This document shows positions 1 to 64,000 of a DNA stretch of 64,000 nt, one piece after another (within the stretch, counting starts at the first letter, position 1; each line of letters begins with the position of its first letter). The notes beneath the pieces are model-generated. The model was not told the origin of the DNA. It did no database searches and saw nothing but the letters and a program-made list of their open reading frames with translations. Location of the stretch: positions 3,839,600 to 3,903,599 of the forward strand of contig CAJINV010000003.1 of the NCBI GenBank assembly GCA_905178155.1. The letters are read 5' to 3'. Made by a program: the position numbers and the translations under genes. This DNA is from Amoebophrya sp. A120. Taxonomy: Eukaryota > Protista > Dinoflagellata.

Positions 1-109
1 CTGAGTAGTGTTCTGTGTTTGACGGTGCTATGTGCTTTTTCTACAGTCAGAGGCATTCGTGTGTGTGATCGTGACTCCGCCAGTCTAGCACCTTGGGACT
101 CTCCTGTTA

Positions 110-1700
110 GACCAAAGCCCGCCGCCGCGCCTAGCGTTCGCAGAACAGAAGGCGCCGCGAGTGCCTCCGTGGGGTGCTTGTGCGGCGCTGCCGCGCTTCG
201 CTGCCTCCTGCCCAGTGTGGCGGCCGAAGGCGGCAGGAATCTCCGCCCGGATCTCATCGGCCGACCCGGCCAGACGGCGCGCCCGCTACATTGGGGGGCG
301 ACGACGGTGGGCGGTGGCGCCGCCCTTTCGGCCTCGATGGATCGCTTTTGACGCGCGGAAGTTCTGCGCCTGGTTCTCTTCGCGGTTTTCTTCCGGTTCC
401 TGCCCGGCTCCTGGTTCGCCGGGATTTCCGCAGCCGCAGCGCAGTGCGCGCTCATGCAGAACGCCGAAGCGTTGTCGATTGATTGCGGGACTCGCTCCGT
501 GGCTTGGCTATTTTGGAACAGGGGCCCAGGCGGGGCTGTGTGTGCTCGCAAAATATGCAAAAGGGGCGGCGGGCGGCGCGACTACTTTTGCTGGCGCGCG
601 GGGGCGAAGCCCGGGCCCGCGTGTCGTTTTTGGCCCGCCGGCTCCCCGGCCTCGGGCGGCGCGGAGCGGATCTCCGCTACTTTGCCGCCTACGCGGGCAG
701 CGGAGACAAACAGGGTGGCGAGGGGGCCGCAGACCTCTTGAGGCGCCTCGCCGGTTCGTTGGTTGGGCCCCCAGCAAGCACGCAGGCCCGCGCGCCATCG
801 GCGCATCATCACCGCCGGGGGGCCGACGCCGGGAAGGGCGGGGCCGACTCGTATCCGGCCTTTTCCCCGGATGGGGGGCGCTCTGCCGCGGATTCCGCGA
901 AGCTGCGGGGCCGTTCTGGAGGGGGAGGGCCGCCGAAGCGGGGGGATGCGCCCTGTGTGCGATGGAGAAAACTTCGGCGCGGCACGGGGCGGCCGGGCCG
1001 CTGTGAGTTGGGGCCGCGACTGTCGAATGGCCTTTGGCGGGCCGCGCCGGCCCGACTTGGTTCAGCCGCGCGGCCGGGCCGGGGGCTGCACGCCGTGAAG
1101 CGCAGCACGCCGCCGGCCGCTGCCGTGGGTGGTCCGGGTGGCGCGCAGTTTTGCCCGCGGCGAAACTGCGGGCCCCACCGAGACGCCAAGTGCCGCAGTC
1201 GCCCGGCCCGCCGGCAACGAGAACGACGCGGACAATGGGGGAGGCAAAAACAACCCCGGGGCCGAAGTTCCCGCTGCCAACCAGAGGGGGGGCCTGTTGC
1301 TCCGAAAATAAGGAGCCGCCCCCCGCGCTCGCACGCAATTCGCCACGCAGGCGCGCGGCGCCGCCGCCCGCGCCCGCAGTGTGTCGCGCTGGGCTGTTGG
1401 GCCCAGGCCGCCGGCCTTTTGGCTTCGGCGGAGCTAAGGCCCGAACGCAGGCTGGCCCCTTTCGGTGCCCGCGCTGAAGGGGCGCGGCGCGAGCCCATCG
1501 GCGCGTAGAGGGGCGGGCGCGGGCGAGTGCGTGGGGCGCCGCGAATTGTTCAGCTCGCGCGCCGCAGCGGTTGCTCAGGGTACTGGCGCGGGAAAGGTGC
1601 CGGCCGGCCCGGCCGGCGGGAAGTGCGGCTCGGGCGCCGCTCTCTGCGTCGGCGGCTCTTCTATTAATTTGGTCCACGGACGCCTCGTCTCCTCGCAACG
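110..1700. other. GC-rich island with G-runs, probably non-coding
   Basis: Much higher GC than the flanks (1081-1140 is 48/60 G+C). Overlapping Arg/Gly/Ala/Pro ORFs in all six frames have no recognisable domain. Boundaries are approximate. Confidence 0.55.
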
Positions 1701-2646
1701 CCGCTCGTGCTTGGAACATGATCGGAACTCGGAACAGTAATGGAAATGGCCCAGCGCCGATAGCGTTTGTGCGTCGCCAGCGCGCACCGACTTTTTGTGC
1801 ATGTGGTGTTCGTGATTCATGCGTATTTATCGTGCCGACGTCGGCACTTTTTGAAAGCAGTATAATTCAACGCGCCTCGTGTTAATGGCAGCTTTTTTCC
1901 CAGCGGATCCCCAAGCCTCAGCATTGCAAACGAGAGTGCGCTGGTTCGAGAGCTCCAAAAAGCCTGCTTCGGTTCGAAGGCCCTGCGTGGGTACGCGTGT
2001 TATTGACGATGAACATCATGCCACTATGGAAGCCACAGCTTGGGTATCTGACGCCGCAGTACCCAGCGACCAAGCAAGAAGGGGCGACGAGCGTGCTGAA
2101 TTTGAACTTTGTTCCAAAGTACTCACCACGGACTCCGCGCGCGATAGGCACAGGGAAGGGTGCACGCGAACAGGACCAGCAAGGCACCCCCGCGTAAAGT
2201 GCTGGCTTGTCTCCTCAAAAGCATTGCTGATGCACACTTTTTTTGTCGTGCAATTCCTCAGCGCAAAGGCCATTTCCGACCGAGCTATTGAGGACGATCT
2301 GTGTAATATGTCGGATTTCGATTCCTTCAAATAACAGGTTGGCGGCAAGTGTGACGCATTCGGTAGCAGATCTGGAGCAGGCGCTGGCTCGGCTGCAGAA
2401 GGGACGCAACTTCGTGCAGAGCAACAAAAGAGTGACGCTTACGCCTCACGAAATATCGTTGTCCAGAGCGGTGCTCGCGATTTGGCGCGCAAATTGCTAC
2501 AATCACGATGAAGCGCTTGTGTCCCGCGGCCACGCAATAGAGGAAGCCAGTATTCTTTTTCATCGGTAGTTTGCGGTCTGTCAAAAAGAAAAAACAAAAC
2601 ACTTCATCATGCTGCACATCAATCATGCTACGGTAATATTCTGTTA

Positions 2647-3408
2647 ATGCGAAAACTAAAAGGAACCGAGTGTCAGAGCGGGTTTCGCTCGCGAGCTGAC
2701 AAACTAGCGCGCGAATTCGTCGGGGCGAAGCGTCGCGAAAAAGATCTGGAAATGAGAAAAACGGCTGAGCGCGAAACCGCCGCGGGGCATGCTCGAGACA
2801 TCGCCGCCCTGAACGCGGACATAGAATTTTTGGAAGAAAAGCTGCGACTCGCCGAGTGCACGGCTGTGCGGAACCTGCAGCATCACGTTTCGGTGTACGC
2901 CTCACGGGTGGAAAATTTTGCCGCAGCAGGAGGAGGACACCATGCGTCTTCCTCGGGTCCTCCCGGAGGGCCGGTCGAACGCGAAACGACCGCCACGGCG
3001 AGCCCCCGGGACCTGCTCCTGCAGAGAAAAAGCACGTCCCGCAGCTTCGGCATCGAGGTTAGTACCGGCGGCGTCGCGGAAATGGAAGTTGAGCAGGGCG
3101 ACGAGTCGCCTCCTCCGGGTAACGTGCAGGGGGCTCACAACAGATTTCAACAGCGGCAGCTAGGGAGGTTTTCTTCCCCGGAGGCGTGGCGACTGGGTCA
3201 TTCGCAGCCGAGGCCGAGGGCCGAGGTGGCTGGTCAACCACTGAACATGGAAGCCCTGCGCGGCATCAAGTCTGATCTGCAAACACTCAGTTTTCAGTTT
3301 CTTAGCGATCCTAAGATTCACCGCATAGTGCAAGCAACCCCCACGTTGGGAACGCGGGACCAGACAAGTAAACTCTGGGTGTATCCCCGATGCGCTTCTC
3401 CAACGTGA
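2647..3408 (+). CDS. Exon of a multi-exon hypothetical coiled-coil protein (gene probably spans ~2000-4150)
   Basis: 253-aa ORF with a heptad-like charged segment (KRREKDLEMRK...DIEFLEEKLRLAE). Flanking AT-richer intron-like DNA. Exon structure not resolved. Confidence 0.45.
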   Translation: MRKLKGTECQSGFRSRADKLAREFVGAKRREKDLEMRKTAERETAAGHARDIAALNADIEFLEEKLRLAECTAVRNLQHHVSVYASRVENFAAAGGGHHASSSGPPGGPVERETTATASPRDLLLQRKSTSRSFGIEVSTGGVAEMEVEQGDESPPPGNVQGAHNRFQQRQLGRFSSPEAWRLGHSQPRPRAEVAGQPLNMEALRGIKSDLQTLSFQFLSDPKIHRIVQATPTLGTRDQTSKLWVYPRCASPT

Positions 3409-4147
3409 TTTTTGAGATGGGCAAACAGGAGATTCAGATTGATTGTTGCTGGACAACATTCCACGAGCTGAAAACCAGCATTTGGCTTTGTCGGCGTTCG
3501 TTGCATTGCAGACGATTCTGCGGTAGTTTCGATGAGTTGCCACTTATGTCGATACAAATCGTGAAGTGTGTTGTAAGGAAAACGAGAACCGCAACCGCAA
3601 CTCGATATCATAGAGTGACACACCAGTCGGCCAGTCGTAACGAGAGTTGTGTCGCACAGAGAGGAATTTCGCTTTTCATATCGAGAGACCTTCGGATATT
3701 CGAAAGAGCGTCTAATTATAATGAGCGTCATCTCGATGATTCAGGTCCTCCTACATTTCTTTGTCTTTATCCCTACGTTTTCGAAAGCCTTACCCAAATG
3801 AAAATCATTTAGCTGACGGTGGTTCCCACGCCGCCTCGGCTTTTTGGGACACCCGTTCTACCGGCCCACTACTGTCCACGACCTGTATCGTATTTTTTAT
3901 TCGAAAGAAGTCTTTTTTTCAAGCAATAACAAACGATGGCGGTGCGCTTTTCTCTTTCGTCACGCCGAAGTCTACAAATTGCAGGCAAGGTTGTACATGT
4001 TTTACCGTTCTTTGGATCGTAGGTCGATGAAGGTCTGCCTTCGCGGCTGCGGCGGGGGGAGCTACGCCGGATTCTCGGAATTTTCGTCGCGTGGAGGAAC
4101 TTCGTATTGGCAAAGAGGATATTTATAAGTACCTTTCCGGGCGTAAG

Positions 4148-7100
4148 ATGAAGCTTCGCCTCGTAGCGGTACTTGCCGTCGGGCGCGTGCTGGAAGATCA
4201 CTTGCGGACACGGTTCAGACCCGATGACGATACTGTGCACTCCTGCGCAGTGGAGGACATCTTCGCTCAGCTGGAAGACAACGCGACGACCCGGAATAAA
4301 CTTGATCATGGCCGCCGTTTCCACCAACCTATCGAGCCAAAGCGCCGCGATGGCGGTGCAGGCCCCTTCTCTCCTAGAGAACGACGGTCGCAGCTATTCG
4401 CGAACGCGGCCGCGCACGATGGCACCAGCAACGCGATGAACACCACTACGACAGAAGCTCCGACGGTGTTTGTCGCCACCGGCGGGTACCTGATCACGCA
4501 AGCGCCGCCCCCTCCGGAAGGGGTGTACAACCCCTGTAAGGGCGAAAAGCCGCCAGAAACGTACGAGGAAATATTGGCGGCGGAGGAGGAGGAGCGACAG
4601 GCGGAGCGGGACCGGGCCGCGATCTTGAACTTTGTTCTGATGGTGCTGATCGTGATTGTGCTTCTCCCGACTGTGATTTTTCCCATGCTGGGCATGACAT
4701 TCCTGTCCGGCCCGTTTGCGTTTCTGTACAAGGCACTCGCGGTGAACGCCATCCCGGAGTCGCGGTACCACGCGCCGCTGCAGCAAAACCCGGACGTTAT
4801 GGACTTGGAGTACCCCTGGTACAGTTTCACCGAGGACATGCAGTTGTGCGTGCACGTGTGCTGCTGCTACGCGGCCCGGGTGGTATGAAATGCAAAAGCA
4901 TCGTACTAGTATAAATCGCATGACAAATCTCCTCAGCGTGAGAAATAAAATTTGTAATGCGGATTGAGCCTGAGAAATAAATTTGTAATGCGTGAATGCG
5001 ATTAGTGCGAGTACTTTTGCACAGGATAGGTGGCCCACACGTACGACGCAGCGGAGATCATGCCCTTCTTATCAAATGTAAAAATGTCTGGGTCTGGAAA
5101 CTTGTGATGCTGGGTGGCGTCTCATGATGAGGCCACAAATGCTGGCTCAGCATGAGAAGTTTCTGAGCTTCTAGGTGTTGCCTATTCTGCATGACAAACT
5201 GCGTTTCTGCATCACAGAAAAATGGAGCGCTTGGGTAACGTGCGTGACAGCTTTAAGAGTCATGCCAGACAAGCATGACAAACATGCATTCTTCCAGACC
5301 CAGACATTTTTGCATTTCATACTTCTGGGACGCGTACAAGCGGGCGATCATCTTCAACATCTTTGCGGCCCCGGCGTTCTGCGAGCAGCGGTACCAACTG
5401 CGCAAAACCAAAGGACTCAATCACGACTGGTTTGACATGACCATGCAGGAACAGCGCCGCGCCATGGTGGAAAGCTTCGTGTGCTGCTTCTGCTACGCGT
5501 ATCAGGAAGCCAAGGAGTTGGACGATGCGGCACATGTCCAGATCGTTTGCTGTTGCCAAGTCGCGGATACCGAGGACAAATACGCCGAATTTCCTATTGT
5601 CGGCGCTGCGGTCGCCGCGAAAAAGGCCGAGGATACTTCTAGTACGGTAGCGGACAAGGCTGGCGCCCTCTCGAGACAGCCGTCGGGCGCGGAGTTGGGC
5701 AAGGAGGGAGGTACTTGCTACTATCCTGAAGTTCTGTATGTGAAGATGATGAAAATTAAGTTTTGAATTTTAGAAAATCCACTTTCTACAACTAATAGGT
5801 CTTTCATCATGATCAAAAATATCTGATTTCCTCCTTTCTTTCTGCAGTTCCGTTGACCCAGAAGACGCTGCAGCAGCTGGAGCAGGCAACCGGGGGTGAG
5901 CGTGGTCAGGCCATTCCTGCGGATCAGCAGTCCTTTGCGTCCAAAGTGATCCAGGATTTGGAATCACACGCCGGTGGCACAAGCCGCGCCTCTCCCGCAA
6001 AGAAGAAGGCTCTGGACGATCGTTCGGACGTGATGTCCGTTGCCTCGCACAAAGTTCTCCAAAAGTCTGTCAGCAAGGGAAACGAGCCCGAGGCTGTCAT
6101 GCAGCGCATCGGGGAGGATTCCCCGATTGGCGGCATGCAGCAACTGGAGGACGCCGCGGAGGGCGCTGGCGACGACGACGCACGAGAGCTCACCGAGGAG
6201 CAACTGGCGGCGCAGGAAGAGCGGCGAGAAAAGAGGGCGCGAAGGTTAAGAGAAAGACGGGCACTGGAAGCGACAATCACGGAAGACGAGCGGCTGCGCA
6301 AGCGCACACGCATCCAGAGCATACACGCGCGCGAAAAGGGGAAAGCGCCCGGGATTCCGTTCGAGGTGCATTCGTCAAAAAAGCGAGCCCAGATGGAGCG
6401 CGACCGCGCCGCGAAAGAGGAGCGCAAGCTCGCGGCAGAACGGGAGCGGCTGCGGGCAGAAGGTCTGCTGCCGCCGGAAAGCACCGCGTATTCCAGCACC
6501 GAGGACGCCATGACAGAGGTCGCGCGCACGGAGCGGTCCCTGCGCGGGGCCGTGAACGACTTGAACCGAGCCGACGGCGAGGCATCCGAGACGGATGTGT
6601 ACTCCATGCACACGAAACAGCGGTCCTTGAAAGAAAGCACCTACGCAACCTCGGAGACAACCGACGACTCGGAGTACTCCAGCACGTACATGGCGAAAAG
6701 GCAGGCGAAACAGATGCGGCGAAAGCAGCGCGCGGCAGAGAAGTCGTACATCGACAACGCGGACGACATCAGCGACGCCAGCACAACCGCAAAAGCACTC
6801 GCCCGGGTGAAGCTGCCCGGCGGGGTGTTCACGAAAAAGCAGTTCAAACGCCTGGATGAAATGAAAATCGTATAATTGCTTTGTCAAGTTTTTCTGCAAT
6901 TTGATAATGTGCGATTCCTGGGACGAGTAGCTCTAGACACAGATCATCGGGTTGTTTTTACCTCAGTTTTATTGCATCGGGATGTTCACTCGCATAAAAA
7001 CTGCAGCGCAAGCTTTTTCGAGAAGCAGATGCAGATCAGTCCGGCAGCATCAACATCGAAGAGTTCGGGTTGTTTTTGGACCGCAGGTTTGGCGTGCGGC

Positions 7101-9654
7101 CTAACATGTCGACGCTGGATATGCTGTTGAAGATGATCGATGACAACAACGACGGGGAAATTGACGAGGAGGAGTTTGTGGCCTTTTTCATGCTCATCCT
7201 GAAATACGCCAACGACGCGAAGAAACTCAACGACTTGCGTTCGAAGAAGTTCTTCATTGCCGTCTGCAGTAACGGAGCGCTGCTTCTCAGTTTCGGGTTT
7301 CTCACCCTGTTCGCGTACCAGTCTGCGAAAAAGTGCGAGGAGGTGTGCGTCGACGAGAACATCGCTTGCCCGGGGGAAACGCGCGCGCACTGCACCCTGA
7401 GGTGCTTTGAACCGAAAGAACCCAATACGTATGTCGAGTACGGCCTGGTGGCTAGCATGATGTTCTGGATGCTCGCGAGCGGTATGCTGATTTTCCTATT
7501 CTTCTTGTTCTGCTGCCCAGCCATTGTCACCTGCCTTGGAATGCTGTGCGGTGGCAGGAAGGCAGACAAGACGCCCGTCATCCATTACGACGACGACGGC
7601 GGGGTCGACCCCGAGACCCAAAGCCCCTCGCGCATCAGGCAACAAGTCAGCAGCATGTACCAGATGGCGCTCAGCAAAGGGGTACAAGATCGTGTTTTTC
7701 TGCAGCTTTAATGATGTTCTCCATGAATGATTGCGCGGCGGCGCGGACCTCGACTTCCGTCGTTGATTTGTTGACAAGCGTAATATCCTCGTCCGAAAGC
7801 GAAAGTAATTCAGAGAGAAAAAAGAAACCAGGCTCCTGTTACTTATGAATGTGGTTGACACTACTAACTTATATTTTTTTTTTCGAGCATGGGCAGTACG
7901 TATTTCTGTAAACTCTAAATCCTAATTCTACATTTTTTTAAAACAGCATCGCGTGACGACTCGAGAAGACTACCTGGCAGCTGAAAGAGAGCAGACTTTG
8001 AATCAACTCGCGAAGGGAAATCAGATCTATTTTCAGCCGATCACTGCAGGAGGCGGCCGAAACAAGAAGCGGCACGACCCACGAGTTCCGGATCCGTTGA
8101 AAATCATGGAGGGCGAGTTCGAGACCGAAGACGCTTTCCTACAGGCTTTGGCCAACAATCCGCTGGAGCCAATTGCGTGGGTGCCGCCGGGGTTGGCCGA
8201 CGACTTTGTCGTGGAGGTGGTCGCGAAAGAAGAGGACGAGGAAGAAGTCAATCGCAAGAAGCGCCGAAAGGACAAGCTGAAGCGCATGCAGAAAAAGCAG
8301 AAAAAACAAGACATGCTTGCGCTGAGGGACTCAAGTCCGCCGGCTTTGGAGGATGAGAAAGAAGAGGACTATAGCTACCTGCTGCGAGCGAAGGGGAACA
8401 AACGCCAACCAATCGAGGACCGGTTTCAGCACGCGAACACGAGAGAGATCAAGTCCATGGGTCGTCAGGCGATGAAGCAAATGCAGGGTCTTGCGGACGG
8501 CATGGCTTCCAAGGTGATGGAGTTTGATCCGGAGAAAGCGCAAGAAAGGCAGGATGCGGTCGACGACGCTTTGCTGGACGAGGCTCTGGAGGAAGCCGCG
8601 GGTGGGGCTGGTGTTGCGGGCGGTTCGCTGTCCCGGGAGAGAACCATCGGGCAGCTGGCCACAGCGGAGACCATTGCCGATCTGGGTTCCTTGGAGGAGG
8701 AGCAGGATGGCCTCGGTGAAGACGGAGAAATTGTCGATCAAAACGCGGCCCTGTTCGCTAGCAGACAGCAGCTGATGATTCCAAAAACAGAGGACGAGGT
8801 GCGGCGGGATGCGTACTACGCTACGCCAATCTATAATCACACCGTAGACACGCAGCGAGACCAGGAGCAGTGGGGCAATTGGGAGCAGGATTTTCGAGCG
8901 CAGCAACGGTACAAATTGCGCATAACAATTCCGATCGCGGATCGATGTCAGTGAGTGTTTACTTCAAAATGCAATACTGTCTGATGTTTTTCGATCAGTC
9001 ACCGGGCACAAAGTTGTTAAGTAAGTACCTGTATAGATGTAAATGGTTTCTCTTTCTAGAGCTTATGAAACACCATAAAACACCAGGTCGAACATCAGGA
9101 AGCAGGTGAACCAGTTGATAAAGATCGCCGGCGACGACCCTGACAAATACAAGTCGGCCTTGACGGTTGCCAAACAAAACTTCGGTATTGGGTACGATGA
9201 GGATGACATTCGGCGCATGACTCGCAAGCACAAAGAGCTGTCCGAGGAGAAGGCTGCCAAAGCAGCTGAGAAGCAAGAGCAAATGGAAGTCTACGTGAAG
9301 CAAGTGGAGCAGTGCATGCTCTCTCGCGATCCCTACGGGTTGGAGGAAGCCCTGAAGGGGCTAAAAGAGATGACGCTCGGAACGCGCCAGCACGCACGTC
9401 TGCTCTCCATTGCGCGCGCCGAGTTGCCCGTCGTGCAGAAGGAGGCAGAAGCCGCGCGGGTGGGGCGCGGGGAGCAAAGTCTGGCACCCCACTGGTCCAA
9501 ATACGTCGCGCCAGATGTGTCCGAGGAACTGGCGCCCGGGATGGGGGACCCGCAGGCATTCCAGGTCCCTAGCCGAAAAAAACATGACGAATCCACCGAG
9601 GAGCCTGTGCCCGAGAAAAAGAAAAAAACTGGCGGTAAATTCAAGATAAAGTAG
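4148..9654 (+). CDS. Multi-exon membrane protein with a PLAC8 (Cys-rich) domain, a charged low-complexity region and a pair of EF-hands
   Basis: Proposed exons 4148-4883, 5034-5069, 5327-5710, 5848-6869, 7007-7681, 7947-8908, 9087-9654 join in frame (two introners, four GT-AG introns). The spliced product reads LCVHVCCCYAARVAHTYDAAEIMPFWDAY...RYQLRK...FVCCFCYAYQEAKELD (PLAC8-like) and DADQSGSINIEEF / DDNNDGEIDEEEF (EF-hands). It could be more than one gene, and the start codon is inferred. Confidence 0.65.
4884..5028. mobile_element. Introner/MITE family B, copy 1 (145 bp)
   Basis: Imperfect TIR TATGAAATGCAAAAGCATCGTACT...AGTGCGAGTACTTTTGCACAGGATA. Direct repeat GGTGG at 4879-4883 and 5029-5033. 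Removal restores the frame R-V-A-H-T-Y. Confidence 0.9.
5070..5321. mobile_element. Introner/MITE family A, copy 1 (252 bp)
   Basis: ~30-bp TIR TATCAAATGTAAAAATGTCTGGGTCTGGAA...TTCCAGACCCAGACATTTTTGCATTTCATA. TSD CTTCT at 5065-5069 and 5322-5326. Removal restores M-P-F-W-D-A-Y. Confidence 0.93.
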
Positions 9655-10252
9655 TCGTGTCGCGTTGGCTTGGCCATCATGGCATTTTGACACCTAGTGA
9701 CCTCCTAATAAGTACTTTGACCACTACCTCTACCACACGGCTGCTGAGCTTTTTTTTTGCACAACCCTGCACAAGAACTCTGCCTGCCTTCCTCTGTAAA
9801 ATCAGCGTTGCGCTTTGTACATTCACTTGCTATAATTCTTGAGAATCAGAAAGACGTACACGAAGCGAGCGGGCCCCGTGATAACAAGCGCCTGGGCACG
9901 CGCGTGTTCGTCTCCTACTCAGCGTGAGCTACTTATTTCATCGTTGCGTTCTTCATCTCATTTATCGTCCATGGCGCAAGCCACTGCGTTTTGTCGTGCG
10001 AGTCGAAAAAGAATCGCGTTTCCATCATGTATTCCGTCTATCGTCATAAGCGTTCTACACATTGCCGCGGCCACTTGTCGTGATTCGTTCTTGCCACGTG
10101 CGACTTACTGTACTTCGTCTGTTGTTAGACCGTACGTTTTGACTTCGTTTTTTTCACATTACACCAGACAGTGAAGCAACTTTTTCCCATACCGTGCCTC
10201 CTTTGATTAAACACTTTCACCTAACATATAGTAGACCCACTCGCAGCCGCAG

Positions 10253-13213
10253 GTGTCTACCTCTACGTTCCGCGAAAGCATGAGTGGCAACAAAGCGCGA
10301 CCGGAGATATCGGAGCTCAGGGGAAGGCCGCCCGGTATAAAAGCCGAAGACACATCAGCGTCTTCCGAGCGGCCACTGTTACGCTCGGTACAGAGTGGTA
10401 TGGGCCCTCGTCTTGTTAACAGCTCGCATCCGCGCGCCGAAGGCGGTTCAGCTTCCACGCCGGCGAACGGTCAGCAAGCCGATGCTGTCAATCGCGCAGT
10501 GCAATCCGTCGGTCCACTCCCCGGGATGAGCGCGTCGGCCAGGCCGCCACTGCGATCTGCGAGTGATAAAAATACCGCAAGCGTCCCTACGATTGATCTT
10601 GGCGCCACAGCAGTACACGACGGCAGTGCTCCCGTCGCCGTCACCAGTGACCGCCGCGCGGTCGACCGCGCGCTTTTATCAGATTCGTCGGATGCGGGGG
10701 ACAGCTCTTTTCTTGCAGACAATTCTGCTGCGGAACGAGGAGACGATTTACCGTCGGACTCGCAGGAGGACGCCGACGAAGACGATGCTGCAAATATTAA
10801 GCCCGAACCCGAGCAGGACGAGGGACTGCTCGACTTCGACGCGGACCACTTTGCAGAGGAGATGCTCGCAGAAGCGGATCAGGGACGGTTTGACCGCCCC
10901 GACGAACCGGTGGACGGGCAGAAGCACCGCCACCGGCCGAAGGTCGAGCCGAACTTTGTCGACGAGATTTCGTTGCACGACGCCGACCCCTCCGGCGAAG
11001 AGGAGCTTGTCGCCGCCGCGCCTTTGTACGGTCCCGGCCGCCCCGCGCCCACGGAGGGGGAGCTGGCGGAAATCGTCTCGTCCATCAGCAGCGGCGAGGA
11101 GGCGGAGACGAATTTTCACCAGTCTGCACTGCTGCACTTGCCGGAGGACGACCTTTCCACACTGAAGCTGGCGGCGCTGACCGAAGACCGCATGAACATG
11201 TCGAAGTCGGAACAGGACGCGATGTACGACGCGCAAGAGACGTGGTCGCTCTCCTCGCTGCATTCCGACGACCGCCCGCAGACGCCCCCGGTTGGGCAGG
11301 TGCGGGAGCACTGGGAGCGGGTGCGCGATCTGAACGCCGGCGCGCAGATGCAGCACGTCCGAAACTTACTCATGCTCCGGGCGCAGCTGCGTCGTCAGCT
11401 GCGGGAGCTTGAGAAGAAGGAAGCGGCGGAAGCCATGAGTGCGTACGACAAGAAGAGCGCGTCGTGGCTCCGCCAGTTCGAGAGGCAGCCCTCGGTTTCA
11501 CGGTGGAAGAGCGTGGTCTGCCAAAGCGGGCTGCGCGTGCCCGCCGTACACGCGCACTGGTCGTCCGGGTCCGAAAGTGAACGGGACCTCGTGGCGGAGT
11601 CGGCGGACCGGCTGTTGCCCCGCGGCGGACTACGGCCGCGCGAACTCTTCCCGACGGTGCACGAAGTGCGCCACCGCGACATTGCGCTGCGCCGGCTCGT
11701 GTCGGCGGCGAGGGAAGAAATTGCCCTGCGGGGACACGAGCTTGCGCAAGAGGACCGCGAGAAGCTTTTGTTCGAAATCGCCCAGCAACTGCACGCGAAG
11801 CACCAAGCAGCCACCGGGCAGAGCGGACTGGGGGCAGCGGGTCTTAGTGGAGTTGGAAGCGCAGCAGGTGGGAACACCAACTACATGGCCGCAGCTGGTG
11901 CATCCGGGGGCTTCGCTATGCGGCACCCGGTCGACGAGCCTGCGATGCACCAGGACGTGCTCTTGACGCACCACGCGCCCCCGTCGTGGAAAACAGCAGC
12001 TCCCGATGCTGGCAAGGCGATTGGGACAGACGGCCTGGAGCAGGCTTTACGCAAACTGGAGGCGGAACAACGCGACGCGCCCGTGCCGGTGCCGCAGACC
12101 AGTGAGGTGGGCTCGCAGCCGCTGAGTTTTCGATCGCAGGACTCCGCCCCGCGGGCGGGTCGGCACAAAATCAAGATCAAGTATTTGCCGGAGCCTCCCG
12201 GACCGCCCCCTGACCTGAGCAGTATCTTTCACCAGTTTGATTTGGTGCAGAAAGTCCCGAAAACCTATCCCGAGGACGAAGCCGCCGACCTGCTGGATTT
12301 GTCCGACGACGGGCCCAGCACATCGGATGAAGAGGCGGATCCGGGCACTATCCATGACCACCCGGGAAAGTACAAAGCGTGGAACGCCGCGACCGCGGAG
12401 GACGTGCGCGGCAACGCCGCCCTGGCAGTCAAGGGGGCGATGAATCCGGTGGCGAAGAAGGATATGCATCTGCGCGGCATGTTTGGATTCCAAACGGGCG
12501 CTCGCGGGGACGAGAAGCTCGTGCTCGATCAACAGAAGCAGGCACACGCCAATGCCTGGGACTGGCACGCCCAAGCGGAAGAGCCGAAGATAAAAAAGGG
12601 GCAACTTCTGTCGCAACAGTCTCCTGCAGCGAGGCAGACGGGAAGAACACGACCGGGATTGCAGTCCTCGAACTTTGGTGGCCCTCCTTCGAAACACGGA
12701 GACAATTTTGCAGGAGAAGTGCTGTCTGACTCTGTGGAGCTTCCGGACGATCTTCATCCCGACGTGACGGTGCGCACAGTGGCGAGTTATACGACCACGC
12801 GCACCACGCAGACACGTATACTGGGGGAGGGAGAAACTGCTCCTGCAGGACCACGTGAGATACCGCCGGGACACGCGAGGCCGAGCGGTGCGGGTGGTTC
12901 GCTGGAAAAATACCACTCCGCGGCGGGAGCGAAAGTGCCTCGGTTGCTCGAGGCGCTGGCCGAGATGGAGAACGCGCGACGGACCCGGCCGCACCAGGAT
13001 TCCGTGTACGTTGATGCCTGCCGGCATCGCGTCTTCGCGCATTCAAGCTCGGAGATCGGCCACGCCGCCTGGGAAAAGGTGCGTCGGTACGTGGGCCGAA
13101 ATCCCCGGGGGGTGTTGAAAAATCTGAAACGAGCGGCAGAAAGGAGCGCGGTTGAGAGGGAGCAGGAAAGGCAGATAGAGCAGGCGCGGACGATTCTTCA
13201 CGTGGGACAGTGA
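10253..13213 (+). CDS. Hypothetical protein (~980 aa; acidic/low-complexity with coiled-coil segments)
   Basis: Long uninterrupted ORF with coding-like composition. First ATG at 10280, and a possible acceptor CAG ends at 10252. No domain recognised. Confidence 0.75.
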   Translation: MSTSTFRESMSGNKARPEISELRGRPPGIKAEDTSASSERPLLRSVQSGMGPRLVNSSHPRAEGGSASTPANGQQADAVNRAVQSVGPLPGMSASARPPLRSASDKNTASVPTIDLGATAVHDGSAPVAVTSDRRAVDRALLSDSSDAGDSSFLADNSAAERGDDLPSDSQEDADEDDAANIKPEPEQDEGLLDFDADHFAEEMLAEADQGRFDRPDEPVDGQKHRHRPKVEPNFVDEISLHDADPSGEEELVAAAPLYGPGRPAPTEGELAEIVSSISSGEEAETNFHQSALLHLPEDDLSTLKLAALTEDRMNMSKSEQDAMYDAQETWSLSSLHSDDRPQTPPVGQVREHWERVRDLNAGAQMQHVRNLLMLRAQLRRQLRELEKKEAAEAMSAYDKKSASWLRQFERQPSVSRWKSVVCQSGLRVPAVHAHWSSGSESERDLVAESADRLLPRGGLRPRELFPTVHEVRHRDIALRRLVSAAREEIALRGHELAQEDREKLLFEIAQQLHAKHQAATGQSGLGAAGLSGVGSAAGGNTNYMAAAGASGGFAMRHPVDEPAMHQDVLLTHHAPPSWKTAAPDAGKAIGTDGLEQALRKLEAEQRDAPVPVPQTSEVGSQPLSFRSQDSAPRAGRHKIKIKYLPEPPGPPPDLSSIFHQFDLVQKVPKTYPEDEAADLLDLSDDGPSTSDEEADPGTIHDHPGKYKAWNAATAEDVRGNAALAVKGAMNPVAKKDMHLRGMFGFQTGARGDEKLVLDQQKQAHANAWDWHAQAEEPKIKKGQLLSQQSPAARQTGRTRPGLQSSNFGGPPSKHGDNFAGEVLSDSVELPDDLHPDVTVRTVASYTTTRTTQTRILGEGETAPAGPREIPPGHARPSGAGGSLEKYHSAAGAKVPRLLEALAEMENARRTRPHQDSVYVDACRHRVFAHSSSEIGHAAWEKVRRYVGRNPRGVLKNLKRAAERSAVEREQERQIEQARTILHVGQ

Positions 13214-14075
13214 TTGAAGTTGCGTATTTTGTACGCAGCGTCTTATTTTTTAGCGTTTCAAAGTCTGATTTCTTCCGAAAAGGAAGTTTCTCAGGGTTCT
13301 ACGCCTTCTTTATTCGATGATAAAAGGAGATGAGCTACATCGTTCTACTTCCGTTTGACGCAGAGTTGCGAACTCACTACAGAACGTAAATCTCTGCTCA
13401 GGTATTTTGATTTTTTGCTACACTGGTGGTAGCAGGCAACGATGGAAAACAAACGCATCCAACCGAACAAACAACGAAGCTGTGACCTTTGTCGCCTCTT
13501 TTTGTTCGTCCGATCCATGAGCAAGATTGCGCTGTGGCTAAATGTGGCTTCTGAGTTCCCCCGAAACTGTACTGCAGATCTATCATTCCTCTATCCGATC
13601 TTGTCTTCAGATGAAAATGCACTTGCCAAAATCGGTCTGTTTGGTTCAACAAGAGATCAAAGAATTAGCTCCAGGATTAGATAAAAAGGTTCTCAATCTA
13701 CTCTGGTTTGTTCGGTTGCAAATGAGCGTCAATTCGTGTGGAACAGACGATCAAGATCTTCATCAGCGTGGAATGGCACAGGCGCTCGCACTTCGAAATA
13801 TTCACCTGCAGATCAACATAGCGATTAAGATTGTTACAGCTTAACAAGTATTCATTGTGCCGTTTATGCACGCTGCCCTTTCAAGTGAGCCTATCTTTTT
13901 CAATTATTCTTATTCCATCACATTGATTCATAAGTAAAAGTATTGACTTCTATACTTACACGCACCTAATTGTGGACGTAAGCGAACGGCGCGTATCGTC
14001 AACTATCGGGAAGATTTGCACTGCAGATTATTCATAAGAACCTAAATCTATTGAACTATCTAGAAATTTTCCATC

Positions 14076-16785
14076 ATGGTGGGAGTAAAATCGCCTTTGC
14101 TAACGCTTTTTCTCTCTTCCAGCACGGTCCACGGGAGTGCCGCCGTCCGCCGGCCGAGATCCAGAAGTTGTAGTGCCGCAAGCGATTCGCATTCGGATTC
14201 TGAGGAATCGATGCACTTTTCCGACGCTCCGAGTCAAGGGGCCGCGTCTACCAACACAGGGCCAGAAGCCGAAACAGACGAAGCTTGGGTGGAGAGGGTG
14301 CTCCGGGAACTTGGCGAGGAGGAAGGATGGTTCCTCGCAGAAAGTGAAACGGTTGACGAGCAGAACCTCGCTGGTGCCAGGAGCCCGCGGAGTCGCCACA
14401 ATATTTCTTTTTGTCCTGCGACACCGCCGGAAGTAGGAACAGACTTCACTGGAGATTATGCGACGGAGACCTCAGAAAGCCCGGATGTATCGTCCTTACC
14501 GAGTGACCATCCGCGGGTATTTGGCAGCTTTTTGTTCGATCTTTTGCTCCGCGTTAGTGACTGTGCCTACGATGACGCAGACAGGGGGCGCAGGCAACGC
14601 AATTCGGCGCCTCCCGGGCGGGACCCGCGGAGAATCCCTCTGGCGCATGACTTTCGTCCGCCGCTCGGTCCGGAGGATCTTCCCCTTCCGGCTGGGAGCG
14701 ACTACTTGGAGGTGGATGAAAATAAGGACTTTTTCGAAATCGGCCCCACCCTGAGGCCGCTGGAAAGTACTACAGACTGGTATACGAATGCGGCACACAG
14801 CTGTCGCCTGGCTTCCGTTCCCCCGCTGCTCGACAAGGGGTCGCCCTACACTGAGATTATTGCGCATCTCGCCTCGTACACCACACTGGACGCCGTGTGG
14901 AAACCGCTCGGTCCGGAGCGGTTCCGCATCGAAGCCGAGAGACTGCGAGCGTCTGTGGCGAGGAACACAACTCTAGCGGACGGCCACCAAATGCCCGGCG
15001 CAGGAGCCTCGTATCCTGACGATGTACGACCGGTCACTTTCCACGGCGTTCCGCCGTCCCACTTGCACGAGGACGGAACTTTTCTCTACCAAAGATCTCG
15101 GAACGTTTCAGCTCACGGGCGCCTCTGGTTTCGGGGGCGAGACGATGAGGTCGATGGGCGCGGCGCGGGTTTGTCTCCTCCGGCGCAAGAGAGGCTTTTG
15201 CCTCCTCCGGACGGCGGGAGCAAGTATGAGGTCGCCCAGCTGTCCAAGGACGGCGTCTACTCCCTGCTGGTACAGGTGCTCAATCGGGTCAACAGGATGC
15301 AGCGCCTTCTGTGGAGGAGCGGTACTTGTTTCTCAAGACCATTTTCGACGATGAGCACCGGTGCGAATCGTGCGAACTTAATCGCTCGAGACGCCCGCGA
15401 AGAGGAGCGCACCGTGGTGGGCCTGGGCGATTCGGCCGTCCTCCGTAAAGAACTTTGGCAGGGAATTTGCGGTCGGGAAAATGCGCGGAAGAACTTGCAG
15501 CGGCTCACGAGGGTAGCAGGCAGCGACAGGCGGCTTTCCGCAAAGGAAAAGCGACAGCTGCGCCGGAGCGGCCTGAGGCCGACGCGGAGTAGGACAGATC
15601 CCACGGAACTTGCCTGGCGCATGGATCCAACCGTACGAGTCGAGCAGGAAGAGGCCGATCGTGTTGCGTTCCCTCCCGACAACCCAAGGAATGCGCTGTC
15701 AAAGGAAGCAATCGATCGTTTGCTGCCTCCAGACCAAGTCCAGATGCAAGAAGGGGTGGGCAACGCAATCGTCTACGAGCAGACCTTGCAGCCCGCCTTC
15801 AGCCGAGATCGGTTGCAGCAACTTCAGGAAACGCAAAAAAAACATTTGCTGAGGATCCGCCCGCTTCTGTACGCGAAAGGGAGTCAGTACCTCGAGCGCG
15901 GTGGAGCGCCGCACTTGCGGCCGTGGTTCCAGCCGCGGCGTCGCTCTCGGGCGCGTAAAGTGTTTGACGCGGTGTCGTCGTGCTTGGGAGAAAGTATGGC
16001 AGAGCCGGACTACGACGTAATAAATGGCGGTGTGTATTACAGGTCCGGACTCAACAGAGAAATCGACTTTGAGCCCGGGGAGGAGCACTTCCTGACGCAG
16101 GAGGAGCTCACGGATCGCGTCCAGCCCGTACTGTATGCGTTTCTCGAGGAAGTGAAGGCGTACTTGCTGTACGAGCTTGCGTCCCGGTCGCTGCCCTACC
16201 GGCTGGGCGGGCGGGAGCCGTGTAGCGGGTGCTGCGGTGAGTCAGATCCTAGCGTTTCCGAACGGGTGCGCAAGGGTCACGAGTCGACACGCAGCTGTAG
16301 CAATTCTGCAGGACTTCTTGCGCGCGCGGCGTGTCCGGGGCTTTGCTGCCCGAGTGTTGCGAGCTGCCCTGGCTTGATGCCGGGCATGGCTTGTGCTGCC
16401 TGTCCGACTGCAATTAGTAACTGCATCCTCGGCGATGCCCTCATTCCCAACTTGCAAAGGGCGTCACGACGTCGGATCGAAGCGGTCGCGAGGCTGCGAC
16501 TACCGCTAGAGTATCAAATGCAAAAATGTCTGGGTCTGGAAGATTGCCAGGTTTGTCATGCATATTTCGAATTACCGGTGATGTCTGTGATGCATGCCCT
16601 AGCATCACAGATTTTTAGAAGACTTTGTGATGCCTCTACCGCATGAAAAATGCCCTCTCCACGTAGCACAAAATGGAGTCCTTTTGCTGGTCATGCAATA
16701 CAAATTTTTTTAGAATCCAGAGACAGCATTACAAGTTTAGAATCTTCCAGACCCAGACATTTTTACATTTGATATAGAGTTCTAG
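14076..16785 (+). CDS. Hypothetical protein with hydrophobic N-terminus and Cys-rich C-terminus, paralog 1
   Basis: ORF from ATG 14076. After removing introner 16512-16774 it ends LIPNLQRASRRRIEAVARLRLPLEF* (TAG 16783-16785). It shares blocks with the next gene (LPSDxPRVFGSFLFDL, GSPYTEI, LGPERFRxEAE, DGVYSxLVQVL, SRTDPTE, AFLEEVK). Confidence 0.85.
16512..16774. mobile_element. Introner/MITE family A, copy 2 (263 bp)
   Basis: TIR TATCAAATGCAAAAATGTCTGGGTCTGGAAGATT...AATCTTCCAGACCCAGACATTTTTACATTTGATA. TSD TAGAG at 16507-16511 and 16775-16779. Confidence 0.93.
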
Positions 16786-17928
16786 ACGACGACTGTACAG
16801 GCACCCGAGTGGAATGGACTTTTCTCTATTTCTTGAAGTAAATGAGTTCGTTTTGACTTTCTGATGAACTTGAAGTCGCTTTTTTGTCTTTCTATTTTAC
16901 AGTACTACCTGGGCTGCGGCTTGACGATAATTTTATAGCACTGATAACGGCACTCACTTTGTAGAATTGATCCTGGAAAGCTCGCTTGGTAGAAAAAGAA
17001 GGAACCTATGCTGCAAGGAGTATTTGAGCCGCTCCTGCATTTGTTTGAGTTGTATTCTATTCTCGTCAGCGAACTGATACGAGCCTCGACCTCCAAGAAG
17101 AACATAATCTGTAAGTGTAGTATGCTGTCAAGCATTGGAGGCCGAGAAGAGCGTATCTACTATGCAAGTCCGATAATGTTGTTGCCATAATGTTGTGGGT
17201 TTCTCAGCACCTTCATATTCATGGGAATATGCTCGCATTAATACCGCCGGTAGCTGTTGGACCAATTCCAATACCAGCTGAATGGAGAAGCGTTTCCGCG
17301 AACTAAGTTTGTGGAGTTCGACAGGTTGTTCAACCGACGCAATTCTAGAACTTTTTCATTCACCCTTGCTTGAGGTACTTCTCTTGCGGGCTGTGAAAGA
17401 CATTAGAAATAACGGTGGAAACGGCGCTGTGATTTTTCTGTCAGGTGGTGCCGTTCTGCTCTTCCGCTTGGAAATCCCGATAAACTGATGTGATGTGTTT
17501 TGACCCCCGACACAGATCCGATCTGTCATTGATCTAGATGGTTAGGAGACTATACACAGATCTTGCTGCTAGTGGTCTTCGATTTAACCCTAAGACAGAT
17601 CGATTTTATCGTGATACATATAACAACTACAAATCTTCCACGCCCTATCGCTTCAGGTCTTAACAAATCAATGTAGTTACGCTTGCGTATTTTAATGTTG
17701 CGGGTCGTTCAGAAAGAAGCTCAAAAACTACAAATATATCTGGTAAAGAAGAGTTACCGTGGAAAAGTGAACGATTGCTGCAGCGAAGAATTACCGTGAG
17801 ACTGCAGTGGATCTTTTAGGGCCTTGAATTTTTGACGTCATGCCCGGGCATGGAAAGAAAGAAAGAAAGCGAGCGACTTTTCACCTTCTCGCCCTTCCCC
17901 CACATACATAAAAATATTTCTTAAACGC

Positions 17929-20681
17929 ATGATAATTTTTGGCGCAACAACTACAGAAGAAAAAATGAGGACTCGGCTCCGAGGAATCTTTCTCGCCGCG
18001 CGGGCTATACTAGTACCCACGTCGATCTACAACATTGATGGAGCGCATGTTGTATCACCACCTACCACAGACGGCTGTGGAGACAGCGACGCAAGCTCTT
18101 GCTCGTCTGTCGAGTACTGCGACGAAGTTGATTACCAGGACCGAGAACTTTTTGAAATTCAGCGACCGTCACCGGAGTCCAATTCGAATTTTTGCGAACA
18201 TGGGGCTTCTGACTGGCTTGCGCGCGTGCTCCACGAACTTGAAGAAGAGTGGGCGCTCGATGCCGCAACAAGCGAAGCGGGGGCGGAAGTGTCCGACCGG
18301 ACTGATCATTTTAGACCCCAGCAGTCACCTGTCTCTGGTGCCGGTGAGGCGGACGCGCAGCAACATGGGCCAATAGACGCTGGCGTGCTGGAAAATAGTA
18401 CCCATCTACCGAGTGACGACCCGCGGGTATTCGGAAGTTTTTTGTTTGATTTGGTCCTGCAGCTGGACGCAGAGAGGTTGCGGTGCGCGTATTTCGCTCC
18501 CGACGGCGTTGGCGATGCGGACGTTATGACTCTCTCAAATCGGGACTTTAACGAGATAGGTCCCGTTTTGGGAAAGAGCAGCATAAACTGGCCGGCGTGT
18601 CCTGAGACGGCGAACCACTGTTGTGCGTGTTGCACCACGTCTGCTTCTATCAAATGTAAAAATGTCTGGGTCTGGAAGAATGCGAGGTCTGTCATGCGTG
18701 TCTGGCATGACTGAAAAGTTTGTGATGCGTGTCCAAGATGAGACCCGTATACTTGTCATGCACAAACCCACTTTGTCATGCGGAAAGCGCTATACTAAGC
18801 AGCGCGGATATTTCTCATGCTTGGCTGTGCATTACAGAGCATTCACTCTTCCCAACCTTGCATTACAAGCTTCCAGACCCAGACATTTTTACAGTTGATA
18901 GCTTCGCTCGAGGACCGCGGGTCTCCGTACACGGAGATCGTGGGTTTGCTTGCGTCCTACGCTACGCCTGACGGAATCTGGAAGGCGCTCGGACCAGAGA
19001 GGTTTCGGGTAGAGGCGGAGAAGGAAGCCGCGTCAGGACTTCGTCCGGGCGGTAGAAGGGCGTGGTCCGCGTCGGGGGAGGAGAGGAAGCTGAAACAAGG
19101 AAAAGACGACGGCAGTAGACCAGAACACTTTCGTGGGGTGCCGGCACCACACCTTCACGAAGGTGGGGCGTTTCTCTTCCGGCAGGTCAATCCGGAATCT
19201 GACGACTTGCAAGAAATCCGGTATGGTTATCGCAGCATTTTTAGCTGGACGCGCGGCCGCGACGACATCGAGGACGAGGACCCTGAAAGCGGTTTTTTAC
19301 AACGCGATCGTCCGCCCCCTGGACAGGAGGCGATGTTGCGGGATGGAGATACGAGTCAATACAGATTTGCCGGACTGTCTGACGATGGCGTCTATTCAAT
19401 CCTGGTCCAGGTTCTGGGTCGCGTTCGGAGAATGCAGCGGCTTTTGCTTTCCGGGTCCGGGGGTCCGAGCTCGCAGACTACAAGCAGTATTGGCGAAAGC
19501 GGGAGAGCAGGCAGCTTTGATGAAGATGAAAACGACGAGAAGCGGTCTGTTTTCGGCTTGGGTGAATCAGCCATGGTTTGCCACGAACTTGCAACGGGGA
19601 TTTGCAGTGGGGAAAATGTTAGCTACGGGCTCAAGAAATTGTTGACGGGGAAGGGTGCCTTTTCGGGGCCGACGCCTAGCGACGTTTACCGCCTGCGCCG
19701 GTTGGGTTGGGTGCGACGGCGGAGCCGCACGGACCCGACGGAGGTTGTTTGGACGAAGGATTCGAATGCGCCGGACCCGCGCAGCCTCCCGCGTGAGGAT
19801 GTGGAAGTCTTGCAGGTCTTGCCGCCTGCGCAAGTGGAAATGCAGCAGCCTCAGAATGATCTCGCGCCAGGCAGCGAAGCGACGCGGCCGGCTCTTAGCG
19901 ATCGACGACTCGCACAGATCCAGCGTGTGCAGCAGTGGTATACAGTTGCGCAGCGGCCTCTGTTGTACTCGAAGTATGATATGTGGATTCATAAAAAGCC
20001 GTGGTATCGGCCACAACGGCGTGGCTGGAAGGCGGCGGTTCGTGACAGGGTGGCGGACTGCTGTTGGGGCCCTGTAACGGAAGGTCTGCGCGATTGCTGC
20101 CTCGGCAGAGATAGTGCCAATGCGCAGGACCCGCAGACCAGACTCTATTTCCGTTCCGGTATGAACGCAGGCCCCGTAGCGGACGTGATCACGGACGACT
20201 TGGACCTTCCGCTTTCCGAGGAGGAAGGTTTTTTGACCACGCAAGAGTTGCAGGATTACGTGAGCCCCGTTCTCCATGCGTTTTTAGAGGAGGTGAAGTC
20301 ATTTTTGCTCTATCGCCTCACGGAGCTGTCGTTTCCGTATCGGCTTTGCGGCAAGAATCCCTGTGGCGGTCTACTTTTCGGAGAAGCGCCAGAGGTGGTC
20401 CAGACCGCGCCTCCGGGGGAGCAGCATCCATGCTGTTGTTGTGTTCCCCCCGCGGAAGACTGCAGCAGCAACGCCGCGGCCGCCTGCGTCGCAGCGTGGC
20501 TACCAGTCTGCTGTGGCTTCTGGTGTTGCCCGCTTCCGAAGGTGGAAGTAGGTCTCTTCACTGCAACTATTGGCAAAGGTCTCCTTCCTGCACCGGCCGA
20601 CTGTGCGAAAACCTGCGTCCTGCAGGATGTCCTGCTTCCGAAATTGCAGCGAGCTGCCCGTCTCCGTATAGAGGCCGTTGC
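17929..20681 (+). CDS. Hypothetical Cys-rich protein, paralog 2; its 3' end is interrupted by the repeat/insert array and the native last codons lie at 24594-24615
   Basis: ORFs 17929-18714 and 18817-20928 join after removing introner 18648-18900 (T-S-A-S-L-E-D-R-G-S-P-Y-T-E-I). Colinear with paralog 1 up to PKLQRAARLRIEAVA. The expected continuation RLRL... followed by a stop is found after the fifth repeat. Confidence 0.85.
18648..18900. mobile_element. Introner/MITE family A, copy 3 (253 bp), inverted relative to copy 1
   Basis: TIR TATCAAATGTAAAAATGTCTGGGTCTGGAAG...CTTCCAGACCCAGACATTTTTACAGTTGATA. TSD GCTTC at 18643-18647 and 18901-18905. The interior resembles the reverse complement of copy 1. 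Confidence 0.93.
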
Positions 20682-21812
20682 AGCTGTTCTCCTGATTGGC
20701 CTTCTTCTGCGCCGTCCTCCCGCAAGCGTTCTCCATACACCAAGGGCACCAGCGGCTGCACCCACTGCAACACATTCTGGTTCCCCTCCGCCAGTGCGAC
20801 GAGAATACGGTAGGCGTTCAGGGTTTCGGTCGCGCCGAGCTGCTTCTCGACCAGTGGCAGCGAGTTCACCAAAATCGTGGCAATCAGGAATTTATCCTGT
20901 GCAAAAGTATCGTACTGTACTCGTATAAATGCTAACGCATTACAAATTTCCTCAGCATGAGAAATAAAATTTAAATTTCTACCTTAAGGAAAAGATTTGT
21001 ATATGCATGATTGCAATATATACCAGTACGATACTTTTGCACAGGATAGAATTGGTACCAGGATTTTGAAAACTTCGGAAAATCAGCGGCAGTAGAGGAG
21101 GTCGATGTTCCGGGAGGAGGTTTGGTACCGCTGCCTTCTTTGTGGTCTGCTACTTGTGCCCCAACAGCACTAGCTTTCGACGAGTCCTGCTCCCTCCACG
21201 TGCTGTCCGTAGCACCACCTCCATTCCCGACGTGACCACTGAAGTAGTCCGGCGGTGCGGACAAGATGCACAGTCCGTCCTGCACCAATCGGGAGTAGAG
21301 TTCGAAGCAAAACTTTCGGTGGTCGGTGGGTAGGACCGTGGAATCCAGAAAACCCGCGTAATATTCCACGTGCTCCCATTCCTCTGGATGCAATACCTTT
21401 TCGTACAGGCAGGCGAGAGCAAATTCATTTCCACCGCACAGAAAGAGGTAAAAACATGCTACCGCGGTGCGGAACAAAAGAGCGCAGAGGGCCCCCGCGT
21501 TGTAGGGGTCGTGACTGGACCTCGAATGGTGCGTGACGGAGCAACATCTTCCGCTCTTGAGTTTACCCCACGCGGACGGAGGCAAATAATGTTGGAAGAA
21601 AGACCGCAGGCGAACTCTTCGCTTTCTTTCTCGCGTTCTAGTCCTGCGGCGCCATCTGCAGCTTCCGGAACATCTGCCTCGTCCTGGACGATGTAACATC
21701 GTCCATGTTGCAGCATCACCTCGTGGCTCTTGTGCACTTCGTGCCGGGGCCGCATCTGCACGGCCGCGAGACACTGCCTTATTGCCCTCCGTTCCTCCAC
21801 GGCACATCGCAT
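20682..21812 (-). pseudogene. Captured minus-strand gene fragment (insert 1), truncated at repeat 1
   Basis: Minus ORFs 20971-21807 and 20567-20872 join after removing introner 20893-21048 (FSKSWYQF-LIATILVNSLPLVEKQLG...). No own stop before the repeat. It is the only convincing minus-strand coding sequence in the window. Confidence 0.6.
20893..21048. mobile_element. Introner/MITE family B, copy 2 (156 bp)
   Basis: Perfect 25-bp TIR TATCCTGTGCAAAAGTATCGTACTG. TSD GAATT at 20888-20892 and 21049-21053. The interior (CCTCAGCRTGAGAAATAAAATTT) is shared with 4884-5028. Confidence 0.93.
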
Positions 21813-22406
21813 GGCGCTTCTGAGAGGATTGGAACGGAACGGCCCAGCCTCACACCTTCCTTGTATTTCTGGTTTTGCAGTTCTTCCTGGCTCGGCCTAA
21901 AATACTTAAAGTTTAAGTATTTTAGGCCGACCGCGATATACTACTAAAATACTCTGGTTTAAACCAGAGTCAACGATGTTAGCACTCCTCACGACGGACC
22001 AACCGCGATCATGTGCTCTTAGAAGTCGTCGAACCCTCCAATGGGTTGCCGTTTTCTGGCGTACTGGCTGTCGCGACCGAAGAAGCCAATGCAGGCCAAC
22101 ACGACACTGACCAGCAAGGCAAGTAACACGTAGTAGGCAAACATGATTTTTCCGAAATTGCAGCGAGCTGCCCGTCTCCGTATAGAGGCTTCGCTGCTTC
22201 GAGGCTTGTCGCGCGGCCTTGGCCTCGGCTTTGGGGCTTAGCGGCGGCTCTGGGGCTTGGCCGCGCGGTCTCGACTTTGGTTTGGGGCTTTGCCGCGGGC
22301 GCGACCTCGGCCCTAGGGCTTTGGCGCGCGGTCTCGGCTTTGCTTGGCGGCTGCCCGCGCGGCCCCGGCTTTGGGTTGGGCTTAGGGTTTCGGCTTAGAT
22401 AATAAG

Positions 22407-22640
22407 CATAGCGAATAACAATAGCGAATAATAATAGCGAATAACAATAGCGAATAACAATAACTAATAGCAATAACTAATAGCAATTAGTCACTGTAAT
22501 TAGTCATTGTAATTAGTCAGTGTAATTAGTCATTGCAATTAGTCATTGTAATTAGTCATTGTAATCAGTCATTGTAATTAGTCATTGTAATTAGTCATTG
22601 TAATTAGTCATTGTAATTAGTCATTGTAATAGCGGATACT
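22407..22640. repeat. 13-bp-period compound minisatellite
   Basis: AATAGCGAATAAC-type x4, AATAACTAATAGC x2, AATTAGTCATTGT-type x11 (22485-22627), then AATAGCGGATACT, all in unbroken 13-bp phase. Confidence 0.9.
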
Positions 22641-22645
22641 TGTCT

Positions 22646-22710
22646 TTTATATGTCTTCGCACTAGCTATTTACATGTCTTCGCACTTATTTACATGTCTT
22701 CGCACTTATA
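22646..22710. repeat. Short tandem repeat, three copies of ~20-22 bp (TTTAYATGTCTTCGCACT core)
   Basis: Directly visible just before repeat 3. Confidence 0.8.
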
Positions 22711-22764
22711 GATTGCAGCGAGCTGCCCGTCTCCGTATAGAGGCCGTTGCGCGGTTGCGACTAT

Positions 22765-24615
22765 ATGACCAATTACAACACCATGACGATTACCCTTGGA
22801 CAGAAGGACGGGCTTCGGCGTCTTTCCGCTGGACCCCCGATGCGTCCGCCGCGCGAGCAGAAGAGCGGCCCCAGCTGGTTCGTCGCGTTGGCGATCGCCG
22901 CGGTGTCCCTGGCTGTTGGAATTTGTTTTTCTCCGACGTTTCTTCCCACCGAGTTATCAAATGCAAAAATGTCTGGGTCTGGAAGAATGCAACTTGTGAT
23001 GCTGCATTTGGATGCCTGAAAAATTTGTGTTGCATGATGAGCAGCAAAAGGATTCTAGTTTTTGCTACGCGGGGAGCGCATTTGTCATCCGGAATAGGCA
23101 TCAAGAATCCCTCAGAAAGCCCTTGATGCTAGGGCATGCATCACAGACATCATGGCTCATGCAACACGTGCGTGACAAGTCTCAGAATCATCCAGACCCA
23201 GACAGTTTTACAGTTGATACGAGTGCCCGAAGTGCAACTGCCCGCCTTGCGATCGCCGGGAATTGAGGCCGATGGAGGTGGTGGTGAGGCTTGACAAGAA
23301 AACAGCGGGGAACGACCCCGTGGAGGCGACCAAGAAAAATAATTTTGCTTTCTCCCCTTTCAAGGACGACACGAATCCCGCTGCCTCTACTTTCGAGGAT
23401 CACTACTTTTCGGCCGAAGTGCTAGACCCGCAGACCTTGAAACCGCTGCAATCTGACACCACGCGGCTCGTGGAAGCGCTAAAAAGGGCCGACGGGGTCT
23501 TTGGGCAGCTCGCGGTGAAAAAAAATTCGCCGGCGGTACTAGGGCGTGCAACTACTTCTACTAGTAGCCAAAACAGCAACTTTGTGTCTGTTCCGAAATT
23601 GCAGCGAGCTGCCCGTCTCCGTATAGAGGCTGTTGCGCGGTTGCGTGCGTGCATGCAAAAGAAGGAAAATTCAATGTACCACGAAGGCCCGGCTTGTACG
23701 CGCTGGTCGGAGATTATCGACGCTGTCTTTGACGAATGTGGCAGCTTTGACTCGCTTGTAGAGGCTGGCGGTCTCCTGGCAGGATCCAGCAACTTCGAGG
23801 TCGCGGAGTACATTCGTGAGAAAATTGATGGTAACAGCAAAAACGCGATGCAGGGCGTCGTGTACTTTGAGCCGCGCGGGTCCGGTGAGTGGATGGTTGT
23901 GAATCTGAAGGGCGTGCATGAACCGTTGGCAAAATCGCCACTGCATGAGGCCGATTGCTTTGCCTTCTACGATCAGTCTCGAACGCGCGGGGCAGACTTG
24001 AAGCTGAAACACGACGCGCATGCCATCGTCACGGTGGCACCCGGAATGAACAAGGATCAGCTCATGCAAGCTGTTGGGAGGCTGCGAAAAATTCACTTCG
24101 CGCAAACCGTGGCATTTTACGGGCCGCCAGAGGTCACGAACAGTATCCGAGAACAATGCAGCCTGCCGTGCGCGCAGCTGAACTCGGTAGACCTCCTCTT
24201 CTGGGTTACTCTGAACACCATCCACGCCGTCGAAAATGCGTTGCTACCCTGGGCTTCGCAAGGAGGTACGTACTGTGCAGTGGGCGGGAACGCCTCCCGA
24301 GCCTTGCTCGACGAAAAATGCGACTTGACAACGTTTTATGGTGCCTCGACGAAGAAGCAGCTTATTCGTGACGTCGGAAAGAGAGACTTTGAAGGTCAGA
24401 TGCGGCAAGCTGCAAAGAGATTCAAAGAAGCGGAACGCTTGCGCACACTGGCAACCAGTAATCCAGATTCGCAGCAAGCCCAAGGTCGCACAGGAGGTAC
24501 TCTGCCTACGGGAAAAGCCTGTGGCGGAGCCTCCTGTTTCGAGTACACGCCGAAATTGCAGCGAGCTGCCCGTCTCCGTATAGAGGCTGTTGCGCGGTTG
24601 CGACTACGGCAATGA
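22765..24615 (+). CDS. Putative chimeric ORF: TM-protein N-terminus (insert 3) + repeat 4 + DUF3638/DUF3645-type protein fragment (insert 4) + repeat 5 and native stop
   Basis: ATG 22765; removing introner 22955-23219 gives ...WFVALAIAAVSLAVGICFSPTFLPTECPKCNCPPCDRRELRPMEVV..., continuing in ORF 23263-24615. The motif FYDQSRTRGADLKL...VTVAPGMNKDQLMQAVGRLRK...QTVAFYGPPEV resembles the conserved block of the giant DUF3638/DUF3645 proteins. Expression unknown. Confidence 0.5.
22955..23219. mobile_element. Introner/MITE family A, copy 4 (265 bp), inside insert 3
   Basis: TIR TATCAAATGCAAAAATGTCTGGGTCTGGA...TCCAGACCCAGACAGTTTTACAGTTGATA. TSD CGAGT at 22950-22954 and 23220-23224. Confidence 0.92.
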
Positions 24616-25592
24616 TAGACGTCGACGAGTAGTTGAACTTGCTAGAACCTACAATGCGCGAGCGCTGGACGCGCTTGGCATACTTTTATTTTGGACAATT
24701 GCGCATTTTGTTGCTCCCCGGATTGTGAGCGCGAAAAACGCGCGCTACTTTAGGCGCGTTTTTGAAAAGCGGATACATAATAATGCTAGTAATCATGTAC
24801 GATGAGCTGCGCTGCAGCGACTGCGCAGGGTTTCAAATGAACGTGAAGAAGTGAGGTGGCCGTTTATTTGTGCTAGCATGCAGATGGACAGAACCAGAAT
24901 GGAGATACATCGGATTTCGTTTGCGATATCTTATTTCGCTTTGCCAGACAGAATACGCTTTGACCGCTGGAAAATTGCAGCATACGCGCTGTGCAGATTG
25001 ACTTTAATGTTGATTGGTGCTTTCGAGATGGATCGCTTCCTTTCATTGTAAACTTTCCATCGTCCTGTCCCTGTGGTTCGTGCTTACGACAAGTTCTCAG
25101 CGAACGATCCAAAGTGCCTCGTGAATCCTACGGCTGATCTAGAAGGAGTCAGGTTTTCTAGGAAGATCCGCAGATGTTTCATTCTTATTGGTCCGTCTGT
25201 GTTAACACATGGATCCAGGCGCCGCGATGAGAGAGCATTGATCCGACGGCGATCCACACTGCAGTAGCGACTTGCATTTGCGTCGCTCGAAACGTAAAAT
25301 CGTACACAGTTGTCACATTTCTTTGTGAATAAGAATCCTTCGGAGTTGCTGTGTGCTTCACGATCATGTCTTTTAGATCTAGCAGCACGTGCGGGCAAGC
25401 AACAAACACTTTTCGGAGCAACAAATACTTTGCGAGGAGGCATGACAGTATAGCGAATAACAGCGTGGTCAATAAGATTGTTGTCCATGTTTTTTTCCCG
25501 GAAGCAACTAATTTGAGCCACTTGTATTTGATCTTCACAACTTACTTGCCGCTAGTACGCCTTCATCGTTTGTTGGCACCCAAACCCAATCG

Positions 25593-27303
25593 ATGAGTCT
25601 GCCTCCTCCTAAGCTGGTTATCCCCGCGGACCGAGGGTCGCCTGGCACCGGGACTAGCTCGTCCAGCAGTTCCAGACGCGGCGATGGCTCGCCTTCACCG
25701 GGGGACAACAGAAATAAGGTTGTGGAACTGCAAACGACGGGGAGTCAAAACTCCTTACTTATTGATGATGACGACACTTTTCGCAATGTGCAGGCGCCGA
25801 AACGCTCGAAGTCCCAGGGCACCACAAGTTTTACGCGGGTGGCCTCGGGAGAAAGACGGCTCTACAGCATGCAACAGGGTTACACGTCGAATGAGGTGGT
25901 GCAACAGGGGGAGGGGTACACGGTGATTGTGTACCACAAGAGCATGGAGAAGCTGGCGAAGGCCGTGCAGTCTTTGTACCCAGGGAAGATTCATCTGATC
26001 GGTCCCACCTTCGAGTATTTCAAGGACGGTTGGCCCAACGTCGCCTTCACGCCGGAGAACGTGTACCGCATGCAGGATGATCACGCGAGCGTGTGTTTCC
26101 TGGCATCGTTCCACACACCCGAAAAGGTGTTCGAACAGCTCGCGGTCATCTACGCCCTGCCTAAAATGCTCGTGCGAAACTATCGCATCATCGTGCCTTG
26201 GTTTTCCACAGGTAGTAGCACACGTTGCTGAAATAAAAATCAGGATGTGCTTGTCGTCGGCTTAGTGGTTGAACTTGAAAAATCATGCTGACATGATTGA
26301 TTCTGCATTTTTTTTTGAACAGTCCAAATCTACTAGTCAACCTACCAACCTGTACTATTCCTCGCAGTTGTTTACTTTACGAATGCGTACATTAATTATT
26401 TCTCCAGGCACGATGGAGCGCGTGGAGACGATGGGGCAGATTGCGACCGCGAAGACGCTGGCACGCGTGCTAGATTCTACGCCGAATTGCCGCACCGGGG
26501 CGCCGATCATCACCATTTACGACATCCACACGCTGCAAGAGCAATTTTACTTCAACGATAACGTGCTGGTCGAGTTGAAGTCCGCTGTGTTTCTTCTGAA
26601 GCAGGAGCTGAGTCGCATGCTCAAGTCCGGATCGTCTCCCTCAGTGAACAAGCAGGTCGTGGAGCCCTTCGCGGGCGAGGAAATCGCTATCGCCTTCCCC
26701 GATGACGGCGCCAAGAAGCGGTTCGGCTCCAAGTTTCCAGAGTACCCGCACGTCGTTATCACGAAACAGCGTGGCGAGGGCGACAAGCGAATTTGCAGGA
26801 TACAAGTAAAAGATATGAGAAAATTTCATGCGCTGTTTTTGAATTTCAATTGAGAAAAAGTTGCTCATGCGCATCAATCTGCGCCGAAGTAGACAGGTTT
26901 TATTAGCATCCATAAGCTGCCCGTCACTAATAGGCATCATTATCCTTGAATAAAACAGGACGGCGATGCGAAGAATCGGCACGTGATCCTTGTGGACGAC
27001 ATGGTGCAGACCGGCGGCACCCTGTTAGAGTCCATTGACGCGCTGGTTCACGCGGGCGCGAGCAAGGTATCCTGTTACGTCACGCACGCCGTGTTTCCGT
27101 CAGAGTCGTGGCGGAGGTTTTTGAACGTGGACAAGCTGGACACCTTTTACGTCTGCGACACCATTCCTTCCACGCGAGACACGCTGGAGAAGATTGGAAA
27201 GCCATTTAAGATACTTTCCATCGCACCACTGTTGGGCTACTTGCTGGTGGGCCGCGAGCCCGGGAAATTCAAGATGCGAGACGAAGACAAACTGGACACA
27301 TGA
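25593..27303 (+). CDS. PRS: Ribose-phosphate pyrophosphokinase (PRPP synthase), class II / plant PRS3-4 type
   Basis: Exons 25593-26211, 26408-26805, 26959-27303 (GT-AG introns). Motifs FKDGWPN, VPWFSTGTMER, IYDIHTLQEQFYF, IAFPDDGAKKRF and the PRPP-binding VILVDDMVQTGGTL. Confidence 0.92.
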
Positions 27304-27715
27304 AGATGAAAAATCTGATATGTGAAGCGACTGGCTTTGTTGAACGATCGCCATAGCAGCACAAAGATGCTCTCATAAGTGTAGGATGTAAGCTGAGATG
27401 ACTCTCTCGAATGAAAATGACCATGCATACAGAATTACGCAAATCAACTTTTCTGCTCGCGGAAATAAGTGAGGCACGATGTATTTTCACGAACGTGCAG
27501 CAGACCGCTGGATCTTTTTTCCCTCACAGCATACCCTTCTCTTTGTTTCCGCTGACACACGACGACAGCTGCACAAAGAGCAGTGCTCTGCATTGGCCGC
27601 GTGTAACCTTTGACGAACTGTCAAAGTCAATTTATGTCACTACCTAATCTGAAAGTAAAACATCGTGTAAGAACTAGCTCTATGGACGTCCCTCTTTTGC
27701 GGCCATTCCAATGTA

Positions 27716-30700
27716 ATGCGCTTTCTTCGGTATCATGTACATGTTTTTGGAAATTCTCCGTGTCGGTTTTTGTTCGCTTCCTGCCTTCGCGTCCGCAAGT
27801 TTTCTGAAGGTTTGCTGCTCGTAGCATTAGCGTTTTTTGCGGTCCGGTTCACTGGCGCGGCTCCCCCGTGGTCCCCTTCCGCGGGCGACCATGATGTGGA
27901 AAAACAGACACAGCGCGCGGAAGAAGACGCAGTCTCAGTCGCCGAGGCCTACCGTGCTTCCGTGGATCGCGTTCGGCGACAGCATGCGGGGTATCGCAAA
28001 GTCCCGCAGGACCTCCTCCACGACATGTTCCGCTCCGCGCACGAGCGCAACGCGGAGTCGTTCGCCGTGCGCACAAATCTGCCGGTGGATTGCCGCTGCG
28101 GCACAGCGGCCCATCTGGCACAGTATCCGCGGACCCAAGTGCGCTACGATTTGTTTGGACTCAAGGTATGTAACTTGATTGCTACATCGGCAGTTTTCCG
28201 GAACTCGCTGGATTTTTAGTACAACAGCACCGAAATCATGCAGATGATAATGATGGTGCTGATGCTGATCATGATGATGAAGGAATCGGAATCCGGTGCA
28301 GTTCCTTAGGAAATCCATGATACGGCCGATACCATTTATTACGTCAAGGTAGTGTTCGAATATCTGTGGCGCAGCGAGCGCAGCCTCCGTGATTGGCTCT
28401 ATGGGGACTACTGGAAGAAGTGGAAGCTGGGGCGACCGAACTTTCTGCACGAGGACCCGATCCCGCGCTCGCGAACCGGGATGCTGCACGTCTCACTGGA
28501 CCCAAAGGTCGTGTGGCAGGATCGCGTGAACGAGAACGAGGTGGACGCCGCCACGGTCGCCGAATTTGAGGAGGCAGAGTTTCATTTCGGCGAGTTTCGA
28601 GGCATTTTGCTCGAGCGCGACCTCCCCTTGCTGACGGATACGCAGCACGAACTGCTCGACCGCGCGGTGTACAAACTGCTGAGCCGAAATTTGGTGCTCT
28701 CTTCCGAGGCGGTGTTGGAGATGATTGAGATTTTCTTCAGCATCGGCCGCGCGGCCGAGAACGATCTGTACGACCTTCTGCACGGGCTACAGGCCATCGC
28801 GCACGAGTGCCTCCCGATCGCATTCCTCAAGTTGATGGTCAGCCTGGTGCGGTTGCAGGAAGAGGTGCAGTTCCGCGGCACGAGCTTGAAGACTGTGTTC
28901 CAGTCTTTCCCGCCGAGCCACTTGCTGCTGCTGGGCGACTTGGTGCCTGAAGTGTTGAAGTGCTTTCCAGGGGGCGAGATGTTCAGCGAGGAGGTAACTC
29001 CAGCGTTGGAAGTAGTTCGTTCTCCAGGTATTCACAATGGGCAACCAGCAGAAGCAGGCGGATCTTCAAAAGCATCAGAGCGCGACGGCTTGAAAGTAGG
29101 CAAGAACGAAACGCAAGAAGCGGAGCAACGACTCGAAGCGATCCTGCAGCGCGAGTTTCCGCCTACCATGCGAGCACAAGTGTTTTCCGTGCAGCAGGAC
29201 GCGTTCACCGGCGAGTATCACGGCGCCAGAGAGCTGCAGCAGCCGGAGAGTAGTACTGATGGGGGAACCGGAACGACAAGAAGTGTCGATAGAACGGGCG
29301 AGTCCGGTTTTCACTTTTTCTGGGATCCGAGCCTGCACGTGAAGAAAGTGTACTCGGGATACCTGTCATTCTTCAATAACCAGTGGCGCAAAGATCGCTT
29401 GTGGTTTCCGCTCTACGATTTTTACCAGTGCACGGGTTACGACGGCTTTCAACACGTCCTCCTCGACGAAGTCCTGCGGGACGGGTTCGCGACCGGATTA
29501 CTCGGTGGCAGCAAGCTGCTTTCGTCGACAAAATTGTCGCAGGAGAGAAAGGATGAAAAGAGCCGGAGAGTTCTTGCCAAGTCGTTGGTGCGCGTGGCTG
29601 TGTGGCCGGAACAGGTCAACCAGGGGCCAACTTTGGAAGGCGAGGATAACGCGGTCTCTACTACGCCGGACGATGTGCAGGGGGAAAACAGTAGTGCGGA
29701 AGGTAGTAGTACCGAGGACGAACCAGCAGTGGTCACCCGAGCTCTTCTTGGCCTCGGCACCGCCCGACGGGTCCAAGTCATGCCGTTTTCATCAGTTGAT
29801 GAAGATGATCGGAAGGACGATGTTGAACAAGGACCAAATAAAGTCCAGATCATAACGAACGCCGAGCCAGAGGAGCAGGGGCCGCTGAGCCCCGATGGGG
29901 AGTCGCGGTTGTCCGTCTCCTACAGTGTCTCGACGGAGGACGAGGACAAGCCGTGCGAACTGCTACGCACGCGGACCGGGCGCGGCCTCGATTTCGGCGT
30001 GCAGCAAACGCCCGAGGGGCACACGTTCAACATGAACCTGCTCCCCCACGCGGACTGCTTCGCGCTCTTAGTTCGGTTGAACGGCGACACGGTGTTGTCC
30101 TTCCGCCACGAAGTGTTCCAGCACCGCGAGGACCACGACCTGGAACAGAAGAAAGCGCCCTGGAAGTGCTGGATTTTTCGGTGTTGGGACGGCAAAGTCC
30201 GCCCGGACCCGCAGGCGGCGATCAACAAGGACCCGTTGCTGCGCCAAAACGCCATGCAGGCGGGCGAGGGCGAAAAAGAAACCGTGGTCGTCGCGTACCC
30301 GATCCCCGAGGAGGTGGTCGCGCACAAGAGACTGCTCGGGAAGCGAGTTGGGAAAACGATCCGAAAGTACCTGCAAACAAGCGAAGAAGCCCAAACCCTC
30401 GGAGGTCCCTTTTCCTCCCCCGAAGACTTCCTGTTGCCGCAGATGATGGAGGATGACTGGGAGGAACGCGTTTCGCTGCAAAATTTTGACCTGTACTCGC
30501 GGTTGTGCCACCCAATCCGTTCCTTGGTCGACGCCCTGCTCATGTATCGCCCGGACCTGAATCCCTTCTACCCCTTCTACGATCCCAAGGGCGCGACGGA
30601 TCCCGGGGAGTCCTTCGCGTTGCCGAAGCCGGGTTTAAAAGACATTGAAACTACTCGTCTTGCGACAGCCAGTGCCACAGGTGAAGTCAACCTCAACACA

Positions 30701-33700
30701 TCTTTGAATGAGGGAGATAAACTTGTCGAGTCTCCTGCTGATGTTTTCGAAAAACCACGCAATCTCGACGTCACGCCGTTCAACATCAACGCGTTTTCCG
30801 AGAGCTCCTACTGCAAGGAAGAAGACGTTCCCCCGGCAATCGCCGACGAGCGACCGCAGCGGATTGCGTGTCTCGCGCCGGTGGTCTACCACCAGGAACG
30901 GGCCATCATGGTGAATCAGTCGAACATGATCGCGCCCTACTGCGACGACTTTGTGTTCTTCGTGGCCAACCGGAGCGCGCCGGAGTACTTCAACGGGTTA
31001 TGCATTGCGAATATGTCTGGATCTGGAAGGTTGGAACTTGTATTGCTGGTCTTACATGCCTGTGAAATCTGTATTGCATGACTAGCAAAAGTCGCAGCCT
31101 CTCTTTTCATACAAATACGCAGCCTCTCATGCTGATTGCGTATGAGAAAGCGTTCTGCAAACTTGTCATGGCTTGCTGCGTAAGGAAGTGTTTTCATCAT
31201 GCACATTTTAGCATCAGAACTTTCCAGACCCAGACAAATTTGCATTTGATACGGGTACCGGGTGCACAACCTGGACATTATCTCCGACGAGTGGCTATCA
31301 AAAGTAAAAATGTCTGGGTCTGGGAACTTGTGATGCTGGGTCGCGTCTCATGATGAGGCTACAAATGCTGGCTCAGCATGACAAGTTTCTGAGCTCCTAG
31401 GTGTTGCCTATTCTGCATGACAAACTGCGCTTCTGCATCACAGAAAAACGGAGCTCTTGGGTAACGTGCATGACAGATTTAAGAGTCATGCCAGACAAGC
31501 ATGACAAACATGAATGCTTCCAGACCCAGAAATTTTTACAGTTGATAGTGGCAGAACGAGTACCGCAGCCCCAACGGCGCCGAGAAGTATGGATTGCAAA
31601 TATGTCTGGGTCTGGAAGGGTTGGAACTTGTGATGCAAACTCTGGAACACACAAAAATTTGTGTTGCATGAACGCCAAAAGCTGTCCATTTCTTGGCACG
31701 CAAGTAGGAAGTTTCTCATGCGGGACAGGCATCACAGGGCGTGCTCAAAACCTGTGATGCTTTTGCCAGCATCAGACACCATTTGCGTGATCCGAAATAT
31801 GCATGACAAATCTTGCAATCTTCCAGACCCAGACATTTTTGCATTTGATAAGAAGGAGAACGCGATGATGCTAGAAGCCTACTTCTACTACTTCTTTCCG
31901 CAAGCGCCGCGGATCACGGAATTCCAGAACGCCTGGCTGGGGGACCGCGCGCCACTTACGGAAAGCGGAAACCCGCAGGACGAGGACGACGATATCTTCT
32001 ACAATGGGGTGGCGACGAAAACGAAAAATGTTAAACCACCTAAGGATGAAAAATCGGCTACGAAAGAAACCCTTATATTACCGGAAGCTGCTCCACAAGA
32101 CAGTGCCAATAAAATCGCCACGCTTCCCGGCGAAAGTCTGTACCGGTTGGACAAAACGAAGCCGGATTTGGGTCTCCTATTACCAGACGACGAGCACGTC
32201 GTGGATGTGGACGAAAGTTGGTTACACTGGCAGAAACAGCACATCCTGGACCATTTCCCGTTCGACTTGCTAAAAAGCGCTGTTGGAACATCATTAGCGG
32301 GAGCAGTTGCAAGTCATCTCGTGGACATGGTGAAAGAGCTTTTTTCTTCAGACCGCTATGTAAACGAAAAGACGCGGCTCAGCTACTTGCAGAACGCCGT
32401 GGGCGCGCAGTCCTTGTGGGACGTGCTGCGAACGGGGACGTTTCAAGGAAAAAGCGCTTTTGAAAACACTGATGCCGTGTTCATAAAGGAAGAAGATGCA
32501 AACGCAATGGCGTCAGCAATTCTAGCGCACTACTGCAATCATGACCGTGGCTCTTCTGCAGCAAATAGTAACGTTTCTTTCACGGAAACGGAAGACCGGA
32601 TTATTTTGGAGCTGGGTTTCCGTAAAGTCTCGGATCCGTCAGTGCTGGGTCCGATCAGTCCAGAGCACTACCACAAGTTCATTCTGCCGCCCGCGTCTAC
32701 GGTAGACGCGGGGGATGATCAAAGTTTCCAGAGCTGCATCCGGGCCGCGGAAAGCCGGCTGTTTGCGCGCATTTTGCGGGACGTGCATCGGCGCTTCCGG
32801 GAATCTCGCGCAAAGTGGTACGAGCGGAAGGAGTTTCTCAGCGGCACGCACGACCTCATGTTTCACCTTTACCCAGCGGAGAAAGGCGTGGGCAGTAGAG
32901 ATGTTGACAAAGGAGAAGCACAAGCAAAAGCAAAGGAAAAATCCGCAAAAATCGCGGGCTCCGACGCAGTGAGCAGAGGCGAAAATGACCCACGTTTTAT
33001 GCACAATGCGCACGTTATTCGCGACGGGCTTTTAGAAACCGATAGCGAACTGTTTTCCGCATACGATCAACTTGAGTCCGAGCGCATCGGTCTGCTGAAG
33101 CAGGGCGCCAGAGCGCCCTCTGTGTCCATTTCGCGAAAGTTGCAACGTGTGCGCAAGCGCCAGGGGAACCTGCTGCGTGTGCTGCAGAGCAAGTATCGTG
33201 GCAGTCCCGAGATGCAAAAGCTGGTGGCAACCTTGAAAGGTTCAAAAGCGGCCGAGGCCAAGTACTTCGCGGACCACAAAATTGAGCTGGAGGGGGTTTC
33301 ACCGGATTCGGCTTTTTCTGGCGGTGGAGAACATCATCATCTTCAAGGCAACACGAAAAGCGAGCTTCCCGATTGGTATTGCCAGATCGAGTCGGATTTG
33401 TATTTCATCCCCGAGAATTTCGAGCGCTTTGTCAATCTGCGGAACTTCGACGCCAACATTCCGTACTACCTGGGTCACATTTGGACCACGATCACGGACA
33501 AGGTGTTCGGGTTGCAGCGTACGGGCTTCAGCACGGAAGTGACGCAGGGCCTCTGCGTGTCCCGCAAGGGCTTGCAAATCCTGGCGGAATTCTACAAGTA
33601 CTTCTACATCGGACGGGCGGAGAAGTACAAAATCCTCGTGGCGGAAATGGAAAACACCCACAATTTATCGATCAACCAGCTGCTTGCCTCGGAACGGGTG

Positions 33701-35809
33701 GCGCGCCGCAGCGGGTGGACCTGGCACGGCATCCAGCGCCAACGGCACGGGGAAGTCCACCCGGCGGACGGAGATCTGTTGGCCAAAAATCCTCCAAGTA
33801 CAACTAGCGAGGACACCGCTGTAGCCGAAGATCAGCCCGGAACTTCTTCTACCCTGCAAGTCGAGCCGGCGCCGGCCAACGTGGACACGCTGACGGACGA
33901 AGCGATCTTGTCGACGTACTTCGGGTCGGAGCTCCAGTCGATCGAGGAGCTGGATGGTATTCTGAACAAGGCCAGTACCCTGCTGGAGGGCGACCTGGAC
34001 TTGGCGAGGAGTATTTTGAATTCGCCAGACGACGTGCTCGAGCGCGACTTTCTCGGCGGCCAGAACGGCGGTATCGTGCAAACGAGCCAAGTGGCCACCC
34101 GGACGTTTTCCCGACGCATGAATTCGGGTTTGCTGCTGCGGAAAACCTACTGGTTCTACAACAGCCTGCGCTTTTTCAGCGTGGCTACGTCGCAGACCTA
34201 TCTGGGTCACATGGGCCACGCGAGCACGGACGGTGGGAGCAAGCGGAGCCACCGCGTCTCCATCGACTCGGCGTTCGGGGCGAAAACCGGGCACCAGTGT
34301 CTCCCCTTTCAGTCCTTCGTGTGGGAGAGCTACATGGATTTGAACTCCATCTGTTTGCGCGAGCTCGCCCACGTGCATCCCACCATCGCGGTTCAGGCGA
34401 TTCAGGTCACGCACGACGCGAAAGGTCGGATGTTTTGGGCGCGCGAGCTGGACAAGGTGCGGTTGGTAAAGCCCAACCCCTTCGACGAGTTGGCGGCGCT
34501 GCCGTACGACTACGGGAAGAAAACGCACGCGATGGTGGGGGACTTGTACAAGGATTCCGGGGCTCTGGGCAAGGCGCTCGACTCCGTTGGCTCCCACTTC
34601 GACATTTTGTGGGAGCAGCGGAACACCTTTTTCAACCGGATGATAGCGGCAAAGGTGTGTTGGAAAAGAGACTTGAAAGTTGCGCTGGTGGACCAGCAGC
34701 GGAAAGTGAAGCTTGATGAAGATCATGCTGCTGATTCTAATGTTTCTGTCCACGAAGATGTGGACTCCGCGGAAAAGATCCACAGCGAAGCGGCCCAATA
34801 CGCGGAGGAACATGAGACATTGAATTTGGATTTGGCGGGTTACTACCGGATGCGGAACGCTCGGGCGGCGTCCGCCGCCGCCTCTGGAACGTTCGCGGAG
34901 GCAGAAAAGGCGGTTTATGAGAAGAGTCTGTACTACTCCCCGTTCCCGATCGCTTTTCACGGCCACCGTGCGGAGTACAACGAAAAAATCAAGCGCGTAT
35001 TTGGACAGAAACAGCAGGAGGGCGGCTCGACACGCCTATATTTCGCCTATTTCCACAAGGACGCGCTGGCCGAGCAGAAAAAGCTCAGGGATGAGGTGAA
35101 GGAGAAGGAGGAGGAGCTGAAGAGCAAAAATTGCAAAGAGAGTAGACTGTACAGCAACGCGGGCAGCTCCTGCCAGCTCAGCAAAGAAGACCACCAACTG
35201 TTTGTGCGGGAGCTTTCTGACCTGCGACACAAACTAAAAGAACACGACCAGAAGCGACCACTACCCCCGTCGAACAATCAAACGGCCGGAGAGGAGGCAG
35301 CTGATGAGGGGGATCCGTCCTCATCTCCTGGGGGAGATCCGGACAGCCCGGAAGGTGCTGTTGAGCAGGAAAAAGCGAAGGCTAGTAGCGAACTGCCACA
35401 AGATTCGCATTTGATAGACAACCGCGACGCGCAGGATCGAACGAAGCGAAGTCGGTTCACGCTCGCCGACGTGCATCACATCGTCCGGGGCCACTGTCTC
35501 AACACGCACGAACTAAAACCCGCGATGTCTAAAGCGACAGTCACGAGGGTTCAGAGACTGGTTGCGACTTTCCTCGGAGACGCCTATCGTCCGTTGGTGT
35601 GGTCCGAGCGTGCAGAAGAGTGCGCCTGGCCGAGGACGATATCGAGTGGGGAAAGCGCGCCGCTGGCGCCGGCATCGGATTTATCGAACGAACAGCAAGA
35701 TGGTACGCAGCTGTCGACTACGAAGAAACATTTGATAGCCGGCAACGTCTCGCCAAAAAGTAGCGAGAATTACGATAGCGCCGCGCTTCTGACTGTCTTG
35801 GCGTACTGA
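27716..35809 (+). CDS. Very large secretory-pathway protein with a dispersed GT31 (core 1 beta-1,3-galactosyltransferase/Fringe-like) domain
   Basis: Exons 27716-28165, 28349-30998, 31257-31295, 31553-31587, 31856-35809 join in frame (...EYFNGYRVHNLDIISDEWQNEYRSPNGAEKENAMMLEAY...). Blocks RIACLAP...YCDDFVFFV, DWYCQIESDLYFIPENFERFV...PYYLGH, GLCVSRKGL, HDAKGRMFW and PIAFHG are colinear with C1GALT1-family motifs. N-terminal hydrophobic segment present. Confidence 0.7.
30999..31251. mobile_element. Introner/MITE family A, copy 5 (253 bp)
   Basis: Degenerate TIR TATGCATTGCGAATATGTCTGGATCTGGAA...TTCCAGACCCAGACAAATTTGCATTTGATA. TSD CGGGT at 30994-30998 and 31252-31256. Confidence 0.92.
31296..31547. 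mobile_element. Introner/MITE family A, copy 6 (252 bp), closely similar to copy 1
   Basis: TIR TATCAAAAGTAAAAATGTCTGGGTCTGG...CCAGACCCAGAAATTTTTACAGTTGATA. TSD GTGGC at 31291-31295 and 31548-31552. The interior aligns end to end with 5070-5321. Confidence 0.93.
31588..31850. mobile_element. Introner/MITE family A, copy 7 (263 bp)
   Basis: TIR TATGGATTGCAAATATGTCTGGGTCTGGAAG...CTTCCAGACCCAGACATTTTTGCATTTGATA. TSD AGAAG at 31583-31587 and 31851-31855. Confidence 0.93.
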
Positions 35810-37455
35810 CGGCCAGTGTTGCTCTCGAGCTCCATACAAGAATGAAATATAGCGATTGCACTCCTTTTATGGTCGTTTTTACTTAGAGCTAGAGCAGTTA
35901 CAGAAGCCTAGCATGCACGTGGTAAGTAGAAGTAGTAGTTGCATTTCCCTCGTGGTTCGGACTAAGTTCAGTTTATTATTCGTAAATGTCAATTGCAAAC
36001 AGTAGCGATTTGCGTGCATTCCATTCGAAATAATGACAAACTCCCAGCAGGAGGAGGGCAGCATTTTCTTTTTGAGAATAGATGATTTGCTGACGCGCAT
36101 GGTGTTGCGCACAATATCAAGTAAGTATTTTCGTATTTGCTTTGCTGGTGCGCAGGAAGGTGATTCATCGCACTACCCAGTAGGGCAAGGCTACTTACTA
36201 GGTGAACCTAAAAGAGCAGTTGGGCTTTCAAGTATTCTCCGCTTTCCGCAGCAGTTGCCGAACAAGTTGGAATTTCGTGCAGCACGTGAGTTTTCTGTGT
36301 TCCAGTGTCTAGCAAGCCAGAATTACAGCCACGATCCTTTTTAGCAGTCCCGCGACCGTATTAAAGCTGCGTTGCGTGCATCATCCATTATTTCAGCATT
36401 GATTTGTCTCTCTGCGGTCTGCGACTGGAAACTTTATACATTGTGATGCACAACAAGCACAATGGTTGTCGTGTGTGCAAGCGTCTGCACGCATAAAACG
36501 TACTTAGAACGAAGAATCTCACCAGTATGACAAACACGATGCATTTTTCCTGTGCAGTGTAGTAGAGTTAAAATTTCAAGTAGACAGTAAAGTAGTAGTA
36601 AGACGAGTAAAGTAGGTATAGACAATATGTAGCCGAAGGAAGAATCGCTTTTTCACAAACAAAGTACCGCACGCAATGTGTAGACCAATAGCTCTTCAAC
36701 AAATTAAAATTTTGGGATTCGTATTTTGAAAAATTTTTTAGGAGTTGTTGGGACAAGCGCATCTGTATCTTGTTCCTAGAAGAGCTGTAGAGAACGTTTT
36801 GCTTTGGCAGTCAATTTGGACGTGCGACAGATTAAGTGGTCATTGCTGTACACGAGCCTCTGAGGCCCTAAAATTAGAAACAAAAACCTTATTGTATACA
36901 GCGCTTAGAAGTTCCACCTCGTCCGCGCTTTCAGATAAGGGTTTTCGACAATTCCCGACCCATCGAACGTCGGACGAACTCGTGCATTCAGAACAGCTAC
37001 ACTCACATCAAAAACTCGAGGCCTATTTGCTCGGGAACAAGAACTCCTTCGAAAACTCCGCGCCCGGGCGCGCTTGGACAAGAATCTTTTGCCTCTTTAG
37101 ACTTACCGGTCGACATCTCCACGAGTCGTACTTGCATCATTCAAGCAACGAAATAGAACGAAAACAACGGAAAAAATTGCTCGGGCCGGCTGTTGATTTC
37201 GGTGAGAAAAAGCTTTTTATATTTTTCTACTTTCCGAATCCGACGCGTTTCCTCTCCTTTTTGTATTCTGAAAATGCATTCGGCTCGTCCACATTCATCG
37301 TTCTGTGATGAAACTCGCAGGTACAACAACTATTTGGACTTTCAGCTAGTACCGCCCACCGGGCAGGGGCACAACTCGTTGCAAAATCTTCCGCCGGCAA
37401 CTATCAGCAGGAGCCTCTTTATTCTGCAAGGTCAATCTGGCAGAGCTATATCGCA

Positions 37456-40400
37456 ATGCCATCATCCGGAACTTCGAGCCTTAGCGTGACAGGTACTACC
37501 ACAACGACTTCCGCGGGAGCACGGAGCAACAAGCATCACCAGCTACGGCCCACGCGTTCCGCCGAGCTGATGAGTACTAGTCGACCAGCATCCGGAGGGT
37601 CGCAAACGAGTGCGGGTGGTGGCACCGCTAGCCACCAGCACCATAAAGTGGAGCACGGCGTCGAACAGGAGTTATCTCCGCAGCAGACTTCTTTTGACTC
37701 TAACGAGTGCACTGGCGAATACAGCAGCACCACCGACACTCCAGATGTGCCGAATTCCAACACGAACATGGCTGATAACGTAAATCACTATTGATTCAGC
37801 ACAATGTTTTCGGATTTTTCATTTTCTTCTCCTGTACAGTACAACTCGAAGCTGAAACACACGAATCGAACGAAAAGTCGAACGGTTTGTATACTTGCTT
37901 ATTTCGATTTCCTTGTAGCGACCCGATCATCTTGTAGTTGCTTCTACTTTTAACACTCACAGGCCCGGCCAAATCGCACGGAATGCAACACCAGTGATAA
38001 GTCGTTGCATCCGCGAGCGCTCTTTTCCGACGATTTCGACGAACTAGCGTCGCCGAGTTGTGAAGGTACTATTCGACCAAGAAAGTCTTATATCCTTGAC
38101 CTTGACTGAGTGTGGCGACTGTTCGAGGCTATTTCAGCATTAGCACTCAAATTCCTATCCATCATACAGCAGAACAATCTTCTGACTGTTTCTGGTTTGA
38201 TATTTTTGGTTTGAACCCTCTGTCTTCCCTACTACCTAGGTGCTTCGAGCCCCGGTGACCTGTGGGCTCCGAGACGTGTCGTCGGCACGCCCAGTTCCGT
38301 GGTTTCCTTGGTGCGGACTCCGCCGCCGGCGTCGGCACCTCCTCCGGAGCCGACGTCTGCGAAGCGTGGAAGCGGAACGCCGCCGAAGCAAGATGTGCCT
38401 CAGCAACCCTCGACTTCTGCGACAGGTGGATTCGACGGAACTGATGCCTTTTCCACGCAATTACAGCGGTGGGCTTCTAGTACCCAAAACAACTGGGGCA
38501 ATGATCCTGCCGGCGGCAACGGCCTGCAGCAAGGTGGCCAACAATACCATCAAAACAACTACCCTGGTGCTGGTGGTTCCAACAGTGCTAGTACAACCGG
38601 ATCCTGCTCTTACAACAACGGAACAAGTACTGGAGCTGATTTGAGCTCTTGTACCAACGGCGGAAATGGCGCATCTTTCAACAGGGAATCGTTTGAGCAT
38701 CAGCAGTTTGGGTCTTCTACCACGTATAATAATCAGGGGAACAGCTCCTGTGGCCAACAGCACCTGGGAAACAACACCTTCCAAGACCAGCACCATACGC
38801 AGCACATGCCAGGTAGTACCATTTCCGTGCCGTCGTCGCAAGATCCGGCGATGCTGATGAACGCCAGCGGAATGCACCAATCGTCGCATGGGGGGCAGTA
38901 TCAAACATCTTCTATGCAGATGGGGTATGATATTGATGGTTCAACATCTTGCCAGCAACAACAGCACTGCAGTTATACCAACAGTGGCAGTGGGAACGGC
39001 AATGCATGCGGCGGCCTCGCAGGCCCCTCTCATCTGCAACCTGGTGCAATGTCCATGGTCACCAGCTGCACCGTGAACCACCAACAAGGAACAAGCATGA
39101 TGGACCACCAGCAGAACAGCGGGCAGAACTTGAACTACAGCGGTTCTTGCAGTTCTCACAATAACAACTTCGACGGCGCTACTGCCATCGGCCAGCAATT
39201 TGTTCAGAGTTCTTGTAATCAGCAGCTACATCATCAGCAGCCAGTCGCCAACATGAATAACGGCTCTTACGCGGCAGTGCAAGACATGTTTTCGGACCGC
39301 GATTCATTGGTTTCCTATCCCGTGCTCATGCCACAGGAGCAGCAAGACGTCAACAGCATCAGCAAGCGTCCCAGTATGCACAACTTGGCTTACCAGTTGC
39401 CGTTTACATCACAACACCACCAACAGGACCACAACGACGTACGCGGCATGCACATGGGTGCAGCTGCTACTAATTCCTCGTGCAACAGTGCTGGTACGAT
39501 GAATGCATACAATCAGCAGCACGTGCCGATTGGTTCGTTTTGCGCCGATCCGGTTCAATCTGGCGAGGGTTCGAAAGAGAGTTTGCCCCGCTACTTCTTC
39601 GGGGCTGCGAACGGGGACCATTACAACCATCAGCAGCAGGGAAACGTCGCACAGACGAACGGCATGTTCGGCACTGCGGGCGGATCTGGTACTACGTGTT
39701 CCTCAGTCGTGGCGCTCGCGCCTCTCGGAAGCTCGGGAATGGCGCAAGGCGGGCATCAGCCGGTCGTGGTGGACAGCTCCAGCACCAGTTTGCAAATGCC
39801 CACGGCGAACAATGGACAGAACTTCACTTTTCCGGACTTCGACAATAACCATTTCGCGCAGTTGCAGCACCAGCAGCAGCAAAACGCCATGCACATGCAG
39901 CAGCACATGGCCGCGCCAGCCAACTCGATGGGCGGCAACGACGCGGCCGGCTGCAATGGGACGACGATGACTGCTTCTACCGGGGCGAGCAGCAACATGT
40001 GCAGCGGCGGAACCGATTTTTACCAAGGCTCGGGGACCACTGTAGCAGGATCCTACGGCCCCGACCAAGGCTCAGCGTCTTGTGGTCAGCATCAAGGGTC
40101 AACATCGAATTACCAGACCGTCGGCACGGTCGGCTTCCAGGACCAGCAGTGCTGGCATTACGGAACTACGAACGGGACGAACATGAACACCGCGGCGGGG
40201 GCCAACAGCTACAACAATAATACTATGCCATCTTTTCAACAAATGCAGCACGCGACGAGTACTAACACCTTTTGCGCCGGCGAGCAACCGGCGACGTCGC
40301 CGGCTTTTCCACCAATGTTTGGCGGGGGCAACACGACATCTTCCATCGCGGCGTTAAAGCCGCCGTCCACGTGGGAGCAGCTACCGCGGCAAATGGAGCA

Positions 40401-43400
40401 GCAACAGCTGGCCTCACCGCCGCTGCAATCGGGGTCGAGTTGTCGGGCGGGAGAAGATGAAGCCACTCCACGACTCCACCAAAATTTAATGCAGATCATG
40501 CAGACGCCAGTGGGTACGCCGACCGGACGGACGCTTCCGCTAAGCCAGAGTGCCCGCCGGTGCGCGCAAACCGATACCCGCGACACAGGGAATGACCCCG
40601 GCCGTTTCTCTGCTCCGCCCGCGATAGACGGAAACCGGTCTTACCGTCAAGATTTTCCCGATCAGAGCAGAGCCCTGCAAACCCCCGCTTCAGATTCTGC
40701 CCTGCCCGCGGCCCAGAGGACCACCATCGCGTCGCCCTACTTCCACCAGCTTCAAAGCGACTCTAAAGTGCCGCTGCGTTGTCCGGAGCCTCAGGCTCTG
40801 TGGCGAGCGGAAAATACTTCCAGCGAGAATACACAGGTACAAGCACTCTGTCTAGGGAAACAGGAAAATCAATCTTGACTTTCTTACGGTTGAGGTTTGA
40901 AGACGCTGCCTTTCTCTCCTATTTTTTCTTTTTCTACTGCATGGATCTGCTAGAAAATAACATCAGAGCATTCTTCTAATTTTCACGCACAGCAGCAGCA
41001 GAGCGGAGATGTGCAGCACTATGGACAGCCAGCCTCATCTTCGCAGCTATCTGGTAAGTAGCAGTGTACATATAATTGTTTTGTTTCTACCACTTCAAAC
41101 TGAATATCAATGTTCGGATATAGTAGGTTAAGCATCTGCAGCGGACCTTGCAAAAATATTTTTCCAAGGTTTAGGAACAAACCCATCATCAGCACGAGAG
41201 ACATCAACCAAAAAATTTTCCAACCACAACAGGCAGCTTCCAGGCACAGACGGTTGTCCACGATCAGGGGGGACATCAGCATCAGAGCCTGTGCACCCCC
41301 ACGCCCAACGTGAGCTGCCAGGGTATGCTGCTGATGATGGATACGGCTAGCACGACTGCGGCCACGTTCGCGGACCACACAGCGAAATCCGGAGGTGCGA
41401 ACGTCCAGTTTGGTGCCCAACAAGAAGCGATGACTATGCCCAGTGCGGACCACCACGCAGCGTCCGCGGCCGGGAACGCCTCCGGCTCCGGGGACCAGAA
41501 TTTCGTTTGTCCCGAGGCCGTTGATGCGGACGGGAACGAATTTTCTTCCGTGGGGTCAAAATACCACTCGGTCGGGATGTGCAAGCCCTGTGCGTTCGTG
41601 CACCGCCAGGGCGGGTGCTCGAACGGCAAGAAGTGCGATTTTTGTCACGACTGCCCACCGGGGGAGATCAAGCGGCGCAAGAAAGAGAAGCAAAAACTCC
41701 GCGTGCAGCAGGGCCTGCAGGCGAAAAATCCAGCACCGGGTGGCATCAATGCTGCCCACGACGCGACAGTTTTGGGGAACGCGAACAGTCACAGTGCTGG
41801 GGGTGCGCCCAGCACGACGATGTATGACGACGCAGCAACCGGTACCGGTCGCGGCGCCGGGCTCGCGGGCCAGCAGCAATCTTCGCACAACCAGCTTGCG
41901 CAGAGCGCTTCGCGGCAGTACGACAGCAATTGCAACTCGCTCTTGGCGAGCCCGGCAACCACGGTGAACGGTTTCTCGTCCTCCTACCACGCCTCCCCGG
42001 GAAGCTACTCGGTGGACCAGTATAATCCGCGGCATTCTTCCACCGGCCTCGCGGCAAATAATACTAACACGTACGGCGGAAATAACACGCGCCAGCACGC
42101 GAGCGCAACGCCGTATCAGGAACAGCAGTTTCGCACGCCCGCCAGGAGTAACACCGGGAGCAAGTCGTATGGGCACACCCAGCGAGGAGGAGGACAATTA
42201 CACCAGTCTGGGCGCGGCCAGAATTCGATGCACGACAATCTGACCCGTAAACAATAGTTTTTTTACAGTTTCCTTTTCGTATAGCTATATAGTTTTTGCA
42301 TCTTTTGTCGAACTAGAACAGTCGCTGCATGCAGCTCGGATGTAATACTAATATGACCGAATCAGTTTGAATTTGATTCCAAACAATTTGAACAGAAATT
42401 CTTGTGGGAGATGCACCGGAGGGCCCAATCGGGGCGAATTCCAGTACCGGGGAGCGCTTTGAGCCGATCTGGGGCCCCTGCGAAGGAAGGAGACCGGCTT
42501 CTAGTTACAATCAACAGCGCACCAGTCCGCACCTGCACGCGCAAACCGGCGGCTCTGGCAGCGGGTGTGTGGGTTCTTCTGGCGGGGGGTACCAGCACAA
42601 TAACACCCGCGGCGAGCAGCAGCACGGGGGTAAGAACGCCAGTAGAGTTGTGGGTGGAGGACCACATAATTCCTCTTTGCAGCATCACCAGGGAACAAGC
42701 AACAGTACGAACAACTACAGCATGCAGCACATGCACCAAACTAATAACAACGCTTCCTCCACCAGAATGAACACCAGCTATAATCCAGCGGCGGGACAGC
42801 AACAGCAGCAGCAGCAGCAGCAACAACACCAGAATAATACGAACATGGCACGAAACAGCTTTATGGGGCCCCGTTCTGGAAATAACACTGCAGCGTCGCT
42901 GCAGAACAACACCTCCTACCATAACACGTACGATCACCGCGCAACACAGCAGCAGCAGCAGGGGGGTGGTCAACAGCAGAACCGCAGTTATCCTGGGAAT
43001 AACCATCAACGGAAGACGGCGAGGAGCGGCCCCACAAGCACAGCGGGGACCACGGCGCACTATGAACAGCAAATCCAGCAGCAGCAAGGAAGCAGCAGCT
43101 ACCAGAAAAATCAATACAACAGAGCACCTGGCACCGTTGGGGGTATGAACCAACAAGGTCAACAGCAGCGCTCGTACGAAGCAGGGTACAACCAACAGCA
43201 CGCACCGCAGGGCCAGCAGTACAGCTACAGCAACAACGCTTGTCGTACACAGCAGGGCGGGTACAACTATCAACATCGCTCCGATTCGGGAGGCAATCAT
43301 AATGATGCCAATGGGCAACATCATGCCAGCCAGGCCAACAGCCAAGAGCGACAGCAGCGGCAGTGGAGCGGCAACAACAATTACAACAACGGCGGTGGAG

Positions 43401-43858
43401 GAGCCGCTGCTGGAGCTACGACAGCTTACAGCAGTTTTTCTCGGCAGCAAGCTGGCGCGGCGAGGCAGGGATCGCAACACGGTCAGGGAGTTAGTAATAC
43501 GCGGGGGGAGCGGGGGGACAACTCGGACAGCGCTCATAGAGCCAACAATTCGAGTTCGTACCCTGGTGTCGGCGGAGGAGGTAACTGTGGGAGGAATACG
43601 CAGGGCGGCAGCTACAACGGGAGAAGCGGTACGAATGGTTCCTACGTTTACAACAATAGTGTTGGCGTGCGTGGAGGTTCGCAGGGCTCCTCTGCGTACT
43701 CCTCATCGCAGCACGCTAGTGGCAACAATGCGCAGCCGCAGAAGCACCAAAACGCAAGCAACAGCAACTACTACAGCAACTCGTACAACAACTCGTCAGG
43801 AGGACAAGGGTCGGGCGGAGCTCCAGGTGCGGCTTCGGCCTACCCAAAAAATTATTAG
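37456..43858 (+). CDS. Multi-exon Gln/Asn/Ser/Gly-rich protein with a CCCH (C3H1) zinc finger
   Basis: ORFs 37456-, 38299-, 41310- and 42404- are linked by GT-AG introns (37780-37962, 38066-38239, 40837-40992, 42247-42395). The junction near 41054-41175 is unresolved. The motif SVGSKYHSVGMCKPCAFVHRQGGCSNGKKCDFCHDC is the CCCH type common in dinoflagellates. Confidence 0.7.
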
Positions 43859-45290
43859 GCCGTGCGCAAGAAAAAGAATTGGCAGTAACAGTATGTATTC
43901 ACGACCAGGGGGAGCTCCTGCGCCAACCTCTTGGCAGAGGTACTTAGGTGTCTGTTCTTCTCATGATTCTTGCAAGTAGACCTTGGTTGCGACATGATTT
44001 CGCCTTCGATGTAGCAAGCATGGCACTCGACTCCCCGTATTCATAATATACTGTCATTCAGGAGGTGGAAGAGCTCAGCAAGTCTAAACTTCTTGCATTG
44101 GGAAGAGATTAAAGATAATCCCTTGAAATTGTACTTTGCTACTTTGGTTTGTCTTTGACCGCGGAATTACGGATCGCGTGATTCCGCATCTGATTACTTT
44201 GTCAATTACAATAATCCATCTTCATATTTATGCCATATCTAGTAAAAAATGCTTCGGTATCCCCAAAGGTAGGAAATATTTTATTTCTACTACACAATGC
44301 GCTTATGTTCAGGCTCGTGTCAGCAACGAATCGCAATCTATGATTACAGCCATCGCTATACAACGGCTACAGCCTTGTTTTTGGTTGCCGTTTACCGTTT
44401 CGAGCTTGAATTTTACCTCCTACATTAAGGACATTTCCTAGCGACTATTTCCGATTGAAATCTACTAATACTTCCCCCTTGATGTAGTTGACCGTTTTTC
44501 GGCGAGCGACAAAAACCTAATTGGCCTTTTTTGCACTTGATTGGACTTCTACTTGCATGTACTAACTACATATGGACGATCTACAAATAACTTTCCTAGA
44601 AAATAAAAGACGCGACTCAAAAATCAATTTCATGGAAACTCTACGACACGGCACATTTCAAGCAAGAACAACCTGTGATCTGACCAAAAAAAAAAATTCA
44701 TTTTATGAAGATAGCATTTTCTTTCCTGCGTAGTGGAGTTCCTTTTTCCAAACGCATGCTGTGTTCTAGAATGAAGCAGAGAAATTTTCAGCTACAAAAC
44801 AGGACACAGAACCACCTCTGCAGGGCCTGAACGATGATCGCCATGCTCACGAGGATCACGAAAACGAACAATCTCAGATCCGAAATTGTTGACAACTTCG
44901 TGCGAAAAGATATTTCGCGCGCAGTGGTGTAATGAATGTTTGCACACCAGCAGGCTTCTCATCCAGAGCGCCTGGATCCTTCCCTGTTGACAGCGTCTGT
45001 AAATGAACCGCTACAACGTGCTGAAGTATTTTTTCACCTTCCTATATTTTTGTCCCATTTTCCCCGACGGACGAGCAGGAAAACGAAAGAAATATTCTAG
45101 TTTCACTGGATAGCAGTACCACATAAAGAACTTGCTTTCTTCTAAACGTGATTATGATCTCGATTTTGTATATCATCCCTCGCATAGCCTGCGCCCTTTC
45201 GTAATATGTGTCATTGTTCTTCGTGGACTCCGTATTAAGTCGGTGTTTTAGGAGCTTGTGAAAAAGATCAGTTTTAAAGCAAATCATAAA

Positions 45291-47414
45291 ATGGCGACCG
45301 AGTTCGACGACTACAGCGACGAGGACGTGGACGCGATTCCCCAGGCCGCCCACCTAGTTGCGCCGGCGCTTTCGAAGGCGTCGTCCGTAAAGGCCTACCA
45401 CCATGAGACGACGATCAGGGCCCCCGATTCCTTCGAGGCCGCGCCCGTCGTGAGTACGTTCGGGCTGGACACGGTGGTGGTTGACCTGGACAAGAAACTG
45501 GTTACGAACCCGAAAATCGACGCCCTGCGGCACCCCCTGCAGGGGCCCGTGGACCCGGCCAAGAGCGGGGGGCTGAGCTTGGAGGGGAAGCGGAAAAACA
45601 TGCACATGGGGCACCTGGAAAGCACCCACCTGAGCGAGTTCGACTTTCAGGACGCCATGCTGTCGCACGACAAGTTCAAGTCCGCCTCCGCAAAGTCCTT
45701 TTTTGCGTCCGGCGGTAGTGCGCCCAGCCAAAACAAATTCCTGAACCAAGGCATATGGGGCGAGTCCGCACTCACGGGCGGCAAAAGGCTCCGCGGACAA
45801 CTGCAGGAGGGGGGGAGAAAAAGGATACGGAACGACGACGCGGCAGACACCGACAACTTTCAGGGGCCCTGGGCCGCCTTCGAGGGAGAAGGCGACAGGA
45901 GGAAGTTCTGGGAAAATCAAATGAGCGAAATCAAGGTAATATATTGTGGACAACATTTTTCATATACTAATACCCCTATTTACGACACTTCATTTTTTTC
46001 CTTTTTCCATTCTATCTGCAGCCAGCATTGTATCTCCAGTGTCCCGTGTGTTTGTCGACATGTTTCGGCAACGGAGCGAAAGATCGCATGTAGAAATCGT
46101 CGTAAAAATACTCACACCAATATTAAAAAAACCGCAGGCGGATCAAGAGCGCGTGACCGAAGAGGAGGCCATTGCGAAGGGCCAGGCCAAGGACTTGGTC
46201 AAGGTGGCTGAAACGTCGCGTTTCTACGGCAAGACCGAGTACGACTACCAGGGCCGGTCGTGGATGACGTTTAAGCAGGCGCACCAGGACAAGCGGGACT
46301 TCCAGCAGATGTTGGAGGACGAGGAGACGTGGACCTACCTGCCGAAAAAGCAGGTCCACACCTACACCGGGCACACGCAGGGGGTGCAGACGGTCCGGCT
46401 GTTCCCCGAGACGGGGCACCTGCTGCTGTCCGCTGGGCTGGACGCCAAGGTGAAGATCTGGGACTTCTACAACCAGCGACAGTGCCTGCGCGACTACATG
46501 GGCCACGACGTGGGCGTCCGCGACGTGCGCTTCACCACCGACGGGTCGCGCTTCTACTCCTGCAGCTTCGACAAGAACATCAACTTGTGGGACACGGAGA
46601 CGGGGAAAATCATCACCACGATGACAAACAACAAGACCCCCTTCTGCATCGCCGTCCACCCCGACCCAAGCAAACAGAACTCGTTTATCGCAGGGTGCTC
46701 GAACAAGAAAGCGGTCGAGTGGGACGCAAATACCGGAAAGGTACTTACAAGAAGTAGATGCAGTGTTTTGCGTTACGATTTCAAATATTCTGCAATTGCT
46801 GTTTTGCCCATGATGAAGATTCTTCCTTTATTTCCACTTCTTTTGTCCCAACACAATTTGATCTCAGCACCACTACGTGCAACAACTTACTTGCAATTCA
46901 GATCGTCCAAGAATACGACGAGCATTTGGGGTCAGTCAACAGTATTACCTTCTGCGAAAACGGGAAGAAGTTGGTGACGACCGCCGACGACAAAAAGATG
47001 CTGATCTGGGAATACGGTATTCCGATCCCGACGAAATACATCACCGACCCGCTGATGCACAGTATCCCCACGGTCGCGGTGAGTCCCGACAAGAAAACCT
47101 TGCTGGGCCAGTCAATGGACAACAAGATCGTCACCTACCAGGCCTACGGGCAATTCAAGTACCAAGCGCGCAAGTCGTTCAAGGGCCACGCGTCCTCGGG
47201 GTACGCGTGCGAAATAAGTTGGTCGCCAGACGGCCAGTTCATCACCTCAGGCGACGGCAACGGAAAGCTCTGGTTCTGGGGCTGGAGAAACAACCGGGTC
47301 TACAAGTCCATGAACGCACACTCGGGAGCGCTGATGAGTTGCTGCTGGCACCCGAAGCACACCTCCCGGGTCATCACTTGTGGCTACGATGGTCTCATCA
47401 AAGTCTGGGACTGA
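45291..47414 (+). CDS. CDC40: Pre-mRNA-processing factor 17 (WD40 second-step splicing factor)
   Basis: Exons 45291-45935, 46138-46740, 46902-47414. Motifs [78 protein letters not shown] and [10 protein letters not shown]. Confidence 0.95.
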
Positions 47415-47749
47415 AATCGTCTCACTTTATTTTTCGAGAGTGCATTACCATTAGTACTTTCGATCTGGCGACAGCGGATGACTTTCAACTTCTCATGAAT
47501 GTACTGATGCCTGAATGCGATTGCGAGTGGCCCTATGTGAAGTGAAAGCGAGAAAGATAATTGTGAATCAGCAGAACGATTTTGACTTTCGCTCTGCACT
47601 CTGTCGGCGGTATTGAATGGTGTTCTTCAAGAATCTCTCTCGTGATACTCGAGCTGATGGATTTGCCGTCGGGGTCGCTGACTTTTGAGGAGGTAGGCAC
47701 GAGTTCCTTTGTGGTTTAGTGTCTCTTAATGGTTTCGCTCTCTGTCCTG

Positions 47750-49350
47750 TAGCGGCCCGCTCGCTGCTGCGCAGATAATGGCGCGCGGACTTGCTGAACT
47801 TGTGCAGTTCGTGCGAGCTGCCGGGCCCTGCGTATTCTGCTCAAGCACGCAGGACGGCGCTGCCCGTTTTTCTTGCGTGCCCCCCATTGCGAGCCTGGGA
47901 AGTGGGTGGGCAGCTCGGTGGCGGCGGGCGTCACCGCCCCCAATTTGGAGCGGTTTTGGGTCGGCGCCAAATGTCGCTGGGGCGCGCCTGCACGCGGCGG
48001 CCCGCCCTGTGCAGAGGCCGCAGCATGCGCGAGGAACGCGCCCGCCTGGCTGGGCGCCGACGCGGGCCACCTTCCCATCCGGGTGTGGGAGAATCCTGTG
48101 AGTTTTGGCGCTCCCAGACGACCGGGGGAGGGTAGTCGGGGGCTTGGCAGCCGAACGCGCCGCCCTCGCTCTATGCCCCCCGCCTGCAGAAGGTGGGCAG
48201 CCATTTGGCCGGCGCCGGCGGGCCTCCGAAGTGTCCCGGTGGGCGCGCGATGTCCAGGGGATGCAGACAGGCGGCAATGCCCAGGGCCGCCGCGCGCTTC
48301 GTGGGTGCAGCATACATGTCCCGTGGGCGCGTGGTCTGTGCGCGCGAACAGATGCGGTTGTCGGGCGGGTTTTTGCAGTGCTTCAAGCCGCGCGCCCCGT
48401 GGGATGGCCACCACAAGGCCGCGCCAGCGGGGCCGGCGGGGGCGACCGGGTGGCCTTTGCGAAAGAGCGGCAAGGGGCATGGGATCCATCCGCCGGAAGG
48501 CCAGCGGCGTCGGCCTGGCTCGGCTCTTCTGATTATTGGGAGAACGTCGCGACTTCGTCCATGTATTGGCACAAGCACGCCAGGCCGCACTTGCTGAAGA
48601 ATAGCTGGGGAACATACACGGCGAAACACGCACCAGCTACAACCGCCCCGCGCCACCAGGGCAGGCCTGCGACGCCGGGGCGGGCGGCGCTTCCTTTTTT
48701 CGGGGCGGCCGGCACGAGTCCTCAAGCCAATGTGGCATGCGGCAGGGCCGTCCGGAGTGGCTCATTGTGCTAACGATCGCCCCGCGGAGATCTGTCGCTC
48801 GCCCGGCTTCCCGTCATGCAGGTCAGCGACCTACGGGAGGCGCCGGGCGGGGGGGGGTGACCTCGCTCGCCCAGCCAGGCGCCCCCCGGCCCGCGCCCGT
48901 CGCCTGTGCGATGGGCACGCCGCCCCTCGGGCGGTAGGCCGCTCGTTGTGCCTTGGCCACGTGCGCCCCTGCTAGCTTCCTTCGTTGGGCCGCCCGCCGC
49001 CGTTTCCATTCCGGGAGCCAAGTACCCCCGCGCGCCTTCCTGTGGACCCATGGCGCGCAGCGCGCTGCCTGGCAGCGGGGGGTGGGCCGGGGCTCGCTTC
49101 GGATTTCGCAGCGACCCAGCCCGGAACCTGCCGTATTTATGAATAGCAGGGCGCCCCGGCGGTTTCAGTTTGGCGCGCTGGGCAGGGAGCCTTTCTGTGC
49201 CCGCAGCCTATCAATTTGTTGGCCCCGCACGCCGACCGCCCCCCTTCGCTCAATCTTGTGGGCCCATCGGGGCATTGTTTGCCACCGGGCGGCGCCCGCG
49301 GGTTTGTGCGTGTGTTGTGGGTCCTTTAATTGCAGCCCTAGCGGGAATCC
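47750..49350. other. Second GC-rich island, probably non-coding
   Basis: Same composition and G/C-run character as 110-1700. Only short overlapping R/G/A/P-rich ORFs. Boundaries approximate. Confidence 0.5.
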
Positions 49351-49889
49351 AGATCTGCCCTTAGCGTTCACGAAGGCTACAAAGTGAGGAGCTACAAAGC
49401 ACGCGCGTTACGTGTGCCATGTGCGCCCGGGGTTCTATACTCACCCAGCGTATGGGTACCGTGTTCCCCACTCTCCCGATCCCGCCGTCGTCCGTTAGGA
49501 CTCGCATATATAAAGGTGTATGTCGAAAGCGTCCACGCGATGATTTGTGGTTGGATTTCTATATGCCTTTGTGCTAACAGTAACGCTAAAACGCGCTGTC
49601 GGTGTCTGCTATTATCTCGTATGATTTTCATTTATTCCGAGCTCCGCCCCCGCCGTCGCGAGCCTCAAATATGATCATGAGCGAATCGGAATCAGTCGCG
49701 CCACCCTGACCGCAACGCGGATGCTGGGCCGCTCCGATCGAGTCCTCCTGATTGGCAGCGGTAGTCGGCACCGCTTCATTATGATCACCTTCTCTCGGAT
49801 CAGGTCTAGCTATTTCTATTGAGCGTCGTCAGTCCGTGTCTGCTCCTCATCTGGCAATTCCTCGTTTGAAACTCTCGTGAATTCTCACG

Positions 49890-51683
49890 ATGCAGAGCAG
49901 CAGCATCGGAAAGGTTGCCCCTGCGGAACTGGGGGACACTGCCGCGGCACCGCCACTAGAGCCTGGACCGGTGCTCTTGACTTCTATGGATGACAGCCCC
50001 CCCGGGCAAGGCATGTGTGCTACTTCTTCATCTTCCAGTAGTCGCAGCAAGTCACATTCTTCTGTGATCGAGACTCTGCGAGGGGCCACTGGTTGCCCAC
50101 GCGATGCGGAAGTCTCGAAAGCCGACACCTCCGAAAAAAGTGTCAACATCACGGTTGATCAACACCAGTCCGCAAAAATCGGCATTTCGCAGGGAGTTTC
50201 GCCTAGCGAGGACGCAGGTAGAGTTACGAGCCCTGCAAAAGAACAAGCAGCATCAGTTACAACGGAGCCAAAAGAAAGCATTGGTCGCAAACACGCAAGG
50301 AGACTGGCACTGATCATTACGGATCGCGAAACGGTAGACTTGGAGTTACAGCGCATTCGCGAACTACAAGAAGCGGGCGGTACGGCCTACGCGAAATTCG
50401 TCGACAAGCTCACATTCTTCGGGGCGGTCATTTTCATCCTCACATTTGTCTTCCTGCTGTTCGGAGACCACAAGTGGCTTTTTCTCTACCTCCACACGAT
50501 CACCTTTTGCGGGCTCTATCTGTACCGCTGGTGGACATACAGAAAGTTCAGGTGTGGAAGAGACGCTCACTTTGTTTAGATGGTGAAACTTGTTGTATTC
50601 TTATTCGTTTGAGTTCTTGTCTTATTGGAATAACTTTTTTCCGGAGAAGCTGCAGCGCGCCGAGAGTATACGTAAAGAATAAATGTTTGAAAAAACTATG
50701 ACCAGGTATCAGTTTTTTCTGCTGGACATGTGTTACTTCGGCAACTTTGTACTCTTGGTTTACGTCTGGATTCTCCCTGGCGTTCCCGAGTTGTTTACCA
50801 TCTCCTTCGCCATGGCGACGGGCCCGCTGGCCACCGCGGTCTTTCTCTTCCGCAACAGTTTGGTTTTTCATTCGATAGACAAACTGACTTCCTGCTTCGT
50901 TCACGTCGCGCCTTTCTTCGCCTGCCTATTGATCCGGCACTACCCTCTGCAGTTGGAGTACGGACCCTCATTGCAGCCGGGCGCGAAGGGATTTTTTACC
51001 ACGGAGTACGGGTGCCATTCGTCGGAGTCTGCATTTGTGGTCCGCAGTTCCGATCCGACTTCTGCAGAAAATAAAGCGGGCACCAGTGCCGGTGGAGATA
51101 TTTTCCGTGGCACGCAATTTCGATTCGCGGTGCCGGAAAAATTGACGATAGGCACCGTGTTGCTCTGGCCGTCGCTATACTACCTCGGCCACCTCGCTTT
51201 CTACGTCGTTACCATCACGCTCTTTCTTCCTGCCGATCCCAGCTATCTCACACTCTACAGGTAAAGATATTTGTTCTACGCCTTTAGATTTTTGCCAGGA
51301 CGCACTGCCCTACTAGATTAGGTTTTTCAGAGTGGCTCTTTCCCGCTCTCATCACGTTGACTGTTACGAAAGAGGCGCGATTCATCGGGACACTCGGCTG
51401 TACCACCGTCTTCAATTTCAGGTACGTCATGTCTACTCCGAAGAAGCGACAACCCTGGGCGATGTTCCCCGGAGGGGACCGGTGGCTATGGTTTTGGTAC
51501 GGCCTGATCCACTTTCTGTGCTCCGTGCTCGCGTTTGCACCAGCTCTGCTCTGGTATTACAGTGCGGAAAGTATGCTGCTACTCGGCCTTTTTCTCATAG
51601 CAATCACAGCCTGGAACGGGGCTAATTTTTACATTGAAGTCTTCCAGCGCGATCCGTCCAAGCCGAAGAGGCAGTCGCGGTAG
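49890..51683 (+). CDS. GPC1: Glycerophosphocholine acyltransferase (Gpc1/DUF2838 family), multi-pass membrane protein
   Basis: Exons 49890-50551, 50706-51260, 51422-51683. Motifs DKLTF, RWWTY, FLLDMCYFGN, GPLATAVFLFRNSLVFHSIDKLTSCFVH and WNGANFYIEVF. Confidence 0.88.
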
Positions 51684-54023
51684 GTCTCTTCTCTCTACAG
51701 GAGCGTCTGCGTTCTGATCGCACAAGCGTCGACACTAAAAAGCGTACTTAGGCGTTCATTCTGTAATTCTAATTTATGCGAAAACTTTCTGCTGGATCGG
51801 CCGCATGTTCATGTTTCTTCCAAGTGAAAGCTAGAACAATGTTTTTAGAATGACGTCGTAATAAAAAGATGAAACAAGCTCAAGCTGTTCGCGACACGCA
51901 AAGTGTAGAAGTCGAGTACCTCTCAAAACAATCGTTTGTAAAAAACGCAACGCTGTTGACTTTGGTTTTTGAGATGAAGCGCACTTCATGCAGAAGATGC
52001 AGACTTTTTGCAGAAGATGAGGACTTTTTGCAGCAGAAAAGCTGAAAATCGAATCAAGAACATCAAGGAACGAACTTGTGTCAAAAAGAAAGATCAAATC
52101 GAGCCGAAACCTGACCGCTAAGGGCAATCGAGCACGGCATTCGCATTGCGACATCCTATTCTTCAGGTCTGTGAAGTGTTTCCGTTAAAAAGAGACGTGC
52201 AATTGTGCTGTGTTGATACAGAAGATGAGCGTGCGTATTACAACATTGTAGCATGTGTGTTTGACATGCGGAAGGCATGAAAATTCCACAGAAATTTTTT
52301 GAAGCGACTTCAGACCAGAGCACAGCTAGTATTGCGTTACAACAACGACGTCACTAAAAAAGATAGAGCAGCAGCAGCGCCCGTCGCATCCGCGTGCGCA
52401 CATGTCTACTTTGCTTCGCATTCCAATTTCCATCTTCAAAAGACGATGCACGATGACCCTGCAAAGATCCACACTCTTTCCATACCTCCTCCTTCATGCT
52501 GCACAGCAAGTTCCATTTCCAAACTGTTGAATGAGCGATGAAGGTGATGTACCAATCTCCTTATTTTCATCAGGAAGGATACACGCAATTCCAATTCCTT
52601 TTCATCAAACCATTCTTTGTGGTCGTGCTGCTAGGACTCACGTCCGCAGTGGTTGTTTCATTCAAACATGTTGAATTTTCAAACAAACAGATCGACAGGT
52701 AGGGGATTTTTGTTGTTGTAATGACGTACCATAAAGAATGTGTCGGAGTGTGGATGTGGTAAAGATATTCGAGAACAAGATGAATATGGAAGCAGTTGTT
52801 CTCTACTAGCAGTAGAACGACTCTCGATAGGACTTGTAACATTTTGCTGAAGACGGAGACCATATCGCTGTATCTTGTCCGCATCTTGACGACGGCCGGA
52901 ATCGAGCAATAAAATATTGCTTGCTCGGCACGACTAAGCATTCCGCTATTGAACGTTAGAAGGTCACTATCAAAACAAGAATTTCTCGCCCGTCGATAAA
53001 AAAACCTCCTGTCTGTACTTTCAATTTTTCAGCCCCGTAGTGTTTGATCTAGTACTTTCCTACTTCTCACTGGGGGTGCTCAAGAACACAGGTTTATTTT
53101 GTCTTTCCGTTTAATCTAGAAGTGCTCAATCTCAATTTTCTTCATATCGTCCGCTGATTTCTTTCTAATCTTGCGCAAAAAAACAAATTCACCGTAAAAG
53201 TTGTAGAAATTCAAATTTCAAATTGTATTTATTCTTGTAAGCAACTACTCATTTTTCTCTTCTTTTCCGTGTTTCGTATCTCATTCTGCGAATTGTGTTT
53301 CGACGTTCTATTGGTATAGTGGTCCCGTTCGAGCAGTTGATGCAGGAGTAGCTTCGAACGCAATAGAAATACAAAAAACTACAAAAAAAAAACATTTACC
53401 TTTTTGCACTGAGCAACCGACGTCGATTTCTGGTATACTCAGGGCGAGAGCCGAGGCCGACACAAGAGAGCCGCGTCCTGTGACCATACTCAGAACGAGT
53501 CAGCCGCCTCAGTAGAATATCCGTATGTAACTCTATTCAACTGGTGTCAACAACAAAGCGCATTGCTGCCTGTCAATACCCTTTGTCTGTCGACAAGTTG
53601 TACCAACCTAAGCTTCAAAATCTATTTGATTGTCAATGTACCATGCTCTTACTGGACAAAATATTTATAGAAACCTTTTAGACTTTGTAAAACAACTTTT
53701 GAACTAGGACTACACTTCTACTACTAATTCATTTCCGTAAAGGCATTAGTCATCAGCTTCTGCTTGTGATTTTTGTCGTTGCGTTCTACTATTACTTCGA
53801 TTCGTTTCTTGTTTTTGCGCTAACATCTTTATACCTTTTGGTAAACATTTGTTGCGAAGAATATCGTGCGGTTTTCATGTGACCGCTCAATATATATAAG
53901 TACTACTGCTGCACGTGAACGTATTTTTTTGCCTACACGTGCGTTACCGGCTGCTCATCTTCATCTACAATACGCCACCAAGCTGTTCTGTTGAGATCCC
54001 TTACTCGATTCCCTTCCGCTCGG

Positions 54024-57000
54024 ATGTCGGCTGCCACGACGTCTTTTCCGCCAGCCTTTACTGCCCCTGGCGCAGCAGGAGACGGCAACGGCAGACCTGC
54101 GACAGGTGGGATGGACGGCAACGCCAGTGTCCTTGCGGCGCAGCCGCAGTTCGGCTTTGATCAACATCACTTGCAACAGCAGCAGCCCGTGTCAACTACT
54201 GCCACAACGGCGGGGCCGGTGGGAACGCTTTCGAGCACAAACATCTCAAATTTCACCCAAGCCGCAGGCGGCAATCTTGGCGTAGCACCCAACAGCACGA
54301 CAACGGCGCAGCAGATGCAGGTTTCCCAGCAGACGCAGCAGCACGTCGGCTCGTCCGGTTTGTTCAACGCCAGCGCGAGTAGCAATATCATGGTCAACGG
54401 CACGACGCCGCAGCAACAGGGGCAGCAGACAGTAAACGGTGGCGCGGCTACTTCTACGGTGCAACAGCAGCAGGGACAACAACCTCCATTGCACCAGCCG
54501 CGGCTAATACCACTGCCCATGCCGCCGCAGATCAATCCGGATCAAGTCACGACACAGCAGCTGCAGATCCTGCAACAGCAGCAGCAGCAGGCAATGCGCC
54601 CGCAGCAGCAGCACCAGCAGCAGCAAGGGATGCTGCACGTGCAACAGGGAGGACCGCAACTCGGGGCGGGTCAGAACCATCTACAGGTGTTCGATCCGCA
54701 GCAGAGCCACAGTTTGCAGCTATCCTGAGTAAAAACGTACCCACACCAGAGTCAAGATGGCCATTTTGCAACACAAACCTAGAACCTTTGGGGGTCACGC
54801 ATCACAAGTTGCAGTCCGTAGTGTAGTGCAGGTTCGCAAGGCCAGCTGCATCAGAAACCCATCTGCTCATCCTGTTTACAGCATTACAAATTCCAAAACA
54901 CGATTGGAAATGGCTCTCATGAGGATGCGCATTACAAGTCTTCCCGTCTTTGCAAATCTGCATGACAACTCTGGTGTGGGTACGTTTTTACTCAGGATAG
55001 CAGCAGTTCGGCGCACAGCCGTTCAATCCGGCGCAGTTGTATCACACAGAAAAAAGCTGGCAGGTCACATTTGTAATGCAAAAATAAATACACAAAAAAA
55101 ATCTGTATTGCGTATCCTAAACAGCATGCTATGAGGCCGCCCATGGCAGATTTTTCTGTGTATTTATTGTTGCATTACAAATATGCCCTGCCAGCTTTTT
55201 TCTGTGGGATAAGTTGAACGGATTGCAAGGTACTATGGTCGATCAACAGCAGAGCCAGCAGCTGCAACATCAGTCGTTGCTCAACCTAGATCACCTTCAT
55301 AACGCAGTCGGCGGCATGGGCATGCACCAGCAGATGTCGTCGACGTCTGCGGCGTCCTCCACCAACAATCCCGGGGGTTCATCTGCCGCCGCACCACCCT
55401 TCAAGCCTTCCTCAACTTGGAATACCCAGGCGGTGGACTTCGTGCCGCAACTACCACAGAACCGCAACATAGGCGCGGTGCAGTTAGACGTCGCCAGCAG
55501 CTGCCTGCCCTCCCTGCCCAATAGTGCAGCGGACCAGAAAAGTACGCCCGACACTGTAGCGTCCACGGCGGAAAATAGTCAGCAGCAGAGCAGCACGTCT
55601 GGGTCGACCGTTCCGCCACCCCCGCCGCCGCCGCCAGGGAATGGTACTACTACCGACGCCCAGGCGCAACAACTCGACGCCAGCAAAGTGGTTGAGAGCA
55701 ACAACATGATGGGCGGTAGTGGTTCTTGTACAACGAATAACAATAACCTGGTGCAGCTGGTGCAACAACAGCAGCCAGAGTCTGGTGCAACGATGGCCGC
55801 GAGTGGCTTGATGATGGAGAATACAGCCACCGCACAGGACGCTGGAGGTACAGGCGGTGGCACAAGCGGCCTCGAAAATCAGCAAGCAAGTAATCCAAAT
55901 ATTAACGGGGCGGCCGCGGAACAGCAGGATCAGCTCGTCTCAAGTAGCGGTACTAGCAACAGCAACAATGCCGGTCCGCAGCAGCAACCTGGAGGAGGTC
56001 CTTCCTCGGGTGCAGGTGCTAGCAACGGGTCAGGGGTCTTGATGCCTGGTCAGCAACAGCTGCAACAGCTCCTGGCTCAACAACAGCAGAGCAATATTCC
56101 GAGCGGTGGCTATGGCTCGTTGAACGTGGGAACAAATCAGGCACCTGGAGCGCAACATCTCCAGCACCTGCAGCAGCCACACGCAGTGGCAGGCCAAAAC
56201 AACAATCCGTCGGGCGGGGGTATGATTTTCAACGAGGTTTTAGACCAGAACAGCTTGCAGCTCGGCTCGACTAGCATGTTGGGCACGACACAACTCGGGA
56301 GTAACTTTTCCGGCACCAGCAACATGCTGGACCAGAATGGTGGTAATAATTTCGGGATGAACAATGCGCCCCCGCAGCAGCAGCAACAACAGCCGTTCGG
56401 AAACTCAGCGGACCAGGTGATTTCTCAGCACAACTCGCAGTTCAACATGGGAAACACTACCAACACGACGCTACTGTCATTACCGCAACAGGGCGTCGTA
56501 TCAAGTAACAGCATGCAGCTCGACAATGGGCAAAGCAACATAGGGGCAGAAGGCGGCGGCAACAATTCCTTCTTGGGTAGTGGTGGCGGCGTGGTGAGCC
56601 AGGCACAGTACAACAGTTTCCTGCAAGCCCAGCAGCAGCACCAGCTGCTCGGCAACATGGGCGGTAGTGGCGCCAGCGGGAGTAATCTTATGCCTTTGCA
56701 TGCAGGGAACTTGACTCTCGAACAGCAGCAGCAATTGCTACAGGCTAGCAACAATCAGCAGCAAAATCTCGGCCTGCTCAACTTGAACAGCGGCGGACCG
56801 CAAAGCATAGCGCTCGCACAGCAGCAGCAGCAGCAGCAGCAGCAGCAAACACAAGAACATCAGCTTCAGCAGCACAGCCTTGTGCAGCAACAGCAAGGGA
56901 ACAATAACACAGCATCTGCGAGCAGCCGTGGTCTCAACGCGAACAGCGTTGCGTTTCAGCCGATGCAATCACAGCAGGTCCGAGATCAACAGCAGTCGCA

Positions 57001-60000
57001 GCCGTTCAGTGGGCAACAGTGGATGGGCGTAACGCAGCAGCAGCAGCACCAACAGATGATAGAAAACTCAAGCAATTATTGCCACAATTCTGCGGCTTCT
57101 CGTGGCGTTGGTGCGGGCCAGGCCGCCCAGGGCTTCGCTAATATGGGCGGTGTCGCAAATAACATGAGCAATGCTATGAGCGACATGAACAACGCATCCT
57201 CGTCGAACACCGGCAACGCTGGATTTTTAGGCTCCAGCACAAGTGCCTCGACCTCCTGTGCCACGAACAACGGTATGCAGCAGCAGGAGCAATTTAGTGA
57301 TGCCGCCAAGAACCGACAAGAGTTTGTGAATGAAATCGATTTGCAATTCAAGCTTCCGGAGGGGTGTCCCGGAGTGTTCAATCTTCCGGATCGCTCGCAG
57401 CCCCTGCAAATGGGCCAGCAACTCACAACGTTGCCAACGAACACCAGCCAAAGTCTGGCCTACGGTGGTGGAGGACCATCGTCCGGACAAAATAACTCGA
57501 CGCAGCATCAAATGCACCAGCAGCCAAATTCATTATCACACGGCGCTGCTGGTGGCCAACATCAAAATCTAGGCGCGTCGGCCTCGTCGTCGGAACCGCA
57601 GCAGCACCAGCAAGGGCAACAAATATTCGGCGGACCGGGGATCGGTCAATCGCAGCCCGACCTGTCACAGCACCCGATGGCCGCGAGCAGTGGACAACAT
57701 CAAGCGCAGATGCTGCAGGGAGGTGGACAAGGTGGACAACAGCACCAGCAATTTCAGCATCATCAGCCTCCAGCTTCGCATGCAAATCACTACAACAGCT
57801 TGCCCGGGTCGGCAGGCGGAGCGCAAATGCAGCAGCAGCAGCAGGCTGGAACGAACACGTTCAACGTGGGTGTTGTCGGCCACAACGCGCCCGAACAATC
57901 CGTGGCAGGACAACTCAGCAGGATGAATAGCGTGTCCGCCAACAACAACCATTCTTACCACAACCAGCAGGCGATGTTGAACCATGGTGGAACATCAAAC
58001 ACGAACTACAATAACTCGACCAGCAGCTCGACGGGCGGCCCTTCGGGCGGCCAGCAGCATCACCATCAGGGTAGAAACAACTACTACAACAACTCCCAGC
58101 ACTCGCACTCGCAGAGTGGTCACCACGGCTCGTCGTTTCAAGCGGGTCCGCACGAAGGCCGGGGCCACCACGGAGGGGGCAAGAGCGGCCACGGGTATAA
58201 TTATCACCAGCAGTACAACGAGCGGAGACAAGGCTCCATGAGCAAATACCAGCAGCACGAAAAGGGAGGTGGCGGCAGAGGGGGGCCCCAACATGATCAT
58301 GCTGACAAGGGCGACATGAAGGGCGGGAAAAACAACAGGAACCACAGCCTGCCGCACGTGCAGTCGTCCACGTTGCACCAGCACTCAAGCTCGCACCAGC
58401 AGTCGTGGCGACAGCAGCAGGGCATGCAGCTCGGGGGCGGGCCGAACAACATCAACGGCAATCCTTCGGATCAACATCAGCAGCAGCACCAGCCACGGGT
58501 TCGCCACCAGCAACAAACCTGCTTCGCACTCCCCGCACAGCACGCCACGCAGACGAGCTCCTGCAGTAGCGCTGCAGCGGTAGCAGGGTCTTTGACGCAG
58601 CAGACGGCTCAACAAGTAAACACGACGAGTTGCACAACTAGTAGACCCCCGGGAGGGCATGGGCAGCAGCTGCAGCAGGCTCCTCCCCTTCCACCACAGA
58701 CAGGGGTCGTTGAGCAAGACCACGATATTCTGCTGCGGAGCCAAACGAGACTCTGTGACCTGATCGACTCCAGCTCCACAGAAGACACCGAGGAGCAGCG
58801 GTCACGGCGCGAGTCAAATGGGGCGGCGCGCGGGGACGGCAGCACCGCCACCAGTAACAGAAAGTTACTGCACGCAGGTTCCTCGCATCAAATGGGGCAT
58901 CTTCCCGGCACCGTTGCGCTCTCTTCGGTGACCACGACGGGTTCAGACCAGTACAAGGACTATGGTACAGCAGCCAGCAAAGGCACGAGGACGGCCAAGA
59001 GCAATCACCTGCGCGACATTTCGCAGCACGAAATCAATGAAGTCGTGCGGCGCGTGCCTGTGCAGGATAGCGGATCCTATGAGAAGGACGGCTATGGTGC
59101 TTCTGCCACGACGAGTGGCAATCTTGCCGGGCTGGAAGTATACGTCATTTTTGTACATAACGATATCGATAGGGATTTTTTATACCAATTTCAATGCACG
59201 GTCTCTTCGTCTTTTTAGCTCGTTCTTGTGGGATGCACTCTGTAGCTGCACAGCTTCTTAGTTCCCTGTGCCTAAATCAAATTGTAACTGTTACTCACCC
59301 TCTCAGCGGCGCGGGACAGCAAGCAGCATGATGGACGGGCGGCACGTGGAACCGCGAGCTGACCGTAGGAATGAAATGAATGAAACGGGAATAGCTGCCG
59401 GAAAGGGTACTGCAGAGAACTTTGGTCATAGAGAAATTTTCTTCGTAGAAAATGGCTCCTCGCAGATAGATACTTACCCCACACCTGCTTGACATATGAT
59501 CGCAACAGAGCTCGCAGTATTTCTACAAATGATGGAAAGGGCGGAAACATAAAGATAGAGGCCATGTCACTTGTTGCATTTGCAGCTAGTACCACTTTTT
59601 TTCCGTTCAAATAGCGCTTGTCACAACTACTTTTTGGTTTCGTTCGCGTGTCTTCACAGGTACAGTGACTACAAACGACACCCGCACCACTGATCAACCC
59701 AGTGGTAATTTCGCGGCCACCGGCTTCTACGCTCCGGCTGTACCCGAGCCTCCCAAACCGCCAAAACTTGGCAAAGATTGCGACGGGCTGGACGCGGATG
59801 CGCGGGAGCTCATGGAGGCTTTGGTAACGCTGAACGAAAAGCAGGAGCACCGGGGTTTGAAGCACAAGAATGCGCTTTTCCGGGCGATGAAGAGGCTGAA
59901 AGAGATCGGTGAGGAGAAGAGCAAGGCGGGGCCGAACAACCCGGCGGGCGCCGCCACCGCCTGGGGAAATTGGAACAAGAAGGTGTCAAAAAAGGATCAG

Positions 60001-62214
60001 TACTTCTACGAGATCTCCGAACAGCTGCCTCCCGACCTTTCCGATAAGGTGCTGAGCAGCCTGGCGGGCAGTGTTGCAGCGCCTGCGCTTCCTGCCCAGA
60101 TGCCACCGCCGTTTCCGCGACAGAATTACACCTCTGGTGGGTCACAGCCCTCCGTGGTCCCAAGAAAGGAACAGCAAACAGGTGGATCCAGTGTTCAACA
60201 GAATTCTTCTACCGCCGGCGGAACCGCACAGATGAACCAGCAGCACCCAAGTAAAGCGCTGCTGCCTTTCTCGTCCAAGGCAGGGCCACAACCGGCAGCG
60301 CAGAACAACGGTCCTCCATACGAACACGCACGACCAGGACCACCGGCGAACAATAATATTGGAGGCAATAAAGGTGGACCACCAGGAGCGCAGCAGCAGC
60401 ATCTTCAACGCGCTAGTTCTAGTAGTGCGCAGCACCAATCGCAGGGTGGGGCCGGCCCAGGTACAACTGGCGGTGGTACAACACAGCAACAGCACTCCTC
60501 GAGAGGACTGAAGGTAAACTACGCAGCTCTGAACGGTGGTGGCGGGGGTGCCACAACCACGTCCTCGGCGCATTCGGAAACGCAGCCCGGGTTCAATGCG
60601 TCATCCCGGACCAGTTCGGACCGCGAGCGCGAGGACGCCACAACCACCAGTCAGCACTTTTCGACGCAAAAGTTCGGAACCGGGTTCTCTTCCGGAGCGG
60701 GATCAAAGCACTCGAGCCAACCCGACGTGCACTTCAGTGTAACGAGCAGTAAGCCGAACCGAGGAGAATGGGGCGCCGCACCAACGATGGCAGGAGCTTC
60801 GTCGTCCGCTACTTCTTCGGGAACAACCACAGCGACTTCTGCCGCTTCGCAGACATCTTCACAGCAAGGGACTACGATGAAGAAACCGCAGCTGTCGCAG
60901 CAAACGAAGCGAAAGCTGAAGGATCTGGGACTGCAGGAAGTGGAGGAAGCGTTGCTGCAGGATCCGGACTTTAACGAGTCCGAGTTTACTCGAAATAACC
61001 TGCCCGGCCTGGTAACCGAAGTCGCACCGGGCGATGGGACCAGTACCAGCGCCGGTGGACGCGGCGACCGGGCGGGGGGCAAGAACCGGGCAGCTCCCGC
61101 TCTTCGCGGGGCGGATACTAGTAAAGCTACTTCATCTTCTATGGTGCAACATCAAGGGCCTAGCACTTCTGGCGAGATGTTGCAGTCCGGTGGTTGTGCT
61201 ACTTCTAGCACGATGGTCGGCAGCACCAGTTGTAACTCTACGTTCATCGGGGGAAACAACAAGGGCTTTAATACCACCTCAAGTTCTTCCAGTACGAACA
61301 AGCACGGCAGTAAGAAGACCTCAAGTACCTCCACCCCGGTGGGAGCCGGGGCGACTCAGGTCATGATTGGAAGCACGACGAGCACCTGTACCACCACGAC
61401 TGCCGCAGCGTCTTCCGCGACAACCGCGACCTTTGAGGGTGATGACGCCTCCTGTTCTTTGGAGCAGCAACCGGGAGCGGGCCTCGAAAGCGGCAGTGTA
61501 TTGGCGGCAGAAGGAGTCGCTGGGGCGAAGAAAAAGAAGAAGAAACAAGGGACCCGGGGCGGCAAGAGGCAGCGCGAGAAGCAGGCGGAAGTTGATGCTG
61601 CTCTGAAAACTAGCACGAGCCTGTGCAGCGACCCCGAGAACCAGGGGTTGAATGTCAGTGGCGCAACGACCTCCAACGAACAACAACCTGGGGAGCAGCA
61701 AGCCAGTCTCTCCGCATCATCGCACGAGAGTTCTTTTACAAAGGTGGAACAAGAAGAGGACAATGCAGCCTGCGCTGATGATTCGCCGAAGAAGGACCCT
61801 TCCGATGATGTCGCCAGGGTAAGTACTGAGAAAGACGACGACAAAGTTGACGTCCCGACAACGAGAATCAACACGAGCGACGCGAAGGAAGAGGAAATCG
61901 CAAACCAGACCGTCCAGAACATCAAGGCGCCTTCATCGCGGTCTGACCTGGACAAAAATGGTGACTCGCAGCTTGATCCGGATGCCTCCGCGGCAGGCAC
62001 AGTAGAACCTGAAGCGGTGCAGCCCGCTCCAGCTGCGCCGGTTGAAAAGGAGTCGTCTCTAGAAAAAGAGGACGATAATTGCGTCGACGACGTTGATGAT
62101 GATTTGACGGAACCTGAGAGGGATATTCCAGAAAGCACGAGCACGCCACGAGTTATCACCACAAAGCGGCTCGAGCCGGAATCCTTCGACAAAAACGCGG
62201 CGGAAAGCCGGCAG
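54024..62214 (+). CDS. Very large Gln/Ser/Gly/Asn-rich low-complexity protein, multi-exon, probably continuing toward the window end
   Basis: Exons 54024-54720, 55005-55039 and 55217-~59137 join in frame after removing two introners (SLQQFGAQPFNPAQLNGLQGTM). ORF 59665-62316 has the same composition. Linking exons near 59140-59660 and after 62214 are not resolved. Confidence 0.6.
54721..54999. mobile_element. Introner/MITE family C (279 bp)
   Basis: Perfect 32-bp TIR TATCCTGAGTAAAAACGTACCCACACCAGAGT. TSD GCAGC at 54716-54720 and 55000-55004. Confidence 0.94.
55040..55211. mobile_element. Introner/MITE family D (172 bp)
   Basis: Long imperfect TIR TATCACACAGAAAAAAGCTGGCAGG...CCTGCCAGCTTTTTTCTGTGGGATA, extending ~60 bp. 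TSD AGTTG at 55035-55039 and 55212-55216. Confidence 0.93.
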
Positions 62215-64000
62215 GTACTCGTTCGATCGGAGAAGTACACGCTGTTGTTGATCTATTTTGATTTCCGCGCAAGGTCTATAAATATGAGTTTTCGTTCCCT
62301 ATTAAGTTTCGGGTAGCACATAGTACAAATGTGCTATACAGCTGCACCTTTCTCAGGTTGTTGCCGACGAAGCCACCGAGGCCGCTCGCGGGGAGGAGAA
62401 ACGCAAATGCGACGCACCCACGGGAGACGGTATTAGTTTGGTTTATTTTTTGATCGATTGTGATTTGCTCTTGTTGCCGCGATATAATATGTGATTCGTC
62501 TGCTCGGTGAAGTTTTACTTCTTTCACTTTGACAAAAAAGGTGAAGAAGATAATGCGGACGAGACGACTGACTCAGCCACGAAGGTGGATGAGGATGCCC
62601 CTAGTCAGGCCGCATCAGAAGCGAAAGAGGGTAAGTAATTGGACTTGCCGCGTTCATCTCTAAATCATGCGCATGCTCACTTTATACTAGTAGTATCATG
62701 ACCACATTGACATTCATCGCTGAGAGATGGTAAGCTCCAATGTGGAGACTCGTGGAGAAATATGTGAGTTGAACTCAATCGAGAGCCGACTATTAGATAT
62801 GATGAAACGGATCGAAATAAAACGGCAATCATGATAAAATCAGCCTCTAGCGCGCCGGCAACAAAGCCAGCGAGTAACAAGCCAACGAAGAAAAAATTGA
62901 AGACGAAAACCGCAAGACAACAGGCAGCGGACGAGAAGGCTTTGGCGGAGGCACTGGTCTTGGCAGAAAAAGCGCGGAAGGATTTGGAAAAAGGTATCAA
63001 GTACTTAAACACATCATGTGCTATTGCAGCGCGGGAAATTCTTCCTAGTGCTGCGCTTCATTTTTTTCCACGACGGGGCGCGCGCTATATTCAATCCACA
63101 AGGATATGATTATGAAAACCTAGCAGTTACTATACTACTCCTTGCTATGCAAGTATAACCAATCACGCACGAAATACCGGTAGGGATAGCGTTCCGAAAA
63201 ATATAAACAGACCCTGCAGCGAGCAAAGTGCCGGCGAAGAAGGAGGAGACGAAAGCGGAACGACGCAAAAAGAAGGAAAACTACCAGGCCATAGCTCGCG
63301 AGAAACGACGAGCAGAGCGCGAAGCCGCGGAATCAGAAGCGCAGTATCGGTTTATTTTTGTATATGTTTTTCTTTTTTGTTGTATGTCAGCACAGTTGTG
63401 ATAGTAGCGACTTACTAGTTGTGATAGTTAATCTTCAGCACGCCGAGATGTAGCACACAGAGGTTTGTCACAGACAGCGTGATGCACAAGATTTCGAGTT
63501 GGCTCAAATTCTTGGTTCACTTTGTGATATGAAGAACCTGGCCGACGAAATGAAAGCTATGCATAGCGAGACACTTTCATCTGTGCCCCTGCGGCACAGC
63601 AGAACTCGAGTCGACACCGAAAGTGAAAACAACCGGGGCCGGGACTGCGACGGTCTCGTCGTCCAGAGGAGCATTTTATGGATTCAGATTCACTTTTAAA
63701 GCAATAATCGCCCTGTAACTTCTTGACTCCACAGCTTAAAGAAAGAGAAGACCCAGCAAAACGAGATCGTAAGGCTGTTCAAAGAGCATAATTATAGCGA
63801 GGGCAGCCCGCCAAGCTGGATGGGCGAGGACGATAACGAGGACAGCACACAGGCACTGATAGATTCCTTAACCAGCGGAGCAAACACAACGCACTCCTTC
63901 GGGCCGTATCAGCAGATGCAAAAACTTTTATGGAAGCAGAACTGATTCGATCGCTTCACTTCGATCAGCTGGTGCGTATCGCCCCGTCTTGGAAAATAAA

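What the first reader, a model, noticed from the sequence alone, without database searches (positions are those of the whole stretch)
20636..24615. Repeat-spacer array of captured DNA fragments at one fixed site in a gene's 3' end
Seen: five direct copies of a sequence with an invariant 33-bp core (ATTGCAGCGAGCTGCCCGTCTCCGTATAGAGGC) alternate with four unrelated inserts of 1468, 521, 827 and 904 bp. The repeat is the gene's own coding sequence (PKLQRAARLRIEAVARLRL). The upstream paralog has the homologous peptide once, with no insert, and deleting 20682-24593 restores a normal ...EAVARLRLRQ* end. The inserts are an inverted gene fragment, a satellite/telomere-like piece, a TM-protein N-terminus and an internal DUF3638-type fragment. 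None shows a transposase or reverse transcriptase. Left repeat ends cluster within ~7 bp while right ends vary over ~18 bp. Inference: serial site-specific capture of DNA, each event duplicating a 40-55 bp target, giving a layout like a CRISPR or integron array in a eukaryote. Candidate mechanisms are a trans-acting site-specific nuclease/integrase (long TSDs are known for SLACS/CRE retroposons) or recurrent break repair with templated insertion.
Basis: partly seen in the sequence, partly recalled or inferred. Interest (0 to 1): 0.9.

Follow-up and report, generated by a model that had tools for sequence, protein, structure and literature searches.

The report
One gene spot captured DNA fourfold
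In a marine parasite's genome, one short stretch at the end of a gene appears five times with four unrelated pieces of DNA between the copies (three also found elsewhere in the genome), likely because something cut this same sequence again and again and sloppy repair patched in stray DNA each time, and two of the pieces now read as one new fused gene.

Summary
The array is real. Five copies of a 33-bp coding core alternate with inserts of 1468, 521, 827 and 904 bp. NCBI proteins encoded here are labelled Amoebophrya sp. A120. Seven of eight junctions occur in contigs of public DNA or RNA runs; insert 2/copy 3 was not seen, and insert order is unphased. Core depth fits five copies, so it is not a dispersed element end. 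Inserts 1-3 have diverged second copies elsewhere (insert 3's donor gene is on another scaffold); insert 4 has none. The four junctions with a known donor show 3-bp microhomology or 7-13-nt filler, and no junction has poly(A). Duplications are 46, 33, 59 and 53 bp. Every serial order that fits puts insert 2 into an isolated 59-bp copy, so the targeting information likely lies in the sequence. Best reading (0.55): recurrent staggered cutting by an unidentified agent plus end-joining capture; the duplication regenerates the target. Not a CRISPR array, integron or retroposon. Inserts 3 and 4 form an in-frame 526-aa fused ORF present in RNA. The scan noted a two-insert bacterial analogue earlier (e1-9587674).

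The parts
17929..21095 (+). Host gene as annotated (P0004, 915 aa, no family); its last 84 codons now come from insert 1 read antisense
   Evidence: no Pfam/NCBIfam/Atlas family
20636..20681 (+). Copy 1 of the target (C variant), continuous with the host CDS; the last 3 nt are shared with the donor of insert 1
20682..22149 (-). Insert 1 (1468 bp): inverted piece of another gene plus upstream DNA; a second copy exists in the genome
   Evidence: about 2x depth, 10 substitutions and 3 indels listed in DNA run X1; 3 of 4 substitutions in the 3' part are synonymous in the minus frame
20893..21048 (.). Introner (inverted ends, 5-bp target duplication) inside insert 1
   Evidence: the X4 contig length 1367 equals the spliced form
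22150..22190 (+). Copy 2 of the target (positions -7 to +33/34)
22191..22711 (.). Insert 2 (521 bp): degenerate telomere-like tract (about 22200-22395), 13-bp satellite (22408-22630), three 20-mers; related copies elsewhere
22712..22763 (+). Copy 3 of the target (+1 to +52, C variant); the first 3 nt match the continuation of insert 2's related copy
   Evidence: left junction J4 not seen in reads
22764..22770 (+). 7-nt filler at J5; with the next 8 nt it matches the inverted satellite of insert 2 at 13 of 14
22771..23577 (+). Insert 3 donor-derived part: 12 nt of 5' flank and 175 codons of gene P0006 (another scaffold)
22955..23219 (.). Introner in insert 3, absent from the donor's DNA
   Evidence: X2 record 8 reads straight across the site
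23578..23590 (+). 12-13-nt filler at J6 (inferred from the donor protein)
23591..23645 (+). Copy 4 of the target (-7 to +48, T variant)
23646..24549 (+). Insert 4 (904 bp): internal piece of a DUF3638/DUF3645-family gene, single copy in DNA, no close donor
24550..24615 (+). Copy 5 of the target (-5 onward, T variant) with the original stop codon
22765..24615 (+). Fused ORF insert 3-copy 4-insert 4-copy 5 (P0005, 526 aa), in frame at three junctions
   Evidence: RNA contigs
16444..16502 (+). Homologous single, uninterrupted target in the upstream paralog; an introner starts 9 nt downstream (16512)

Best explanation
The last 20 codons of this gene are present five times around four foreign fragments, likely because an unidentified agent made staggered cuts in this same sequence on four separate occasions and end-joining repair likely filled in both overhangs and captured a stray DNA copy between them. 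Shown: the layout; 7 of 8 junctions in read-derived contigs; second copies of inserts 1-3; microhomology or filler at the 4 junctions whose donor is known; duplications of 46, 33, 59 and 53 bp with left ends within 8 nt. Inferred: (1) each event duplicated the stretch between two cuts, or between cuts on two sister chromatids, and so regenerated the target; (2) the events were serial; (3) recognition lies within the 59 bp; (4) the captured material was DNA copied from elsewhere. Not identified: the cutter. Candidates are the endonuclease of a site-specific retroelement acting without its own RNA, or a Spo11/topoisomerase-type enzyme. The product is mostly disruption plus one fused ORF; a function for that ORF is untested.
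For: Donors retained: insert 1 at about 2x depth with variant bubbles, related copies of insert 2 at 99.8x versus 45x single copy, insert 3 donor P0006 on an 11.76-Mb scaffold versus 11.99 Mb for this locus. Donor flanks seen lack the repeat. Junction scars: 3-bp overlap at J1 (the 57-bp DNA contig merges at 20679), 3-bp overlap at J4, 7-nt filler at J5, 12-13-nt filler at J6. The J5 filler plus donor start is the only 14-mer of 63,635 outside insert 2 that matches insert 2's satellite within 1 mismatch, and it is inverted, which suggests local templated synthesis. No A or T run over 5 nt lies within 25 nt of any of the 8 junctions. Serial: 5 of 24 orders fit, and all put insert 2 after inserts 1 and 3, so into a copy flanked by foreign DNA on both sides. 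One C/T change explains all copies. Insert 3 gained an introner that its donor lacks. Repeats are 6% of the array yet took every event. Precedent: paired nicks 46 nt apart give tandem duplications and repeated rounds of cutting and repair (PMC5730883, passages); yeast breaks capture copied genomic fragments with 0-4 bp microhomology (10.1101/2024.03.07.583931, passages).
Against: No cutter is identified, no whole genome was available to look for one, and no second such array is known. J4 is unseen and k=31 contigs cannot phase across the 33-bp core, so the order argument rests on the assembly. Order consistency is weak by itself: 240 of 576 shuffled end arrangements also admit an order. Donor flanks are known for only 4 of 8 junctions, J6 only through protein, and J4's apparent donor lacks 36 nt present in the window, so it may be a sister copy. 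Insert 4 has no donor although it must be younger than insert 3. Insert 3 begins 12 nt before its donor's start codon, which an RNA template would explain better. The target is not unusually structured, so there is no physical reason for fragility.
Confidence: 0.55

Rival explanations
1. A site-specific non-LTR retroelement nicks this sequence and reverse-transcribes unrelated RNAs in trans (target-primed reverse transcription), giving long target duplications.
For: One clustered end and one variable end of the duplication. CRE elements form target duplications (PMC3636483, passages) and R9 makes 126-bp ones (PMC9977147, passages). A120 has non-LTR retrotransposons (PMC7789003 section 5). Insert 3 starts 12 nt before an ATG and its donor lacks the introner.
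Against: No poly(A), no common insert end, insert 1 is antisense and includes upstream DNA, insert 2 is satellite, filler lies at both ends of insert 3, no RT or endonuclease family in 15 ORFs scanned, and the target is no known RNA gene.
Confidence: 0.13
2. One replication accident: a nascent strand left the locus and returned four times, copying a distant template each time and re-copying 33-59 bp on return.
For: Microhomology, locally templated filler and retained donors are also the marks of template switching; no recurring nuclease is needed.
Against: The copies share a C/T difference in blocks (C,C versus T,T). Listed divergence from donors differs: at least 10 substitutions in about 1310 bp, about 10 in 540 bp, 5 in 120 bp, and no donor. 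Four returns to within 8 nt need an explanation anyway.
Confidence: 0.12
3. A dedicated acquisition system: an enzyme that recognises this sequence and integrates captured DNA as its function.
For: Four of four events in one 59-bp sequence, including an isolated copy; three in-frame junctions build an annotated fused ORF present in RNA; about 1 in 27 by chance for frames alone, judged after the fact.
Against: Variable ends, filler, non-polar growth, no integrase nearby; inserts 1 and 2 yield no sensible product; substitutions in insert 3 (5 synonymous, 5 not) fit a neutral copy beside a constrained donor.
Confidence: 0.1
4. Assembly or library artefact, or a wrong order of real pieces.
For: J4 is unseen; order is unphased; X1/X2 may be the sample the window was assembled from.
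Against: Seven junctions are in read-derived contigs, all seven in RNA runs of a second sample and study (X3, X4). Junction contigs are at 22.5, 24.7 and 22.8x against 27.2x for the flank; exit paths sum to 103x, about five copies, with no unexplained record. Divergence from donors and a later introner gain cannot arise in a library.
Confidence: 0.05
5. Circles that already carried the repeat integrated by homologous crossover (flanking-repeat model of gene movement).
For: Described for transposed Arabidopsis genes with flanking repeats over 30 bp (PMC2869330, passages).
Against: The donor flanks seen do not carry the repeat, and core depth leaves no room for copies elsewhere. A circle of donor plus excised target still needs repeated cutting here.
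Confidence: 0.05

Closest known systems
Tandem duplication at paired-nick breaks with repeated rounds (Schimmel et al. 2017, PMC5730883; passages seen)
   Same: Duplication of the stretch between staggered nicks (46 nt there, 33-59 here), variable trimming, microhomology, a regenerated target that is cut again.
   Different: Engineered Cas9 nickases in mouse cells; inserts are short and local, not 0.5-1.5-kb ectopic fragments; here it is natural, inherited and the cutter is unknown.
Templated insertions at yeast HO breaks (10.1101/2024.03.07.583931; passages seen)
   Same: Copy-paste capture of distant genomic pieces, telomeric donors, 0-4 bp microhomology, short inverted foldback filler.
   Different: No long target duplication, single events at an induced break, mostly in repair mutants.
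SPO11 double-cut mutagenesis at mouse hotspots (10.1101/2020.06.23.168138; passages seen)
   Same: A natural recurrent cut site yields duplications and ectopic inserts with short microhomology.
   Different: Inserts are 15-349 bp inside deletions; no serial arrays; hotspots are far wider than 8 nt; meiosis in Amoebophrya was not shown (no mention in PMC7789003).
Site-specific non-LTR retrotransposons CRE/SLACS/R9 (PMC3636483, PMC9977147; passages seen; SLACS and CRE1 primary papers not held)
   Same: Fixed target, long target duplication.
   Different: They insert their own RT-encoding sequence into multicopy RNA genes; here four unrelated non-element fragments sit in a single-copy protein gene.
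Insertion with long target duplication in bacteria (Nobusato et al. 2000; name taken from earlier finding e1-9587674, paper not read)
   Same: Foreign DNA flanked by a long duplication of the target.
   Different: Prokaryotic restriction-modification context; here eukaryotic and fourfold serial.

Membership tests
CRISPR array | Repeats of constant length copied exactly | tested here: not met
   Duplications of 46, 33, 59 and 53 bp with filler
CRISPR array | Polar growth at a leader end, short uniform spacers | tested here: not met
   All 5 fitting orders need an internal late insertion; inserts are 521-1468 bp
CRISPR array | cas1/cas2 integrase | tested here: inconclusive
   No Pfam hit in 15 ORFs scanned, which are not all ORFs of the window; genome not held
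Integron cassette array | Hairpin attC-type sites and precise recombination junctions | tested here: not met
   The core folds at -3.3 kcal/mol, matched or beaten by 46% of 2377 host-CDS 33-mers; junctions are imprecise
Site-specific non-LTR retrotransposon (CRE/SLACS/R9) | Insert encodes RT and endonuclease or is a truncated copy of one element | tested here: not met
   Four unrelated inserts, none with such a family
Site-specific non-LTR retrotransposon (CRE/SLACS/R9) | Common 3' end or poly(A) at the precise junction | tested here: not met
   Longest A or T run near any junction is 5; ends are unrelated
Site-specific non-LTR retrotransposon (CRE/SLACS/R9) | Long target duplication at a fixed site | tested here: met
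   Left ends at -7, -7, -5 and +1
Terminus of a dispersed mobile element | Many genomic copies | tested here: not met
   Core 99.4x and exits 103x at 21-27x single copy, about five copies
Templated insertion at a DNA break (end-joining capture) | Donor sequence retained elsewhere | tested here: met
   3 of 4 inserts; not met for insert 4
Templated insertion at a DNA break (end-joining capture) | Short microhomology or filler at junctions | tested here: met
   4 of the 4 junctions with a known donor flank; 4 junctions untested
Templated insertion at a DNA break (end-joining capture) | Dependence on NHEJ or polymerase theta, and a demonstrated break | not testable with these tools
   No genome or genetics available
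Pack-MULE/Helitron gene capture | Element termini shared by the captured pieces | tested here: not met
   Self-BLAST and repeat search show no shared insert ends or terminal inverted repeats
Amoebophrya introner (for 20893-21048 and 22955-23219 only) | Inverted ends, 3-5-nt direct repeat, spliced | tested here: met
   definition in PMC7789003 (passages)

The most novel reading that the evidence does not exclude
Amoebophrya has a sequence-specific nuclease/repair system that repeatedly opens a self-regenerating 59-bp target and loads it with captured gene pieces, including DNA from outside the genome (insert 4 has no donor), so building new fused genes: a eukaryotic acquisition array with more such sites genome-wide and differences between isolates.
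Probability: 0.15. Interest if true: 0.9.

Novelty: new variant of a known kind. Interest (0 to 1): 0.62.

Why it matters
It is a natural, inherited record of four captures at one 59-bp coding sequence with readable junctions and a partly datable order. It implies an uncharacterised, probably sequence-directed cutter with 33-59-nt staggered cuts in a dinoflagellate relative. It also shows a route from break repair to a fused, transcribed gene in a parasite with fast protein evolution. The target is short and defined, so the cutter can be hunted in extracts and other sites can be found by a simple genome scan.

Tried and rejected
No whole genome is held, so no genome-wide search for the core, other arrays or a nuclease. 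The core pattern had 0 matches in metagenome and viral contigs; the satellite had 0 in metagenome contigs. No viral relative of insert 4 or insert 1 was found. Rfam showed nothing at gathering score. Hairpin target idea rejected. The idea that insert 1 ends at its gene's start codon was not supported: the ATG at 22144 opens a 41-codon ORF in both alleles. Introners as proof of a DNA template were rejected for insert 3 because its donor lacks the element; untested for insert 1. Raw-read run X9 laid 9 reads, on introner ends only: uninformative. X7 was noisy and had no cover over most junctions. Contig depth was not used to rank expression. The Atlas gave no usable hit for the host protein and never answered for insert 1. 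The host-protein search returned only its own record and missed the paralog, so absence of relatives is weak. The protein search for insert 4 covered 528-2000 aa only; the no-donor claim rests on DNA depth and the unbroken contig. Duplication lengths near a 10-bp ladder (33, 46, 53, 59) were noted but not tested with n=4. Novelty searches returned no natural serial array of this kind; subscription papers are mostly missing and no supplements were read. The notebook's figure 173/178 for insert 3 is superseded by 171 of 176 columns.
Full report
Setting. Two proteins encoded here are in NCBI as Amoebophrya sp. A120 products, a parasitic dinoflagellate relative. The window carries the inverted-repeat introners described for it (PMC7789003, passages and section 5). 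The published assembly of that strain is Illumina-based with long-read checking for chimeric joins; I cannot confirm that the window comes from it.

Observation. The 33-bp core occurs five times. Numbering from the core's first base, the copies span: upstream to +39; -7 to +33/34; +1 to +52; -7 to +48; -5 to downstream. The four events therefore duplicated 46, 33, 59 and 53 bp. The inserts are 1468, 521, 827 and 904 bp, and removing 20682-24593 restores the end ...EAVARLRLRQ*. The paralog has one uninterrupted site and ends at nearly the same place. No other such repeat exists in the window apart from introner ends.

Reads. Six of 11 listed runs were laid. In DNA run X1 single-copy depth is about 45x. 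One 964-bp contig covers insert 4 with repeat at both ends (J7, J8) at 42.4x. RNA run X3 splices the host introner and has contigs across J2, J3, J6, J7 and J8, with a 636-bp contig whose length fits J5 through J6 spliced. In DNA run X2, J1 is a 57-bp contig and J5 an 80-bp contig. In X4, a 1367-bp contig starts at J1 and has the length of insert 1 spliced through J2. A depth bookkeeping that reproduces X4's bins exactly resolves X2's unlisted records without residue: J1 22.5x, insert 4 22.8x, T-variant path 60x, C path 43x, total 103x against 99.4x for the core. That is about five copies, implies J3 in DNA, and leaves no extra exit with 30 or more matching bases. Against: J4 is in neither run, 22671-22711 has no cover, and the core contig is not broken where J4 should enter. 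Graph cleaning of a thin path between deeper nodes could do this (my inference), but it is not shown. Contigs cannot phase order across the core. X1, X2 and X7 are one sample and may be the assembly's source; X3 and X4 are a second sample and study.

Donors. Insert 1 runs at about twice single-copy depth with 10 substitutions and 3 indels listed outside its introner; 3 of the 4 in its 3' part are synonymous in the minus frame, so it is an inverted piece of a real gene. Insert 2 has related copies (99.8x contig with 5 substitutions; two contigs leaving at 22670) and the window's densest telomere-like tract, with two TTTGGGG, a motif reported at A120 scaffold ends. Insert 3 is the first 175 codons of P0006, a 575-aa protein with a weak SET hit (E 2.7e-4, below cut-off) on another scaffold, identical in 171 of 176 columns. 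The donor has no introner at 22955 in DNA, so the array copy most simply gained it after capture. Insert 4 is 60% identical to a metagenome DUF3638/DUF3645 protein, and its best named relative is from Amoebophrya A25. It is single-copy and unbroken in DNA, so no close donor remains; it was moved, its donor was lost, or it came from outside.

Junctions. J1 shares 3 nt with the donor flank. At J4 the related copy continues into the same 3 nt that start the repeat, but lacks two 20-mers present in the window. J5 has 7 nt from neither side; with the next 8 nt they match the inverted satellite of insert 2 at 13 of 14, the only such 14-mer among 63,635 outside insert 2. J6 has 12-13 nt beyond the donor protein match. 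No junction has poly(A). Donor flanks at J2, J3, J7 and J8 are unknown.

History. If each event splits one existing copy, 5 of 24 orders are possible: insert 3 precedes 2 and 4, and insert 2 follows both 1 and 3. The existence of an order is weak evidence (240 of 576 shuffles allow one), but its content matters. Insert 2 entered a 59-bp copy with foreign DNA on both sides, so position or flanking chromatin cannot have guided it, provided the assembled order is right. One C/T change after insert 3's arrival explains all copies. The target is not unusually structured.

Mechanism. The best reading is recurrent, sequence-determined staggered cutting with fill-in and end-joining capture; each repair leaves two fresh targets. 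Both halves have precedent: paired nicks 46 nt apart give repeated tandem duplications (PMC5730883, passages), and breaks capture copied genomic DNA with short microhomology and foldback filler (10.1101/2024.03.07.583931, passages). SPO11 hotspots give duplications and ectopic inserts naturally (10.1101/2020.06.23.168138, passages). Retroelement insertion explains the long duplication (PMC3636483; PMC9977147; passages) but not the cargo. PMC12857005 and PMC8557442 (passages) added nothing usable. The flanking-repeat circle model (PMC2869330, passages) fails because the donors lack the repeat. The cutter is unidentified.

Consequences. The host gene now reads into insert 1 antisense and stops at 21095. 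Insert 3, copy 4, insert 4 and copy 5 form one 526-aa ORF ending at the original stop, covered by RNA contigs. Substitutions in insert 3 (5 synonymous, 5 not) do not show selection on the fusion.

Novelty. Five literature searches found no natural serial array of unrelated captured fragments at one eukaryotic coding site; the library lacks most subscription papers. The scan noted a two-insert bacterial case with a similar repair reading (e1-9587674; unchecked). Verdict: a real feature and a new variant of break-capture with long target duplication. Interest 0.62, with a 0.15 chance of a dedicated capture system.

Noticed in passing
window 5070-5321, 16512-16774, 18648-18900, 20893-21048, 22955-23219, 31296-31547, 54721-54999, 55040-55211: Eight introner-type elements with inverted ends and exact 5-bp target duplications; the one at 18648 is spliced in RNA run X3. 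Known for this organism.
   Followed up: partly
window 30999-31850: Cluster of adjacent or nested introner ends of one family in both orientations.
   Followed up: no
window 21685-21970: Three of the window's six perfect palindromes of 18 bp or more (21, 39 and 20 bp) lie in 290 bp of insert 1; unexplained, possibly a fragile donor or an origin-like stretch.
   Followed up: no
window 16512: The paralog's introner sits 9 nt downstream of the stretch homologous to the target's right end; it may be chance or a shared accessible site.
   Followed up: no
window 20893-21048: This introner appears to be removed in the host-gene direction (annotation P0004, X4 contig length) and its removal also restores the minus-strand donor frame, hinting at splicing in either orientation; contigs give no strand.
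   Followed up: partly
window 22022-22144 (minus): 41-codon ORF with a hydrophobic N-terminus starting 5 nt from junction J2, present in both alleles.
   Followed up: partly
window 1-2000 and 48001-49000: Two islands of 68-71% GC in a 53% background that share a weak 34-nt repeat.
   Followed up: no
window 14064-16646 and 17929-20681: Tandem paralogs of an orphan family with hydrophobic N-termini and Cys-rich C-termini, 36% identical; function unassigned.
   Followed up: partly
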